NCBI RefSeq assembly: GCF_018336915.1
Contig: NZ_CP064923.1
Location: 5,490,001 to 5,522,000 of the forward strand
Length of the DNA: 32,000 nucleotides
Source of the DNA: Acaryochloris marina S15
GTDB taxonomy: Bacteria > Cyanobacteriota > Cyanobacteriia > Thermosynechococcales > Thermosynechococcaceae
Reading direction: 5' to 3'
The translations under genes and the position numbers were made by a program. Of the stretch, positions 1 through 32,000 are shown one piece after another. The notes under the pieces are model-generated. The model had not been told where the DNA came from, made no database searches, and saw only the letters and a list, made by a program, of their open reading frames with translations. Positions within the stretch are counted from its first letter, which is position 1, and every line of letters begins with the position of its first letter.

Positions 1-434
1 GCATGGGTTTCAGCCGCCCGTTCACTAATTACCCAGACAATTCCCATAATGGTGACAGCAATCCCACCCCAGGCAAACGGAGAGAGCTGCTCCCGCAAAA
101 ACCACAGGGCCAGACAGGCCGATATGGGAGGCGCTAGGGTGCCTAATAACAGCGTCCGCCGGGCCCCCAGATACCGTAATGCTTCCAGATACACCGTATC
201 GCCAAACCCAATGCCAATGGCCCCACTCAAGAGCAACAACAGGCTGCTTCTTCCAGCCAACGCTGGAGCATCGAGACCCTGAACAACAATGGTGATTCCC
301 AGTAGGGCAATCGCGATCACCCCTTTACCTAGATTCAAGGCTAAGGCAGGGGCTCGACGGCCTAAGGTCGCATAAATCATCGAAGCCACGGCCCACAGGA
401 ACGCCGCACTAACAGCCGCGATTTCTCCAATCAT
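1..434 (-). CDS. EamA/DMT-family transporter, N-terminal part (gene continues past the left edge)
   Basis: Absent from the ORF track because it is open at the window edge. I hand-translated the minus strand from ATG (complement of 432-434): MIGEIAAVSAAFLWAVASMIYATLGRRAPALALNLGKGVIAIALLGITIVVQGLD... There is no stop down to position 3. The consecutive hydrophobic helices and the FLWA-type start are typical of EamA domains. The listed + ORF 49-282 is its antisense shadow. Confidence 0.75.
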   Translation of the reverse strand, partial: MIGEIAAVSAAFLWAVASMIYATLGRRAPALALNLGKGVIAIALLGITIVVQGLDAPALAGRSSLLLLLSGAIGIGFGDTVYLEALRYLGARRTLLLGTLAPPISACLALWFLREQLSPFAWGGIAVTIMGIVWVISERAAETH

Positions 435-599
435 GGTATCTGGTGATGACTCATCAGGGATGTCGAAGTAGCTAGTGTTGGCATTCCAAGTATTTTTGAC
501 CTTTAAATTGGGAAGACTGGCAAATATTATGCTCTTGCGGATCTATTTTGGAAAGACAAGGGCTTAGGCTTAACAATGGTATGTCCTGGGGAGTAATTT

Positions 600-2363
600 G
601 TGGCAATACACCTTCGTAACTGGCTGGCGGATCATCTAGAGATCAGTCCTCGCCGTAAAGCAGAAATCTATCACAGCCTCCTCGATTCAGTCAGTTTAGG
701 GGATATCAGTTACTGGCTGCAGGTGCTTTTCTCGGCAGGCATTGCCACTCTCGGATTGGTCTTAAATAGTCCAGCCGTCATTATTGGTGCCATGCTCATT
801 TCTCCTTTGATGGGAGGCATTTTGGCCAATGGCTTAGCCTTTGCTGTGGGTGATTTGGTCTTAGGCACCCGGGCTATCGTGAATTTAGCAGTGAGCTGTC
901 TGGCTGCCATTGTCTTTGCCATCCTGATTATTGCCCCTATTCCTTTTAAAGAACTCACCCCTGAAATTGCGGCCCGGACACAGCCGAATGCCCTAGATCT
1001 ATTTATTGCCTTGTTCTCTGGGGCTTTAGGGTCGATTGCCACAGCCAAAGAGCCTAAGGGCGTGGTTACATCCATTCCCGGAGTAGCGATCGCTGTGGCC
1101 CTGATGCCACCCCTTTGTGTGGTCGGCTACGGTATTGGTATCCGTCTCAGCTCTGATGTGGTAGGCATTGGGGGCTTTCAAGTGGCCCGTGGGGGAGGGT
1201 TATTATTCTTAACTAATCTAGCCGCCATCACCTTAATGTCCATGTTGGTGTTTTTGGCCCTCAATATCGGCATGCCCGAAGTCAAATCCCAGGCCGTCGA
1301 ATGGCATGAACAGGATCCCGAAAGCCGATGGGTCAAAAATTTACTGACGCGTCTGCCGGTTACCAATCAGCTCCAGAAAATTGGCAGTTTACCCAGCCGA
1401 CTCGCGGTAATTTTACTCCCCATCCTGGTGTTACTGGTTCCTCTCAGTCAATCTTTTTCGCGATTACAGACACAGTTAGCTCAGAAACAGGAAGATAACG
1501 CCCTGCGCCGACTAGCCACCACGATCTGGCAAGGTAATTTTGCCAATACGGCCACTGGAGAACCTCGGTCCTACATTAGCCAGTTGAATACAACTGCCAT
1601 CGAGGATAAGCTAACGGTGCAGTTAACGGTATTTACCAGCGAACCGTATACTCTCGACGAGCGGCAGCGGTTCAGAGAGACCCTGGCCCGCCAATTAAAC
1701 CGACCGGCCAATTCTCTGGATATCCAGTTGATTGAGATTTTAACGGCTTCCAATGAGCTGCTAGCTCGGCTCTCCGATGACCCGGTGGTGACAGAACCTA
1801 TCACCCCAGAAGCTTCACCCATCAGCGTCTCCCAGGCTCAGGTTAATTTACTGCAAACGGTTGATACTGCCTTGGGAACGATGGTACTTCCCGCTCCTGC
1901 TCTCCCCCTCCGTCACGAAGTCAGCACGAGTGCGATTGCCCCCCTCACTCTAAAAATTTTCTATCTCAGCAATCGTGACATTGGGGGTGATGCCCAAACA
2001 TTACTGCGAGAAGACCTGCGCAATCGACTCCAGTCGCCGATGACTCAGGTCATTTTGGAGCGAGTACCGACGTTCCCCACCCCCTTAACTTTTGAATTAG
2101 ACCTGTCAGCCATTTCTCCCGAGAGTCAACAAACGTTGAATCAGGTGGGCACGATTCTGCAACAGCAGCCTAATTTGTCGGTGGATATTGTGGCTCGGGC
2201 CGAAACCTTAGAAAATCCCGTGATGAACAGTAATCGGATCAAAGCAGTCCAAACGTTTTTGACCCAAACTTGGCGCATCGATCAACAGCGCATCAACAGC
2301 CGATCAGGTCCTGAGTTGGAGCGGGGAGAACAGCCTACTATTCTGCTCAAAATTAACATGTAG
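600..2363 (+). CDS. DUF389-family integral membrane protein with a long soluble C-terminal extension
   Basis: 587-aa ORF with a GTG start. The N-terminal half (YWLQVLFSAGIATLGLVLNSPAVIIGAMLISPLMGGI...) matches the DUF389/TIGR00341-type hydrophobic domain as I remember it. The C-terminal ~300 aa are hydrophilic with internally similar modules. Confidence 0.75.
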   Translation: MAIHLRNWLADHLEISPRRKAEIYHSLLDSVSLGDISYWLQVLFSAGIATLGLVLNSPAVIIGAMLISPLMGGILANGLAFAVGDLVLGTRAIVNLAVSCLAAIVFAILIIAPIPFKELTPEIAARTQPNALDLFIALFSGALGSIATAKEPKGVVTSIPGVAIAVALMPPLCVVGYGIGIRLSSDVVGIGGFQVARGGGLLFLTNLAAITLMSMLVFLALNIGMPEVKSQAVEWHEQDPESRWVKNLLTRLPVTNQLQKIGSLPSRLAVILLPILVLLVPLSQSFSRLQTQLAQKQEDNALRRLATTIWQGNFANTATGEPRSYISQLNTTAIEDKLTVQLTVFTSEPYTLDERQRFRETLARQLNRPANSLDIQLIEILTASNELLARLSDDPVVTEPITPEASPISVSQAQVNLLQTVDTALGTMVLPAPALPLRHEVSTSAIAPLTLKIFYLSNRDIGGDAQTLLREDLRNRLQSPMTQVILERVPTFPTPLTFELDLSAISPESQQTLNQVGTILQQQPNLSVDIVARAETLENPVMNSNRIKAVQTFLTQTWRIDQQRINSRSGPELERGEQPTILLKINM

Positions 2364-2607
2364 TCCTGGTTAGCCAATCGTCAGACAGCCGTCGTAGGGG
2401 ACTTTATCAGAGCTTCCATAACGCGTTGAAGACTGGAATCAAGGCGTCTTAAAATCCTAAGCATTCACCAAAAAAGACGGTATAGTTGGGAAATTATCAA
2501 TATCTCAACTAAATGACTCTATATTCAATTCTATCTAGCCGTGGCTCATATTTTCTCTAGCTGATGAAATTAATAGCTATTATTCGGGAATGATAAGACT
2601 AGAGATG

Positions 2608-2623
2608 CGTGATCAAGATCACA
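2608..2623. promoter_or_regulatory. CRP/NtcA-family-like palindrome CGTGA-N6-TCACA
   Basis: cGTGATCAAGATCACA matches the TGTGA-N6-TCACA consensus at 9 of 10 half-site positions. It lies in an AT-rich intergenic region ~130 nt upstream of the small ORF at 2757. Confidence 0.3.
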
Positions 2624-2756
2624 GGTGCAAACGGCTATAGTCACTGCTAGCAAAGGCTGTAACTAACATGCTGGATAGCAAACCTGTACACCGGTTCCGC
2701 AGAGATTGTCACAGTTGGGTGTCGATCCTAAATCACACCGTAGGGAGAAACAAGCC

Positions 2757-2945
2757 ATGTCTGTGGTTCTAGCAGAACGATTTGCACATAATCCAGATTG
2801 GTCCAAAGTTCAGCCGCATAATTGCGATCGCGCCCAAGAATTGGTGACTTTAATCCAGGCTCAAATTCATCAGGACCGCGAAGCCCTGGCCGATGACTAC
2901 TACGGTTGGATTTACGAACTAAACAAGTTATTAAGTAGCCTGTAA
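2757..2945 (+). CDS. small hypothetical protein (62 aa from the ATG; the track ORF starts at TTG 2706)
   Basis: ATG 2757 is preceded by GGGAGA. The sequence MSVVLAERFAHNPDWSKVQPHNCDRAQELVTLIQ... has no recognisable motif. Confidence 0.35.
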   Translation: MSVVLAERFAHNPDWSKVQPHNCDRAQELVTLIQAQIHQDREALADDYYGWIYELNKLLSSL

Positions 2946-3022
2946 ACTCTCTTCTTGCTCTGCGAGTCACATCCAGGTCATATACGAGTAACGTTAGAGT
3001 GAGATGACATGTCAGTTAAGAT

Positions 3023-3361
3023 TTGTCAACAATCCAGATCACAACGACCCAAAAAACTTGGAAGCCCCAAACCTTCCAACCGATGACAGATGTTGCAGGT
3101 ATGGGATCTGCGATCGCAACCGACCAACACCACACCTATTTTTTGCACTACACGTCAGGGCTTTCCATTCTAGAACCTGGACAAGCAAACCCTACTTTCA
3201 TTGATCTGTCAGCGTTGAGCTATATGCGAGATCTCCTGATTGACCAGAAGGGCAATCTTTGGGTAGGAGGATGGAAGCAGTTAGTTCGACTACGCTGCCA
3301 AGGAAATCAGTGGAGTCAAGACCATTATCGCCTCACTCATTCAGTCTTAATCTCTCCTTAA
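3023..3361 (+). CDS. hypothetical protein, start uncertain (TTG 3023 or ATG 3083)
   Basis: Longest ORF in this stretch. The segment DQKGNLWVGGWKQLVRL resembles a single beta-propeller (Reg_prop-like) repeat. No other support. Confidence 0.3.
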   Translation: MSTIQITTTQKTWKPQTFQPMTDVAGMGSAIATDQHHTYFLHYTSGLSILEPGQANPTFIDLSALSYMRDLLIDQKGNLWVGGWKQLVRLRCQGNQWSQDHYRLTHSVLISP

Positions 3362-3510
3362 GTCAGTTAATTCATACCTGTTAAGACTTGTGCTTTCTAA
3401 GGTTCATTTTTTTGTATCCACCAATACAACAATCAACCGATAGACTTGATATTTCTTGTATACATACTCTATTCATCAAAAAACAATAATTCCTTAAAAA
3501 ATACTTGTTT

Positions 3511-3636
3511 CTAGGGTTCCGATTTGAGTTCCGTCCTTACTTAAATGCCTGGTCCAAGAGAAACAGCTAGCTGCTTTCATACCTGTTTTATACCGGTTGG
3601 CAGTGAGTGACACGGAGGGATAAAAGCCCGGGAGAA
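3511..3636 (+). promoter_or_regulatory. guanidine-I riboswitch aptamer (ykkC-yxkD motif, subtype 1)
   Basis: The three conserved ykkC blocks are present in the right order and spacing: CTAGGGTTCCG (3511-3521), GGTCCAAGAG (3551-3560) and ACACGGAGGGATAAAAGCCCGGGAGA (3610-3635). It sits in the 5' leader of the operon that starts at 3787. Confidence 0.9.
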
Positions 3637-3688
3637 TGAACATTAACGCCGTATCCGTTAATGGTTGTCTCCGCGGGTTTTGTGTTTT
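3626..3688 (+). terminator. riboswitch expression platform: intrinsic terminator overlapping the aptamer 3' strand
   Basis: GCCCGGGAGA (3626-3635) pairs with TCTCCGCGGG (3668-3677), with one bulged G. The inner stem is ATTAACG (3642-3648) / CGTTAAT (3656-3662). The U-rich tract TTTTGTGTTTT (3678-3688) follows. Confidence 0.7.
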
Positions 3689-3786
3689 AAATGGACAGGG
3701 CTCATCTTCCTCTAAAATGACGAAGGAGAAACAACATCAATAAAGAAATTAGCTTGACGAAGTAAAAAACACATTTTCTCGATATT

Positions 3787-4983
3787 ATGGCTGAAAATCC
3801 GACCTTTGGTCCTCCAAACTCTAATCCTGATTTTTCTTCCACCGAGGCCAATCGTGCCTTAGAAAAAGAAGCACAACTCCCCCTCACAGGCTGGCAACAA
3901 GAAGTCGATCGAGGATTAGAACTGGGCTTAGAAGCAGCAGCTAGCATCCGGGATCGCAGCATTCCTACCTTCTCACGAGGAGAACTGCCCCACTATGCAG
4001 GTATCAACACCTTTCTCAAAGCGCCTTACCTAGAAGATGTGCGTAAAGTCGGTGAGTACGATATTGCTGTTGTGGGCGTTCCCCATGACTCAGGCACCAC
4101 CTATCGTCCCGGCACACGCTTCGGTCCTCAGGGCATTCGTCGGATTTCAGCCCTCTATACCCCCTACAATTTCGAGATGGGCATCGATTTGCGGGAGCAG
4201 ATTACCCTCTGTGACGTGGGCGATATCTTCACTATCCCCGCCAACAACGAAAAATCCTTTGACCAAATCTCTAAAGGAATAGCCCATATCTTCAGTTCTG
4301 GGGCTTTTCCCATTATTTTAGGAGGTGATCACTCCATTGGATTCCCCACCGTTCGCGGCGTCTGCCGCCATTTGGGAGATAAGAAAGTCGGTATCATCCA
4401 CTTCGATCGCCATGTGGATACCCAAGAAACCGACCTAGATGAGCGCATGCATACCTGTCCTTGGTTTCATGCCACCAACATGGATAACGCTCCCGCTAAA
4501 AACCTGGTACAGCTAGGCATCGGTGGTTGGCAAGTGCCTCGCCAAGGGGTCAAGGTCTGCCGAGAGCGAGCCACTAATATCTTGACCGTCACTGACATTA
4601 CCGAAATGGGTCTAGATGCTGCCGTTGACTTCGCCCTAGAAAGAGCCTTGGACGGCACAGACTGTGTGTATATCAGTTTCGACATTGACTGTATTGATGC
4701 CGGATTTGTCCCCGGTACCGGCTGGCCAGAACCCGGTGGTCTCATGCCCCGAGAAGCGCTCTATATGCTCGGTAAAATCATTCGACAAGCGCCCGTCTGT
4801 GGCCTGGAAATTGTCGAAGTTTCGCCCCCCTATGACGTCAGCGATATGACCTCTCTGATGGCCACGCGGGTGATCTGCGATACCATGGCCCATCTGGTTC
4901 TCTCTGGACAACTGCCCCGTCAGCAAACACCCGACTATATTCACCCTGAAGCCAATATGGCAGTGGGTTCTGAGTGGGTTTAG
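3787..4983 (+). CDS. gdmH: arginase/agmatinase-family ureohydrolase; probable Ni-dependent guanidine hydrolase (GdmH/Sll1077-like). Pipelines would usually call it agmatinase SpeB.
   Basis: 398 aa. All arginase-fold metal-ligand motifs are present: ILGGDHSIGFP, IIHFDRHVDTQ and YISFDIDCIDAGFVPGTGWPEPGG. It is the first gene after a guanidine-I riboswitch and is followed directly by HypA/HypB-like genes. Confidence 0.85.
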   Translation: MAENPTFGPPNSNPDFSSTEANRALEKEAQLPLTGWQQEVDRGLELGLEAAASIRDRSIPTFSRGELPHYAGINTFLKAPYLEDVRKVGEYDIAVVGVPHDSGTTYRPGTRFGPQGIRRISALYTPYNFEMGIDLREQITLCDVGDIFTIPANNEKSFDQISKGIAHIFSSGAFPIILGGDHSIGFPTVRGVCRHLGDKKVGIIHFDRHVDTQETDLDERMHTCPWFHATNMDNAPAKNLVQLGIGGWQVPRQGVKVCRERATNILTVTDITEMGLDAAVDFALERALDGTDCVYISFDIDCIDAGFVPGTGWPEPGGLMPREALYMLGKIIRQAPVCGLEIVEVSPPYDVSDMTSLMATRVICDTMAHLVLSGQLPRQQTPDYIHPEANMAVGSEWV

Positions 4984-4986
4984 GCC

Positions 4987-5367
4987 ATGCATGAAACAGA
5001 CATGACCAAGGCCCTGATCATGACGGTCAAAGATTGGTACGACTCCCAACCCGAAGATCCAAAAATCACCAAAATTCATTTGGTTGTCGGTCGGTTTACC
5101 TGTGTTGAACCCGTCAGCTTGCAGTTCGCCTATGAAGTTCAAACCCGTGACACTTTCTTAGCCGGGACAGAACTGGTGATTCGAGAAACGCCTTTAATCG
5201 CCTTTTGTCACCCCTGCCAAAAAGAATATTCCCCAGCCATCGGCTTGCAGTATTCCTGTCCTGACTGTGGAACGCCGATGGAAGACATCCGGTCCGGTCG
5301 CGAACTCAAAATTGACCATATCGAATATTGTTCTGATTCAGCCCAAGCTTATGCACCAAACTGTTGA
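4987..5367 (+). CDS. hypA: HypA-like nickel metallochaperone (GhaA-type accessory protein)
   Basis: 126 aa. Has the N-terminal MHE nickel-binding motif and two CxxC pairs (CHPCQ, CPDCG) forming the zinc site. The ATG is 3 nt after the upstream stop codon. Confidence 0.85.
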
Positions 5368-6049
5368 CGCCGCCCTAGGCATTAACCTCTTACATGCCAA
5401 TCAAGAAGGGGCCAATCACAACCAAGCACATTTTGATGAATGGGGGGTGACCTGTTTCAACATTATGAGCAGCCCTGGTGCAGGAAAAACGGTGCTGTTG
5501 GAGAAAACCCTAGCGGCTCTCAGCCCAGAACTCAAACTGGCCGTCATCGAAGGCGACATGACCACCGAATTGGATGCCGATCGATTACGGGCTTACGATG
5601 TCCCCGTGGTGGCCATTAACACCGGGCGATCCTGTCACCTTGACGCCAAGATGGTCGCGGGTGGCATCCACCAATTGGAGCATTGCACTAATCCTAGTGA
5701 ACTGGATTTAGTGCTGGTAGAGAATGTCGGGAACCTCGTATGTCCGGCAGAGTTTGAAGTAGGAGAGCATGCCAAAGTGGCCCTACTCAGCGTGACAGAG
5801 GGGGAAGATAAGCCGCTGAAATATCCCGTGATGTTTCAAGCAGCCGATTGTTTATTGGTGACCAAGATAGATTTAGTTCCCTATCTCAATATTGACATTG
5901 AGCAAATCAGCCAGAATGTCCGTCAGCTCAATCCCCATGCCACGATTATTCCGGTATCTGCACAAACAGGAGCAGGGCTTGCTGAATGGTATGAATGGGT
6001 GCGTCAACAGGTCGCCCAGCCGAGTCGGACTGCAGTCGGTCGTCATTAG
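5351..6049 (+). CDS. hypB: HypB-like nickel-dependent GTPase (GhaB-type accessory protein)
   Basis: P-loop SSPGAGKT, metal/switch motifs GRSCHLDA and [12 protein letters not shown], and specificity motif TKIDL. I place the start at ATG 5351 ([10 protein letters not shown]...), which overlaps hypA by 17 nt. The track start at 5267 would add 28 residues read out of frame across hypA. Confidence 0.85.
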
Positions 6050-6076
6050 TTGTTTGTAAGCAGGTAAAAGACTTCT

Positions 6077-7105
6077 ATGAAGCGAAGAAATTTTCTATCC
6101 TTATGTTTGGTATTTTTCTGCAGTTTGCTGCTGACCGTCAGCTGTAGCTCCTCACCCGAGACGACAACCGACTCTTCTGTCGGCTCAGGGGAGCCAGTTG
6201 TGATTGGTTACAGTAACTGGGCGGGTTGGTGGCCTTGGGCCATTGCCGAGCAAGAAGGGCTATTTGAAAAAAATAAGGCCAATATCAAACTCAAATGGTT
6301 TGATAATTACACCACTTCAATGGAAGCCCTGGCAGCGGGTCAATTAGACGGCAATTGCCAAACCCTCAACGATACGATTTCCTTTGCCGGCAGTGCCACC
6401 AAGGGAGAAGTCGCGGTCCTAGTCAATGACAACTCTGCTGGTAATGACAAGATTATCGTTACGGCCGATATTAATAGTATTCAAGACTTGAAAGGTAAGA
6501 AAGTTGCCGTTGAAGAAGGAGTAGTGGACGACTTTTTGTTGACCTTAGCCTTGGAAGAAAACGGCATGAAGCGAGACGATGTGGAGATCGTGGGCTTGGA
6601 AACGGGTAAGGCCGTGACTGCTTTTGTGGCAGGTAAAGTGGATGCAGTCGGGGCATTTCCCCCGTTCTGGGCAACAGCGTTAAAGCGGGAAGGCAGTAAA
6701 GAGCTGATCTCGTCCAAAGAGTTTCCGGGTGCCATTCCAGACTTGCTCGTGGTGACCCAAGATTTAGTGGATAATCGCCCCGATCAAGTGCAGGCCCTGG
6801 TAGATACTTGGTTTGATATCTTAGCCTTCATAGATAAAAATCCCCAAAAGGCTGATGAAATTATGGCGAAGCGGGCCGGGGTCTCTCTGGAAGAGATGAA
6901 GCAATTCAAAGAAGGAACGCGCTTCTTCTCCCTAGAAGATAATCTGGAAGCATTTTCGGATGGTGAAGACATGAAGCATATGCCCTTTGCTGCCAAACGG
7001 ATGGCTAAGTTTATGGTGGATGTCGAATTCATTAAAGAAGCACCGGATTTAACCCAAGTGCTGGATGACCAGTTTGTTAAGGCCTATCAAGCCAAGCAAG
7101 CATAG
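6077..7105 (+). CDS. ABC transporter substrate-binding protein, NitT/TauT (NMT1/SsuA-like) family, probable lipoprotein
   Basis: 342 aa. Signal peptide ends in LLLTVSC-SS (lipobox-like Cys). The overall pattern (IGYSNWAGWWPW..., KGKKVAV..G) is typical of nitrate/sulfonate/taurine-type binding proteins. Confidence 0.8.
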   Translation: MKRRNFLSLCLVFFCSLLLTVSCSSSPETTTDSSVGSGEPVVIGYSNWAGWWPWAIAEQEGLFEKNKANIKLKWFDNYTTSMEALAAGQLDGNCQTLNDTISFAGSATKGEVAVLVNDNSAGNDKIIVTADINSIQDLKGKKVAVEEGVVDDFLLTLALEENGMKRDDVEIVGLETGKAVTAFVAGKVDAVGAFPPFWATALKREGSKELISSKEFPGAIPDLLVVTQDLVDNRPDQVQALVDTWFDILAFIDKNPQKADEIMAKRAGVSLEEMKQFKEGTRFFSLEDNLEAFSDGEDMKHMPFAAKRMAKFMVDVEFIKEAPDLTQVLDDQFVKAYQAKQA

Positions 7106-7173
7106 TTCCCTTCTATTCCTGGAGCTAGTTCGCTCCAGGAATACCAGATTAGTCATGTGTCTCTGCAGCGATT

Positions 7174-8019
7174 ATGACCTCCAACTCGTCAGTTCCCCCA
7201 CCCCAACCGAACCATCAGTCTGGTGGATTAAAACCCACTATTTTTTGGCGTATTGCTGAGGACATTCCAGGGAATCTCAAGTGGGCCTTAATGGTGACTT
7301 CCATCGTTCTTCCCTTCGGACTTTGGTGGGGAATCGCTAGCACTGGAGTCGTTAATTCCGACTTCTTGCCATCTCCTACCCAAGTGGGTCAAGCCTTACG
7401 CGATCTCTACTCTGATGGCTTGCTCGTCCATGATACGTTGATGAGCTGCTTTAGGGTTGGGGTAGGTTTTCTACTCGCTGCAATTGTTTCTGCGCCTGTT
7501 GGCATAGCGATGGGGACATTTACCAGTATTCGGTCCTTATTGGAACCGATTATGGGCATTGTTCGTTATATGCCAGCGCCCGCCTTTACGCCCCTGTTAC
7601 TGATCTATTTAGGGGTAGATGAACGACCCAAAATCGCCCTCATTTTTATCGGTACGGTGTTTTTCAACATCTTGATGGTGATGGATGCCGTCAAGTTTAT
7701 TCCCAAGGAATTGCTGGAAACAACTTATACCCTAGGGGGAAGACGTCACCAAGTGCTCTTCCAGGTGATTACTCCCTATGTGATTCCCAATATTCTGGAT
7801 GCCTTTCGTGTCAATATGGCAGCCTCTTGGAATTTAGTCGTGGTTGCTGAATTAATTGCTGCAGAAGAAGGCTTAGGGAAACGCATTGCCATAGCTGAAC
7901 AGTTTTTCAGGACTGATACTATTTTTGCCTGCCTCATTGTGTTGGGACTGATTGGGTTTGGTCTAGATTTATTATTCCGCTGGCTACAACGTGCTGTCTC
8001 TCCCTGGGCAATCGACTAA
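7174..8019 (+). CDS. ABC transporter permease, NitT/TauT family
   Basis: 281 aa and multi-pass hydrophobic. The EAA-like loop region (AEEGLGKRIAIAEQFF) is typical of BPD_transp_1 permeases. Confidence 0.85.
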   Translation: MTSNSSVPPPQPNHQSGGLKPTIFWRIAEDIPGNLKWALMVTSIVLPFGLWWGIASTGVVNSDFLPSPTQVGQALRDLYSDGLLVHDTLMSCFRVGVGFLLAAIVSAPVGIAMGTFTSIRSLLEPIMGIVRYMPAPAFTPLLLIYLGVDERPKIALIFIGTVFFNILMVMDAVKFIPKELLETTYTLGGRRHQVLFQVITPYVIPNILDAFRVNMAASWNLVVVAELIAAEEGLGKRIAIAEQFFRTDTIFACLIVLGLIGFGLDLLFRWLQRAVSPWAID

Positions 8020-8028
8020 CTCATCACT

Positions 8029-8805
8029 ATGCACTTAGAAGTTTCCCATCTGTATAAGCATTTCTCGACTCGCCAGGGGAAACTGCTCGTTCTCAAAGAT
8101 ATTAATCTGCACGTGGAGACGGGAGAGTTTGTCTGTGCTGTAGGGGCATCAGGATCTGGCAAAACCACACTTCTACGTATGATAGCGGGGCTAGACGCCT
8201 CTACCTCAGGCAAAATCATGGTCGATGGTCAGCCCGTGATTGGTCCGGGTGCCGATCGCGGCATGGTGTTTCAAAGTTACACCCTCTATCCCTGGTTGAC
8301 AGTTGCCAAAAATGTGGGATTTGGCTTAAAACTGCAGGGGGTTGCTAAGCCCCTGCGCGCTAAGCGGGTGGCTGAATATCTAGATGTGGTGGGATTGACC
8401 CAGTTTGCCGATGCTTATCCCAGAGAGTTGTCAGGGGGGATGAAGCAGCGAGTTGCCATTGCCCGAGCATTGGCCTCACAACCCAAAGTATTACTGATGG
8501 ATGAGCCGTTCGGAGCATTGGATGTGCAAACGAAAGAAACCATGCAGCAGTTTTTGCTGAATTTATGGCGACGAACCGGCACCAGCATCTTAATGATTAC
8601 CCATGACGTAGACGAAGCTATTTTCCTGTCACAGCGCATTTACGTGCTCACGGCTCGCCCTGGTTCGGTCCAGCGAGAGATCTCGATTAACCTACCGACG
8701 GAACGGACTTACGCCGTCAAACGTCAGCCCTTATTTCAAGACTATCGAGATGAAATCATGGATCTGTTGCGGGAAACCCCAGAACTCCATCCAGTGATAG
8801 AGTAA
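8029..8805 (+). CDS. ABC transporter ATP-binding protein, NitT/TauT family
   Basis: Walker A GASGSGKTT, signature LSGGMKQR, Walker B LLMDEPF, H-loop ITHD. The ATG is 9 nt after the permease stop. Confidence 0.9.
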   Translation: MHLEVSHLYKHFSTRQGKLLVLKDINLHVETGEFVCAVGASGSGKTTLLRMIAGLDASTSGKIMVDGQPVIGPGADRGMVFQSYTLYPWLTVAKNVGFGLKLQGVAKPLRAKRVAEYLDVVGLTQFADAYPRELSGGMKQRVAIARALASQPKVLLMDEPFGALDVQTKETMQQFLLNLWRRTGTSILMITHDVDEAIFLSQRIYVLTARPGSVQREISINLPTERTYAVKRQPLFQDYRDEIMDLLRETPELHPVIE

Positions 8806-8812
8806 GGCTCAA

Positions 8813-9343
8813 CTATCCAGGTTGCCGCTCTAGGGTGGCTTCCATCGTATTGAGAAGATAATGCTCGCTCATCATGCCGCTCGATAAACGATAGCTATTA
8901 TCGGCAATGCGATGAATCGTTTCAAAACCACTACGGCGATCGCGATCGCCTAATACCCAAAACCGCTGGACAATAGATTCGGGACCAATCCAGCCTTCCC
9001 CTTCTACTTGGCCCAATTGGCTATGTTTGAGGACGTAAGTATACCGCTGGTCGTTACTGCCTAAACGTCCCCGATACTGCATGATAATTTCTGAGGTACC
9101 TTGACGGGCCACCGCCGACTCTTCAGGAAACAAAAGCTTGGTCGCCATGGTAAACCAGCTATCACAGTTCCATGCCACCAGGGTGCGGCCATGGATGGCA
9201 ACGGGATCTTGGTTACGTTCCATCCAAGTCCCTTTGAAAGTCCATCGGCCCGCATCTAATAAGAAGGTGTGAGCCGCAGCGCCTTTTTTCTCTGGCATTT
9301 CGTTAATGTAGGTGAATCTTTGTCCTTCTCTTAGGATGCCCAT
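8813..9343 (-). CDS. hypothetical protein (176 aa), no motif recognised
   Basis: Clean ORF 17 nt downstream of anmK on the same strand. Soluble-looking composition. The alternative-frame ORFs here are shorter. Confidence 0.6.
   Translation of the reverse strand: MGILREGQRFTYINEMPEKKGAAAHTFLLDAGRWTFKGTWMERNQDPVAIHGRTLVAWNCDSWFTMATKLLFPEESAVARQGTSEIIMQYRGRLGSNDQRYTYVLKHSQLGQVEGEGWIGPESIVQRFWVLGDRDRRSGFETIHRIADNSYRLSSGMMSEHYLLNTMEATLERQPG
8936..8949. repeat. tandem overlapping HIP1 octamers (GCGATCGCGATCGC)
   Basis: Two overlapping copies of the cyanobacterial highly iterated palindrome GCGATCGC. Single copies recur throughout the window. Confidence 0.9.
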
Positions 9344-9360
9344 TGGGTCAATCGTCTGGA

Positions 9361-10500
9361 TCAGACGAGGTGTAATTCTCCCAAGAGAACAGGGCCTTTT
9401 GCCCCGGTCACTGTGGGGACATTACCAGGGATTTTCAGCTGCCGCCAATAGGCCAATACCGCAAATGCGATCGCTTCTTTGGCATCAGCACTCAACCCTA
9501 AATCATCCGCTGTCAGCACGGGGCTACTCCCCACACGCTGTTGCAGGCACTGCCGTAAATACCCATTACGACTACCGCCCCCACACAGAACCACCTGATC
9601 AGGCGGATGGGGCAAAAACTGGTCGTAGTTGTAAACGATGGTTGCTGCCGTAAAGTCCGTCAGGGTAGCGAGCATATCGGCTGGACTGAGCTGATAGAGT
9701 GCCGCTGTTTGTAAACAGGTCTGCAAATAATCGGGGCTAAACAACTCTCGCCCCGTAGATTTAGGAGGTGGCTCTAGGAAAAAAGGATGCCGCAGCCATT
9801 CCTCAATCAGGGGCTGACAAGGCGTCCCCTGGGCAGCCCAGGCCCCATCGGCATCGTAGGTCAGTTCTCCTTTAGAAAAGTGAGCAACAGCCAAATCCAT
9901 CAAAACATTGGCAGGGCCTGTGTCCCAGCCTTTGACACCGACCCCCAGTTGGTTCCCATCCGCTAAGGGGGGCAGATAGGTAACGTTGCCAATACCGCCC
10001 ACATTTTGCACACAGCGGTAGAACTCGGGATGGCTGAGTAAACAAATATCCAGTTTGGAGACGAGGGGAGCGCCCTGACCGCCTGCTGCCATATCAGCGA
10101 CGCGAAAATTACTGACCGTATTGATGCTGGTTTGATAGGCAATCACAGCTCCCCGCCCCAATTGGAGGGTATAGCCCAGATTGTCTTGCGGGGGACGATG
10201 GAACACGGTTTGGCCGTGGGACCCAATCAGTTCGGCGGTCGGCGTTGCATCTGCCTGAATGGCTTGGGCCGCTTGAGAAAATTGAGTTGCGATCCCATCA
10301 TCCAGTACTGCCACCTCTTCGATACTCAAAGGCTGTCCCGCGCAAACCGCTAGAATTTGATCTCGGAGGGCATCGGGATAGGGATAGGTCTGGGACGCAA
10401 TCAGATCGACCTGTAAGTCTAGTTCCTGGCCGGAAATATCAACGAGGGCGGCATCAATGCCATCAACGGAGGTACCGCTCATCAAACCAATTACACGCAT
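9361..10500 (-). CDS. anmK: anhydro-N-acetylmuramic acid kinase
   Basis: 379 aa. The N-terminus [22 protein letters not shown] and overall length are characteristic of AnmK. The start is 2 nt downstream of the kinase gene stop. Confidence 0.9.
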
Positions 10501-10502
10501 GC

Positions 10503-12938
10503 TTACCCTTCTCCCAAAGAACGTAGAACACTGAGAACGTCGTTGTAACTCCCCGTTCGGCCTTGTGCAGCATAGAGATCGGCTGCTTTTTTTAGATCCG
10601 CAATGGCTTCCTTGCGTTTGTTTTGCACCGAATAAAGCAAGCCCCGTTTATAGTAATCTTCAGCCGCATCTGGCTTAATTCGCAGGGCATCACTGAGATC
10701 GCTTAAAGCCCCATCTAAATCTTTGAGCTGGATCTTGGCACTGGCACGGTTAGAGTAAGCCGCTTGACTCCGCACCTCACTGTTGCGAGTGTCATTAATT
10801 TTGATCGTGCGCCCATAGTCTTGGATCGCCTTTTCATACTGCTTTAATCGCAGATAAATATTGCCCCGCACCGTATGTAGGGCAGCACTGCTGGGGTTAA
10901 TCCCTAAGCCTTTGTTGCAGTCTTCGAGGGCGCGCTGTAGTTCATTGAGGGAAAATAAGGCCCCACAACGATTATTGAGGACAAAGGGATCTTTAGGATT
11001 AATGGCAATGGCGCGATCATAATCTTTGAGTGCACCTTCAAAATCCGCTGGCTGACCTTGGTAGGCACGCAGTTCACCCCTCAGCAAATAGGCGTTGGTA
11101 GAGTTGGGATTAATCTTTAGAGCCTGATCAAAGGATTTACGAGCTTGCTCGATTTCACCCTGTTCATAGAAGACACCTCCCAGATTGGTATGGGCACGGG
11201 TGAGCTGAGGGTTAATGCTCAGAGCCTGATTGTAATCTGCGATCGCATCTTGTTTTTGATTCAACCTAGAGTTGGCATAGCCCCGACTCGTATAGTCTTT
11301 CGCCGTTCGTACTGACAGTTCTAGGGCGCGTTCCCAGTCTTGTTCTGCTCCATCTTGGTCCCCCAGAACCGAACGATAGCTACCTCGGTTCACATGGGCT
11401 GATAAATGATTGGCATCCGCTTGGATAGCCTTATCTAGTTCTTTGACCGCCGCTTCCAGCTTCCCCTGGACAAAAAATACAGAGCCTAAATTGAGATAGC
11501 CTTGGGCCTGGTTGGGTTGGAGACGAATGGCTTGACGATAATCGGCAATGGCCTCCTCATACTTACCCATTTCTACCTGGGCATCTCCCCGATGGTTATA
11601 AGTTTCCGCATCCTTGGAGTCGAGAGAAAGGGCTTCGTTATAGTCTGCGATCGCAGTTTGGTATTCCCCAGTGGCAAAGTGAATTTCGCCTCGTTCTCGA
11701 TAGGCCGCTGCGGTTTCTGGCTGCTGCTCTAACAAGGTATCGAACTGGGCGATGGCGTCCGGGTATTTTCCAATCTCACCATAGGTTTCGCCTAATTTAA
11801 GCGCTGCTTCGGTGTAATCATCTTTTAGCGCTAAGGCCTGTTCAAAATTCTCCGTGGCAGACCGCCAGTTCCCCGATTGGGCCGCCTGCTGACCCCAGAA
11901 ATAATGCCATTGGGGACGGAAGAGAAAAAAGAGACTTGTGGATGCGATCGCAACGCCACCCACCCCTAACCCAATCCACTTCAACCGCCGTTTAGGCTGC
12001 TGGGTCTGGAGCGCAGGCTCAGCCGGAGAGGGCTCAGGGACTGCTGGCGGAGGTGAAGGGGCTGCAGGAGCAACTTCATCTTCAGCCGAGGGATGGGAGA
12101 GCACCGTGCTGGCTTGAGCCACAGACTGTAATGCCGTTCGCATAGCTGCCACCGTGGCAAACCGATGTTTCGGATGGGGTTTAACCAGTTGATCCAGCAA
12201 ACTTCTAAAGGGGGAGCTCAGATGCTGGCAATCCTGCTTCCACAGCAATCGTCCCGTCGCACTATCCGTTTCAAACTGATCGGGGAACTTGCCCGTCAGC
12301 AAATAAATCGCCGTTAAACCCAAACTATATAGATCGCTGGCAAACGTAGGTCGCCCCGCTGCCTGCTCTCTGGGCATAAAGCCAAGGGTGCCAATTACAA
12401 TCGAGCGACTGGGCTGTCCTTGAGCATTGATTTGGGTAGCCATCACTTCCTTGACGGCACCAAAATCAATCAGACAAGGCTGTTGATCAGCATTACGAAC
12501 AATAATATTGTCGGGTTTAATATCTCGGTGAATAATGTTGTGGCCATGAATGTAATTGAGCACATTGATAATCTGATAAAGCAGCTTGATCACCTCTGCT
12601 TCATTCAGTGAGCCTTGGGCGGTGACAATTTCCGTGAGGGTCTGGCCTTCAATCCATTCCTGCACCAAATTAAATTGCCCAGTTTCTTCAAAGTAAGCAA
12701 ATAGATCGGGAATTTGAGGATGCCCTTGGCCAATTCGTTCTAAGATGGCCGCTTCTCGCTGAAATCGTTCTAAAACAATTTTCTGCACCCGATCATTGTT
12801 AAGCACAGGTTTGAGCTGTTTAATCACACAAAATCGCCGAGATGGCATTTGCTCATCTTCAGCTAAGAAGGTTTTACCGAATCCCCCTTCATTTAATGCC
12901 TTGAGGATACGATATCGGCCATTAACAAGTCCTACCAT
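10503..12938 (-). CDS. membrane-anchored Ser/Thr protein kinase with C-terminal TPR repeats
   Basis: Hanks kinase motifs: [32 protein letters not shown]. These are followed by a Pro-rich linker, one TM segment ([20 protein letters not shown]) and ~12 TPR-like repeats. Confidence 0.9.
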
Positions 12939-12991
12939 TTATTCTGTGATGTGCTGTATTCGCCTGAACAAGCGAGATAAACCCTTTACCC

Positions 12992-13876
12992 TCATGCCGA
13001 TAGGGTAACCTGCATTCGCTTCTGTTGCCGTAAATAGCCATGCAAGATTTCAGCATCCATACCGTGGAGCATCAGCCGAAAGCCAGCATGCAGCGTAATT
13101 AACGGAATACAGGGATGACGATTGTTGACTAAGCTCAAGGCCGTCGGATCTTGTAACAACTTGCTAATGTAAATGGCGATGGTTTCATCTAGCTGCAACG
13201 AATTGGTGGCCCGCCAAAAATCATGATCGGATAAAAACAAAGCATAGACTGGTGTATACGCCTCAATGGCAGATTGCAAATCCACAAAATTAGTCCATCG
13301 TTGGCATCCAGGATTGATCTCAAATTCTCCATCCGTAATCGCGTCAAAGTTGAGGCTTTGAGGGGCCTCTAGCGTCCGATTCTCAGCCTTGAGCTTTTGA
13401 TTCAACTCAATAATAAAGTTGTAAATATTCAAATCGTGAATCAGGAAGGTATTGGCCTTCAAATCTTCTAAGCAGGTGGGGCGCAAGGATTGGGTAGACG
13501 TAATCTCGACCCCAGCATTATCGGCAATAAACTTGAGAATCTCCGTCCCAATCACGAAATGCCGCAAAATCAGATAATTACTATCGGGGGTCACAAAGTA
13601 CTTCAACCCCCAATAAATAAGCTGATGCAGCAGCCGAGACGAGCTTAACCATTCGGGGATCACGATTCGTAGTAGCTTCACCACCACAATCATCAGCTTG
13701 GCCAACGGGCGCACAAAGGGCAAAAAGATCCGGCGGGAGCGGCTGTTGTGGCCCCTCAGCAATGCCCGCTTAGATTCATCGTGAAGGGGCAAACTGGCAT
13801 CCAAATAGAGCGCCAGCCAAGGATTGGGGTCTTTGATATTAATGATTTGTTGATCAAACTCTGTCTGCCAACTCAT
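12992..13876 (-). CDS. hypothetical protein (294 aa from the ATG), third gene of the KAS III / HDO operon
   Basis: ATG at 13876 shares its A with the upstream TGA (TGATG). The track start at 13879 is a TTG one codon earlier. I recognise no catalytic motif. There is one hydrophobic stretch (FLPFVRPLAKLMIVVVKLLRIVIP). Confidence 0.65.
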   Translation of the reverse strand: MSWQTEFDQQIINIKDPNPWLALYLDASLPLHDESKRALLRGHNSRSRRIFLPFVRPLAKLMIVVVKLLRIVIPEWLSSSRLLHQLIYWGLKYFVTPDSNYLILRHFVIGTEILKFIADNAGVEITSTQSLRPTCLEDLKANTFLIHDLNIYNFIIELNQKLKAENRTLEAPQSLNFDAITDGEFEINPGCQRWTNFVDLQSAIEAYTPVYALFLSDHDFWRATNSLQLDETIAIYISKLLQDPTALSLVNNRHPCIPLITLHAGFRLMLHGMDAEILHGYLRQQKRMQVTLSA

Positions 13877-14577
13877 CAATAATGTCCTAGTTCTTCTAGC
13901 TGTAAGAGATATAACCGAGCGGTAACTTTGGCGGTGCGGACAATCGCCTCATCCATTCCTGTTATATCCAAAATTGAGCTAGCCAGCAGATCTTCGAGTT
14001 CTTGCAGATGATCTTCATCATGGGCTGCATGATAGCGATAGAACTCTAGCTGATCTGGATCGGTGATTAAGGGGTTTTCGTCTAAGGCATTGGCAAAGGT
14101 TTGGGCGAACCGCTTTCCTAAGCCCTCGATCACAAACATGGCCCCCAACAGATCGAAGGGGTTGGGCTGAGATGCCCGTTGATACATCCAGGCTGAAAGC
14201 GCTTCGGACCCAATATTTTTGTGCGCCCCTATCAATTCGGCTTTTTGGCCCCCGGAGGCTAGATAACTTTTCTCCAGCATTTGATAGTCAAGATGTTCTG
14301 TGGCCGCATGGCGGATAAAGACAGAACGCTGGTCCAGATATGGCGCTGTAATCGAAGAGGCTGCTCGGCTAATCCAGCCGCTGCCTTCCACCACCTGCTG
14401 GTAATGATCGCTAATTAAGGTGAGATAATCTGCTAGCCTGAGCTGCTGCTGCATTGCTCGGGCGACAATCGGTACTTTTAACAACCGACTTTCAAAATCG
14501 GCCCATACCATCGTTAACTGGCGCAGCACTCGCTGGGACTGGGTGACGTTGCTGTGAAGTCGAGGTTGGGTTTGCAT
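13876..14577 (-). CDS. heme-oxygenase-like fold, iron-containing redox enzyme family protein (HDO/Haem_oxygenase_2-like)
   Basis: 233 aa and predicted all-helical. Candidate metal ligands are RHAATEH, VIEGLG and HAAHDEDH (H-x3-D-x2-H, as in CADD/UndA-type diiron enzymes). The start is 4 nt after the KAS III stop. Confidence 0.65.
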   Translation of the reverse strand: MQTQPRLHSNVTQSQRVLRQLTMVWADFESRLLKVPIVARAMQQQLRLADYLTLISDHYQQVVEGSGWISRAASSITAPYLDQRSVFIRHAATEHLDYQMLEKSYLASGGQKAELIGAHKNIGSEALSAWMYQRASQPNPFDLLGAMFVIEGLGKRFAQTFANALDENPLITDPDQLEFYRYHAAHDEDHLQELEDLLASSILDITGMDEAIVRTAKVTARLYLLQLEELGHY

Positions 14578-14581
14578 GAAA

Positions 14582-15706
14582 TTACACCACTGTTAAATGC
14601 ATAAAGGCCGCAATACAGCGCCCACTTTCGGGTACAAAGCAGAGGATCCGTTGTCCAGGCTGCAAAGACTGTTGCTGAACCAGCTCCTCTAGCATGATAA
14701 AGATGGAGGCCGTCCCGGTATTGCCATAGCGTTCTAGGTTATTGAACCATTTTTCTTCCGCAATCATGGCTCCTGTGCGAAGCAGCAATCGCTTCATCTC
14801 TTCGCCTAGGGAGTGGGAAGAATAATGGGGTAAAAAATAATCGATGGCATTGGGATCCAGATCGTATTTCTCTAGCAGCTCCAGATAGTAGCCAACCCAA
14901 ACCGGAAACATGGCGTAGAGAATATCAAAGTCTTGCTTAAGGGCAATGGCACCCGCTTCATAGGCCGCCTGGGGAGATTCATATAACCCCCATCCCAGAT
15001 CGTCCGTATTGCTTTTAGCCCCGGCATACATACAGGGTGGGAACCGGTCGGCAAAGGACTTAAACTGAATCCAATCAATCCGCAAGGACACTCCATCGGG
15101 CTTAGGATTGGGCTCTAAGACTACAGCTCCTGCCCCATCGGAGAGGGTCCATCGCAAGAACTCGATTTGTGGATCGGGCCTGGCATCTTGATCGTAAAAA
15201 GGCTGATAGACCTTAGGGCGAAACCAGCGGCTCGCAAATTCACTCCCGCTCGCGACTGCCAGCTGAGACTCGCTCACTTTGACATTGAGCCAGGCATTTT
15301 TAACCGCCATCAGACTGCTGGCACAAACACTCTGAAATGAAAAAATTGCTAGCGGTGGAATACCTAGCTCACCATGGACTGCACTCGCAAACCCTGGCAC
15401 CAGATAATCCCCTTGGGTGGTACTCGTTGCTAGCAGATCCACCTGTTCGGGCTGGCAACGAGCTTGTTTAAGAGCATCATGAATGGCATTCGCCGCCATC
15501 CCTGCGTTGGTATATCGGTAGCCACCTGCTGTATCTAGGGCGTAGAAGCGCTGCTTAATCCCATTTTTGCGCAAGATAGCGGATCCTAGGGTTGAGCTAC
15601 GCTTACTAATACTGCCGATGTACGCCGCCATATCCGCGTTGGCAACGGGCTCTCCTGGCAAAAATTTGCCGACTCCAGTGATGTAAACCTCTTGGCAAGG
15701 AGACAT
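14582..15706 (-). CDS. beta-ketoacyl-ACP synthase III (FabH)-like condensing enzyme
   Basis: Thiolase-fold KAS III pattern with a candidate Cys-His-Asn triad: FQSVCASS, FLPHYSSH, YGNTGTASI. I prefer ATG 15706 (MSPCQEVYITG...) over the track TTG at 15712. Confidence 0.85.
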   Translation of the reverse strand: MSPCQEVYITGVGKFLPGEPVANADMAAYIGSISKRSSTLGSAILRKNGIKQRFYALDTAGGYRYTNAGMAANAIHDALKQARCQPEQVDLLATSTTQGDYLVPGFASAVHGELGIPPLAIFSFQSVCASSLMAVKNAWLNVKVSESQLAVASGSEFASRWFRPKVYQPFYDQDARPDPQIEFLRWTLSDGAGAVVLEPNPKPDGVSLRIDWIQFKSFADRFPPCMYAGAKSNTDDLGWGLYESPQAAYEAGAIALKQDFDILYAMFPVWVGYYLELLEKYDLDPNAIDYFLPHYSSHSLGEEMKRLLLRTGAMIAEEKWFNNLERYGNTGTASIFIMLEELVQQQSLQPGQRILCFVPESGRCIAAFMHLTVV

Positions 15707-15714
15707 GGGCAACG

Positions 15715-15741
15715 CTGACTCAGGAGTCAGTCACAGGTGAC
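15715..15741. promoter_or_regulatory. two abutting palindromes directly upstream of the KAS III-like start codon
   Basis: CTGACTC-AG-GAGTCAG (15715-15730) is followed immediately by GTCAC-AG-GTGAC (15730-15741). Function unknown. Confidence 0.25.
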
Positions 15742-16266
15742 CGGTTCATCGTCGATGCGTTCGCAGCATCTACAGCTGAATCATAGCGCTTCTCTGGTTG
15801 ACTATAAGCCAAAGAATTGAATACATTGGCTCTAGACCTTGCATGTGCCTGAGAGCAGTAAACTAAAGATATTAAGACATTGCCTCTACCAGACTTTAGG
15901 CAAGTCATTGGTACTACTCGCTACATTTATGACCTCATGGGCTGTTGTATTGTCAAAAGATGGTGAAATACAGTCAATCGGCTAATTTCTCTAGCAAACG
16001 GTCAAATCCATACTTGTTAACAGATTTACCGATTAAAGCCTATAAGTTTTAGATCAAAATGGGCACACTACAGTCATCGGTGTTGATGGAGATTTGATAT
16101 CCAGGCTATTTGCAGCAATTGTCTGTCTTAGTCGTGTCCCAGCATACAGTGAATAGCAAGTTTAGCTTGCGATCTCAGCGGTCGGGGGAGCCTGCATTGA
16201 GTTGCAGTAGGCCATCGCTTTTTTCAGCAATAGAGTCACGTCCTCTTTCGAGATGTAAGTTTTGCA

Positions 16267-17181
16267 GTGGTGTTTTTTCAAAGATTATTTCGTCAGCCTC
16301 AGCCACCTAACCATGCCACACCTTCTGAAAACCTGGAAGCGAGTTTAGCTGAGTTTGATCAGGCTATCGCCCATGGAAAAGATAATAACGAAGTATGGTT
16401 TGGGCGAGGTTGCGTCCAAGTTGAACTAAAACGGTATCAAGAAGCGATTCGTAGCTTCGATCGGGCCTTGGCCCATCGCCCTAATCATTTAGATAGTTGG
16501 CACAATCGGTCTTTAGCCTTTTGCCAATTGGGTCTATACGAAGAAGCGGTGAGTAGCTATGAGCAGGCTCTTCATTTGGGCAGCGCCCCCTCCCAAGATT
16601 GGTATTTCTATGGCACATTGCTCGCCCAGCTCGATCGCTATGAAGAAGCCATCAACAGCTATGAACAAGCCCTAAAGAAGGATCCCGATCGGGCACTGAT
16701 TTGGTACGACCGTGGCATTGCCCTGTCTTGGTTAGGACAATACGAAGATGCGATCGCAAGTTACGATCAAGCCCTCAATCTAGACTCAAGCCTTCATCAA
16801 GCTTGGTTCCGACGCGGCTTAGCCTTCAATCAATGTCAAAACTATGCCCAAGCCTTGAAATCTTTTGATAAGGCCTTATCGATTGATGAAAAGGAGGCCG
16901 AAGTATGGGCTGCTAAGGGGTTAGCCCTGCTCCAACTTCAGCAATATGAAGAAGCCATTACCACCCATGAAAAAGCGATCAAACTGAATGCGAAGGATGA
17001 TCAAGTTTGGTACAACAAAGCTTGCTGCCACGCCCATCATCAACAGCTAGATCAAGCAATTTCTAGCCTTGAACAAGCCATGAACCTCAATCCAGAGGCC
17101 ATTCGTGAATTGGCTAGCAATGATCCCGACTTACAAGTCTTGCATCAACAACCCACCTTTCAAAAGCTGATTTCGATTTAA
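16267..17181 (+). CDS. TPR repeat protein
   Basis: 304 aa with ~8 consecutive 34-residue TPR units (W..RG.AL..L..Y.EAI.S[YF]D.AL...P). The GTG start is uncertain. Confidence 0.8.
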   Translation: MVFFQRLFRQPQPPNHATPSENLEASLAEFDQAIAHGKDNNEVWFGRGCVQVELKRYQEAIRSFDRALAHRPNHLDSWHNRSLAFCQLGLYEEAVSSYEQALHLGSAPSQDWYFYGTLLAQLDRYEEAINSYEQALKKDPDRALIWYDRGIALSWLGQYEDAIASYDQALNLDSSLHQAWFRRGLAFNQCQNYAQALKSFDKALSIDEKEAEVWAAKGLALLQLQQYEEAITTHEKAIKLNAKDDQVWYNKACCHAHHQQLDQAISSLEQAMNLNPEAIRELASNDPDLQVLHQQPTFQKLISI

Positions 17182-17312
17182 TCTTCAGTTCTCATAATTC
17201 TTATAAAACTTTCATGGACTATTCAGTAGATCAGATGAATTTACCCAGATAGTCATCATTCCAGCTTCAGATACCTCTCGTACATTAGAGGCAATGAAGT
17301 TGGAACACAGAC

Positions 17313-17621
17313 ATGAAACGTACTACTCGCACCGCATTATCGGTATTAACCAGTCTTACTCTCCACAGCATTGGCTTTACTTCACCAACGCTGGCCGAAA
17401 CAACCCTCACCCGTGGCCCTAATTTTGCTGCCCATCAAGTCAAAGTGGAAAACGCTTCGAGACATTCGAACGCTCCCAGTTTCTCAGTGACAACTAAGGG
17501 GCCGAATGGTGCAGCCCACATTGCCCAAACTAAATCAGTGCGCGACACCACTACCCGGTCTTCCGAAAGTCCAAAAATCATCACTCGTGGTCCAAATGGT
17601 GCAGCCCATCTTTCGAACTAA
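17313..17621 (+). CDS. small secreted protein with three T[RK]GPN[GF]AAH repeats
   Basis: The signal peptide MKRTTRTALSVLTSLTLHSIGFTSPTLA-ET is followed by the repeats TRGPNFAAH (17409-17435), TKGPNGAAH (17493-17519) and TRGPNGAAH (17583-17609). Confidence 0.65.
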   Translation: MKRTTRTALSVLTSLTLHSIGFTSPTLAETTLTRGPNFAAHQVKVENASRHSNAPSFSVTTKGPNGAAHIAQTKSVRDTTTRSSESPKIITRGPNGAAHLSN

Positions 17622-17750
17622 TGCTTATGACATTGAGGATGAAAGGTTGATATACCTGAAGATACTGAAGGGTCGCTTTCTATAACGGCCCATTTTGGAG
17701 TGCAAGTGATTTTCCATAGTGAAAGTCACTGAATCCATCTTCATTAACTC

Positions 17751-17787
17751 CCTACTACTAAGACATGTCTTGGTAGTAGGTTTTATT
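17751..17787 (+). terminator. rho-independent terminator-like hairpin
   Basis: 12-bp stem CCTACTACTAAG (17751-17762) / CTTGGTAGTAGG (17769-17780) with one G-U pair and loop ACATGT, then TTTTATT. There is no U-tract in the minus orientation. Confidence 0.6.
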
Positions 17788-17870
17788 CTCCTCAATCAGT
17801 GACCATCTTTTGAGATCTCATTCAGAATCTCACTCTTTAAACGTTCTATATTTGCTAGCATCCCGACTCA

Positions 17871-18260
17871 TCAAGCATTTGAGGCTGCAGACTGCTTCAG
17901 ATAATTCAAGAACCAGTTCACTGCAGTTGCCCGTCGGGTACGGCGAGGGTTTAGCTCATCGATGGTGTACCCACCAAAGCCAAGCTCTTCTTTCAACAAC
18001 TGCTTGTTCTCTTTGGGAATGGAGCGAGTGATTTTAATGGTGGCAGGACGACTCCCAATAAAATCTGGGGGATCTGGGTAGGCTTCGGTCCACACTTCAT
18101 CGACTTGTGAGATATCCCATGTCTGAGAGGCTTGATCATAGCGATAGCCCAAGTGATACCAGAGCATCTGATTGACTGTTTCATCAGGAATCTTATCTTC
18201 CAAGATGGCCCAGAAGACCTCTGATGTTAATCCCGGCAAGTCAGGTTCTGTCACAGCCAT
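17871..18260 (-). CDS. conserved cyanobacterial/plant hypothetical protein (DUF1823-like)
   Basis: 129 aa. The VNQMLWYHLGYRYD ... PDFIGSRPATIKITRSIP ... LGFGGY pattern matches my memory of DUF1823. The start is 3 nt after the upstream stop. Confidence 0.7.
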   Translation of the reverse strand: MAVTEPDLPGLTSEVFWAILEDKIPDETVNQMLWYHLGYRYDQASQTWDISQVDEVWTEAYPDPPDFIGSRPATIKITRSIPKENKQLLKEELGFGGYTIDELNPRRTRRATAVNWFLNYLKQSAASNA

Positions 18261-18263
18261 AGA

Positions 18264-18851
18264 TTATCCTGTTGGGCGCTGTTGTGTCGTACGCTGAAGC
18301 AGCCACAGAGACGCAACCACACCTGCAAACTGCCCAGCAATCGTATTAATACAAGCTTGAATCACAAATAGATCGATCGGTTCCACCAGTTGGTTGGGGT
18401 TCAGGCTAAACACTGCGACCCCCTGAGAAATGGCCTTGCCAATAATCGCACCGACAAACCATTCACCCCCAATCACCGTCACTAAAATGCCAATGAGATC
18501 CGTCAGCAGGACCATTTTCAGCAATCTCAGGGTAGCTGCTTTAGAGGGGGCATTTTCACTAGAAGGCGCTAAAAAACGACGGCCCCAGCGGGTATAGCGA
18601 AAACTCCAGAAAACGCTCACACCCAAGAGCAAAATTCCGGTCACCGTAAATAACAGTCCTAATCCGCTGATCGTATTGCCCGCCTGATTCGGATTACTAG
18701 CACGACTGAAAAAGGCAAATAGAACCGTTACTCCCGAGATGATGCCTAACACCGCCTTGATCCAGAAACTAATCCAGCCCACAATGCGGAATGCACCACC
18801 CAAATTCTTAAGATTGGGCGACCGGGATAGAGCGTCAGACGGTCGGGTCAT
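18264..18851 (-). CDS. four-TM membrane protein (DUF3611 / TIC21-PIC1-like)
   Basis: 195 aa with four hydrophobic helices. The family assignment is from memory. It lies 6 nt downstream of the FrhB-family gene. Confidence 0.7.
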   Translation of the reverse strand: MTRPSDALSRSPNLKNLGGAFRIVGWISFWIKAVLGIISGVTVLFAFFSRASNPNQAGNTISGLGLLFTVTGILLLGVSVFWSFRYTRWGRRFLAPSSENAPSKAATLRLLKMVLLTDLIGILVTVIGGEWFVGAIIGKAISQGVAVFSLNPNQLVEPIDLFVIQACINTIAGQFAGVVASLWLLQRTTQQRPTG

Positions 18852-18857
18852 GCAGAT

Positions 18858-20051
18858 TTAGTCCGGTAAGTCATATTGACTGACAATGCGCTTGGCGTAT
18901 TCAGGCACATGGGCATCTACCTTATCAGGATAGTTACGCTTCACATACAGGTAGTTACGGGTAAAGTGCGAATCAATCGAGAACCGCGCATATTCTAAAC
19001 CTCGGGGACCAATCTTGTCGATCACCACCCCCATCAGTTTCGCCGCCCACATGGGCAAGGTCACCCCCTTATCATAGGCAGGGATGCTGTTTTGCACCGC
19101 CGCATGGCGATCGCCTTCAGAAATTACAGGCTGGGTTTCCAGCTGATCCATCACCAGATCCAGCATTTCCTGGCCCGTCTCGTTGCGCACCACAATCCAC
19201 TGCCAGCCGTAGGGAGAACCCATATAACCCACCACAAGATCCGCCAGGGAATTCGTGTAGTCAAAACAGCTCATGCAGGAAGGGGCAAAAATGTCTTTGA
19301 GTTTATTGGTCTTCAAACCAAAAAAGGGCACCATCTCAATCGACCCATCTTCATGCTTGAAGTGGATACGGAAGTCCTGCATAAATTCATAATGGACAAC
19401 CGTTTCTGGGGAACGACTCGTGGTGTCTAAGAAGGTCTGCAACCCTGCTCGATTCACGTTGTCTACGCAGGGCGTCCCCAGCACATAGAGTTTCTCAAGC
19501 CCTAAGCTATCCTGAACCGACCGTAAAGCTTGGGTTTGGCACCCTACTCCAATCACACAGAGGCGCTTCATGCCCGACTGTTCAATCTGCTCTAGCACCG
19601 AGAGATTGGGAGATAGCGTGGGCTTATTCACCCGAGCCGCCAACACTTCTTCTGGGGTACGGGCAATAATCGGCTTGGGTTGAAATCGATCTTCATCCGT
19701 ATTTTGGATACAGACAACGCCCTCAACTTTGCCCTGCTTCAGCAGTTCCATGCCGATGGTGCTGACAATCCCCGTCCATTGCGCCCCCGGAATGGGATCG
19801 ACCTTGCGGGCCGTCATCATTTGGTTGCTGACCCCGAAGTACCAATCATCTTCGTTATCCAAGTCACGGCTGCGGCCATGGGCTTTTTCTTCCAGCTCAG
19901 CCACCTGCTGATTTAAGAAGGCACAGGCTTCCTTAACGTAGTGAATGTAGTAGGTATCGCAAAGACCACATTCACTACAGAGTTCTTTAGCCGGTCGGCG
20001 ACTCGTGGATTTGAGGGCTTTGGCTTTTTTATGGGGTTGTACCGCAGTCAT
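18858..20051 (-). CDS. coenzyme F420 hydrogenase/dehydrogenase beta-subunit family Fe-S flavoprotein (HCAR / BciB-like chlorophyll-intermediate reductase)
   Basis: 397 aa. The N-terminal Cys cluster CSECGLCDTYYIHYVKEAC and the overall FrhB_FdhB N+C architecture resemble plant 7-hydroxymethyl chlorophyll a reductase and cyanobacterial ferredoxin-type divinyl reductase. Confidence 0.8.
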   Translation of the reverse strand: MTAVQPHKKAKALKSTSRRPAKELCSECGLCDTYYIHYVKEACAFLNQQVAELEEKAHGRSRDLDNEDDWYFGVSNQMMTARKVDPIPGAQWTGIVSTIGMELLKQGKVEGVVCIQNTDEDRFQPKPIIARTPEEVLAARVNKPTLSPNLSVLEQIEQSGMKRLCVIGVGCQTQALRSVQDSLGLEKLYVLGTPCVDNVNRAGLQTFLDTTSRSPETVVHYEFMQDFRIHFKHEDGSIEMVPFFGLKTNKLKDIFAPSCMSCFDYTNSLADLVVGYMGSPYGWQWIVVRNETGQEMLDLVMDQLETQPVISEGDRHAAVQNSIPAYDKGVTLPMWAAKLMGVVIDKIGPRGLEYARFSIDSHFTRNYLYVKRNYPDKVDAHVPEYAKRIVSQYDLPD

Positions 20052-20190
20052 AGTTAAATTAGGGTTTCAGTACTCCGAAGCAAGCGCAAAGTACCGAATT
20101 GAATGGTTATCTCGCATTCCGATTGTAAACAGTTTCGGGACCGCACCCCAAGTCCCCCCAGTTTTTCCTTTGATGACTGATTTTTAGAGG

Positions 20191-21729
20191 TCAATCATTA
20201 TGGGCATGATCAAATTCATAGACATAAAACATGCGGCTAAAGCGCTGGAGTAAATAGCCCCCTGTCGCTAACACCACACTGCAAAGCGCTAACTCCCAAA
20301 ACTCAGGCGGGGGAGTCATTAAGAATAAAGAAGTATCAGAATGAGTGATGGCGTATAGGGCTTGCGATCGCGCATCCAGCATCACCCCCAATCCAAAACA
20401 AACCACTGCGCTAATCAACATCACGATTTTCAGCTGTTGAATCCGTTTCAAGGCTTGGCGGCAAACTTGGCAATCTTTAGTGTGGGTGTGCCAAACATCA
20501 AAGAGCTGTTCTTTATCTCGCTGAGGGGGAGGGAGCTGGGGGTCACATTGCCAGGGAATCCCTCCGCCTGCTCGGGTTTTGATCCACTGCCGCAGGGCAA
20601 TCACCATTTTGTCTTGGGGATTAGGGGTATAGACCGTCTCTAGCCAATTTCCCTGCTCCTGATGCCCAATTCGTTTTTCCTGATAGTGGAGAAACACTAA
20701 ATCTTGATGGAGGAATAGGGGGGCCAATACATGGCCTAACCATTTCGGCATCGGCCAAGCAAAAAAGCCCAACCCAGGGGGCGCTTTCCCATCCTTATCT
20801 TTAATCAAGACTTGGCAGCCAATGTGGCGACACCAACCGGGACGAGTGGGACTGGCATAGAGTGCCAAAATCATTTGCCCCTCTCTCGCAAAAGTGGTTT
20901 CAATCCGCATATGACAAGGAGGCTGAAAATTGTGGACTGCCTTTCTTAAAATCGTATTGGAGACGGGTGTGATGTTAAAGGCAAAGCCTTCTTGAGTCGA
21001 GACTTCTCGCACCGCACTCATATCGTAATAATTGGCATCCCGATAGCGATTACCCATAATGCCGTGATGGGAGACAGGGACATGGGCCGGGTCCGCAATA
21101 TTTTCCATAAAAAAGTCCCAGCCATAGGGCAAGTCTCGCACATACCAAAACAGCTTAATGGCCCGATCGGGCAACTCTTCTAGCTCCGGGATAATCCGAG
21201 GAGAACGCTCCTGGCTGAGGGACTGGGAGGCCTCACTATTATCTGGCCACACCCAAATTAAACCCTGCTGAACTTGGGTCGGATAGGCGATGGCACACGA
21301 TCGCGGATTGGCTCGATGCTGTTTAGCCGTCTCTAAATCCAGACTTTGAGGAATATCTAAGCAGTGGCCCTCACCATCAAATCGCCAGGCATGATACGCA
21401 CACATCAAAGTGCCATCTACTTCGATCCGTCCTTCGGATAGCGGTGCAAGGCGATGAGGACAGCGATCTTCAAAACAATGCCATTCTCCCTGCTGATCAT
21501 GCCAAATCACCAGATCTTTTCCCAATAGCTGAATGGCATGAGGGCTTTTCGGATCCAAAAACTCAACCACTGCCACTGGATACCATTGCTGTGTCCATTG
21601 AAATTGTTCAGGTGTAGCGGTTTCAGCTTCTGCAACGGAGGGGGCGGTCTCTACCTGCTGAGATGAATCGTGGGTGGGATCAAGGGACAAGCGGTTTTGA
21701 GTCGTCACTGTCTTAACAATTGCGCTCAC
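20191..21729 (-). CDS. Rieske [2Fe-2S] non-heme iron oxygenase, pheophorbide a oxygenase (PAO/Tic55/LLS1)-like
   Basis: Rieske motif CPHRLAPLSEG ... CAYHAWRF, mononuclear iron region DPAHVPVSHHG, C-terminal CxxC (KDCQVCRQA) and two terminal TM helices, as in PAO-family proteins. GTG start. Confidence 0.85.
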   Translation of the reverse strand: MSAIVKTVTTQNRLSLDPTHDSSQQVETAPSVAEAETATPEQFQWTQQWYPVAVVEFLDPKSPHAIQLLGKDLVIWHDQQGEWHCFEDRCPHRLAPLSEGRIEVDGTLMCAYHAWRFDGEGHCLDIPQSLDLETAKQHRANPRSCAIAYPTQVQQGLIWVWPDNSEASQSLSQERSPRIIPELEELPDRAIKLFWYVRDLPYGWDFFMENIADPAHVPVSHHGIMGNRYRDANYYDMSAVREVSTQEGFAFNITPVSNTILRKAVHNFQPPCHMRIETTFAREGQMILALYASPTRPGWCRHIGCQVLIKDKDGKAPPGLGFFAWPMPKWLGHVLAPLFLHQDLVFLHYQEKRIGHQEQGNWLETVYTPNPQDKMVIALRQWIKTRAGGGIPWQCDPQLPPPQRDKEQLFDVWHTHTKDCQVCRQALKRIQQLKIVMLISAVVCFGLGVMLDARSQALYAITHSDTSLFLMTPPPEFWELALCSVVLATGGYLLQRFSRMFYVYEFDHAHND

Positions 21730-22021
21730 AGCTAGGGTTTATCCTCCCCAATATAATCCTCAACGTTCAACGGGTTAATCGATTCACACCTAGCTCACCA
21801 ACCCACCCATGCCTTTTGGCCCTGTCCCTCATCTGGATTAAAATCGAGGAACCGCTTACCTCGCTTCACCATCAGTAAACCCAGAAGGATGGGAATGAAG
21901 GGCCTAGGTTTGACAAATGGCCAAAGAATGCGAATCATAATCCCCAGAAGCTTTGACAAGTATCCGAGGAATACTGAGCTCGATTTGTCTCCGGCTTGTT
22001 TAGCTGACCTCCGTCAGCCCC

Positions 22022-23460
22022 GCTTTTGACCGCTTCGTTCCACTCACAGTCAAAAGCAGAATATAAGGAGCGTGACCGCAGGAAACATATTCTAGGGAGT
22101 AAAGCTACATTCCCTAAATTTGTTAAAATCAACTTATGCTCGTAATGAACTACCGATACAGGATCTACCCAAATTTTGAGCAAGAACAGCAAATGCTGAG
22201 CTGGCTTGAGACGTGCCGCAGGGTTTTTAACTATGCCCTGCGAGAACGTAAAGACTGGATAAATTCTCGGAAGTGTCCAGCAGATCGATGCTCTTTGCAG
22301 TCCGAATATATCGTTGCGGCTGATGCCCCTTACCCTAGCTATTACGCTCAGAAAAAAGGATTGGCAGTCGCAAAGAAAGAGAATAACTGGCTTAAAGCTG
22401 TCCATTCTCAAGTATTGCAAGAGGTCATTGGACAACTGGATGGGGCATTTACATCTATGAAGGAAAGAGGTCATGGCTTCCCACGCTTTAAGAAGTTTGG
22501 GCAGTATCGATCCTTTCTCTTTCCTCAATTCAAGAGCAGCCCCATCCAAGGTAGACAAATTAAGCTGCCCAAAATTGGGCTGATGCCCATTGTCTTCCAT
22601 CGGCAAATACCAGATGGTTTTGCGATTAAGACAGTGCGAGTCATTCGTAAGCATTCTGGGTGGTATATCTCCCTGTGCTTGGTGGCAGATGTGTCTATCC
22701 CAGAGGTGCCGCCTCACGGTCGGTCCATAGGTATAAACGTAGGGCTGAGCTATTTCCTGAGTACCAGTGATGGCGAACAGGTTGATAGACCTCGCTTTTT
22801 CGACAAACTTCACCGCAAGCTGGAATTGCTGCAACGATGTTTGAAGCGGAAGCAAAAACGGTCTAATAATCGTGCCAAGCTGATTCAGAGAATAGGGCGA
22901 GTCCATGAACAAATTGCGGCATCTCGGCTGGACTGGCAATTTAAGCTGGCTCATCACTTGTGTGACCAAGCTCAGATGATCTTTGCTGAGGATTTGGACT
23001 TCCGAATCATGGCAAAAGGCTTGTTGGGCAAACATACTCTTGATGCAGGGCTTGGGCAATTCCTGAATGTGGTTTTGCCTTGGGTTTGCTTCAAGCGTGG
23101 AGTTTACTATGCCAAGGTTGACCCTAATGGTACGTCTCAAGAATGCCCTGACTGTGGAGCCAGGGTAAAGAAAGACCTAAGTACGAGGATTCATGAGTGT
23201 CATGAGTGTGGGTCTGTAAAGCCTAGAGATGTTGCCAGTGGTCAAGTTATCAATGCCCGTGGTCTATCGGGTATTCAAACTGCAAGTGGACGGGATCTAT
23301 CGGGGTATCAGGAGACTGATGCTAGACAAGACCGAACGAAGCTTGAAGAACTCAAGAGTAATCTTGAGAAGCCCGCGCTCTATGCGTCAGCATGAGCGTC
23401 GGGAGAAGTCACACTCGCTTATTCTCTATTTCGTTGTCCACCCTCAACCTAAAGTGACTC
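22022..23460 (+). mobile_element. IS200/IS605-family (IS1341-like) element carrying tnpB only; ends not defined
   Basis: tnpB ORF with no tnpA nearby. A subterminal hairpin GCTTTTGAC (22022-22030) / GTCAAAAGC (22049-22057) lies ~80 nt upstream of the ATG. The structured 3' region extends to the next gene. Boundaries are approximate. Confidence 0.6.
22136..23395 (+). CDS. tnpB: IS200/IS605-family transposase accessory protein TnpB (RNA-guided nuclease family), RuvC-I Asp replaced by Asn
   Basis: 419 aa. Typical N-terminus YRYRIYPNFEQEQQMLSWLETCRRVFNYAL, RuvC-II IFAEDL, zinc ribbon CPDCG...CHECG and RuvC-III PRDVASGQVI. The RuvC-I motif reads GINVGL (AAC at 22736-22738) where GIDxG is expected. 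Confidence 0.85.
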   Translation: MLVMNYRYRIYPNFEQEQQMLSWLETCRRVFNYALRERKDWINSRKCPADRCSLQSEYIVAADAPYPSYYAQKKGLAVAKKENNWLKAVHSQVLQEVIGQLDGAFTSMKERGHGFPRFKKFGQYRSFLFPQFKSSPIQGRQIKLPKIGLMPIVFHRQIPDGFAIKTVRVIRKHSGWYISLCLVADVSIPEVPPHGRSIGINVGLSYFLSTSDGEQVDRPRFFDKLHRKLELLQRCLKRKQKRSNNRAKLIQRIGRVHEQIAASRLDWQFKLAHHLCDQAQMIFAEDLDFRIMAKGLLGKHTLDAGLGQFLNVVLPWVCFKRGVYYAKVDPNGTSQECPDCGARVKKDLSTRIHECHECGSVKPRDVASGQVINARGLSGIQTASGRDLSGYQETDARQDRTKLEELKSNLEKPALYASA

Positions 23461-24270
23461 ATGACCGTCTCTGAGAACCGCCCTAACTTGCCGCCCTCAT
23501 CCCGGGTTCTGACCTTGGTGGGTCTGATTCTAATCTTGACCTTCTTTCTAGATTTTTTGGTCCGCTTGACTTCGCCCCAGTTAGGCAATGCAGAAGTCCA
23601 ACTGACCCTACTCAATGACTTAATCGATCGCGGAGTGATTCCACTGATCGGTTTATCCCTGATTTATGCAGGCTTCTGGTTTCATTTATATACCAAGCCA
23701 CCCCTCGTTGCTGACACTCAAGACGACAAAGAACTGAGGGCTGCTTGGCAAGACCCCAAGTTCTGGACCTTTGTCTTTGCCAGTCTCCTAGGGCTGATGT
23801 TTCTGCTGATTATTCCGTTTCACTATGCCAAAACGGGAGATGTGATTCAGAAGGCCCTCGATCAAGTTGACGCCGAATGGACTCGTAACAAAACCACCAT
23901 TGATCAGCAGCTCAATCAGGTCAAGTTAGAAGAGCAACAATGGCAAGCCATCGGTAAAGACCCCACTCAGCTTGATCAACTCCTGAATAATCCCCAGATG
24001 CCGCCCCAGCAGAAGGCCGCCCTCACCCAGCTCAAGAAAGACCCCCAGGTGCTGAAACAAAATGTGGATGCCCGTGTCAAGCAGCTCCAACAACAGCAAA
24101 CCCAAGTCGCAGGACAGTTGGCCGATGCTGAAAAACGTAAAGCTGATGTGATCAAGCGGGCTGAAGGAGAACGCTCCATGACCCGTCTCCGAGCAGGGAT
24201 TCGGGGTATCTTACTTGCGATCGCATTTGCCAGTATCGGCTGGACCGGCCTCCGGGACTCTTCCAACTAG
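23461..24270 (+). CDS. hypothetical membrane protein with Q-rich coiled-coil segment
   Basis: 269 aa. It has four hydrophobic segments and a central low-complexity/coiled region (QQWQAIGKDPTQLDQLLNNPQMPPQQKAALTQLKKDPQ...QQQQTQVAGQ). Confidence 0.7.
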   Translation: MTVSENRPNLPPSSRVLTLVGLILILTFFLDFLVRLTSPQLGNAEVQLTLLNDLIDRGVIPLIGLSLIYAGFWFHLYTKPPLVADTQDDKELRAAWQDPKFWTFVFASLLGLMFLLIIPFHYAKTGDVIQKALDQVDAEWTRNKTTIDQQLNQVKLEEQQWQAIGKDPTQLDQLLNNPQMPPQQKAALTQLKKDPQVLKQNVDARVKQLQQQQTQVAGQLADAEKRKADVIKRAEGERSMTRLRAGIRGILLAIAFASIGWTGLRDSSN

Positions 24271-24339
24271 GGCCATCAGAAGACGGCCCGCAAGGTTTAG
24301 GGGATAATGACTAGCAGTCTTTAGAACGCATCCTCTCCC

Positions 24340-25689
24340 ATGACCTTGCAGGCTCCCCTTGCCCAACTGATCGAGATTCTGTCCGCAGAGCCCCTTCATA
24401 TCTCTAGTGCTTTAACCTCCCAGCAGGTTCAAGGCGTTAATACCGATACCCGCAGCCTAAAATCTAATGAAATTTTTCTCGCCTTCTCGGGAGAGAACTT
24501 TGATGGTCATCGGTTTGCAGAATCAGCAGTACAGCAGGGGGCCATCGCAGCCATTGTCGATCACCCCATTGACGCAGCCATTCCTCAATTAGTGGTTCCA
24601 GATACCCTCGTGGCCTATCAGCGCCTGGGCCAGTGGTGGCGGCAGCAGTTTCAAATCCCAATCATTGCCATCACGGGGTCTGTCGGCAAAACCACCACCA
24701 AAGAGCTGATTTCCGCTGTCCTCGGCACAGCTGGATCCGTCCTGAAAACAGAAGCCAACTACAACAATGAAATTGGCGTTCCCAAAACCCTGTTAGGGTT
24801 AACGCCCAATCATGACTATGCCGTTGTGGAAATGGGCATGCGAGGACCCGGAGAAATCGCAGAACTGTCTCAAATTGCCCAACCCACCATTGGTGTCATT
24901 ACCAACGTCGGCACCGCTCATATCGGTCGTTTAGGGTCTAGAGAAGCGATTGCTAACGCTAAATGTGAGCTATTGGCCCAGATGCCCTCAGATAGTCTCG
25001 CGGTTCTCAACGCCGATAATTCCTTGCTGATTGAAACCGCCCAAACCGTTTGGTCGGGAGCTCAAGTCACCTATGGCCTTGGATCTGGCGATTTACAAGG
25101 ACAGCTAGAGACTCAAACCCTACAGGTAGCGGGCCATTCCTTCCCATTGCCCCTACCGGGGGCTCATAATGCGTTGAACTATTTAGCAGCCCTGGCCATC
25201 GCCCAGCATCTCAACCTTGACCTAACGCCCCTACAGCGAGGTATATCGCTGGAACTCCCCTCCGGTCGCGCTCGCAAACTCACCCTGCCCAATGATGTGG
25301 TGGTTTTAGATGAAACCTATAATGCTGGCCTGGAATCGATGCAGGCAGCCCTCCATTTACTTGCCCAAACACCGGGTGAGCGGCGCATTGCCGTCTTGGG
25401 ACCCATGAAGGAATTAGGGGACTATGCCGCCGAACTCCATCGGCAGGTAGGTCGCCTAGTACAAGAACTGAATATCGATCAGCTCTTGATTTTAGATGAA
25501 GGCTCTGAAGGGACCGCCTTAGCCGCAGGAGCCACTACTATCCCCACTCAGCAGTTTGCCGAGCATCAAGCCTTAATAGACTATCTCGATCAACATATTC
25601 AGTCGGGCGATCGCCTGCTGTGCAAAGCCTCTCACTCCGTTGGGCTAGACCGAATTGTTGACCATCTCACCCAAAGCCTAGTCCGTTAG
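24340..25689 (+). CDS. murF: UDP-N-acetylmuramoyl-tripeptide--D-alanyl-D-alanine ligase
   Basis: 449 aa. Mur ligase P-loop [22 protein letters not shown] and DETYNA motifs. Architecture typical of MurF. Confidence 0.9.
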
Positions 25690-26405
25690 GAAGCTAAAGC
25701 CTGACGTTGCGCTTCAATTAACTGTTGAATGCCAATTTCTGCGAGGTCTAGCATTTGATTGAGCTGGGGACGAGGCAAGGTGCCTTCCTCGGCAGTCCCT
25801 TGCACTTCTAGCAGCTCTAACTGCTCTGTTGCCACGACATTCAAATCCACTGCCGCACCCACATCTTCGGGGTAATTAAGATCGAGAAAGGGCTGACCTT
25901 CTAATAAGCCCACCGAAACCGCTGCCACATGGTGACGAATCGGAGATTGGGATAGCTCTCCTTTGCTCACTAACTGATTAACAGCATCCACTAAAGCCAC
26001 AAAGCCACCCGTAATGGCGGTGGTGCGGGTGCCCGCATCGGCCTGTAAGACATCGGCGTCTACCACTAGGGTGCGCTCTCCTAGAGCCTGTAAATCGAGG
26101 GCTGCTCGTAAGCTCCGACCGATCAACCGCTGAATTTCTTGGGTTCGTCCTGATAATTTCATCAGTTCTCGGCGCTGCCGTTCTGGAGTCGCTCCAGGCA
26201 ACATCCGATATTCTGCGGTTAACCAACCCTGGCCTGTGTCTTCTAAAAACCTAGGTACGCCAGGCTGCACAGAGACCGTGCAGAGAACTTTCGTCTGCCC
26301 GCATTCTGCAAGTACCGATCCAGCGGCAAAGTGGGTATACTCTCGGTGAAACCGAATCGGTCGGAGCTGATCCGGTTGACGGCCATCAGGACGTTGCCAA
26401 GTCAT
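25686..26405 (-). CDS. rph: ribonuclease PH
   Basis: 239 aa. [13 protein letters not shown]...GSVL...G.TKVLCTVS and TAEY.MLPGAT are characteristic RNase PH sequences. Its stop overlaps the murF stop by 4 nt (convergent). Confidence 0.9.
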
Positions 26406-26649
26406 GTATGCTAATTCTCAACTACACAGGAACTGGCATTTTCCACCTGCAAATACACAGTATGGGATAGCCAATTTAAGCCCCAATCAGCATACTCTAG
26501 TCATCGCCCAAAAGAAATCCAGGCTTAAGTAAAAGATTCTTTCAAAACTTAATACTTCCTATAAAAGTGTTGACGAATCCTATAGATATGGTGTTGACTA
26601 TGGAGGAAAGTTACAGATGAACGCTACATCTGTTGTTAGCATCTAAACT

Positions 26650-27186
26650 ATGGTAGCCCAGCTAGATACGCCGCCTCGCGCCTTCGACGCCCCATCACGC
26701 CACATCATCGAAGGCTTAGTCAAAATCTTTACCGCACCGCATCGCAGCTTTTTCACCTCGGTGATGGCACAAGCACTCCGGGAGGCTGGGCAAGGAACAC
26801 GGGTACTCGTTGTCCAATTTCTGAAAGGGGGCATCAATATGGGCCACCACCACCCCATGCACCTTTGCCAAAACTTGGACTGGTATCGCTGCAATCTACC
26901 TCGCTGTATTGATACACCAGAGCTAGAGACCGATGAAATGCAGGCCATGGAAGATCTGTGGCAACATACGAAAACTGCGATCGCAGAGGGGGATTATTCC
27001 CTCGTCATTTTGGATGAACTCAGTTTGGCTCTCCACCTTAATCTCATCCCCGAATCAGAAGTCCTATCGTTGATTGAGCAGCGTCCTCGGCATATTGATA
27101 TGATTTTGACAGGGCCGAATATGCCCTCATCACTCATGGATGTCGCTGACCAAATTACTGAGATGCGACGCAACGTTTGCCCTTAG
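26650..27186 (+). CDS. CobA/CobO/BtuR-like (corrinoid adenosyltransferase fold) protein lacking the P-loop
   Basis: 178 aa. It aligns by eye to CobA (..VVQFLKG.., LVILDELS, ILTGPN), but the GNGKGKTT P-loop position reads APHRSFFT. Confidence 0.7.
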   Translation: MVAQLDTPPRAFDAPSRHIIEGLVKIFTAPHRSFFTSVMAQALREAGQGTRVLVVQFLKGGINMGHHHPMHLCQNLDWYRCNLPRCIDTPELETDEMQAMEDLWQHTKTAIAEGDYSLVILDELSLALHLNLIPESEVLSLIEQRPRHIDMILTGPNMPSSLMDVADQITEMRRNVCP

Positions 27187-27202
27187 TCCGCAAGAGGTTT
27201 CT

Positions 27203-27799
27203 GTGATCAAAAATGATGCCTGGATCACCAGGATGGCTGCTCAAGGCATGATTAGCCCTTTTGAGTCCCACCTGGTCAGGGAAGTTGAAGAAAATCCAGG
27301 GGTATCTCAGCGAGTCATTAGCTATGGCTTGTCATCCTATGGCTATGATTTGCGGCTCAGCTCGAATGAATTTCGAGTTTTCCGCCACGTTCCTGGCACC
27401 ATCGTTGATCCCAAACACTTTAATCCCGCTAATTTAGAGCCTGCGGACCTGCATACCGATGAGAATGGCAGTTATTTTATTTTGCCCGCTCATTCCTATG
27501 GTCTAGGGGTAGCCCTAGAGCGTTTAGCAGTGCCTGAAAATGTCACCGTCATCTGTATCGGCAAAAGCACCTATGCTCGTATCGGTCTAATCGCCAATTT
27601 GACCCCAGCCGAAGCAGGTTGGCGTGGCCATTTAACCCTAGAGTTTTCTAACTCATCCAGCGCAGACTGCCGGATTTATGCTAATGAAGGGATTGTCCAA
27701 TTGCTGTTTTTTGAAGGCGAACCCTGCACTGTCAGTTATGAAACCCGTCGGGGTAAATATCAAGACCAAGATGAGCAGGTCACCCTGGCCAGATTATGA
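27203..27799 (+). CDS. dcd: dCTP deaminase
   Basis: 198 aa from GTG 27203, preceded by AAGAGG. VIKNDAWITRMAAQGMISPF aligns with the Dcd N-terminus. GKSTYARIGL and LEFSN motifs are present. The track start at 27140 overlaps the upstream gene. Confidence 0.85.
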   Translation: MIKNDAWITRMAAQGMISPFESHLVREVEENPGVSQRVISYGLSSYGYDLRLSSNEFRVFRHVPGTIVDPKHFNPANLEPADLHTDENGSYFILPAHSYGLGVALERLAVPENVTVICIGKSTYARIGLIANLTPAEAGWRGHLTLEFSNSSSADCRIYANEGIVQLLFFEGEPCTVSYETRRGKYQDQDEQVTLARL

Positions 27800-27810
27800 C
27801 TCCCAGTTGA

Positions 27811-28662
27811 TTAACGCCGAATCCAACCGTTAATCGTAAAGCGGCTGTCAGCGAACGTGCGCGAGGGGCAATGAACCGGCAAGACTTCATGCATATAACG
27901 GCTGAGAAAAAAGACGATGCTGTTATTGCGAGGATCAACGGTTTGAAAGGAATCGGCTTCAACGTAAAAGTTGTTCTCAATTTTACTGTCGTACACCCGT
28001 AGCTCTCCCCCTGAAAAAGGTTTGGGATCCTTGTAGAAGTAGTAAACGTAAGTCAGCTCGCGAGTAGCTGTATCTGGACTACCGCTGTCGTTGTGCAGCT
28101 TGTAAAAGTTGCCATCATTATGGGACGTAAGCTGCGTTTCAATCTCAGAGGCTGTAAACACCGGCAGATTGAGTTCTTGCAACACCCCTGGCAAGACTTG
28201 TTCAATTCGTTTCATGATGTGATTGGCCAATCCGTCCACATTCGGCAGAATCATGGACTGGCGATAGTCAGGGGTATCCGTTGTAGTTTGGGTCGGTATA
28301 AAGGCAGATTCTCGCTGAATGGCTGTTTGGAGTAAGACCTGATGTTCAACGGTTGTTAAGAACTCATCCATCTGCACATAGGGAGATGGGAGCACCTCCG
28401 CCGGGACTGGATTGAGGCCTGACTGAATATACATGGGGGGTTCAGTCACCAAGCCCACTAAATGTTGGCTAGAAAAGCAGAGCCCAGCATGACCAGCCTG
28501 TAACGGAATTTGGAACAATTCTGGGGGCCGTTCAGGGTGAGACGCGGCCGAAACAGCCTGGAACAGACGCTGTAGCAGTGGGTCTGTAGACTGCAGATAA
28601 ACCGTTTGATGGTGGCCCCCCTGGAGGAGCAATTCGACTTTAACAATGGAAGGTGTGGTCAT
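27811..28662 (-). CDS. 2OG-Fe(II) oxygenase family protein (prolyl-4-hydroxylase-like C-terminal domain)
   Basis: 283 aa. HxD in KLHNDSG, distal His in RYMHEVLPV, and Arg in SRFTINGW. The N-terminal ~120 aa are unassigned. Confidence 0.75.
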   Translation of the reverse strand: MTTPSIVKVELLLQGGHHQTVYLQSTDPLLQRLFQAVSAASHPERPPELFQIPLQAGHAGLCFSSQHLVGLVTEPPMYIQSGLNPVPAEVLPSPYVQMDEFLTTVEHQVLLQTAIQRESAFIPTQTTTDTPDYRQSMILPNVDGLANHIMKRIEQVLPGVLQELNLPVFTASEIETQLTSHNDGNFYKLHNDSGSPDTATRELTYVYYFYKDPKPFSGGELRVYDSKIENNFYVEADSFQTVDPRNNSIVFFLSRYMHEVLPVHCPSRTFADSRFTINGWIRR

Positions 28663-28718
28663 AGCTGAGCGTATTTCAGATCATGGCAGCCCACATCAGC
28701 TGTCTGGCCTCCAATATC

Positions 28719-29510
28719 TTAAACCGGTTTCTGATGTAAGGCAGCCTGGCAAAATTGCACAGCGGTTTCCATATCGCTCGTCTGCTGAGGATAGGTCAAT
28801 AGGGGACGCTTGATGATGATCAAGGTTACTCCCAACGCTTGCGCCACGCGACGCTTAATATCCTCGCCCCCCGGTTGACCAGATGCTTTAGTGACGACAA
28901 CCGAGATTTGCCATTGCTGCCAGAGGGCTTTTTCCAGATCAAAGGAAATAGGAGGGCGCAAAGCAATGATGCGATCGCAACTAAATCCCGCCTCATCTGC
29001 CACCTGAAACGCCCGAGCACGAGGCAAAATTCTCGCAAATAATGTACTGGTGGACTGGCATTCCTTAAATTGCGGGAGCCATTTACTGCCAATCGTTAGT
29101 AAAACCCTCTGTCCCTTCAGCGATAGCCCATTCACTAGTTGCGAAACGGTATCAACCTCCACCACCCAGGGATTTTGTGCAGCCGTATTATCAACCCCAG
29201 AGGACCGCTCAAATCGTAAGTAAGGAATCTGAAGCCGGGTTGATGCCTGTATGGCCAATTTGGAAATTTCCGTGGCATAGGGATGAGACGCATCCAAAAT
29301 CACGCCAATTTCTTGATCTTGGCAAAATGTTTGCCAGGTGTGATCCGTTAAAGCGCCCGTACAAATTCTTAGGCTCAACGACGGAGGATACAGATCCTGA
29401 GCCGAGTCAGCCAGGGCCGTAACCACGCCAGGGAGGCCAGCACCATCTAACGCAGATGCTAACTGCACACTTTCGGTCGTCCCTCCAACTAGCCAAATTC
29501 GAGCAGGCAT
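28719..29510 (-). CDS. cobK: precorrin-6A / cobalt-precorrin-6A reductase
   Basis: 263 aa. The N-terminus RIWLVGGTTESVQLA and overall length are typical of CobK/CbiJ. Confidence 0.8.
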   Translation of the reverse strand: MPARIWLVGGTTESVQLASALDGAGLPGVVTALADSAQDLYPPSLSLRICTGALTDHTWQTFCQDQEIGVILDASHPYATEISKLAIQASTRLQIPYLRFERSSGVDNTAAQNPWVVEVDTVSQLVNGLSLKGQRVLLTIGSKWLPQFKECQSTSTLFARILPRARAFQVADEAGFSCDRIIALRPPISFDLEKALWQQWQISVVVTKASGQPGGEDIKRRVAQALGVTLIIIKRPLLTYPQQTSDMETAVQFCQAALHQKPV

Positions 29511-29774
29511 CTTCAGTCAATTGAGAGTAATTAGCTTTAACATAAATGAACACTGAGTCTATGAACAGACTGCTAAATCAATGCCTAAAGAAAAATGCAC
29601 TTTAAATAGACTTTTCTGGGCATCCTAGAGATCAAGAACCAATTCGTTCTACCTCAAGGGGGAAACCTAGCAATAGGTTATGAGGTTGTCGATATCAATG
29701 CAGAAACTTAAAAAGAAGGCGCTGCTGTTACCAGCCTTTTTACAACTCTCAATAGACTTGAGTACGACTTGGTT

Positions 29775-32000
29775 GTGGAAATCAATCAGAAAAAACAGGC
29801 CCGACATTTGCTCCTTTTTGAGGACAAAGAAGGGCTAAGGTTGGTGCCTCTCGAGGCATCTTCACATTCTTTGGGGCGTGATCCAACCAATTCCATCGTG
29901 CTGCACTCAAAAGCAGTCTCCCGTCAGCATGCTTTATTACTGCGGGTGACCAGCTCTGATCCGAATAACTATGGCTTCTTGCTTATTGATGGAGACTTAC
30001 AAGGCCAACGCAGTACCAATGGCATTAAAATCAATGGGGTTAAATGTCGTTCACGCCGCCTCCAAGATCAAGATCTACTCACCTTTGGCAACCACATTAA
30101 AGCCCGATACATTGCCGTAGTTCCTCAATCCGACGCAGAATTTGAGGAATATTGTCGTACCGCTGATCACGAAGCCCTCTTCACCCCTCCCGCCTCTCAA
30201 TCTACCGTCGTCCCAGAACAACCTTCAGCCCTAGAAGAAGAAGGCCTGGATGAAGCTCCCCTGATCCGACTGGCCTCCTTCCCCGAAATTTCTCCCAGCC
30301 CCATGCTAGAGATTAATCTCGATGGGGAACTCACCTATCTCAATCCAGCCGCCGTCAGCGCCTTTCCAGAACTCCCTCTCCTGGGGATGCAACATCCAGC
30401 CTTAAACGGCCTGCTCAATTTCATTCACACCTCTGATACCAACATCCTGGTCCGGGAAATTACCGTTGCCGACAAGATGTATGAGCAATCCATTCACTTT
30501 ATTTCCGAAAGTGATCTGATTCGCTGCTGCGTCTTTGATATTACGGAGCGCAAGCTGGCCGAAGCTGAACTTCGTAAACGCGATCGCTTGCTACAGAGTG
30601 TGGCTCAAGCCACCACCCATCTCCTTGAAAATGTCGGATACGACGCCATCGATACTGCTTTGGCGATTTTAGGAGAAGCCGCTGGTGTCGATCGCATTTG
30701 TATTTGCAAAAACCACACGCTACCAGACACTGGTGAAAGCGGTACCAGTATGCGATTTGAGTGGATTCGTTCATCCATAGAGTCCGTACGCCACCGTCCC
30801 CATAGACAGGAGCAAAGCTATCACTCGCCCCATCTCAGACGTTGGTATCACGCCTTAACGGATGAGGTCACTATTCGCAGCCTGGTCCAAGACCTGCCAG
30901 AAATCGAACAACAGGTCTTAGCTCAAGACAGTATTTTGTCGATTTTAGTGGTTCCAATTATTGTCAATCACCGATTTTGGGGATTTATTGAACTGCATAA
31001 TTGCACCCGCGAATATCACTGGTCTCTGCAAGAAGAGTCCATTCTATTTGCCATGTCAGCCAGTATTAGCGCAGCCTTACAACGACAGGACAAAGAAGAA
31101 ATTATCCGCCATCAGGCCTTTCATGATGCCCTCACTGATCTGCCCAACCGTGTCCTCTTCAACGACCGCCTGAATATCGCCTTAGCAGCTGCCCAACGGA
31201 ACAATGGCAGTGTTGCGGTCATGTTTATGGACTTAGACCGCTTCAAGTTAATCAACGACACGTTAGGGCACTCCATCGGTGATGAGCTTCTCCAAGAAGT
31301 GGCACTCCGCCTCCAAGATTGTTTGCGAGATGGAGACACGGTCGCGCGGTGGGGTGGGGATGAATTTACCGTTCTCTTACCTAAAATTGAGTCCGTTAAC
31401 GACGCCATTAACACGGCCTATCGGATTTTGGATGCCCTAAAAGCTGCATTTGTCATCCGCAGACATGAATTGTTTGTCACCACCAGCATTGGCATTGCCA
31501 TCTATCCCGAAGATGGCCAAGAAGCAGAAATTTTGCTGCAAAATGCGGACGTTGCCTTATATCGCAGTAAAGAGCAGGGCCGGGGCACTTGCCAGCTGTA
31601 TAACCCAACGATGAATGCCAAAGAGCAATTCATTCTAGAAAACAGTTTGCGTCACGCCTTAGATCGGGATGAATTTATTCTTCACTACCAGCCCAAGGTC
31701 AATATCTGTACCGGTGAGATTGTCGGCCTAGAAGCCCTTGTGCGCTGGGAACATCCAGAAATGGGCTTAGTCTCACCCGCCACTTTTATTCCAATTGCGG
31801 AAGAAACCGGCTTAATTGTGGAGTTGGGAGAATGGGTATTAAGAACAGCCTGTCAACAAGCCGTGCTCTGGCACCAAATGGGATTAGCGCCTTTATCCGT
31901 TGCCATCAACCTATCCGCTCGCCAGTTTTATCAACCGAATTTAGTTGAAATTGTGGCTCAGGTCCTAGAAAGTACTGGCTTAGATCCACAACAACTCGAA
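29775..32000 (+). CDS. FHA-PAS-GAF-GGDEF-EAL multidomain c-di-GMP signalling protein (3' end beyond window)
   Basis: Absent from the track because it is open-ended. Hand translation from GTG 29775 gives VEINQKKQARHLLLFEDKEGLRLVPLEASSHSLGRDPTNSIVLHSKAVSRQHALL (FHA). A PAS-like segment follows (LEINLDGELTYLNPAAV), then a GAF-like segment (ILVVPIIVNHRFWGFIELHN), an intact GGDEF (RWGGDEFTV at ~31347-31373) and an EAL (GLEALVRWEHPEMG). The frame stays open to 32000. The start codon is uncertain (TTG 29769 or GTG 29775). Confidence 0.85.
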   Translation, partial: MEINQKKQARHLLLFEDKEGLRLVPLEASSHSLGRDPTNSIVLHSKAVSRQHALLLRVTSSDPNNYGFLLIDGDLQGQRSTNGIKINGVKCRSRRLQDQDLLTFGNHIKARYIAVVPQSDAEFEEYCRTADHEALFTPPASQSTVVPEQPSALEEEGLDEAPLIRLASFPEISPSPMLEINLDGELTYLNPAAVSAFPELPLLGMQHPALNGLLNFIHTSDTNILVREITVADKMYEQSIHFISESDLIRCCVFDITERKLAEAELRKRDRLLQSVAQATTHLLENVGYDAIDTALAILGEAAGVDRICICKNHTLPDTGESGTSMRFEWIRSSIESVRHRPHRQEQSYHSPHLRRWYHALTDEVTIRSLVQDLPEIEQQVLAQDSILSILVVPIIVNHRFWGFIELHNCTREYHWSLQEESILFAMSASISAALQRQDKEEIIRHQAFHDALTDLPNRVLFNDRLNIALAAAQRNNGSVAVMFMDLDRFKLINDTLGHSIGDELLQEVALRLQDCLRDGDTVARWGGDEFTVLLPKIESVNDAINTAYRILDALKAAFVIRRHELFVTTSIGIAIYPEDGQEAEILLQNADVALYRSKEQGRGTCQLYNPTMNAKEQFILENSLRHALDRDEFILHYQPKVNICTGEIVGLEALVRWEHPEMGLVSPATFIPIAEETGLIVELGEWVLRTACQQAVLWHQMGLAPLSVAINLSARQFYQPNLVEIVAQVLESTGLDPQQLE

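Follow-up and report, generated by a model that had tools for sequence, protein, structure and literature searches.

The six plus-strand genes at positions 3787-8805 of the window (the entire 32-kb stretch of DNA analysed here), with the riboswitch that precedes them, very probably constitute the Acaryochloris marina orthologue of the Synechocystis guanidine-assimilation module gdmH-ghaA-ghaB-gimA-gimB-gimC. Gene set, order and orientation are identical to those of sll1077-sll1082 in Synechocystis sp. PCC 6803, and, as in that locus, the 5' UTR contains a Guanidine-I aptamer, the region upstream has an NtcA box, and GimA retains its binding residues; the host differs, being a chlorophyll d cyanobacterium. 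The parts can be identified at the sequence level, and the biochemical activities proposed for them below would carry over from the 87.5%-identical characterised system. The initial annotation had called the locus a complete guanidine system with sensor, importer, metallochaperones and enzyme, and the aptamer, the GdmH identity, the HypA/HypB pair and the GimA residues all agree with that reading, and no finding contradicts it.

The system itself is not new but an ordinary orthologue of a known, published one that has been reported as widespread in cyanobacteria. Wang 2021, Funck 2022 and Itzenhauser 2025 established the enzyme, its Ni dependence, the chaperones, the GimABC importer, the riboswitch and NtcA control. 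Because all of these have been demonstrated in Synechocystis and reported as widespread in cyanobacteria, the locus raises no new question. Its value lies mainly in annotation, since the deposited names of the six A. marina genes conceal a complete guanidine-assimilation pathway, and renaming them would predict that Acaryochloris scavenges guanidine as a nitrogen source. A literature search found no paper tying the genus Acaryochloris to guanidine.

The initial annotation had noticed three conserved ykkC blocks ahead of the gene string and had suggested an RF00442 scan. The covariance model matches at 3500-3636 (+) with 71.4 bits (gathering score 63; E = 5.3e-11). The alignment spans the whole model (positions 1-107 of 107), and no second Rfam match occurs in the 32-kb window. 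The blocks are CTAGGGTTCCG (3511-3521), GGTCCAAGAG (3551-3560) and ACACGGAGGGATAAAAGCCCGGGAGA (3610-3635), and all three ligand-pocket blocks of a Guanidine-I (ykkC subtype 1) aptamer, CUAGGGUUCCG, GGUCCxAGAG and ACGGxGGGAxAAAAGCCCGGGAG, are present. Compared with the Rfam consensus the window's copy carries stem-loop insertions of 10 and 27 nt. Across three Acaryochloris genomes the aptamer is kept, with invariant pocket blocks and differences restricted to stem-loops. In Synechocystis, the RF00442 element ahead of gdmH has a Kd for guanidine of about 58 uM and turns expression on, with 4-5 fold induction; by analogy with that orthologous leader, the window's riboswitch is predicted to bind guanidine selectively and to permit read-through.

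The expression platform is a strong intrinsic terminator at 3623-3688 (+), recognised from its fold energy and from shuffled sequences. Its 5' arm, AAAGCCCGGGAGA, is the aptamer's own 3' strand, its 3' arm is TCTCCGCGGGTTT, and the U-run TTTTGTGTTTT follows. The hairpin at 3623-3681 with its U-run folds at -28.3 kcal/mol (z = -3.78; 0 of 200 shuffles equally stable) and also appears in the minimum free energy fold of the entire leader. In related leaders the aptamer 3' strand is paired in 53 of 54 and a T-rich tail is found in 46 of 54. In the absence of guanidine, the aptamer 3' strand GCCCGGGAGA would pair with TCTCCGCGGG to form the terminator, and the transcript would end near 3688; with guanidine bound, the strand would be held by the aptamer, the terminator would be blocked, and RNA polymerase could enter the genes. 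This ON-switch logic draws on the leader structure and on characterised Guanidine-I switches.

Upstream of the aptamer by 73 nt is a perfect NtcA-type box, GTATCCACCAATAC (GTA-N8-TAC, 3414-3427, +), a pattern matched perfectly at just one other place in the 32 kb. Its core, GTATC....AATAC, is retained in two other Acaryochloris genomes, and 35 of 53 related loci (the regex-positive loci) have a GTA-N8-TAC box no more than 200 nt 5' of their aptamer. A putative -10 hexamer, GATATT (3448-3453, +), read from the sequence, begins 20 nt past the box, and the surrounding block CTTGATAT is unchanged in three Acaryochloris genomes. Transcription probably starts near 3460, about 40 nt 5' of the aptamer, which would centre the box near -41, matching the Synechocystis description; with this presumed start, the arrangement 5' of gdmH is that of NtcA regulon promoters, in which the box is centred near -41.5 and the -10 lies about 20-23 nt downstream. 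NtcA binding 5' of gdmH has been demonstrated in Synechocystis (PMC12704784), and the window's box may likewise add nitrogen control ahead of the riboswitch, so that the promoter would respond to nitrogen limitation.

The first gene, gdmH (3787-4983, +; 398 aa; PF00491, 261.6 bits), encodes an arginase-fold protein that matches Synechocystis Sll1077/GdmH (PDB 7ESR/7OI1, 'probable agmatinase 2') with 801 bits and 87.5% identity, rising to 92% in the catalytic core. Every arginase-family metal motif noticed in the initial annotation could be located, GGDHS at residue 179, HFDRHVD at 205 and SFDIDCID at 297, and all are identical in 7ESR. The match to 9FEK scores 589 bits; by comparison, the next best ureohydrolases reach at most 167, with 167 for proclavaminate amidinohydrolase, 161 for guanidinobutyrase and 120-133 for genuine agmatinases. 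Judged by sequence, no characterised ureohydrolase is nearer to gene 1 than GdmH. Sll1077 converts guanidine to urea and ammonium and favours guanidine over agmatine (PMC8390497); its activity depends on Ni2+, and the neighbouring chaperones GhaA and GhaB activate it (Funck 2022, cited in PMC12704784 and PMC11399263). The literature agrees with what the initial annotation said of this enzyme and its chaperones. Ni2+-dependent hydrolysis of guanidine to urea and ammonium is transferred to the window's GdmH through the 87.5% identity, and would serve both nitrogen assimilation and detoxification.

Immediately downstream are the two chaperone genes, the first after a 3-nt gap and the second overlapping it by 17 nt, so that HypA/HypB-type proteins are encoded directly beside gdmH. 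The HypA-like and HypB-like assignments made earlier hold, both products lying above equivalog cut-offs. The ghaA product (4987-5367, +; 126 aa), a HypA-type nickel metallochaperone, carries the motifs MHE, CHPC and CPDC and scores 102.9 bits with PF01155 and 112.3 with TIGR00100 (cut-off 88.1). The ghaB product (5351-6049, +; 232 aa), a HypB-type nickel GTPase of the HypB (cobW) family, contains a TKID motif and scores 310.7 bits with TIGR00073 (cut-off 121.2); I placed its start at the ATG at 5351, the mechanical open reading frame opening at a GTG at 5267. By analogy, GhaA/GhaB would deliver Ni2+ to the dinuclear site of GdmH, itself of arginase fold. As the initial annotation had stated, the 32 kb contains no NiFe-hydrogenase or urease structural gene: none turned up when all remaining ORFs of appreciable size, among them the two cut off by the window ends, were scanned with Pfam. 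With no urease in the window, the fate of the urea is not visible there.

The last three genes, read earlier as a NitT/TauT ABC importer, match the expected families: gimA (6077-7105, +; 342 aa) encodes the binding protein (NMT1; TIGR01728 SsuA_fam, 281.5 bits), gimB (7174-8019, +; 281 aa) the permease (PF00528, BPD_transp_1) and gimC (8029-8805, +; 258 aa) the ATPase (PF00005, ABC_tran). The nearest models to GimB are TauC/SaoP/SsuC and those to GimC are SaoA/TauB/NrtD, yet both proteins fall under the respective cut-offs. In Synechocystis, Sll1080-1082, which the initial annotation described simply as an ABC transporter, is the guanidine importer GimABC, with known mutant phenotypes and a GimA-guanidine KD of about 97 nM. 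Residues W48, W51, D124, F194 and D222 of the window's GimA correspond to W59, W62, D135, F205 and D233 of Sll1080, giving the right residue type at five of five published guanidine-binding positions when mapped by a constant numbering offset of 11 rather than by alignment to Sll1080 itself. Among 55 gdmH-linked homologues four of these residues are invariant and F194 is F or W. I found no solved structure nearer to the window's GimA than taurine/sulfonate binders (at most 46 bits). High-affinity binding and uptake of guanidine by GimABC are predicted from Synechocystis, and the importer would bring in trace guanidine.

The same architecture is found in most of the 80 cyanobacterial gdmH loci compared: 78 have ghaA next to gdmH and on its strand, and 57 have a gimA-like gene linked to gdmH. 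More distant systems share single features. The Ni-dependent metformin/dimethylguanidine hydrolases (MefH/MetCaCb, PDB 8RYI, 8SNF) are homologues of GdmH at 135-145 bits and, like it, are arginase-fold Ni2+ enzymes that need co-encoded HypA/HypB chaperones (PMC11399263), but they are heteromeric, with two subunits, act on substituted guanidines, stand outside a riboswitch context and show far lower similarity. The guanidine carboxylase pathway shares ON control by a Guanidine-I riboswitch, and NitT/TauT ABC transporters frequently accompany it; it differs in using ATP-dependent carboxylation by a urea carboxylase-type enzyme, after which carboxyguanidine deiminase and allophanate hydrolase act, and the Pfam scan found no genes for the carboxylase, the deiminase or the allophanate hydrolase in the window.

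Could the deposited names simply be right? The very same proteins are deposited as A. marina QUY42393-QUY42398, with exactly the lengths given by the starts chosen here (398, 126, 232, 342, 281 and 258 aa); the gdmH product is identical to QUY42393.1/WP_212663562.1, and the ghaB product has the length of QUY42395.1. They are called 'agmatinase family protein', 'hydrogenase maturation nickel metallochaperone HypA', 'HypB' and 'ABC transporter...', which bears out the earlier expectation that homology-only annotation would mislabel the locus, and in the 90%-identity cluster of GdmH (2360 members) the named members examined all carry the label 'agmatinase' or 'agmatinase family protein'. Taken literally, these names make gene 1 an agmatinase (SpeB2) of arginine/polyamine catabolism, genes 2-3 hydrogenase maturation factors and the ABC transporter an importer of sulfonate, taurine or nitrate, and the public names and the passing of the HypA/HypB equivalog models and, for GimA, the SsuA_fam subfamily model are on their side. 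However, gene 1 falls under both agmatinase cut-offs (TIGR01230, 168.6 bits against 174.3; NF002564, 206.8 against 302), is 87.5% identical to an enzyme that prefers guanidine to agmatine, and is controlled by a guanidine-specific riboswitch; the window has no NiFe hydrogenase; the orthologous GimA has a guanidine affinity of about 97 nM, and its binding residues are kept here; and GimB and GimC are well under the cut-offs of the equivalog models for taurine, sulfonate and nitrate. The deposited annotation is thus almost certainly wrong, and guanidine assimilation is preferred. It is improbable, too, that the module chiefly detoxifies endogenous guanidine, with the importer recapturing leakage. 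Synechocystis GdmH is needed for guanidine tolerance and stabilises guanidine-producing strains (PMC8390497), but an NtcA box and a high-affinity importer suggest nitrogen scavenging, and the Synechocystis module allows growth on guanidine as sole N source (PMC12704784). The two roles are compatible, not exclusive.

How the six genes are wired is a separate matter. All junction distances given in the initial annotation were reproduced: the 3-nt gap, the 17-nt overlap, and then gaps of 27, 68 and 9 nt. Its picture of a riboswitch driving a six-gene operon holds for the riboswitch and the six packed genes and is simplified in that an NtcA box also precedes the riboswitch. The Synechocystis locus comprises two transcriptional units under NtcA control, gimABC having its own validated NtcA promoter (TU794) (PMC12704784), and because of this independent promoter the dependence of all six genes on the riboswitch is uncertain here. 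It is possible, though on balance doubtful, that the riboswitch and the NtcA promoter govern gdmH-ghaA-ghaB only and that gimABC is expressed mainly from a nitrogen-regulated promoter within the 3' end of ghaB, in which case guanidine would not be needed for importer expression. Besides the Synechocystis precedent, with its two units and validated promoter 5' of gimA, a candidate internal box, GTATCTGCACAAAC (GTA-N8-AAC, 5954-5967), sits inside the ghaB 3' end, some 120 nt short of the gimA start, and is followed 22 nt later by TATGAA. That box overlaps the conserved HypB coding motif 'PVSAQTG', and box and -10 decay in the nearest relatives, where they read GTG...AAC (L001 and L002) and TTTGAG; since it sits in a protein-constrained motif and carries GTG in the two nearest relatives, it is uninformative about a promoter. 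Such a box lies within 260 nt of gimA in only 16 of 57 related loci, about twice a rough chance estimate of 0.13 per locus. Also against a second unit, ghaB and gimA are just 27 nt apart, and nothing resembling a terminator separates them. Moreover, in one relative (L003, ordered gimABC-gdmH-ghaAB) RF00442 lies directly 5' of gimA, which shows that this family does place the importer under guanidine control.

The converse arrangement, in which Acaryochloris, unlike Synechocystis, has an importer with no promoter of its own and expresses all six genes as one transcript gated by NtcA and the riboswitch, with CTCATCTTCCTCTAAAATG as a possible regulatory element, is unlikely. If it were true, there would be a positive feedback loop, with imported guanidine inducing its own high-affinity importer. 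The element in question is a pyrimidine-rich block at 3701-3719, 3' of the terminator, which is invariant in, and restricted to, the three Acaryochloris leaders examined; it could be an extra lineage-specific regulatory element of the 5' UTR.

Among the closest known systems is the chromosomal locus of A. marina MBIC11017 (L001; NC_009925.1, 2.866-2.887 Mb), which is collinear with window positions 1-14947 at 82-84% DNA identity and has the same leader elements. GdmH, GhaA and GhaB are 97%, 94% and 93% identical, whereas the transporter is more diverged (GimA 78%, GimB 66%, GimC 79%); the window therefore represents a distinct Acaryochloris lineage. Elsewhere in the window, one ORF calls for a caveat to the absence of hydrogenase genes: at 18858-20051 (-), next to a Rieske/PaO oxygenase, it is a member of the FrhB/FdhB 'F420 hydrogenase beta subunit' family. 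The cyanobacterial members of this family we take to be 7-hydroxymethyl-chlorophyll reductase-like and not Ni enzymes.

The A. marina locus is an orthologue of the fully characterised, published guanidine system of Synechocystis, which upholds the reading of it in the initial annotation as a full guanidine system, and the module type is already known from published work. Its six genes all lie on the + strand: gdmH (3787-4983; Arginase PF00491, 261.6 bits), ghaA (4987-5367; HypA, TIGR00100, 112.3 bits against a cut-off of 88.1), ghaB (5351-6049; HypB, TIGR00073, 310.7 bits against a cut-off of 121.2), gimA (6077-7105; binding protein, SsuA_fam/NMT1), gimB (7174-8019; permease, BPD_transp_1) and gimC (8029-8805; ABC ATPase). 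These Pfam/NCBIfam-type profile matches confirm the six gene families proposed from the sequence, and the gene junctions given at that time match the ORF coordinates. The start codons I chose yield lengths exactly equal to those of the deposited proteins, and all six have identical public records from Acaryochloris marina (QUY42393.1-QUY42398.1). The deposited names bear out the prediction of mislabelling by homology-only annotation: 'agmatinase family protein' for gdmH, 'hydrogenase maturation nickel metallochaperone HypA' and 'hydrogenase nickel incorporation protein HypB' for ghaA and ghaB, and generic 'ABC transporter' labels for gimABC. The analysis is of practical use only for correcting these names and for the prediction that Acaryochloris uses guanidine; I found no literature linking the genus to guanidine use. 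Judged by its DNA identity of 82-84% to A. marina MBIC11017, with which it is collinear over positions 1-14947, the window represents a distinct Acaryochloris lineage.

Evidence for the identity of the enzyme comes from the Synechocystis structures 7ESR/7OI1 ('probable agmatinase 2', Sll1077), which the gdmH product matches with 801 bits and 87.5% identity across 384 residues (92% for residues 60-370). The arginase-family metal ligand motifs GGDHS, HFDRHVD and SFDIDCID are intact, as had been noted, and are the same in 7ESR/7OI1. Other characterised ureohydrolases score far lower (proclavaminate amidinohydrolase 167 bits, guanidinobutyrase 161, agmatinases at most 133), and the protein falls below both NCBIfam agmatinase cut-offs. 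Sll1077 favours guanidine over agmatine as its substrate and yields urea and ammonium from it (PMC8390497); according to accounts of Funck et al. (2022) in PMC12704784 and PMC11399263, the enzyme depends on Ni2+, and the adjoining HypA/HypB-type proteins GhaA and GhaB activate it. What the initial annotation had stated of Sll1077, a Ni2+-dependent guanidine hydrolase needing GhaA/GhaB, agrees with PMC8390497 and with those accounts. One might instead suppose that GhaA and GhaB act for a hydrogenase or urease encoded nearby. I reject this because neither enzyme is encoded in the window: a scan of all other sizeable ORFs, including the two running off the ends, found no NiFe-hydrogenase or urease structural gene, in keeping with the absence reported earlier for the 32 kb.

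The transporter genes have their counterparts in Synechocystis, where sll1080-1082, described in the initial annotation simply as an ABC transporter, have been published as the guanidine importer gimABC. The KD of Synechocystis GimA for guanidine is ~97 nM, and gimA and gimB mutants cannot use 0.1 mM guanidine. The published guanidine pocket (W59, W62, D135, F205 and D233) has its counterparts in W48, W51, D124, F194 and D222 of the window GimA, mapped by a constant numbering offset of 11, and across 55 gdmH-linked homologues four of these positions are invariant and the fifth is F or W. For GimA, a PDB sequence search gave no close solved structure; the binders it returned, for taurine, sulfonate and nitrate, are all distant.

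The Guanidine-I riboswitch proposed upstream of gdmH passed a covariance-model scan, in which RF00442 matched at 3500-3636 (+) over its full length with 71.4 bits against a gathering score of 63 (E = 5.3e-11), and the three conserved ykkC blocks lie exactly where they had been placed by eye. It was the sole Rfam match above a gathering score in the whole window. A hairpin forms between the aptamer's 3' strand, AAAGCCCGGGAGA (starting at 3623), and TCTCCGCGGGTTT (ending at 3681), with TTTTGTGTTTT right after it; the folding energy of this hairpin is -28.3 kcal/mol (z = -3.78), a stability that none of 200 shuffles reaches. The hairpin at 3623-3681 is a standard terminator-type ON switch, in which guanidine binding would keep the shared strand within the aptamer and so prevent termination. 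A strict aptamer pattern matched 54 leaders, those of 53 related gdmH loci plus that of the window, and a fold-based test (an earlier regex caught only 10 of the 54) found the same strand sequestered by a downstream hairpin in 53 of them, with a T-rich tail after the hairpin in 46. For the orthologous leader of Synechocystis, the Kd for guanidine is ~58 uM and the induction seen in vivo is 4-5 fold. Just past the terminator, the 5' UTR carries a pyrimidine-rich block, CTCATCTTCCTCTAAAATG (3701-3719), that is invariant across three Acaryochloris genomes; its core, TCTTCCTC, occurs in none of the other 51 leaders examined, and the short ORF starting from the ATG of this block is not the same in MBIC11017, either in sequence or in length.

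More than 575 stretches encoding GdmH came up when one genome of each prokaryotic species was scanned. Among the best 80, which were analysed, 78 have ghaA next to gdmH and on its strand, 57 have a linked gimA-like gene, and at least 53 carry RF00442; this last count, from the strict regex, is a lower bound since the covariance model, applied to seven regex-negative loci, scores four of them at 79-84 bits. The order of the parts can differ, as in one locus (L003) that reads riboswitch-gimABC-gdmH-ghaAB. This recurrence agrees with the reported wide spread of the module in cyanobacteria (PMC12704784). Two cyanobacterial-type loci (L019 and L025; GdmH 87-89% identical) come from MAGs titled 'Sphingobacterium thalpophilum' and 'Candidatus Gracilibacteria', titles that most likely stem from mistakes in binning or labelling and not from horizontal transfer. 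The Nostoc mirabile locus (L056) has no RF00442 match at the gathering threshold; about 8 kb 5' of its gdmH, at 1987-2042 (+) of that locus, lies a match to the nitrogen stress-induced sRNA NsiR1 (43.3 bits, with the gathering score at 39).

Upstream of the riboswitch, at 3414-3427, is a perfect NtcA box, GTATCCACCAATAC, one of just two perfect matches in the 32 kb, followed 20 nt 3' by GATATT; three Acaryochloris genomes conserve the box as well as the GATATT. Among the 53 regex-positive loci of the best 80 (of more than 575), 35 have a GTA-N8-TAC box within 200 nt 5' of the aptamer. The box agrees with the NtcA control demonstrated for Synechocystis gdmH, where gimABC also has its own NtcA-dependent promoter (PMC12704784). 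The sole candidate in the window for such a second promoter 5' of gimA is a GTA-N8-AAC box, GTATCTGCACAAAC (5954-5967), which sits within PVSAQTG, a conserved coding motif of HypB, and has GTG in place of GTA in the two nearest relatives. No terminator-like site lies in the 27 nt between ghaB and gimA, so read-through into gimA from the riboswitch-controlled promoter is plausible with or without a promoter of its own. Two ORFs without a Pfam match flank the module: one of 112 aa (3023-3361, +) just 5' of the promoter region, and a convergent one of 176 aa (8813-9343, -) whose stop ends 7 nt past that of gimC, with no terminator-like site detected between the two genes.

The second perfect GTA-N8-TAC box of the window (15911-15924) lies ~200 nt 5' of three - strand genes (region 12992-15924) encoding a DUF6999 protein, a Haem_oxygenas_2 'iron-containing redox enzyme' and a KAS III-like condensing enzyme, a cluster that may be a small nitrogen-regulated biosynthetic operon. 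The sole potentially misleading name in the hydrogenase/urease scan was an FrhB/FdhB-family ORF (18858-20051, -; 397 aa), directly 3' of a Rieske [2Fe-2S] and PaO-domain oxygenase gene (512 aa; together 18858-21729, -). Cyanobacterial FrhB/FdhB-family proteins are usually 7-hydroxymethyl-chlorophyll a reductase-like, and the pair is of a chlorophyll-metabolism type, in an organism with chlorophyll d; the Chl d synthase of Acaryochloris marina is not known to have been identified. An IS605-family OrfB/TnpB gene (22136-23395, +; 419 aa) has HTH_OrfB_IS605, OrfB_IS605 and Cas12f1-like TNB domains; the scanned ORFs include no adjoining TnpA, and a 401-aa shadow ORF without a family match runs antisense to it. 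Finally, the window ends truncate two genes, for an FHA-GAF-GGDEF-EAL signalling protein (29712-32000, +; >763 aa) and an EamA-family transporter (3-542, -).

Follow-up and report, generated by a model that had tools for sequence, protein, structure and literature searches.

A probable guanidine-dependent anti-termination switch in the leader of the Acaryochloris marina gdmH operon

The leader of the gdmH-ghaA-ghaB(-gimABC) operon of Acaryochloris marina S15 very probably carries a guanidine-dependent anti-termination element, that is, a transcriptional ON switch, as judged from sequence and predicted folding. An earlier note on this DNA had proposed such a switch, and the proposal is supported by an Rfam aptamer, a hairpin that shares a strand with it, the recurrence of this arrangement in 66 of 69 leaders, covariation and the gdmH operon itself. 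The aptamer match, the competing hairpin, conservation with covariation, and gene content were computed here for a stretch of 32,000 nt (the window) and for related loci; coordinates count from the first nucleotide of the window, and features lie on the plus strand unless otherwise stated. Guanidine-I riboswitches are usually transcriptional ON switches that prevent terminator formation (PMC12186494), so that the description of the element as the classic transcriptional ykkC architecture holds. The family, its ligand, the association with cyanobacterial gdmH, the ON behaviour and the terminator-type platform are all published already. As a standard member of a curated family, with a score above the cut-off applied by annotation pipelines, a textbook platform and a gene already reported for cyanobacteria, the single instance matters little. 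The increment is comparative: a terminator that shares GCCCGGGAG with the aptamer is nearly universal and covaries in 69 leaders, which supports a transcriptional mode. For ligand-dependent termination, there is no published report on any cyanobacterial guanidine-I example.

Guanidine-I (ykkC subtype 1) is the sole Rfam family detected across the 32-kb window. The match to RF00442 extends from 3500 to 3636 over the full length of the model (1-107 of 107), with 71.4 bits against a gathering score of 63 and an E value of 5e-11; a scan of 3350-3850 against Rfam at E values up to 1 returned nothing besides this family. The pairs mapped from the Rfam alignment are canonical throughout and constitute P1 (3506-3511/3560-3565), P1a/P1b (3514-3527/3541-3555), P2 (3566-3573/3601-3608, with a 27-nt extension) and P3 (C3611-G3631 together with GGG 3617-3619/CCC 3627-3629). 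Since P1 opens at about 3506, the aptamer start at 3511 given earlier has to be moved upstream. The conserved blocks CUAGGGUUCCG, GGUCCGAGAG and ACACGGnGGGAnAAAAGCCCGGGAGA are present at 3511-3521, 3551-3560 and 3610-3635, respectively. The sole deviation from the consensus is a G to A change at 3556 (CCAAGAG), which affects a conserved G of GGUCCGAGAG and is common to 19 of the 69 cyanobacterial gdmH leaders; according to the Rfam alignment and these leaders, the remaining conserved aptamer nucleotides are intact.

The signature of subtype 1 is found as well. The consensus conserved A positions, whichever of them corresponds to A46, are all A in the window, and the 5' tail AAUACU and the 3' tail GAGAA are non-complementary, leaving no P0 helix. 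The association with genes of guanidine metabolism is likewise seen, with a GdmH orthologue directly downstream, followed by HypA-like, HypB-like and ABC importer genes. By analogy with its Synechocystis orthologue, the RNA of the window presumably binds guanidine. In the nascent RNA from 3500 to 3620, the minimum-energy structure is the consensus P1/P1a/P1b/P2 scaffold. In the isolated aptamer, the nearest-neighbour minimum-energy fold (-35.5) differs from the consensus fold (-23.5), and correct folding therefore depends on the order of co-transcriptional events and on tertiary contacts.

The strand that closes the aptamer also opens a terminator. The switching strand GCCCGGGAGA (3626-3635), composed of the 3' strand of P3 and the conserved tail, doubles as the 5' arm of a 53-nt hairpin (3626-3678) with a free energy of -24.4 kcal/mol, or -27.9 kcal/mol with its A/U extension. 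Its pairing with the 3' arm UCUCCGCGGG (3668-3677), proposed in the earlier note together with its coordinates, is borne out by the sequence and by the ViennaRNA fold. The outer stem (3626-3635/3668-3678) consists of nine Watson-Crick pairs, with C3627-G3677, C3628-G3676, C3629-G3675 and G3630-C3674 in the basal part, a bulged G3673, and G3631-C3672, G3632-C3671, A3633-U3670, G3634-C3669 and A3635-U3668 above the bulge; a wobble pair, G3626-U3678, and as many as three A-U pairs can lengthen it at the base. An internal loop separates it from the inner stem, AUUAACG/CGUUAAU at 3642-3648/3656-3662 as predicted, to which ViennaRNA adds C3641-G3663, giving 8 bp (3641-3648/3656-3663). The predicted U-rich tract, UUUUGUGUUUU (3678-3688), can be read directly from the sequence; with 9 U in 11 bases, broken by two G, it adjoins the stem and starts at the last stem position. 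Termination at this tract, near 3685-3690, is likely. When the 69 nt from 3622 to 3690 are folded in ViennaRNA, exactly the terminator hairpin is obtained at -27.9 kcal/mol, and none of 200 dinucleotide shuffles equals this value (mean -14.9 +/- 2.8, z -4.6).

The two folds are mutually exclusive, as had been stated: P3 joins positions 3627-3631 to 3611 and 3617-3619, whereas the terminator pairs them with 3672-3677. One part of the claim has to be narrowed: within the block described as shared, CCCGG (3627-3631) is indeed paired in the aptamer, whereas GAGA (3632-3635) is its conserved unpaired tail. A simple consensus terminator scan leaves the hairpin unlisted on the plus strand and reports only the inner stem, with a poor tail, on the minus strand. 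This omission is due to the internal loops and the bulge, which violate the contiguous-stem rule, and is no evidence against the hairpin. The terminator is also nearly symmetric, AAAAGCCCGGG...CCGCGGGUUUU, owing to the conserved A-rich loop of P3 in front of the stem (window 3622-3682).

Folding with and without aptamer constraints, as the earlier note had suggested, gives -57.3 kcal/mol for 3500-3695 when unconstrained, with the terminator included, and -36.6 kcal/mol with the Rfam pairs enforced, a cost of ~20 kcal/mol under an energy model that excludes tertiary contacts and ligand. In the ensemble of the same segment, terminator pairs have probabilities of 0.96-1.0 and P3 pairs of ~0. As the terminator dominates the equilibrium ensemble, the default state is OFF. 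P3 by itself contributes ~ -3 kcal/mol, and when it holds 3626-3631 only a residual hairpin (3632-3671) of -10.6 kcal/mol is left, against -24.4 kcal/mol for the full one. At a nascent length of 3688, the minimum-energy fold retains the P1-P2 scaffold and gains the terminator. Thus, the contest is local and opposes P3 to the base of the terminator. A further pairing in the minimum-energy fold of the window, between the freed GGAGGG (3614-3619) and the P1b loop UCCGUCCUU, was dismissed, as it is unconserved in the three related leaders L001-L003 and the P1b loop bases vary among population variants.

Collectively, these features suggest a switch under kinetic control. Transcription would start near 3462 at an NtcA-dependent promoter, and P1, P1a, P1b and P2 would fold first. 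Without guanidine, the weak P3 would lose CCCGG (3627-3631) to the newly made CCGCGGG (3671-3677), the completed 53-nt hairpin would abut UUUUGUGUUUU, and RNA polymerase would terminate near 3685-3690. Once guanidine occupied the pocket of P3 and this helix docked on P1a, the CCCGG strand would be held and only the 3632-3671 hairpin would be possible; as this residual hairpin ends 6 nt before the U-tract, it could not terminate, and polymerase would read through into gdmH. The bound state would have to be trapped kinetically during the transcription of ~40 nt.

The aptamer-terminator arrangement is widespread. Among 80 cyanobacterial gdmH loci, 69 carry the aptamer 3' block, and in all 69 the downstream minimum-energy fold is a hairpin of 40-59 nt with GCCCGGGAG as its 5' arm. 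Under a strict test, which calls for at least 6 of the 8 bases of CCCGGGAG to be paired in a hairpin no longer than 62 nt with a free energy of -20 kcal/mol or below, 66 of the 69 leaders pass, against 12 of 1380 controls with dinucleotide-shuffled downstream sequence (0.9%). At least 5 U occur within 9 nt after the stem in 62 of the 69 leaders, and in 59 of the 66 that pass the strict test. In seven Nostocales leaders (L040, L047, L048, L054, L062, L064 and L078, at about 2880-2940), GGGCUAUAGUUUUG or GGGCUGUAAUUUUG comes after the hairpin, and the U run lies ~5 nt away from the stem; this displacement may reflect weaker termination or a mechanistically different platform. At 12 of the 80 loci (L019, L023, L024, L026, L031, L033, L034, L038, L046, L056, L059 and L074), with examples in Nostoc linckia NIES-25, Nostoc minutum NIES-26 and several Elainellaceae, the stored upstream flank holds no recognisable guanidine-I 3' block, and an Rfam scan of five of them confirmed the absence. 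Either gdmH is not always riboswitch-controlled or it sits deeper in the operon at these loci.

The hairpin is conserved as a structure. MAFFT and RNAalifold, applied to 68 platforms with inner stems of differing length, recovered just 7 outer pairs, and this alignment was replaced by a covariance-model alignment (R1) with 67 distinct plus-strand rows, fitted to the model structure and hence biased towards pairing. Minus-strand R1 matches, which arise from the near-palindromic AAAAGCCCGGG...CCCGGGCUUUU, were filtered out. The reverse strand scores with R1 at many loci, which gives the terminator a bidirectional form, and one extra minus-strand match, in L063 at 2266-2329, is unrelated. The 5' arm is nearly invariant over the 69 loci, because the aptamer constrains it, and the outer helix is 95% canonical in the 67 rows, its 3' arm showing hardly any variation other than C/U exchanges opposite G, which keep the pairing. 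The middle and inner helices, free of the aptamer constraint, covary strongly: in the same 67 rows, canonical pairs make up 82% of the middle helix (59% after column shuffling) and 79% of the inner helix (47.5%), and for neither helix did any of 500 shuffles attain the real figure. Double-change cells of the inner helix number 128, against 41 in shuffles, and control registers with partners slid by 1-2 columns are 34-51% canonical.

The same pattern is seen at closer range. In the four Acaryochloridaceae leaders, the outer stem and the bulged G are retained throughout, and the inner stem changes from AUUAACG/CGUUAAU in the window to UUACCG/CGGUAA in L001, CAUUAAUG/CGUUAAUG with G-U pairs in L002 and GCUAACGC/GCGUCAGC with one C·C mismatch in L003. 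The exact GdmH protein is encoded on 21 contigs from metagenomes or the SRA, and one of these contigs has the same sequence as the window throughout 3400-3800. Population variants differ from the window by 7-15 SNPs in this interval, with zero in the terminator stems. Three SNPs fall in mapped aptamer stems and keep or repair pairs, namely A3522G, A3565G (A-U to G-U) and G3605U, the last of which repairs the P2 mismatch A3569·G3605. This preservation of pairing indicates purifying selection on the fold.

Upstream of the aptamer, a putative NtcA box, GTATCCACCAATAC, matches the pattern GTA-N8-TAC exactly at 3414-3427, ~90 nt ahead of P1. Its GTAT...ATAC core is invariant in all four Acaryochloridaceae leaders, with diverging flanks, and carries zero SNPs in the population variants. 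The pattern occurs twice in the window against 2.95 occurrences expected, a count that is by itself not significant, so the site is proposed from its position and conservation. The -10 element at the expected distance is poor (TATTTC/GATATT, ~3448-3455). Transcription probably starts near 3462, from an NtcA-dependent promoter. In Synechocystis, gdmH is NtcA-regulated from a site centred at about -42 (PMC12704784), and the similarity suggests a comparable dual control by nitrogen status and guanidine. The leader looks like a compact two-input design that joins a nitrogen-status promoter, defined by its NtcA box, with a guanidine-gated terminator; a two-input leader is relevant to users of inducible cyanobacterial tools. 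The other exact GTA-N8-TAC (15911-15924) is intergenic and may be due to chance. It lies between a divergent pair of genes, on one side a KAS III/thiolase-like gene (14582-15712, minus strand), the first of a cluster that includes DUF6999 and an iron-containing redox enzyme, and on the other a gene for a TPR protein (16267-17181, plus strand). Similarity to A. marina drops quickly upstream of the NtcA box, and the ~1 kb preceding it (2364-3413) contains only short ORFs without a family match; one of 112 aa (3023-3361) has no NCBIfam or Pfam match.

Between terminator and gdmH, a spacer of the 5'-UTR extends from 3689 to 3786. The ATG at 3787, conserved in the four Acaryochloridaceae leaders, lies 99 nt past 3688, in keeping with the distance of about 100 nt given earlier; in many other cyanobacterial leaders the spacer is much shorter. 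Two blocks, 3701-3719 and 3754-3769, are nearly invariant in the four Acaryochloridaceae (CTCATCTTCCTCTAAAATG and TGACGAAGTAAAAAA). A second structured RNA in the spacer was rejected, given no Rfam match at E values up to 1 and a fold z of +0.30. A spacer promoter was rejected as well: on visual inspection, TTGACG (3754-3759) lacks an acceptable -10 element at a distance of 16-18 nt, and none is listed by the scan. Also discarded was a leader peptide encoded by an upstream ORF of 8 codons at 3717-3743 (ATG ACG AAG GAG AAA CAA CAT CAA TAA). L003 has ATA in place of the ATG shared by the window, L001 and L002, and both the reading frame and its length vary from one relative to another; the ORF is therefore probably not a conserved leader peptide.

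The genes downstream fit a guanidine-responsive leader. The first, gdmH (3787-4983), encodes by homology a Ni-dependent guanidine hydrolase of 398 aa with the arginase/agmatinase fold. Its product matches PDB 7esr/7oi1 ('Probable agmatinase 2') over residues 14-397 with an E value of 1.6e-240, a chain which we take to be Synechocystis Sll1077/SpeB2, the Ni-dependent guanidine hydrolase GdmH, and is 97% identical to the homologue of Acaryochloris marina MBIC11017. Next come ghaA (4987-5367; HypA-like, TIGR00100, 112 bits) and ghaB (~5351-6049; HypB-like, TIGR00073, 310 bits), the products of which have an accessory role in Ni insertion (PMC12704784). The ghaB ORF is listed from a GTG at 5267, with an overlap of 100 nt with ghaA; gene callers on identical contigs start it at ~5351, with an overlap of 17 nt. 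Of the two starts, the one at ~5351 is the more plausible, and it suggests that ghaA and ghaB are translationally coupled. Three gimABC-like genes follow, for a substrate-binding protein (6077-7105, SsuA-family match), a permease (7174-8019, TauC/SaoP-like match) and an ATPase (8029-8805, SaoA/TauB-like match). In Synechocystis, sll1080-1082 encode a guanidine importer within a gdmH-ghaA-ghaB-gimABC arrangement (PMC12704784); family membership and gene order make the Acaryochloris importer genes putative orthologues. Elsewhere in the window, the minus strand (18858-21729) carries adjacent genes for an FrhB/FdhB-like protein of 397 aa, which resembles 7-hydroxymethyl-chlorophyll reductase, and for a Rieske/PaO-family oxygenase of 512 aa. 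Acaryochloris is a producer of chlorophyll d, and this pair may be relevant to the way in which chlorophyll is modified or turned over.

Other readings of the leader have been weighed. Guanidine-II and guanidine-III elements exert control of the translation or mRNA-stability type. That the present leader responds to guanidine but acts mainly at these levels, through access to the ribosome-binding site or entry of RNase E, with the hairpin as a by-product, is improbable. The Synechocystis reporter, with GFP as its only output, does not separate transcription from translation (PMC12704784), and the hairpin of some leaders (L071, L049 and L080) stands only ~20-30 nt before the start codon, as such control would allow; in the window, however, the hairpin is 99 nt away from the start codon, and the intervening spacer is without predicted stable structure (z +0.30) and, in the Acaryochloridaceae alignment, without conserved complementarity to the switching strand. 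Moreover, the U-rich tail that follows the stem in 62 of 69 leaders is not required by translational control. Still less probable is a constitutive, ligand-blind attenuator or terminator left behind by a decayed aptamer, with induction via NtcA only. A score just 8 bits over the gathering threshold, lowered by the long P1b and P2 insertions, the change at 3556 and a thermodynamic lead of the terminator of ~20 kcal/mol could be read in this sense. But A3556 is a common variant in cyanobacteria, the conserved positions of the aptamer are otherwise unchanged, the three aptamer-stem SNPs in the population preserve pairing, and a constitutive terminator would have no need of the strict overlap with the aptamer found in 66 leaders.

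The least probable reading is a ykkC subtype 2 variant with another ligand (ppGpp, PRPP or nucleoside diphosphates). The overall fold is shared, and ykkC models can match subtype 2 RNAs, but subtypes 2a and 2b (ppGpp, PRPP) require a pyrimidine at A46 and a P0 helix formed by conserved 5' and 3' extensions (PMC6031431). When these features are set against the Rfam alignment, the window keeps every conserved A, its AAUACU and GAGAA tails are unable to pair, and the genes that follow belong to a guanidine hydrolase operon; an assignment to subtype 2 was rejected. The anti-termination switch remains the preferred reading. It could be accompanied, although this is as improbable as control of translation or stability, by a terminated leader RNA acting in trans or by a second, Acaryochloridaceae-specific regulatory layer in the spacer (CUCAUCUUCCUCUAAAAUG, UGACGAAGUAAAAAA), both ideas being derived from sequence conservation in four genomes only. 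If so, an NtcA-driven terminated RNA of ~185-230 nt (~3462-3688) would be made continuously under nitrogen limitation without guanidine and, once accumulated, could either work as a small RNA or buffer guanidine.

The closest known system is the gdmH (sll1077) riboswitch of Synechocystis sp. PCC 6803, which binds guanidine with a Kd of ~58 uM by in-line probing and confers a 4-5x reporter induction in vivo that is abolished by G16C (Itzenhaeuser et al., PNAS 2025, PMC12704784); its transcriptional mode is inferred by analogy only in that work. Compared by description, both elements share the Rfam family, gdmH, the ghaA/ghaB and ABC importer genes and the ON behaviour and, probably, dual control by NtcA and guanidine. 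Unlike its Synechocystis counterpart, the Acaryochloris element has longer P1b and P2 insertions, a 99-nt clade-conserved spacer and a terminator stem with a bulged G, and its importer genes have no perfect NtcA box in front of them. With ykkC subtypes 2a and 2b it has in common the overall fold, the S-turn pocket in P3 and the use of terminator-based ON switches; the pyrimidine at the A46 equivalent, the P0 helix and the contexts of amino-acid or purine biosynthesis belong to these subtypes only and are all lacking in the window. In the guanidine-I riboswitches of Firmicutes and Proteobacteria, represented by Desulfotomaculum ruminis, Dickeya dadantii, Sulfobacillus acidophilus and Nitrosomonas europaea, one finds the same aptamer consensus, a terminator 5' arm that overlaps the 3' side of P3 and a read-through favoured by guanidine; for D. 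ruminis, 10.1101/2025.03.14.643060 cites single-round termination assays. These switches mostly govern urea/guanidine carboxylases or efflux pumps and thus detoxification, whereas that of the window would instead govern a Ni-dependent guanidine hydrolase and an importer, and thereby nitrogen assimilation, from a probable nitrogen-regulated promoter.

Follow-up and report, generated by a model that had tools for sequence, protein, structure and literature searches.

Why does a pair of HypA- and HypB-like genes lie directly behind the gene for an arginase-fold hydrolase in Acaryochloris marina S15, rather than next to a hydrogenase? The pair was encountered in a 32,000-nucleotide stretch of contig NZ_CP064923.1 (hereafter "the window"; all positions count from its first letter). 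A first-pass annotation, made from the letters alone, proposed that the two proteins are nickel-insertion factors dedicated to the neighboring binuclear-metal hydrolase, a member of a family that normally uses manganese.

We are highly confident that the whole stretch from 3500 to 8805 is a cyanobacterial guanidine-assimilation locus—riboswitch-gdmH-ghaA-ghaB-gimABC—in which GhaA and GhaB form the dedicated nickel-delivery pair of the guanidine hydrolase GdmH. Seven features follow one another in series on the plus strand between these positions. The biochemical steps that we infer for A. marina S15 all follow from orthology, since the nickel dependence and the chaperone requirement are carried over from Synechocystis. 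The first-pass annotation had spotted the chaperone pair and the hydrolase; it had missed the riboswitch, an NtcA box, the gimABC genes, guanidine as the substrate, and the prior publication of the system.

A HypA/HypB-type pair tightly packed behind gdmH

The segment singled out at first pass, 4987–6049, brackets both chaperone genes exactly. The first, ghaA (4987–5367, plus strand), encodes a HypA-type nickel metallochaperone of 126 aa (PF01155, E=1.3e-29; TIGR00100). The second, ghaB (5351–6049, plus strand), encodes a HypB-type GTPase of 232 aa (PF02492; TIGR00073). GhaA scores 112.3 bits against TIGR00100 (cut-off 88.1) and GhaB 310.6 bits against TIGR00073 (cut-off 121.2); scores so far above the curated cut-offs place the two proteins in the HypA and HypB families, respectively. 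The expected motifs are present: GhaA carries MHE at its N-terminus and a pair of CxxC motifs (CHPC at 74 and CPDC at 91), and GhaB has the P-loop SSPGAGKT, the metal-site residues CH (95) and VCP (130), and the motifs ENVGNL and TKID. A phmmer search with GhaA gave no match among PDB sequences at E<=0.001.

The stop codon of gdmH occupies 4981–4983, and the ATG of ghaA lies 3 nt further on; ghaA and ghaB in turn overlap by 17 nt (5351–5367). A 3-nt spacer followed by a 17-nt overlap means that the three genes are tightly packed. The pair had been described as translationally coupled to the arginase-fold gene. Of that description the packing stands, and coupling of gdmH, ghaA and ghaB may reasonably be inferred from the spacing. 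In Synechocystis, gdmH-ghaA-ghaB form a single transcript (PMC12704784).

In that organism, Sll1078 (formerly HypA2) and Sll1079 (formerly HypB or HypB2) have been renamed GhaA and GhaB and are presented as the nickel maturases of GdmH (PMC12704784). On the evidence of identity levels, the A. marina S15 pair is GhaA/GhaB, orthologous to Sll1078/Sll1079 and not to the hox-linked HypA1/HypB1: each protein is ~76% identical to its Synechocystis salina counterpart (locus L071), against 30% (HypA) and 41% (HypB) for the hydrogenase-linked pair on the A. marina plasmid pREB4. Closer still, GhaA is 94% identical to an A. marina chromosomal protein, and a protein identical to GhaB is encoded on 13 public contigs, including JBPVIU010000027.1 of NCBI GCA_052827785.1, in which the same locus is present.

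The proposal of a dedicated insertion pair for a binuclear-metal hydrolase thus matches the published role of the orthologous Synechocystis operon, whose hydrolase is 87.5% identical to the one encoded here. GhaA, a HypA-type protein with an MHE nickel site and a zinc ribbon, and GhaB, a HypB-type GTPase, would together insert nickel into GdmH, with the Cys-His-Cys site of the G-domain serving as the metal site of GhaB. They would be old paralogs of the hydrogenase HypA and HypB, and would themselves be dispensable for hydrogenase. For Synechocystis GdmH, a further report notes much higher Vmax and kcat values with Ni-loading chaperones co-expressed in Escherichia coli (PMC11410670), and by analogy GhaA and GhaB would be expected to enhance the nickel loading and activity of A. 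marina S15 GdmH.

Conservation of the gdmH-ghaA-ghaB order

Relatives of GhaB were collected by scanning one genome per species, and the best 80 loci were retained. All 80 are cyanobacterial, and they come from many orders. The closest of these GhaB proteins are found in an Acaryochloris MAG (95% identity) and on the chromosome of A. marina MBIC11017 (93%). Across the segment 3787–6049, two Acaryochloris copies (L001 and L002) are 93–97% identical to the window at the protein level and only ~82–85% identical at the DNA level; high protein identity combined with lower DNA identity is a sign that gdmH and ghaAB are under strong purifying selection.

The series gdmH-ghaA-ghaB recurs, in this order, in 75 of the 80 loci. 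The exact spacing is less uniform: the 17-nt overlap between ghaA and ghaB recurs in 34 loci, and the 3-nt spacer between gdmH and ghaA in 23. Two of the five exceptions to the gene order are cut by a contig end, and the remaining three (L044, L047 and L076) carry no gdmH within ~8 kb upstream of ghaAB, so the linkage of ghaAB to gdmH is not absolute. The gdmH of these three may lie elsewhere in their genomes. In each, ghaA-ghaB is located near positions 7500–8700 of the locus; its neighbors are two-component regulators in L076, and SUI1, DUF4278 and an amine oxidase-like gene in L047.

A search of 1.84 billion representatives (50% clustering) was used solely to show the gap between GhaB and other HypBs. 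The GhaB representatives among its matches were all fragments (P0175, P0188 and P0208), none of full length. The other full-length HypB representatives found are at most ~55% identical to GhaB, versus at least 74% for the GhaB relatives, which are therefore far closer to this protein than is any other HypB.

A separate, hox-linked pair in a close relative

A family assignment to HypA and HypB raises the alternative that GhaA and GhaB are general maturation factors for a NiFe hydrogenase (or a urease) encoded elsewhere, and that their position beside the hydrolase gene is incidental. In its favor, both proteins score above the NCBIfam "equivalog" thresholds of the hydrogenase HypA and HypB models, and they carry those names in public records. 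Also in its favor, the HypB of Helicobacter pylori resembles GhaB (see below) in having no N-terminal metal sites, yet serves both hydrogenase and urease; its structure (PDB 4LPS) is among the structure matches of GhaB.

Within the window, as the first-pass annotation had stated, the pair has no such partners: when the larger ORFs of the 32 kb were all scanned with Pfam, no NiFe hydrogenase subunit, no HypC-F and no urease gene was detected. Several lines of evidence make a general hydrogenase role highly improbable. Firstly, incidental adjacency fits poorly with a gene order that persists in 75 of the 80 loci, where the genes often overlap or nearly abut, and GhaB relatives (at least 74% identity) are well separated from the other full-length HypB representatives found (at most ~55%). 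Secondly, the Hox hydrogenase of Synechocystis needs only HypA1/HypB1; HypA2/HypB2 are not required (PMC4517062, PMC3858816).

Finally, a distinct hox-linked pair is known in A. marina itself. The first-pass annotation suggested looking for a second hypA/hypB pair next to hox/hup genes, and A. marina MBIC11017, the nearest relative with a sequenced genome, has one: its hypA and hypB accompany hoxEFUYH and hypCDEF on plasmid pREB4 (PMC9324425). The annotation of this plasmid places hypA and hypB beside a hydrogenase maturation protease, hypF, hypC and the Ni/Fe hydrogenase alpha subunit; the first 49-kb stretch of pREB4 holds none of the hyp genes, which appear in the second. The plasmid-borne HypB is 271 aa long and starts MCEDCGC, a CxxCGC site. 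Among the pREB4 hydrogenase genes of MBIC11017, only hypAB have chromosomal paralogs. A tblastn search of a plasmid collection with GhaB returned no Acaryochloris sequence among the 30 matches listed. In MBIC11017 and Synechocystis, then, the situation named at first pass as speaking against a dedicated pair, with a sole hypA/hypB pair on which hydrogenase depends, does not hold.

The N-terminus of GhaB

In a mechanical list of ORFs, the HypB frame of the window begins at a GTG (5267). This start was dropped in favor of ATG 5351, which gives a protein beginning MHQTVD, for two reasons: (i) MHQ is found at the homologous ATG in 79 of the 80 relatives, several of which have in-frame stops a few codons upstream, and (ii) independent gene calls give the same 232-aa product on four public contigs with an identical protein.

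Neither a CxxCGC motif nor a run of His residues is found in the N-terminus so defined. All 80 relatives likewise lack a CxxCGC motif and a His-rich N-terminus, in-frame upstream extensions included. The motif check and the relatives both uphold the earlier remark that the HypB-like protein begins at MHQTVD, with no His-rich or CxxCGC extension. By comparison, 72 of the 150 nearest HypB representatives have CxxCGC, and 39 are His-rich.

The start of GhaB is strongly conserved: the 79 relatives with MHQ include 64 with MHQTFD, while only three of the 150 nearest HypB representatives begin with MHQ, all three of them GhaB fragments. In the other frame there is a GhaA tail with the pattern YA(P/S)N, found mainly where ghaA overlaps ghaB (for example YAPN); the simplest explanation is that the constraint on the ghaB start fixes this tail too. 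A role as an extra metal site was also considered for the C-terminal tail of GhaA, which contains Cys, and was rejected, since these Cys residues are not conserved.

The likeness of MHQ to the MHE nickel site at the N-terminus of HypA suggests that MHQ could be a minimal N-terminal nickel site of GhaB, replacing the CxxCGC or His-rich site of HypB. We regard this idea as tentative and rather unlikely to be correct. If true, it would represent a small mechanistic variant inside a known system, and the site may be tuned for handing nickel over to a carboxylate/His binuclear center instead of a Cys4 site.

GdmH, a predicted guanidine hydrolase behind a riboswitch

The gene in front of the pair, gdmH (3787–4983, plus strand), encodes a 398-aa arginase-fold protein (PF00491, E=1.2e-77). 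Its match to PDB entries 7ESR/7OI1, the structures of Synechocystis Sll1077, has E=1.6e-240, with 336 of 384 aligned residues identical (87.5%). The full ureohydrolase set of metal-ligand motifs is present—GGDHS (179), DRHVD (207) and SFDIDCID (297)—and is unchanged in the 7ESR alignment. By this degree of similarity, the arginase-fold gene is gdmH, the orthologue of sll1077. Four reports describe Synechocystis GdmH (Sll1077) as a Ni2+-dependent guanidine hydrolase (PMC12704784, PMC11399263, PMC10927577, PMC11410670), and the A. marina S15 enzyme is predicted, from its orthologue, to hydrolyze guanidine with Ni2+ rather than Mn2+. It would thus be an arginase-fold hexameric hydrolase with Ni2+, not Mn2+, in its binuclear center, and would cleave guanidine to yield urea and ammonium, which would feed nitrogen assimilation.

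Upstream of gdmH lies a Guanidine-I (ykkC) riboswitch aptamer (3500–3636, plus strand). It matches Rfam RF00442 over the full model (1–107) with 71.4 bits, where the gathering score is 63 (E=5.3e-11). The aptamer is followed by a terminator-like expression platform, a long hairpin at ~3625–3688 (plus strand). Its 5' arm, GCCCGGGAGA (3626–3635), is the 3' end of the aptamer, and the element finishes in TTTTGTGTTTT. The hairpin forms in the minimum-free-energy structure and in the centroid structure alike; for the fold as a whole, the z-score is weak (-1.34). Because overlap of the hairpin 5' arm with the aptamer 3' end is the usual layout of an ON-switch, the platform is predicted to work by anti-termination. 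Guanidine binding to the leader riboswitch would then block the terminator hairpin and permit transcription of gdmH-ghaA-ghaB. A Guanidine-I riboswitch was found in all nine related loci that were scanned, and lies upstream of gdmH in eight of them; the exception is L003, where gimABC precedes gdmH and the riboswitch stands before gimA.

An NtcA-consensus box, GTA-N8-TAC (GTATCCACCAATAC; 3414–3427, plus strand), sits 73 nt upstream of the aptamer, as a putative nitrogen-control site in the gdmH promoter. Perfect matches to this pattern number two in the 32-kb window, with 2.95 expected by chance; since the motif has six defined bases and its matches do not exceed chance, the motif alone is weak evidence. 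The box is worth recording because its position agrees with the published NtcA control of gdmH in Synechocystis, where gdmH-ghaA-ghaB is under the control of both NtcA and an RF00442 riboswitch (PMC12704784). The putative box would probably add nitrogen-limitation control to guanidine sensing.

A predicted guanidine importer downstream of the chaperones

Three genes for an ABC importer follow ghaB on the plus strand: gimA (6077–7105), encoding a periplasmic guanidine-binding protein with NMT1/SsuA-like matches (Pfam, NCBIfam); gimB (7174–8019), encoding the permease (BPD_transp_1); and gimC (8029–8805), encoding the ATPase (ABC_tran). In most related loci, gimB and gimC are colinear with ghaB. 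The products of Synechocystis sll1080–1082 are the guanidine importer GimABC, in which GimA binds guanidine with a Kd of ~97 nM, and the residues of the Sll1080 guanidinium site are W59, W62, D135, F205 and D233 (PMC12704784). All five are matched in A. marina S15 GimA—by W48, W51, D124, F194 and D222—at one single offset and at no neighboring offset; the numbering offset between the two proteins (stated as 10) was assumed from this fit, not from the PCC 6803 sequence. GimABC of A. marina S15 is thus predicted, by analogy, to import guanidine.

These surroundings bear on one further alternative, namely that the hydrolase makes polyamines as a standard agmatinase (SpeB2) that depends on Mn, with the HypA/HypB-like genes as unrelated passengers: its top NCBIfam matches are agmatinase models and 7ESR/7OI1 were deposited as "Probable agmatinase 2" (the protein, Sll1077, is now called GdmH), but both model scores fall below their cut-offs (206.8 vs 302; 168.6 vs 174.3 for the equivalog), a guanidine-specific riboswitch governs the gene, the downstream binding protein GimA retains the guanidinium site, and the orthologue was shown, in the reports cited above, to be a Ni-dependent guanidine hydrolase, all of which leaves this alternative scarcely credible. 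The agmatinase and the general hydrogenase readings alike are contradicted by the riboswitch, the conserved gene order, agmatinase scores under the cut-offs and the genetics published for Synechocystis, which favor a guanidine-assimilation locus with its own nickel-delivery pair.

Comparison with known nickel-dependent systems

The closest described system is GdmH-GhaA-GhaB/GimABC of Synechocystis PCC 6803, with which the A. marina S15 locus shares gene order, riboswitch family, an NtcA-type box and the ligand residues of GimA. It differs in its host lineage, Acaryochloris, and has a ghaA/ghaB overlap of 17 nt. No functional difference between the two is evident from sequence.

With the hydrogenase HypA/HypB of A. 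marina pREB4 and E. coli, GhaA and GhaB share folds and families, the MHE and two CxxC motifs of HypA, and the P-loop and GTPase motifs of HypB; the Cys-His-Cys site of the HypB G-domain is likewise present in GhaB. Unlike the HypB of E. coli or of the cyanobacterial Hox type, GhaB has no CxxCGC or His-rich N-terminus. Unlike the hydrogenase pair, ghaAB are not located beside hox or hypC-F, and their client would be a binuclear hydrolase, not a NiFe(CN)2CO site.

The metformin hydrolases (MfmAB/MefH) of Pseudomonas and Aminobacter provide a second instance of an arginase-fold nickel enzyme with HypA/HypB in the same operon; these enzymes require both nickel and co-expressed HypA/HypB (PMC11399263, PMC10927577). 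The MfmA/B chains are among the PDB matches of GdmH (E ~1e-38 to 1e-41). Metformin hydrolase differs in being heteromeric, in acting on another substrate, and in being accompanied by a HupE/UreJ nickel importer instead of a guanidine ABC importer. Its chaperone genes adjoin the hydrolase genes but in another arrangement (directly upstream in one report), and no guanidine riboswitch is reported for it.

The guanidinase of Nitrospira inopinata (PDB 9FEK) is a homologous guanidine hydrolase that also contains nickel, and matches GdmH with E=5.5e-176. In contrast to Nitrospira, the A. marina S15 locus has a dedicated chaperone pair: in comammox Nitrospira genomes no Ni-loading chaperones are found, and their GdmH works regardless (PMC11410670). 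The chaperones are therefore better described as helpful than as universally essential.

Other features of the window

The remainder of the window contains several further features. Immediately beyond the locus, a 176-aa ORF on the minus strand (8813–9343) is convergent with gimC and has no Pfam or PADLOC match. PADLOC scans of the unexplained neighbors returned nothing bearing on the chaperone pair. Two larger genes are unlinked to the gha locus: a DUF389 membrane protein with a long C-terminal extension (600–2363, plus strand; 587 aa), and a Ser/Thr protein kinase in fusion with a large number of TPR repeats (10503–12938, minus strand; 811 aa).

A three-gene cluster at 12992–15712 (minus strand) encodes a DUF6999 protein (E=1.6e-117), a Haem_oxygenas_2-like iron redox enzyme and a KAS III/thiolase-like condensing enzyme; together they could make up a small module for a lipid or a natural product. 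At 18858–21729 (minus strand), the gene for an FrhB/FdhB-like flavoprotein (397 aa) adjoins that for a Rieske/PaO-family oxygenase (512 aa); these genes probably function in tetrapyrrole or chlorophyll metabolism. The FrhB_FdhB match (18858–20051) was considered as a hydrogenase partner and rejected as a resemblance in name only: the family is one of flavoproteins, not a NiFe large or small subunit.

An IS605-family OrfB/TnpB-like protein (OrfB_IS605, HTH_OrfB_IS605, Cas12f1-like TNB) is encoded at 22136–23395 (plus strand) and matches PADLOC Cas12f/Cas12u models, down to E=9e-53. Antisense to it, a 401-aa ORF (21935–23140, minus strand) has no family match and is probably spurious. The final feature, from ~29712 on the plus strand, is an open frame of at least 763 codons that runs past the window end at 32000 and is for that reason missing from the ORF list.

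Significance for Acaryochloris and for genome annotation

The GdmH/GhaA/GhaB system is already known, and the A. marina S15 locus is a plain orthologue of it in another lineage. The nickel dependence of GdmH and the role of GhaA and GhaB reportedly trace to Funck et al. 2022 (Nature 603:515). With the enzyme and its chaperones published in 2022, and their wide cyanobacterial distribution in 2025, the locus adds little to biology at large. What the analysis does show is that a real and non-obvious functional link, between metallochaperones and a hydrolase, can be recovered from raw sequence.

Its practical use is in annotation. The names hydrogenase HypA/HypB and agmatinase persist for these proteins in public records and in NCBIfam equivalog models, and with such labels genome surveys can count too many hydrogenase maturation genes and overlook guanidine assimilation. 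The mislabeling matters in Acaryochloris, where some strains are without the hox plasmid.

Follow-up and report, generated by a model that had tools for sequence, protein, structure and literature searches.

Which compound does the ABC transporter encoded beside the guanidine genes of Acaryochloris marina S15 import, and from which promoter is it made? Both points were addressed by sequence and structure comparison in the window, that is, the whole stretch of 32,000 nucleotides that was analyzed. The three transporter genes are very probably orthologous to those for GimABC, with which cyanobacteria import guanidine at high affinity and at the expense of ATP, and which was described as Sll1080-Sll1082 in Synechocystis sp. 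PCC 6803 (Itzenhauser et al., PNAS 2025, PMC12704784). An initial annotation, made from gene context without tools, had arrived at the same conclusion as this experimental paper; its reading as a guanidine importer for nitrogen assimilation is supported and already known. Little new biology follows: guanidine nitrogen use by cyanobacteria and the GdmH pathway are in the literature, and so are the riboswitch and the importer. One point that may merit a small follow-up is a possible difference in wiring, a fused operon here versus separate promoters in Synechocystis.

Transporter components and orthology

The putative gimA (6077-7105, + strand) encodes an NMT1-like protein of 342 aa, the predicted lipoprotein that binds guanidine. 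The product matched PF13379 in the domain profile search (9e-22), with PF09084 also listed. Its signal peptide, MKRRNFLSLCLVFFCSLLLTVSC, carries the lipobox LTVSC, the cysteine of which (C23) was invariant in an alignment of 22 homologues, and the protein also has a twin-arginine-like RRNFL motif. The permease gene gimB (7174-8019, + strand, 281 aa) encodes a type I ABC importer membrane subunit of the BPD_transp_1 family (PF00528, 2.8e-23), with several hydrophobic segments and the EAA loop ETTYTLGGRRHQVLFQVITP from residue 182. The ATP-binding subunit is encoded by gimC (8029-8805, + strand, 258 aa; PF00005, 2.1e-32), and its motifs were Walker A (GASGSGKT at 39), LSGGM at 134, Walker B (VLLMDEP at 154) and the H-loop (ITHD at 190). 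Domains and motifs confirmed that a complete set of binding protein, permease and ATPase is present. An NMT1-like protein, a permease with EAA loop, an ATPase with Walker A/B and signature motifs, and a TauA/SsuA fold together identify a NitT/TauT-type importer.

The AlphaFold model of GimA had a pLDDT of 87.2 and a pTM of 0.81. No GimA-like structure was found in the PDB, where the best matches and nearest solved folds were TauA and SsuA, at approximately 20% identity. The binding-protein fold is shared with E. coli TauABC and SsuABC (PDB 6ssy, 2x26; Foldseek E 3e-19 to 2e-17, TM 0.65-0.8), as are the permease and ATPase families.

Orthology to Sll1080 was argued by way of two proteins of the genus Synechocystis and by matching residue spacing. 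The window GimA was 70-71% identical to GimA of S. salina LEGE 00031 (residues 1-335 of 342) and 73% identical to a protein from a Synechocystis sp. metagenome bin. The pocket residues W59, W62, D135, F205 and D233 of Sll1080 correspond to W48, W51, D124, F194 and D222 of the window protein at a constant offset of 11. All five were invariant among the 22 homologues, and the alignment contained no indels between these positions. Orthology is based on this identity, the five pocket residues, the order riboswitch-gdmH-ghaA-ghaB-gimABC and a perfect NtcA box. Two findings count against the reading as a guanidine importer: GimA scored above the cut-off of the aliphatic sulfonate subfamily 'SsuA_fam' in NCBIfam, and the divergence of gimA and gimB within Acaryochloris is unusually high.

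In Synechocystis, GimA (Sll1080) binds guanidine with a Kd of 97 ± 51 nM by ITC, and disruptants of gimA or gimB failed both to grow on 0.1 mM guanidine and to deplete it (PMC12704784). The substrates of such transporters had been described in the initial annotation as rarely demonstrated, which no longer holds for this clade. Binding of guanidine by the lipoprotein, also proposed there, is made probable by the nanomolar affinity of the orthologue together with the five retained pocket residues. Import for nitrogen assimilation is likewise favored by the Synechocystis mutants, the synteny with gdmH and the NtcA box. Exact protein matches were Acaryochloris records labelled only 'ABC transporter substrate-binding protein'; these and the permease and ATP-binding protein genes, named just as generally, can be re-annotated gimABC.

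Gene neighborhood and upstream elements

Six genes lie on the + strand in the order gdmH-ghaA-ghaB-gimA-gimB-gimC, with junctions of 3, -17 (an overlap), 27, 68 and 9 nt, and are preceded by an NtcA box and a riboswitch with a terminator. The first gene, gdmH (3787-4983, + strand; annotated as 'agmatinase family protein'), encodes a predicted Ni2+-dependent guanidine hydrolase of the arginase family (PF00491, 1.2e-77). The product scored under the agmatinase cut-offs (168.6 vs 174.3, and 206.8 vs 302), and was 84% identical to GdmH of S. salina and 96% identical to that of A. marina MBIC11017. From the latter strain, gimA and gimB were far more diverged than the flanking genes, synonymous sites included. 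The second gene, ghaA (4987-5367, + strand), encodes a HypA-like Ni metallochaperone for GdmH (PF01155, 1.3e-29; TIGR00100, 112.3 bits vs a cut-off of 88.1), and ghaB (5351-6049, + strand) a HypB-like GTPase for Ni insertion (TIGR00073, 310.2 bits vs a cut-off of 121.2, with the alignment beginning at residue 36 of the long ORF). The likely start codon of ghaB, picked by comparison with the S. salina gene (MHQSID...), is the ATG at 5351 (MHQTVD...) rather than the listed GTG at 5267; read from this ATG, ghaB shares 17 nt with the end of ghaA. A tRNA scan of the window returned none.

The perfect NtcA box GTATCCACCAATAC (GTA-N8-TAC; 3414-3427, + strand) is one of only two in the 32 kb window, and is located 73 nt 5' of the riboswitch aptamer. 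The box probably points to a gdmH promoter that is activated by nitrogen limitation, and its position fits the use of guanidine as a nitrogen source. NtcA binding 5' of gdmH was shown in Synechocystis by ChIP-seq and EMSA, where partial matches to the box were described, in contrast to the perfect one in the window (PMC12704784). The guanidine-I (ykkC) aptamer (3500-3636, + strand) matched Rfam RF00442 over the full model length (71.4 bits vs a gathering score of 63, E 5.3e-11), and scored 107 bits with a custom covariance model (R1). An intrinsic terminator (3623-3688, + strand) would form the expression platform, its hairpin being present in both the MFE and centroid folds. In the stem, AAAGCCCGGGAGA (3623-3635) pairs with UCUCC-G-CGGGUUUU (3668-3681), an inner hairpin spans 3641-3663, and the U-tract runs up to 3688. 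The 5' arm shares C3627-C3629 with aptamer helix P3, so the guanidine-bound aptamer should block termination, a predicted ON switch. Such logic is established for guanidine-I riboswitches.

Relatives were encoded at 378 cyanobacterial genome loci, and in the best 80 of these the order riboswitch-gdmH-ghaA-ghaB-gimA-gimB-gimC recurred, with the riboswitch preceding gdmH in every case and standing directly 5' of gimA in none. Where 4.5 kb or more of upstream sequence was available (59 loci), gdmH was found upstream in 40 and the riboswitch in 31, while 14 had gimABC with neither within 8 kb. The regular-expression search for the riboswitch had missed 6 loci, which were recovered with model R1. 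The Synechocystis version of the layout is sll1077-sll1082 (PMC12704784); there, as here, the ABC trio lies directly 3' of gdmH-ghaA-ghaB, a guanidine-I riboswitch and an NtcA site lie 5' of gdmH, and GimA carries a lipoprotein signal.

Taken as a working mechanism, expression would probably start at the NtcA-activated promoter (3414-3427) and be gated by the riboswitch and terminator (3500-3688). From its signal peptide and lipobox, GimA is expected to be exported and anchored by a lipid on C23 at the outer face of the plasma membrane. Guanidinium would be captured in the inter-lobe pocket, with cation-pi or stacking contacts from W48, W51 and F194 and compensating charge from D124 and D222, roles assigned because the residues reported for Sll1080 are conserved. 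GimA would then hand guanidinium to the GimB permease, with transport powered by the GimC ATPase; a GimB2-GimC2 stoichiometry is expected from ABC importers in general. In the cytoplasm, GdmH, loaded with Ni2+ by GhaA and GhaB, would convert guanidine to urea and ammonium, a reaction shown for the Synechocystis orthologue (PMC12704784). Read-through, an internal promoter within ghaB comparable to that of Synechocystis, or the two together may give rise to gimABC transcripts.

Transcription of gimABC

The initial annotation had placed the transporter in the same riboswitch-controlled unit as the upstream genes. The riboswitch is real; co-transcription of gimABC with the riboswitch-gated gdmH unit is plausible. 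In its favor, all six genes lie on one strand with short junctions, the one between ghaB and gimA measuring 27 nt. Against it, three genes and 2.4 kb separate gimA from the riboswitch upstream, and the Synechocystis transporter is a separate transcript with its own NtcA-dependent promoter, so the transporter cannot be taken to be under riboswitch control. A scan between the six genes for promoters and terminators returned no convincing terminator or sigma-70-like promoter, the ghaB-gimA junction included, but the counts were within the shuffle range, and the scan was therefore uninformative.

At somewhat less than an even chance, most gimABC transcription starts at a dedicated promoter under nitrogen control in the 3' end of ghaB, which would leave the importer outside riboswitch control. 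The Synechocystis precedent speaks for this: there, gimABC forms transcript TU794, and a GFP reporter together with a point mutant confirmed its NtcA-dependent promoter (PMC12704784). The distribution data point the same way, as the riboswitch was never directly 5' of gimA in the best 80 of the 378 loci, and the 14 loci (of 59) that had gimABC without gdmH or riboswitch indicate that the cassette can be expressed autonomously. Moreover, an importer of the inducer would be more sensibly produced ahead of guanidine sensing. The window itself argues otherwise: Synechocystis has an intergenic region of at least approximately 85 nt containing the gimABC promoter (PMC12704784), whereas the 27 nt gap found here holds no recognizable box, and the transporter may thus depend on read-through. 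No perfect NtcA box (GTA-N8-TAC) was present within 250 nt 5' of gimA, and the one-mismatch boxes at 5954 and 5989 were not conserved in other Acaryochloris; boxes of this kind occurred at the chance rate (79 found vs 79.6 expected). Across 77 loci, perfect boxes in the 250 nt 5' of gimA were found at 6 (7 boxes), against about 5 expected. The NtcA motif of the Synechocystis gimA promoter is itself a partial match, so a search for perfect boxes could miss its equivalent here.

A stricter combination is rather unlikely, namely that the importer has no promoter of its own and is made only by read-through from the gdmH promoter with its NtcA box and guanidine-I gate, and that one Acaryochloris lineage also seems to have exchanged its gimA-gimB segment for a more distant allele through recombination, with putative breakpoints near 6000-6300 and 8100-8700. 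Under read-through alone, guanidine uptake would be induced by guanidine, a positive feedback with an all-or-none response, unlike gimABC of Synechocystis.

Alternative substrates

It is improbable that guanidine is only one of several ligands and that the physiological substrate is instead a small nitrogen compound related to it, namely urea, methylguanidine or a different substituted guanidine. Guanidine is the sole ligand for which ITC is reported in the main text of PMC12704784, gimA and gimB diverge strongly between Acaryochloris species, and GimA shows partial similarity (156.2 bits) to TIGR03427, a binding protein of urea/guanidine carboxylase operons; these points would leave some room for a broader ligand range. 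The invariance of all five pocket residues (22 homologues) weighs against it, as do the tight linkage of gimA to a hydrolase and a riboswitch that are both specific for guanidine, and the nanomolar Kd of an orthologue whose loss abolishes the use of 0.1 mM guanidine (PMC12704784). The TIGR03427 score was the second-best NCBIfam match, yet far under the cut-off of 333.9 bits, and membership of that family was rejected. The family comprises proteobacterial importers under guanidine-I control, which likewise link an NMT1-like protein to guanidine catabolism; their partner is guanidine carboxylase, whereas that of the window system is the hydrolase GdmH.

Least tenable, and dismissed as highly improbable, is an importer of aliphatic sulfonates, taurine or nitrate (NitT/TauT) that merely neighbors the guanidine genes, as automatically annotated: it is suggested by the TIGR01728 'SsuA_fam' score (281.5 bits vs a cut-off of 163.5) and by TauA and SsuA as nearest solved structures, but the equivalog models all failed (TauA TIGR01729, 60.2 vs 304.25; SsuA NF008588, 58.6 vs 299; SaoX, 51.7 vs 300), as did NF008553 (45.4 vs 490), identity to TauA and SsuA is only about 20%, gdmH synteny was found at 40 of 59 loci, and guanidine binding by the orthologue was experimentally shown (PMC12704784). 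Only the broad TIGR01728 model was passed, which explains the 'aliphatic sulfonate' annotations. Neither W48 nor W51 has a Trp counterpart in E. coli SsuA, where the two columns hold a gap and a Ser; the SsuA N-lobe lacks the aromatic SNWAGWWPW tryptophan cluster. TauA has Glu at D124, Trp at F194 and Asp at D222, so the acidic or aromatic character is kept in these columns; its alignments begin past those of W48 and W51, where TauA is unreadable. The ligand of GimA would be a cation, in contrast to the sulfonates of TauABC and SsuABC. Bicarbonate was rejected as a substrate together with sulfonate, taurine and nitrate, on the failed models, the absent cluster in SsuA and the guanidine binding of the orthologue.

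The guanidine importer that is preferred here shares its ligand, and often its riboswitch class, with the Gdx/SugE (SMR) exporters, to which it has no sequence relationship. Those act by proton-coupled export in detoxification, whereas the window system is predicted to act by ATP-driven import, dependent on a binding protein, for assimilation. The result also hints that many binding proteins filed under 'SsuA_fam' carry an aromatic and acidic pocket of the cation type.

Gene content and predicted ligand pocket of the transporter

Three consecutive plus-strand ORFs with matching domains make up the complete binding-protein, permease and ATPase set described in the initial annotation, and lie where that annotation placed them. 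An NMT1-like periplasmic binding protein is encoded by gimA (6077–7105, 342 aa; PF13379, 9e-22; PF09084, 1.7e-16; TIGR01728, 281.5 bits), a BPD_transp_1 permease by gimB (7174–8019, 281 aa; 2.8e-23; EAA loop ETTYTLGGRRHQVLFQVITP from residue 182), and an ABC ATPase by gimC (8029–8805, 258 aa; PF00005, 2.1e-32), with Walker A GASGSGKT, signature LSGGM, Walker B VLLMDEP and H-loop ITHD motifs. The N terminus of GimA, MKRRNFLSLCLVFFCSLLLTVSC, combines a twin-arginine-like motif with a downstream lipobox. As the lipobox is present and its cysteine (C23) was invariant across 22 aligned homologues, the original designation of GimA as a lipoprotein is justified as a sequence-based prediction. All four window proteins compared matched Acaryochloris records exactly (A. 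marina; Acaryochloris sp. 'Moss Beach'), in which the annotation is generic only.

The corresponding Synechocystis locus, sll1077–sll1082, was characterized by Itzenhauser et al., PNAS 2025 (PMC12704784). Guanidine was bound by Sll1080 (GimA) with a Kd of 97 ± 51 nM (ITC); gimA and gimB disruptants grew normally on nitrate and 2 mM guanidine, grew slowly at 0.5 mM guanidine, and at 0.1 mM neither grew nor depleted guanidine (PMC12704784). Docking into an AlphaFold model placed W59, W62 and F205 (cation-pi or stacking) and D135 and D233 in the pocket (PMC12704784). These residues correspond to W48, W51, F194, D124 and D222 of the window protein, at a constant offset of 11, and all five were invariant, with no indels between them, in the 22-sequence alignment. 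The AlphaFold model of window GimA was confident (pLDDT 87.2, pTM 0.81). Structure comparison of this model found no solved GimA-like structure, the nearest being TauA and SsuA at ~20% identity. In HMM alignments, E. coli SsuA lacked the two N-lobe aromatic residues of the GimA pocket, having a gap and a Ser at the W48 and W51 columns. For TauA, whose alignments begin after these two columns, the positions in common with GimA were limited to acidic and aromatic ones in the C-lobe.

A guanidinium importer for assimilation is the best-supported reading of 6077–8805. A lipid-anchored, high-affinity guanidinium-binding protein would feed a type I ABC importer, and Ni-GdmH would hydrolyze the imported guanidine, the resulting urea and ammonium serving nitrogen assimilation. 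What was seen in the window and its relatives is gene content and motifs, synteny, conservation of residues, and a riboswitch followed by a terminator; ligand, affinity, phenotype, and NtcA plus riboswitch regulation come from the Synechocystis orthologue (PMC12704784), like which we infer the Acaryochloris proteins to act. The initial annotation, which had proposed such an importer, is supported by orthology to genes with experimental proof (PMC12704784). The reading is already known, being proven for the orthologue, described as widespread in cyanobacteria, and drawn in the pathway figure of a 2025 review (PMC12186494). Possibly new are the regulatory wiring in Acaryochloris and the mosaic divergence pattern.

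Synteny and regulation of the guanidine locus

A guanidine-I riboswitch aptamer (3500–3636, +; RF00442, 71.4 bits; gathering score 63) is followed by a predicted intrinsic terminator (3623–3688, +), the 5' arm of which reuses the CCC of aptamer helix P3; such an overlap is the classic layout of a predicted ON switch. Of the two perfect NtcA boxes in the 32 kb, GTATCCACCAATAC (3414–3427, +) precedes the aptamer by 73 nt, and the guanidine operon would thereby be gated doubly, by nitrogen status and by guanidine. The guanidine hydrolase module (3787–6049) lies between riboswitch and transporter and comprises gdmH (3787–4983, +; arginase family, scoring below agmatinase cut-offs), HypA-like ghaA (4987–5367, +) and HypB-like ghaB (5351–6049, +). 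The ghaB start was reset by comparison with relatives to ATG 5351 (MHQTVD...), the mechanically called GTG 5267 inside ghaA being the less likely start; the resulting 17-nt ghaA/ghaB overlap suggests translational coupling.

A genome scan with one genome per species returned 378 loci encoding binding-protein relatives, and the best 80 were all cyanobacterial. In these 80, mapped by tblastn with the six window proteins and a covariance model from 27 riboswitch copies, the order riboswitch-gdmH-ghaA-ghaB-gimA-gimB-gimC recurred repeatedly. For 59 loci the sequence reached 4.5 kb or more beyond the 5' end of gimA; in these, gdmH was upstream of gimA in 40 and accompanied by a riboswitch, always 5' of gdmH, in 31, and gimABC stood without gdmH or riboswitch in 14. 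The covariance model placed a riboswitch directly 5' of gimA in none of the loci scanned. Eight further loci (L012, L063, L067, L069–L072, L080) carried gdmH-ghaAB-gimABC with no detectable guanidine-I riboswitch. Window GimA shared 70–71% identity with its Synechocystis salina counterpart (L053) and 73% with a protein from a Synechocystis sp. metagenome bin.

The transporter had also been assigned to the riboswitch-controlled transcription unit, and this part stands less firmly. Read-through from ghaB into gimA is plausible because the gap is 27 nt (also kept in A. marina MBIC11017), no perfect NtcA box occurs within 250 nt upstream of gimA, and a generic scan, whose counts were within the range of shuffled sequences, detected neither a promoter nor a terminator between the two genes. 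Two one-mismatch NtcA sites upstream of gimA were not conserved, and such sites occurred at chance rate (79 found vs. 79.6 expected). In Synechocystis, however, gimABC is a separate unit (TU794) with its own NtcA-dependent promoter, and the riboswitch is carried by the gdmH-ghaAB unit, TU795 (PMC12704784). This precedent, together with the 14 loci with a free-standing cassette (gdmH, ghaB and riboswitch all absent from the 8 kb before it: L003, L004, L007, L010, L014, L022, L026, L035, L036, L042, L045, L049, L057, L073), argues that the cassette can be autonomous; riboswitch-independent expression of gimABC in Acaryochloris is a serious possibility, if somewhat the less probable arrangement.

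Downstream, the unit ends at a convergent ORF (8813–9343, −; 176 aa) and anmK, with 7 nt separating the stop codons of this ORF and gimC. The ORF had no Pfam or NCBIfam match; since its product is 91% identical to the A. marina MBIC11017 counterpart, it is probably a real, conserved gene without assigned function.

Divergence from A. marina MBIC11017

Alignment to A. marina MBIC11017 showed colinearity over the window at ~83% nucleotide identity, with a mosaic of divergence at 6000–8700 (7900–10700 of L002, the MBIC11017 locus). In 300-nt windows, identity was 0.86–0.89 across gdmH-ghaB, 0.67–0.74 in fully aligning windows of 6300–8400 (gimA and gimB plus the 5' portion of gimC), with most of 6900–7500 lacking alignment, and returned to 0.82–0.87 downstream. 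Four-fold degenerate site identity was 0.34 for gimA, 0.33 for gimB and 0.52 for gimC vs. 0.48–0.63 in eight flanking genes. This suggests more than relaxed constraint by itself: in one lineage, recombination would have exchanged the transporter segment for a deeper allele. In neighbor-joining trees the Acaryochloris sequences still clustered together.

Distant homologues and other features of the window

In most of 118 distant full-length GimA representatives (26–54% identity in alignment; P0167–P0316), W-[W/Y/F]-D-[W/Y/F]-D was kept at the five pocket columns. The best NCBIfam match was TIGR01728 'SsuA_fam' (aliphatic sulfonate) for 10/10 sampled, five passing its cut-off of 163.5 and five falling just short (155–161 bits). 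Many 'sulfonate-binding' annotations may denote small-cation binders, a hint that mis-annotation could be common.

The window's other perfect NtcA box, GTACTACTCGCTAC (15911–15924), lies just upstream of a minus-strand cluster (12992–15908) encoding a KAS-III-like protein (14582–15712), a haem-oxygenase-like iron enzyme (13876–14577), DUF6999 (12992–13879) and a 62-aa ORF, which may be a nitrogen-regulated operon without assigned function. A TnpB / IS605 OrfB-type gene (22136–23395, +) has HTH_OrfB_IS605, OrfB_IS605 and Cas12f1-like TNB domains; the 401-aa ORF overlapping it on the opposite strand (21935–23140, −) matched no family and is probably spurious.

Follow-up and report, generated by a model that had tools for sequence, protein, structure and literature searches.

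Three tightly packed genes on the minus strand of a 32,000-nucleotide stretch of the Acaryochloris marina S15 genome (the window, meaning here the whole stretch that was analysed) encode a ketosynthase (KS) of the StlD/DarB neighbourhood, a heme-oxygenase-like dimetal oxidase (HDO) and a protein of the DUF6999 family. Judged by their sequences and those of their relatives, the three genes are one functional unit, and the best explanation for the trio is a self-contained, horizontally transferable biosynthetic cassette. Its product is most likely an oxidised lipid-like molecule. As to how it is made, our leading reading, which we hold at slightly below an even chance, is that the trio joins two FAS-derived acyl thioesters head-to-head, oxidises the result with O2 through the HDO and completes it in a step performed by DUF6999. 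What is seen in Acaryochloris is a single example of a KS-HDO-DUF6999 module that is very widespread and rigidly conserved. The three features are as follows, with the evidence behind each assignment:

14582..15712, minus strand: StlD/DarB-like ketosynthase/cyclase (KS), 376 aa (NF005293, PDB StlD 5gk0, residue conservation).
13876..14577, minus strand: heme-oxygenase-like dimetal oxidase (HDO), 233 aa (PF14518, AF2 model, Foldseek, residue conservation).
12992..13876, minus strand: DUF6999 protein, 294 aa from the ATG at 13876 (PF22523, AF2 model, residue conservation).

The ORF list gives the first two minus-strand frames these same bounds and extends the third to a TTG at 13879 (12992-13879, 295 aa). 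The ATG at 13876 (294 aa, MSWQ) is the most likely gene start and the upstream TTG is disfavoured, because the ATG overlaps the HDO stop codon in a TGATG sequence and the MSWQ N-terminus is the same in homologs. Direct reading of the sequence reproduced the packing reported in the preliminary description, with a 4-nt gap (tttc) between the KS stop TAA and the HDO ATG, and with one nucleotide shared by the HDO stop TGA and the DUF6999 ATG; by their coordinates, the HDO and DUF6999 genes overlap at stop and start in other split-gene loci too. The end coordinate given there, 15741, is a minor error, since it lies 29 nt past the most upstream possible start codon (15712). Each protein has hundreds to thousands of homologs in other phyla at 50–70% identity, and on this homology the three genes are genuine rather than chance ORFs. 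Downstream of the trio lie AnmK and a TPR-repeat Ser/Thr kinase, and upstream a divergently oriented TPR protein, so that, as had been said, no ACP, ligase, thioesterase or regulator gene adjoins. In scans for promoters and terminators around the trio, no signal exceeded the expectation from shuffled sequence, and an Rfam scan near it found no RNA element.

Evidence for a single unit comes from other genomes. Eighty DUF6999 loci were retrieved, and in all 74 that have upstream DNA DUF6999 is directly preceded, on its own strand, by a KS and an HDO. The order is always KS, HDO, DUF6999, with KS and HDO forming a single fused polypeptide in 44 loci and separate genes in 30. When the search was reversed and started from HDO anchors, the complete trio was recovered in 3/3 loci. 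The three proteins also co-diverge (Spearman 0.46–0.72), and a plasmid of Pseudoalteromonas carries a divergent trio whose KS is just 42% identical. At least 596 species genomes stand behind the trio, which is distributed widely in Proteobacteria, Myxococcota, Acidobacteriota and Paenibacillus. The suggestion that the genes form one functional unit is thus upheld by the universal synteny and the KS-HDO fusion, and the trio proved syntenic in other genomes, where a lack of synteny had been named as evidence to the contrary. It is not a cyanobacterial trait: among oxygenic cyanobacteria the trio was seen in Acaryochloris only, and the nearest relatives of the Acaryochloris trio are gammaproteobacterial. 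One trio locus is carried by a metagenome-assembled genome (MAG) of the anammox Brocadiaceae, which is odd for an O2-dependent pathway, and contamination of the MAG is possible. Two very long KS-HDO ORFs (L067, 1059 aa; L042, 751 aa) showed no extra domains on inspection, and their additional length is probably a start-codon artefact in high-GC genomes.

The best-scoring family model for the KS is the StlD/DarB model of NCBIfam, NF005293, at 370.4 bits and under the curated cutoff of 450; for comparison, a true DarB (L090) reaches 600 bits and a divergent trio KS (L089) 372. Against StlD in the PDB (5gk0) the match has E 1e-73 and is full length (residues 7-376), OleA-type thiolase entries reach E ~1e-4, and identity over the full length is about 39–45% to StlD/DarB and about 39% to a bona fide DarB. 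FabH models failed (TIGR00747, 85 bits against a cutoff of 292; NF006829, 100 against 249). The catalytic residues C130 (SVCASS), H296 (PHYSSH) and N331 (GNTGTAS) are identical in 74/74 homologs, and these motifs, like the HAAHDEDH motif of the HDO, are all in the translations as quoted in the preliminary description. Mori et al. 2016 reportedly identified Glu154 of StlD as the base catalyst and Ser340 as part of a water-activating network. The first position corresponds in the alignment to E158 of the KS, a Glu kept in 73/74 homologs. The second is Ser in true DarBs, Thr in the KS of the window and variable in the homologs (Ser 34, Ala 31, Cys 6, Thr 3), and since it is not conserved, the chemistry of condensation or release may differ from that of StlD. 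Sequence comparison therefore places the KS in the neighbourhood of the non-elongating, head-to-head ketosynthases/cyclases of StlD/DarB type and not among diverged FabH enzymes, and some databases label it ‘beta-ketoacyl-ACP synthase III’. Its earlier designation as a KAS III-like enzyme with a complete triad keeps the triad and loses the FabH-like reading. The simple beta-keto intermediate proposed along with it gives way as well: by analogy with StlD/DarB, the expected chemistry is the fusion of two acyl chains.

The middle protein matches Pfam PF14518 at 36.9 bits (cutoff 28.9). Foldseek places its AF2 model (pLDDT 91.8) closest to 3dde (TM 0.81) and CADD (TM ~0.8), with UndA (TM ~0.65–0.7) and TenA lower, whereas at the level of profile searches 3dde is the sole PDB structure detectable by sequence and CADD is not alignable residue by residue. 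Seven candidate metal ligands (H90, E94, D97, E151, H183, D187 and H190) are conserved without exception in 76/76 homologs, a set that comprises fused, split and divergent forms, and the last three of these residues lie in the HAAHDEDH motif. Both this H-x3-D-x2-H arrangement and the 32-residue spacing from E151 to H183 are as in CADD, and the candidate equivalence to the CADD ligands rests on that spacing and on the fold match; the general metal-ligand pattern of HDOs has been described (PMC11363339). These features agree with the HDO-type assignment of the preliminary description, and the protein is, on its model, a genuine HO-like dimetal-type oxidase, with Fe/Mn binding and O2 activation predicted. 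No reductant partner for it is encoded among the genes near the trio, a point against the leading reading. A TenA/thiaminase-type enzyme, the counter-possibility raised at the outset, did not emerge: next to the full set of candidate ligands there is no PF03070 (TENA_THI-4) Pfam match, no invariant Cys was found among 32 aligned homologs, and the CADD model TIGR04305 gives 18.2 bits, far under its cutoff of 200.

These scores also weigh on the reading that three unrelated housekeeping genes are neighbours by chance: the KS a FabH paralog that initiates fatty-acid synthesis, the HDO a folate-related protein resembling TenA/thiaminase or CADD, and the third protein a hypothetical one. Such a reading could appeal to the database label of the KS, to the weak TIGR04305 match and to the TenA structures among the fold matches of the HDO, but the FabH models (85–100 bits against 249–292) and the CADD model (18 against 200) fall well short, and the missing TENA_THI-4 match and invariant Cys count against it too. 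Universal synteny and the fusion of KS to HDO in 44 of 74 loci across phyla effectively refute it, and we give it next to no credence.

The third protein had been called an orphan that might act as scaffold, carrier or membrane anchor. It is instead a member of Pfam DUF6999 (PF22523; 391.9 bits, profile positions 3-275 of 275), a family of about 2,900 sequence clusters, and it is the most conserved of the trio proteins. R106, H107, H148, D149, D231 and R268 are found unchanged in 81/81 homologs, and this, together with the highest conservation in the trio, fits an enzyme. Its AF2 model is all-helical (pLDDT 89.8). The Foldseek comparison recommended earlier found no fold match for DUF6999 in the PDB or BFVD (best E ~1, TM ≤0.2), and a profile search of the full library returned DUF6999 members alone, with no link to another family. 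Two possible identities were rejected, a cryptic DarA (hhalign 0.4% against the DarA candidate) and a divergent HDO (2% against the HDO family). The DarA candidate, which comes from a canonical darA-darB-acpP locus, has no relationship to either HDO or DUF6999 (hhalign probability <1%). Where DUF6999 seems to be fused to a GATase, GH20 or caspase domain, the domains that meet are truncated and the joins resemble assembly chimeras, and an HDO-DUF6999 ‘fusion’ (P0397) was set aside for holding out-of-frame-looking sequence.

Around the cassette little else is constant. No ACP-like ORF was found in any of 85 trio loci by a search that did pick up the ACPs of its positive controls, the canonical loci L090 and L093. 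In all-against-all clustering, accessory gene families reach at most 12 of 79 loci; the commonest are generic kinases, SDRs and ABC proteins, and genes for PlsC, MFS and alpha/beta-hydrolase proteins recur at few loci. In 16 loci the gene for a PF00487 membrane fatty-acid desaturase separates KS-HDO from DUF6999, and in 4 the cassette has a PF04116 hydroxylase next to it, neighbours that fit a link to lipids. The surroundings of the cassette vary, do not resemble BGCs and have no constant transporter or regulator, which could also suit a catabolic or detoxifying unit, in which a thiolase-fold retro-Claisen enzyme and the HDO would cleave or oxidise an exogenous compound of the alkylresorcinol or cyclohexanedione type, and the occasional alpha/beta-hydrolase and MFS neighbours would then serve uptake and degradation. 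We consider this very improbable: every characterised relative of StlD/DarB is biosynthetic, genes for CoA ligases or beta-oxidation show no association with the cassette, and the very high conservation across phyla suits a single conserved product.

Within the biosynthetic reading, we infer as follows what the cassette consumes and makes, in what order its enzymes act and which reaction each performs. Going by homology, the KS would load a FAS-derived acyl thioester on C130 and join a second acyl thioester to it head-to-head; both substrates would come from primary metabolism, since the cassette has no dedicated ACP. By analogy with StlD/DarB they could be a beta-ketoacyl and a 2-enoyl thioester, giving a carboxy-dialkylcyclohexanedione or a close relative. 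The HDO, in most lineages the C-terminal part of a fusion with the KS, would take the KS product directly and oxidise it with O2. The most economical reaction would be an UndA-like oxidative decarboxylation or a desaturation that leaves the ring aromatised, which would make the HDO a non-homologous stand-in for the flavodoxin-like aromatase DarA. DUF6999 would then carry out one more step that the pathway requires; it may be a (metallo)enzyme of a new, His/Asp-based type that works at the membrane surface. In some lineages the alkyl chains would be modified by the membrane fatty-acid desaturase or hydroxylase whose gene lies within or next to the cassette.

Ring formation is the point at which another route, unlikely in our estimate, would part from this one. 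There the KS does not cyclise: a head-to-head Claisen condensation of OleA/NocG/PpyS type would give a 2-alkyl-3-keto acid or a pyrone, UndA-type decarboxylation by the HDO would lead to a long-chain ketone, enone or alkene, and DUF6999 would finish the molecule. The KS score under the DarB cutoff and the variable Ser340 position are compatible with this, as are the resemblance of the HDO fold to the fatty-acid oxidative decarboxylase UndA, the conversion of two acyl-ACPs into linear beta-keto acids by NocG-type KSs, and desaturase/hydroxylase neighbours that suit a long-chain lipid; moreover, the authors of one review suspect that the products of the DarA-less clade are not carboxy-CHDs (PMC6836626). 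Weighing on the other side are the cyclase StlD, by far the best characterised match of the KS, the Glu equivalent to its base in all but one of 74 homologs, and the rank of UndA behind CADD and 3dde among the structural neighbours of the HDO. The KS-HDO fusion, for its part, proves coupling and not direction, and UndA, BesC and similar HDOs work on simple acids (PMC11363339), so one may ask whether the HDO comes first, modifying a fatty acyl substrate by desaturation, hydroxylation or C-C cleavage into an unusual donor or acceptor that the fused KS condenses before DUF6999 acts. FAS already supplies the beta-ketoacyl and 2-enoyl thioesters used by DarB-type enzymes (PMC6836626), and the order KS, HDO, DUF6999 is invariable along the DNA. 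The reversed order seems improbable to us. It is also less favoured because, to our knowledge, the substrates of known HDOs are free acids or amines and not ACP thioesters.

A literature search found no paper characterising the KS-HDO-DUF6999 cassette and no KS-fused HDO, in line with the earlier statement that no characterised pathway with this trio was known. ‘DarA-less’ homologs of DarB, the Acaryochloris clade included, are listed in alkylresorcinol reviews with unknown products (PMC6836626; PMC10088813), and the open question of what they make now has a concrete, expressible three-gene system. Being small and independent of any dedicated ACP or ligase, the cassette should lend itself readily to heterologous expression. 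HDO enzymology may gain a new substrate class along with a new domain architecture, and DUF6999, a domain whose predicted fold matches nothing solved, acquires a strong functional context. In its most far-reaching form, which we think possible though rather doubtful, the trio would be a widespread three-enzyme pathway not recognised before, with the first KS-HDO fusion enzyme, an HDO serving as O2-dependent aromatase/decarboxylase on a DarB-type product, and DUF6999 founding a new enzyme fold with possibly a new His/Asp metal site; Acidobacteriota, Myxococcota, Paenibacillus, many Proteobacteria and Acaryochloris would then have in common one conserved lipid-like molecule, perhaps a signal, an antioxidant or a membrane component.

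Compared with known systems, the trio stands nearest to DarAB(C)/StlCDE: its KS is most closely related to StlD/DarB and has, like them, the Cys-His-Asn triad and a Glu where StlD has its base. It differs in a KS that scores under the family cutoff and varies at the Ser340 position of StlD, and in having neither a flavodoxin-like DarA/StlC aromatase, of which the window holds no gene, nor an ACP (DarC/StlE), whereas canonical DarB loci contain a DarA-like gene and an ACP gene. A dedicated ACP is common, not universal, in StlD/DarB clusters. Unlike that system, too, the KS is paired and often fused with a dimetal HDO, with DUF6999 always next. The cyanobacterial Brt system likewise has no ACP, and the trio is similarly without elongation partners, presumably acting on FAS intermediates. 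With the HDOs CADD, UndA, BesC, SznF, FlcD/E and AetD the middle protein shares PF14518, the seven-helix fold and His/carboxylate candidate ligands on three core helices, H-x3-D-x2-H among them. None of the characterised HDOs is near it in sequence, the best match being the uncharacterised 3dde; its first core helix has H-x3-E-x2-D where an E...H pair is usual, and instead of an amino acid or free fatty acid it presumably accepts a KS product derived from lipid. UndA shows that an enzyme with the same HO-like fold can use O2 to decarboxylate a lipid carboxylate oxidatively, the type of reaction proposed here, but it stands alone, acting on free C10-C14 acids with neither a KS nor a DUF6999 partner, and is structurally more distant than CADD or 3dde. 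OleA, CorB/MxnB, PpyS and NocG also join two acyl chains on a Cys-based thiolase fold without malonyl extension; they are far more distant from the trio KS in sequence, and they work with other partner enzymes towards other products (olefins, pyrones and beta-keto acids).

The cassette comprises three genes:

14582-15712, minus strand, StlD/DarB-like ketosynthase (KS), 376 aa in the ORF list
13876-14577, minus strand, putative heme-oxygenase-like dimetal oxidase (HDO), 233 aa in the ORF list
12992-13879, minus strand, DUF6999 protein, 295 aa in the ORF list

Reading of the junctions bore out the tight packing reported in the preliminary description: a 4-nt gap separates the KS stop codon (TAA) from the HDO ATG, and at the next junction (TGATG) the HDO TGA and the DUF6999 ATG have one A in common. 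Since this puts an ATG on the HDO stop, the DUF6999 start is most likely 13876 (MSWQ..., 294 aa), the same as in homologs. All motifs quoted earlier are found in the sequence, and the remark that no acyl carrier protein (ACP), ligase, thioesterase or regulator gene adjoins the trio also holds, the neighbors being a Ser/Thr kinase with TPR repeats, AnmK and a TPR protein. In the region 9361-12938 (minus strand, like the trio) only 53 nt separate DUF6999 from the start of the kinase gene (about 12 TPR repeats) on its 3' side, AnmK comes 2 nt after that gene, and the trio, kinase and AnmK may be co-transcribed in Acaryochloris. The association is probably incidental, since similar kinase genes cluster in only 8 of 79 loci.

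Elsewhere in the window the following features were found:

3500-3636, plus strand, Guanidine-I riboswitch (Rfam RF00442, 71 bits)
3787-4983, plus strand, arginase-family gene 3' of the riboswitch
22136-23395, plus strand, IS605-family OrfB/TnpB gene (PF01385, PF12323, PF07282)

Beyond the arginase-family gene, the plus-strand region 3500-8805 encodes a small ORF, a CobW/HypB/UreG-type GTPase, an NMT1-like binding protein, an ABC permease and an ABC ATPase; the whole resembles the Ni-dependent guanidine hydrolase already known to be under riboswitch control, together with its accessory proteins and an importer for guanidine. The OrfB/TnpB gene is overlapped by an opposite-strand ORF of 401 aa. 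At 18858-21729 (minus strand) two adjoining genes encode a Rieske/PaO-family oxygenase and an FrhB/FdhB-like protein that may be a 7-hydroxymethyl chlorophyll a reductase-like enzyme; DUF3611 and DUF1823 genes, which are typical of cyanobacteria, precede this pair.

The first protein of the trio, previously described as KAS III-like, is a condensing enzyme that is specifically DarB/StlD-like. Its best NCBIfam match is the "StlD/DarB family beta-ketosynthase" (370 bits, E 1e-110, under the 450-bit family cutoff), its scores on the FabH models (85-100 bits) stay well under their cutoffs (249-292), and its closest solved relative, over the full length, is the stilbene/dialkylresorcinol ketosynthase-cyclase StlD (E 1e-73). 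C130, H296 and N331 are invariant in 74/74 homologs, and E158, kept in 73 of the 74, aligns with the position of StlD Glu154, the catalytic base of that enzyme. The StlD Ser340 position is variable (Ser 34, Ala 31, Cys 6, Thr 3). Because of this variability and the sub-threshold family score we retain, as a less likely alternative, the main rival reading of the same cassette, namely that KS condenses without cyclising and an UndA-like decarboxylation then gives a ketone or alkene.

The middle protein is a heme-oxygenase-like putative metalloenzyme, as had been proposed. Its score clears the threshold that Pfam sets for the "iron-containing redox enzyme" family PF14518, its AlphaFold model (pLDDT 91.8) superposes best on 3dde (TM 0.81) and the dimetal enzyme CADD (TM about 0.8), and the seven candidate ligands H90, E94, D97, E151, H183, D187 and H190 do not vary among 76/76 sequences, fused and divergent forms included. 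Both the interval of 32 residues from E151 to H183 and the H-x3-D-x2-H spacing agree with CADD. The seven residues sit on those helices that would be expected to carry the ligands of an HDO (PMC11363339). A TenA/thiaminase-type identity, which the preliminary description had named among the outcomes that would refute it, is disfavored: TenA and UndA rank after 3dde and CADD as structural matches, the Pfam profile search gave no TenA match, and no invariant Cys was found in 32 aligned homologs.

The third protein, formerly an "orphan" with a possible scaffold role, is a full-length member (392 bits) of the large Pfam family DUF6999 and the most conserved member of the trio (pairwise identity mean 55%, minimum 42%). 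R106, H107, H148, D149, D231 and R268 are invariant (81/81) and H85, H255, H272, E277, R223, N226 and Q229 nearly so, a pattern which suggests an active site and not a scaffold. The AlphaFold model is confident and all-helical (pLDDT 89.8) but has no structural match in PDB or BFVD, where E was about 1 at best and TM did not exceed 0.2, and a profile search that covered 1.8 billion representative proteins returned DUF6999 members only. A relationship to the HDO family was rejected (hhalign 2%). A single hydrophobic helix at residues about 51-75 (mean Kyte-Doolittle value over 19 residues 1.84) may let the protein associate with membranes. Of the DUF6999 proteins found, the one that diverges most (L086 6001-6927) scores 152 bits with the Pfam profile; its gene has an aldo-keto reductase gene on one side, a beta-lactamase-family gene on the other and no KS or HDO, so that the role of DUF6999 may differ in a sub-clade. 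Taken as a whole, the original observation is confirmed and its interpretation stands only in part, the KS identity and the "orphan" label being corrected.

The same trio locus is present in an Acaryochloris MAG at 95% identity. The next-closest homologs of all three proteins (about 70% identity) belong to marine Gammaproteobacteria (Spartinivicinus, Endozoicomonas, Microbulbifer), not to cyanobacteria, which points to horizontal acquisition. DUF6999 genes occur in at least 596 species genomes, among them Alpha-, Beta- and Gammaproteobacteria, Acidobacteriota, Rhodothermales, Melainabacteria, Myxococcota (Sorangium, Myxococcus, Corallococcus), Paenibacillus and Cohnella; the trio is a widespread bacterial cassette, not a cyanobacterial speciality. 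Synteny in other genomes, a test suggested at the outset, is kept in every retrieved locus with upstream DNA, KS and HDO homologs lying directly upstream of DUF6999 in the same strand and order. KS-HDO is a single polypeptide (about 615-685 aa) in 44 of these 74 loci and separate genes in 30, an HDO-anchored check found the whole trio in 3/3 loci (Micavibrio, Pleionea, Rhizomicrobium), and pairwise divergences of the three proteins correlate (Spearman 0.46-0.72). The reading as housekeeping genes that have nothing to do with each other (FabH, TenA and a hypothetical protein) can effectively be dismissed. The architecture is kept even in a divergent trio on the Pseudoalteromonas sp. THAF3 plasmid pTHAF3_a (L089 4436-9544; KS 42% identical). 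There, the HDO falls under every Pfam and NCBIfam threshold yet has all seven ligand residues, DUF6999 departs at several positions that are near-invariant elsewhere (H85Q, E206A, R223D), and hypothetical proteins of 185 aa and 634 aa flank the genes.

No ACP-like ORF was found in 85 trio loci by a search whose positive controls, the ACPs of two canonical DarB loci, were detected, and no accessory family is common to more than 12 of 79 loci. A membrane fatty-acid desaturase (PF00487, about 270-295 aa) lies between KS-HDO and DUF6999 on the same strand in 16 loci, all from Acidobacteriota and Myxococcaceae, and an FA_hydroxylase (PF04116) adjoins the trio in four loci and is 3' of DUF6999 in one more. 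Examples of desaturase/FA_hydroxylase loci are:

L025, 9155-9982
L055, 7159-8031
L029, 9150-9962
L040, 9062-9949 and 6509-7261

The inserted desaturase is weakly DesA-like and separates the KS-HDO fusion from DUF6999; in some loci of these two groups the FA_hydroxylase is directly upstream. PlsC/Aas-type acyltransferase, MFS and alpha/beta-hydrolase genes occur in a few trio loci. Together, these neighbors point to long-chain acyl substrates. In Sneathiella (L004 2746-8894) TetR, a PlsC-type acyltransferase, an LplT-like MFS protein and an alpha/beta-hydrolase precede the trio on the same strand. In Micavibrio (L094 1-6613) the genes before the trio are a DUF2339 gene and one of an Aas-like acyltransferase/AMP-binding type. 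For a few lineages this is a hint of a tie to (lyso)phospholipid remodelling.

The best-supported account, which we put forward tentatively, is a three-step model of condensation, oxidation and a DUF6999 step, in which we infer substrates, reaction order and product. The analysis itself establishes the family assignments, the conserved residues, synteny, the KS-HDO fusion and the lack of ACP and DarA. Two FAS-derived acyl thioesters would be joined head-to-head by KS; HDO, physically coupled to KS, would use O2 to oxidise the KS product, most economically by oxidative decarboxylation or aromatisation, standing in for the aromatase DarA; DUF6999 would then catalyse a further obligatory reaction.

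"DarA-less" DarB homologs, among them a clade from two Acaryochloris strains, appear in a 2019 review on cyanobacterial alkylresorcinols (PMC6836626), and a 2023 review (PMC10088813) still calls their products unclear. StlD has been described as a non-elongating ketosynthase/cyclase that accepts unsaturated partners only (bioRxiv 10.1101/2022.10.20.513026). Our literature search found no published work on the KS-HDO-DUF6999 cassette. On the Nostoc flagelliforme plasmid pNFSY08 (L092 6001-7113) an unannotated DarB-like ORF, 43% identical to the window KS, is 3' of a cytochrome P450 gene without annotated DarA, HDO or DUF6999 nearby; it could represent a further "DarA-less" type, or else a pseudogene. 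The canonical pathway is seen in textbook order on a Burkholderia plasmid, with a DarA candidate (318 aa, flavodoxin-like N-terminus, hydrophobic tail) followed by a KS (StlD/DarB model score 600 bits) and by acpP, while a Streptomyces plasmid has the order ACP, KS, hypothetical protein, tailoring enzymes. HDO and DUF6999 were both ruled out as DarA homologs (hhalign against the DarA candidate below 1%), and because of this the trio reads as a DarB-like KS with replaced partners. An open question raised in reviews thereby becomes a compact three-gene system that is directly testable. Unlike the canonical pathway, the trio has its DarB-like KS without aromatase or ACP, and two non-homologous proteins, HDO and DUF6999, occupy their place; it would thus be a case of head-to-head lipid fusion of the DarB type in which the partner enzymes are new and one has a predicted fold matching nothing solved.

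Follow-up and report, generated by a model that had tools for sequence, protein, structure and literature searches.

An Asp-to-Asn polymorphism at the RuvC-I catalytic position of a solo tnpB element fixed in one lineage of Acaryochloris marina

In Acaryochloris marina S15, one tnpB gene encodes asparagine where TnpB nucleases carry the first catalytic aspartate. Is this a nuclease that has lost its activity in a selfish element, or an RNA-guided protein put to new use? We addressed this question using the 32-kb stretch of S15 DNA that contains the gene, referred to here as the window. Coordinates are positions in the window and features lie on its + strand unless otherwise stated.

The tnpB open reading frame (22136..23395) encodes an uninterrupted, full-length protein of 419 residues (QUY42410.1), with a possible alternative start at Met4 (22145). 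The product matches NCBIfam guided_TnpB (NF040570) at 250.8 bits, for a cutoff of 100. Pfam matches above cutoffs are HTH_OrfB_IS605 (PF12323), OrfB_IS605 (PF01385) and Cas12f1-like_TNB (PF07282). The architecture is that of TnpB, comprising HTH, RuvC and zinc ribbon regions. An AlphaFold2 model, of moderate quality only (mean pLDDT 66), has 8iaz, 8h1j, 8exa and 8bf8 as its best Foldseek matches (probability 1.00; target-normalised TM 0.55–0.69). The closest structures are those of ISFba1 and ISDra2 TnpB. An antisense frame of 401 codons (21935-23140) is spurious because it is interrupted in copies L001 and L006.

Codon 201 (AAC, 22736..22738), within the RuvC-I motif G-I-N-V-G-L, specifies Asn at the catalytic Asp position. 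The RuvC-II Glu (codon 285, GAG, 22988..22990) and the RuvC-III Asp (codon 365, GAT, 23228..23230) are intact. So is the zinc ribbon CPDC...CHEC (23144..23209), whose cysteines are invariant in alignment A2. A phmmer alignment places N201, E285 and D365 on D191, E278 and D361 of ISDra2 TnpB (8bf8/8h1j). Hence, the motif alignment is right. The initial annotation had raised the Asp in STSDGEQ as a possible true catalytic residue; this Asp aligns with a non-catalytic 'TDG' of ISDra2 TnpB, and family conservation also places the catalytic residue at codon 201. Asp occupies that column in 119 of 121 sequences (the query and its 120 closest homologues) and in 100 of 101 full-length representatives of 50%-identity clusters, or 219 of 222 aligned sequences overall (the query being counted in the first set). 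We conclude that Asn genuinely deviates from a residue that is otherwise almost invariant. A subfamily that naturally bears Asn, also considered in the initial annotation, is ruled out by the same counts. The description given there of a full-length TnpB with RuvC-I Asp replaced by Asn, and with RuvC-II, zinc ribbon and RuvC-III intact, was borne out. The triad thus reads N201-E285-D365 rather than D-E-D and, judged by its residues, the S15 protein is a TnpB by descent but lacks the feature that defines nuclease activity.

Mutation of any D-E-D residue abolishes TnpB nuclease activity (10.1101/2023.11.30.569447). Processing of omega-RNA also requires an intact RuvC site, and an AmaTnpB variant whose catalytic RuvC-II residue is mutated fails to process its mRNA to omega-RNA (PMC10278001). 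For Asp to Asn specifically, we found no measurement of cleavage loss for any TnpB in the literature. In E. coli RuvC and retroviral integrases, Asp to Asn at the corresponding carboxylate abolishes cleavage and leaves binding in place. The single-letter change at codon 201 very probably kills DNA cutting.

The boundaries of the element were set by comparison with empty sites. The occupied sites of S15 and L002 were aligned with empty sites of L089, L091, L092 and L097; empty sites occur in MBIC11017-type, MBIC10699, CCMEE 5410-type and SRR12447953 genomes. The insertion is a 1409-bp solo-tnpB element of IS200/IS605 type (IS1341-like; 22004..23412). Empty-site alignment reads TTTAG/1409 bp/ACTCGC... 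with zero duplicated bases, and the empty junction is ...GGCTTGTTTAG/ACTCGC.... Hence, as in IS200/IS605 elements, both ends are defined and insertion is 3' of a short motif without target duplication. The transposon-adjacent motif (TAM), TTTAG, lies directly 5' of the left end (21999..22003). The same position holds TTTAG in L007, GTTAG in L008 and CTTAA in a truncated paralogue; the TAM consensus is drawn from these three and the S15 element only. The left end (22004..22135) carries a conserved hairpin (22003-22018) and a remodelled palindrome with arms at 22022-22030 and 22049-22057. Relative to the family consensus, remodelling consists of a ~24-bp inversion and arm correction. The ancestral arrangement is found in L002, L003, L004, L007, L008 and L113; the derived arrangement is found in S15, L001, L005, L006, L098 and L101.

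Between these ends, tnpB is the sole open reading frame. The Y1 (HUH) tnpA of autonomous IS200/IS605 elements is missing from the element itself, from 6 kb either side of the syntenic Moss Beach locus and from the 10 window ORFs scanned with Pfam. Among 80 family loci, no flanking ORF is conserved, a Y1 transposase included. The absence of tnpA reported in the initial annotation is thus upheld, and the element is therefore non-autonomous (IS1341-like).

The element occupies the identical site in 12 of 12 assemblies sampled from the S15 lineage. The site is empty in MBIC11017, MBIC10699, CCMEE 5410 and one more lineage. Therefore, the element is old and fixed rather than fresh, and insertion predates diversification of the S15 lineage. 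Flanking sequences differ by up to ~11% among the S15-lineage assemblies. Copies at 90% or greater protein identity number one in S15 and one in Moss Beach. A scan of GTDB representatives found zero copies at this threshold, possibly because the genome representing the lineage lacks the element or is missing from the index, and a PLSDB plasmid search for further copies returned only a paralogue on MBIC11017 pREB2, which is 80% identical.

More distant relatives, at 81-84% identity, occupy unrelated contexts, and adjacency to hpsJ is limited to the single insertion. Hence, the family is mobile while the S15-lineage copy is resident. Family members are scattered through many cyanobacterial genomes and one phage-like contig, and the source annotation of one homologue is 'transposase IS891/IS1136/IS1341 family'. 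Isolated catalytic substitutions occur in other copies (D-V-D in L028 and S-E-D in L034), and truncations occur too, L113 among them. We conclude that point inactivation is part of normal attrition in the family.

The omega-RNA scaffold (23256..23412, start approximate) overlaps the tnpB 3' end and stops at the right end (...GGGAGAAGTCAC), as expected for a TnpB element. Of 47 base pairs predicted from 25 aligned family members, 24 have compensatory changes. The S15 scaffold is intact, with a folding z of -3.0. Furthermore, this stretch is nearly identical in nucleotide sequence to the 81-84%-identity relatives, third codon positions included. No Rfam family covers the omega-RNA; the sole match in the window at the gathering threshold is a guanidine-I riboswitch. 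The Moss Beach copy has a further G to A change at 23401, an omega-RNA position at which 25 of 25 family members agree. The guide-equivalent flank, ACTCGCTTATTCTCTATTTC (23413..23432; a length of 20 nt is assumed), is the element's own right-hand flank and equals the target adjoining TTTAG in empty-site strains.

Asn201 arose by a G to A change at 22736. It is derived, since orthologues at the same locus have GAC or GAT. The allele is polymorphic: three distinct strains carry it (four assemblies: S15, SRR12447961, Moss Beach CP071717 and SRR17348481) among nine complete orthologous copies, and five strains have Asp. Its presence in independent assemblies means that it is no sequencing error. 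Every carrier also has Arg at codon 252 (22889..22891), which is Lys in the family consensus and in every Asp201 allele. There is no other linked change. All Asn201 carriers have an intact open reading frame, zinc ribbon and omega-RNA. They are nested among carriers of the derived left-end inversion, and the allele sits on differing, recombined flanking haplotypes.

All nine complete orthologous copies of tnpB are intact and free of indels. Their mean pairwise dN/dS is ~0.14, and housekeeping neighbours range from 0.014 to 0.28. This shows that tnpB is under purifying selection. Variable sites among Asn carriers comprise 11 synonymous and 3 non-synonymous changes (neutral P ~1e-5 to 2e-4), and variants private to them comprise 6 and 2 (P ~0.002-0.01). 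Asp carriers have 30 synonymous and 11 non-synonymous changes and do not differ from Asn carriers (Fisher P = 1). No relaxation is detectable in Asn carriers, in a comparison that is confounded by recombination. Briefly, 22474T and 22507T are common to S15 and L006, and 22361C and 23184T are common to L001 and L005, while Asn201 and Arg252 group S15, L001 and L005 against these other groupings. Hence, of the dN/dS comparison suggested in the initial annotation, the overall value and the likeness of Asn and Asp carriers were obtained but recombination precludes a clean clade-wise estimate after the Asp to Asn change. The figures fit continued selection on TnpB, with the recombination inside tnpB and small counts as confounders. 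As a point against decay, tnpB does not resemble a gene drifting to ruin, and the Asn allele has persisted across flanking haplotypes.

The element lies in the 5' leader of an hpsJ-family gene (23461..24270; Pfam PF28006), which it splits 48 nt upstream of the ATG. Both genes have the same orientation, and we saw no terminator-like site between tnpB and hpsJ. A consensus scan found a promoter-like site, TTGACA-17-AATCAT (21910..21938; 10 of 12 matches), in the original PaO/hpsJ spacer, upstream of where the element inserted. Its sequence is kept in empty-site strains. This is probably the native hpsJ promoter, which would now read into tnpB too.

The simplest interpretation, which we consider somewhat better than an even bet, is that Asn201 is a segregating loss-of-nuclease allele in a canonical, immobilised solo-tnpB selfish element. 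The element inserted 3' of TTTAG, into the hpsJ leader, in the common ancestor of the S15-containing A. marina lineage. It would probably be transcribed from the host hpsJ promoter. TnpB, once translated, would bind the omega-RNA specified by the element's final ~157 nt, with flanking sequence ACTCGCTTATTC... as the guide. In Asp201 strains, the ribonucleoprotein is expected to cleave empty TTTAG-ACTCGC... sites wherever they occur, which amounts to classical TnpB retention and homing. Sister lineages do contain such sites. S15, Moss Beach and one more strain have the G to A transition, which converts the first metal-binding carboxylate to an amide. We expect this protein to fold and bind RNA, with DNA cleavage absent or very poor and processing of its own transcript lost. 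The loss may well be selectively neutral; with the insertion fixed throughout the lineage, no tnpA in cis and a remodelled left end, the nuclease would have few remaining tasks. Nothing shows a new role for the dead version, and exaptation is not supported.

Incipient exaptation, in line with the cleavage-dead RNA-guided binder offered as a second option in the initial annotation, is the best of the alternatives, and we regard it as unlikely. Here, the Asn201 TnpB would be selectively maintained for omega-RNA or DNA binding, as a natural 'dead' RNA-guided binder akin to TldR or dCas12 at the first step of domestication. It might control a tnpB-omegaRNA-hpsJ co-transcript or a TAM-flanked partial-match site, and Asp/Asn would be a functional polymorphism. 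The intact reading frame, zinc ribbon and omega-RNA of all Asn carriers, the excess of synonymous changes among them, linkage to K252R and an intermediate allele frequency on several haplotypes are all consistent with this. Dead TnpBs have been exapted elsewhere (10.1101/2023.11.30.569447). In addition, a small cyanobacterial clade of relatives (P0225, P0369-P0373) lacks two or all three triad residues; a metagenome scan for the context of this clade recovered only ordinary relatives at 52% identity or less. However, only one triad residue is altered at the S15 locus and the change is polymorphic rather than fixed. Both ends of the element are still canonical, and its guide corresponds to the flank of the insertion, exactly the situation of an ordinary IS. 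In the genome, the guide match is preceded on its 5' side by GTCAC rather than TTTAG. Therefore, the element's own locus cannot be its target. Neither TAM plus guide nor guide alone has a further match in the 32-kb window with up to three mismatches. The hpsJ adjacency is not kept in relatives, and the omega-RNA of the Moss Beach carrier is altered at an otherwise invariant base.

A second possibility, which we rate a little lower still, is that Asn201 remains able to bind some metal. The protein would then be a slow nuclease or nickase, and both the retention function and purifying selection would go on. The selection signal that is still present in Asn carriers agrees with this, as does Asn being the most conservative replacement for Asp. 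Atypical RuvC arrangements can still cleave (PMC10278001; 10.1101/2023.11.30.569447), but the reported flexibility concerns relocated RuvC-II or RuvC-III residues and not a RuvC-I amide. No alternative acidic residue has been gained, K252R being the sole linked change, and Asp is retained almost throughout the alignment. The E. coli RuvC and retroviral integrase substitutions also argue against residual cleavage.

We consider a role in cis at the RNA level improbable. In this scheme, tnpB, omega-RNA and hpsJ would form one transcript, and TnpB binding together with RuvC-dependent processing would set expression of hpsJ, and possibly murF. Asn would alter processing, with the protein kept for RNA binding. 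The co-oriented insertion close upstream of hpsJ, the promoter-like site and the lack of an intervening terminator-like site point in this direction, as does the processing defect of the AmaTnpB RuvC-II mutant (PMC10278001). Every genome of the S15 lineage also retains the element. Against this, the promoter and read-through are consensus-level predictions only, and lack of excision machinery explains retention equally well. Moreover, nothing ties the allele to a sequence change in hpsJ. S15, Moss Beach and the Asn carrier SRR17348481 share one and the same hpsJ protein, which is a single residue away from that of Asp carriers L002, L003 and L006.

Finally, the initial annotation had proposed a very recent GAC to AAC hit, private to a fresh, recently transposed IS copy; a derived single-base transition in an otherwise intact gene stands, but fixation of this single-copy element at one site between flanks of such divergence, and the sharing of Asn by three distinct strains on recombined backgrounds, refute freshness and privacy and leave this reading scarcely any probability.

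If the loss-of-nuclease reading is true, the locus is one more decaying solo TnpB, of little consequence though well documented. It comes with known exact ends, TAM, target, omega-RNA and empty alleles, and only 2-3 residues separate the active from the dead alleles. Hence, the S15 allele and those of SRR17348480 and SRR12447966 form a natural pair for the effects of RuvC-I Asp to Asn on cleavage, omega-RNA processing and DNA binding. If instead the Asn allele is selected, it would represent the earliest stage of the route to TldRs and nuclease-inactive Cas12s, a stage that is not known to have been observed within a single population.

How does the locus compare with known systems? It resembles ISDra2 and other IS200/IS605 TnpB systems in domain order, fold and zinc ribbon, and the triad positions correspond one-to-one (D191, E278, D361). 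As in ISDra2, the omega-RNA overlaps the gene 3' end, the guide is the flank past the right end, and the TAM lies 5' of the left end with no target duplication. The TAM is TTTAG here and TTGAT in ISDra2. Unlike ISDra2, the S15 element has Asn in RuvC-I and no tnpA partner, and is fixed, vertically inherited and not recently mobile. With the solo-tnpB elements of IS1341/IS891/IS1136 type, which are common in cyanobacteria, it shares a single tnpB frame and short structured ends; it differs in the catalytic substitution and the remodelled left-end palindrome. TldRs likewise derive from TnpB, carry an inactivating change in RuvC and retain the guide-RNA scaffold. By definition, they have fewer than two conserved triad residues, stably across clades, and they have often lost C-terminal sequence, entered new gene associations outside transposon ends and acquired guides that match host promoters (10.1101/2023.11.30.569447). 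At the S15 locus, by contrast, one residue is changed, in three strains (four assemblies) among nine complete copies; the transposon ends are intact, there is no conserved new gene association and the guide is the flank. The locus is not a TldR, by triad or by context. The nuclease-inactive Cas12k, Cas12m and Cas12c offer a parallel in concept, as RNA-guided binders that do not cleave target DNA. These are fixed, CRISPR-associated and act with partner machinery or on defined targets; the S15 locus showed no such feature.

The boundaries of the element were set by aligning S15 with genomes in which the intergenic region between a PaO-type gene (20191-21729) and hpsJ is uninterrupted. These are MBIC11017-type and MBIC10699 genomes (L089-L091) and CCMEE 5410-type genomes (L092-L094); the site is likewise unoccupied in a third lineage, SRR12447953. 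In alignment with S15, the empty-site junction reads GGCTTGTTTAG to the left of the insertion point and ACTCGCTTATTC to the right. The whole insertion is 1409 bp (22004-23412, + strand), with no duplicated bases. Hence, the element is an IS200/IS605-type insertion 3' of TTTAG. The equivalent position is TTTAG and GTTAG in two relatives, and CTTAA precedes a truncated paralogue of marine metagenomic origin; the transposon-adjacent motif (TAM) consensus is based on four elements. The sole gene between the element ends is tnpB (22136-23395, + strand). No Y1 transposase was found near the element or conserved next to family members (80 family loci). The initial annotation was therefore right that tnpA is absent, and the element is a non-autonomous, IS1341-like form.

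The tnpB ORF is open for 419 codons and its product is GenBank QUY42410.1 (Acaryochloris marina S15). The protein contains all three Pfam domains of TnpB and scores 250.8 bits against NCBIfam guided_TnpB (cutoff 100). Its AlphaFold2 model is of moderate quality (pLDDT 66) and best matches the ISFba1 and ISDra2 TnpB structures. Codon 201 is AAC (22736-22738, + strand), encoding Asn within G-I-N-V-G-L. Aligned with ISDra2 TnpB using phmmer, N201, E285 and D365 correspond to D191, E278 and D361. The Asp of STSDGEQ, feared to be the true catalytic residue should the motif be misaligned, pairs with a non-catalytic Asp of ISDra2 TnpB. Nor does the subfamily naturally carry Asn. Among the query and its 120 closest homologues, column 201 is Asp in 119 of 121 sequences, the Moss Beach orthologue having the only other Asn, and D-E-D is present in 100 of 101 full-length representatives of 50%-identity clusters. 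The proposed RuvC-I Asp to Asn change in a full-length TnpB is thus borne out, and the alignments identify Asn201 as an exception to a near-invariant residue.

The last ~157 nt of the element (23256-23412, + strand) form the omega-RNA scaffold. The nucleotides are almost the same in relatives with just 81-84% protein identity, and when 25 family members are aligned, 24 of 47 predicted base pairs are backed by compensatory changes. The flank from 23413 onward serves as the guide, its length being assumed, and starts 48 nt from the hpsJ ATG (23461). A promoter-like site, TTGACA-17-AATCAT (21910-21938, + strand), precedes the insertion point and is kept in empty-site strains. No terminator-like site was found between tnpB and hpsJ. 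Hence, the element sits within the hpsJ leader, co-oriented with hpsJ, and tnpB and hpsJ are probably co-transcribed. In Moss Beach, the G at 23401 has become A. The position does not vary among 25 of 25 family members, and the change would disrupt a C-G pair of the omega-RNA terminal stem. No other sign of secondary decay was seen in an Asn carrier.

Three contigs (SRR17348487, SRR17348486 and SRR12447967) break off in the element's 3' portion, 29-84 nt short of the right end; the element or omega-RNA region may be repeated or heterogeneous in those genomes. In the first two, a pair of C to T substitutions converts G-C pairs of the last omega-RNA stem to G-U. A 401-codon ORF antisense to tnpB (21935-23140, - strand) was rejected as a conserved gene; a stop codon interrupts it in Moss Beach and SRR17348480. 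Elsewhere in the window, arginase-family (3787-4983), CobW/HypB-type GTPase (5267-6049) and NMT1-type ABC transporter (6077-8805) genes lie downstream of a guanidine-I riboswitch (3500-3636, 71.4 bits). We take the arrangement at 3500-8805 to resemble the Ni-dependent guanidine hydrolase operon of cyanobacteria.

The insertion site is identical in S15, Moss Beach, NIES-2412 and nine Logan assemblies. Flanks differ by up to about 8-11% among element-bearing genomes, and by 8-15% between these and empty-site lineages. Since all genomes sampled from the S15 lineage share the site despite this divergence, the insertion dates to the lineage stem. PMC8949462 describes S15 as closely related to other strains from the Pacific West Coast. 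Only one copy at >=90% identity is present in S15, and one in Moss Beach. Outside the lineage, the nearest relatives (81-84% identity) occupy a phage-like contig, another unrelated context and plasmid pREB2 of MBIC11017. The element is therefore old, fixed and single-copy, not a fresh IS copy, as in one of the two readings first suggested.

A 5' fragment of the same element occurs at 5866-6617 of a 295-kb marine metagenome contig (ENA ORXM01000022; also in locus L114). Briefly, it comprises the left end and first ~617 nt of tnpB, is 93% identical in nucleotides and retains Asp. It follows CTTAA in an unrelated genomic context and is cut off right after GIDVGLSY. The fragment shows that the element was mobile elsewhere and independently confirms the left boundary. 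Synonymous divergence among element-bearing strains is 0.28 for the PaO-type gene, 0.26 for murF (24340-25689) and 0.05 for tnpB; in some strain pairs the left flank is ~9-11% apart and tnpB just 0.4-0.8%. Either recombination brought divergent alleles into the flanks, or the element has a later coalescence than its surroundings. More recent coalescence would fit spread by homing or recombination.

Asn201 is carried by S15 (and the identical SRR12447961 assembly), Moss Beach and SRR17348481, and so is not private to the S15 copy. NIES-2412, SRR17348478, SRR17348479, SRR17348480 and SRR12447966 have Asp, encoded by GAC in four of the copies and by GAT in one (L002). Hence, Asn201 is a derived G to A change. 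The supposed single-base GAC to AAC substitution therefore stands; its being very recent, in a fresh copy, does not, as three strains share it. K252R accompanies Asn201 in every carrier, and five sites separate S15 from the nearest Asp allele (SRR17348480). Sites inside tnpB are phylogenetically incongruent and right-flank haplotypes differ among the three Asn carriers. Hence, recombination transferred the allele, or the sequence around it, from one background to another.

In the left end (22031-22060), every Asn carrier also has a derived state in which a segment is inverted and the palindrome corrected. This state is seen in two Asp strains as well, so it is older, or at least more widespread, than Asn201. 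At 22022-22060, an inversion of ~24 bp is found in S15, Moss Beach, SRR17348481, SRR17348480, SRR12447966 and SRR12447961, with the downstream arm turned into a perfect complement (GCTTTTGAC ... GTCAAAAGC). NIES-2412, SRR17348478, SRR17348479, two relatives outside the lineage (L007, L008) and the metagenomic fragment retain the family-consensus left end. The change looks like a quasi-palindrome template-switch mutation and may affect transposase recognition or the tnpB 5' leader.

Complete orthologous tnpB copies are all intact, with zero indels. Mean pairwise dN/dS is 0.14 for tnpB and 0.014-0.28 for ten neighbouring genes. Variable sites among Asn carriers comprise 11 synonymous and 3 non-synonymous (P about 1e-5 to 2e-4), the neutral expectation being about 71-78% non-synonymous; variants private to Asn carriers number 6 and 2, respectively (P about 0.002-0.01). 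The ratio does not differ between Asn and Asp carriers (Fisher P = 1). These counts argue against long neutral decay, though they are small and, because of recombination, many of the variants may have arisen on Asp backgrounds. Other family copies show isolated catalytic substitutions and truncations. Single substitutions occur in L028 (D-V-D) and L034 (S-E-D), both from MAG MFD03250.bin.1.159, the source of 13 of the returned loci. Several copies from this MAG contain, ~75-110 nt ahead of the tnpB start, a 38-nt stretch matching the terminal stem of the right end.

TnpB cuts the TAM-flanked empty site, and recombination then restores the element (10.1101/2023.11.30.569447). The Asp form possesses all that is needed for this role, and its cognate site persists in sister lineages as TTTAG followed by 21 identical bases. 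Mutation of any D-E-D residue abolishes nuclease activity (10.1101/2023.11.30.569447), and with a RuvC-II catalytic mutant of AmaTnpB its own mRNA is not processed into omega-RNA (PMC10278001). Asn201 takes the place of a metal-binding carboxylate. From these precedents, N201 TnpB is expected to bind RNA, and perhaps DNA, without cutting. At the genomic guide match, the bases in the TAM position are the element right end, GTCAC, rather than the required TTTAG, and no match to the guide other than the flank was found in the 32-kb window. Within that search, N201 TnpB has no evident DNA target in its own genome. The most economical reading is that Asn marks a loss-of-nuclease allele that would be drifting in the population; with the site fixed, no tnpA in cis and a remodelled left end, little work remains there for the nuclease. 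That the Asn form retains a nuclease-independent role is improbable, and is given what credence it has because the signal of purifying selection persists. This signal is what keeps the case from being trivial.

Outside the window, we noted a small clade of TnpB-like proteins, all full-length: P0225 (382 aa) and P0369-P0373 (427-428 aa); one is annotated 'MAG: transposase [Geitlerinemataceae cyanobacterium]' at NCBI. P0369-P0373 share 57-66% identity with P0225, and BLASTP puts P0225 at 42% identity to the window protein. In each of the six, His or Tyr stands in place of the RuvC-I Asp, and Pro, Arg, Gln or Gly in place of the RuvC-II Glu. The RuvC-III Asp is kept in P0370 but is Gln or Glu in the other five. 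The N-terminal and WED regions are highly conserved, and the next relatives (<=50% identity) are D-E-D. The clade is a candidate TldR-like (TnpB-like nuclease-dead repressor) group in cyanobacteria.

By published criteria, the window locus is not a TldR (10.1101/2023.11.30.569447). TldRs have two or three triad residues changed, whereas the window TnpB has one. In TldRs the change is conserved across a clade, but Asn201 is polymorphic. The window locus also lacks a conserved new gene association, its element ends are intact and its guide is the flank. Rather, the locus matches, by descent and anatomy, TnpB in an IS200/IS605-type element, departing from the intact triad of TnpB at N201.
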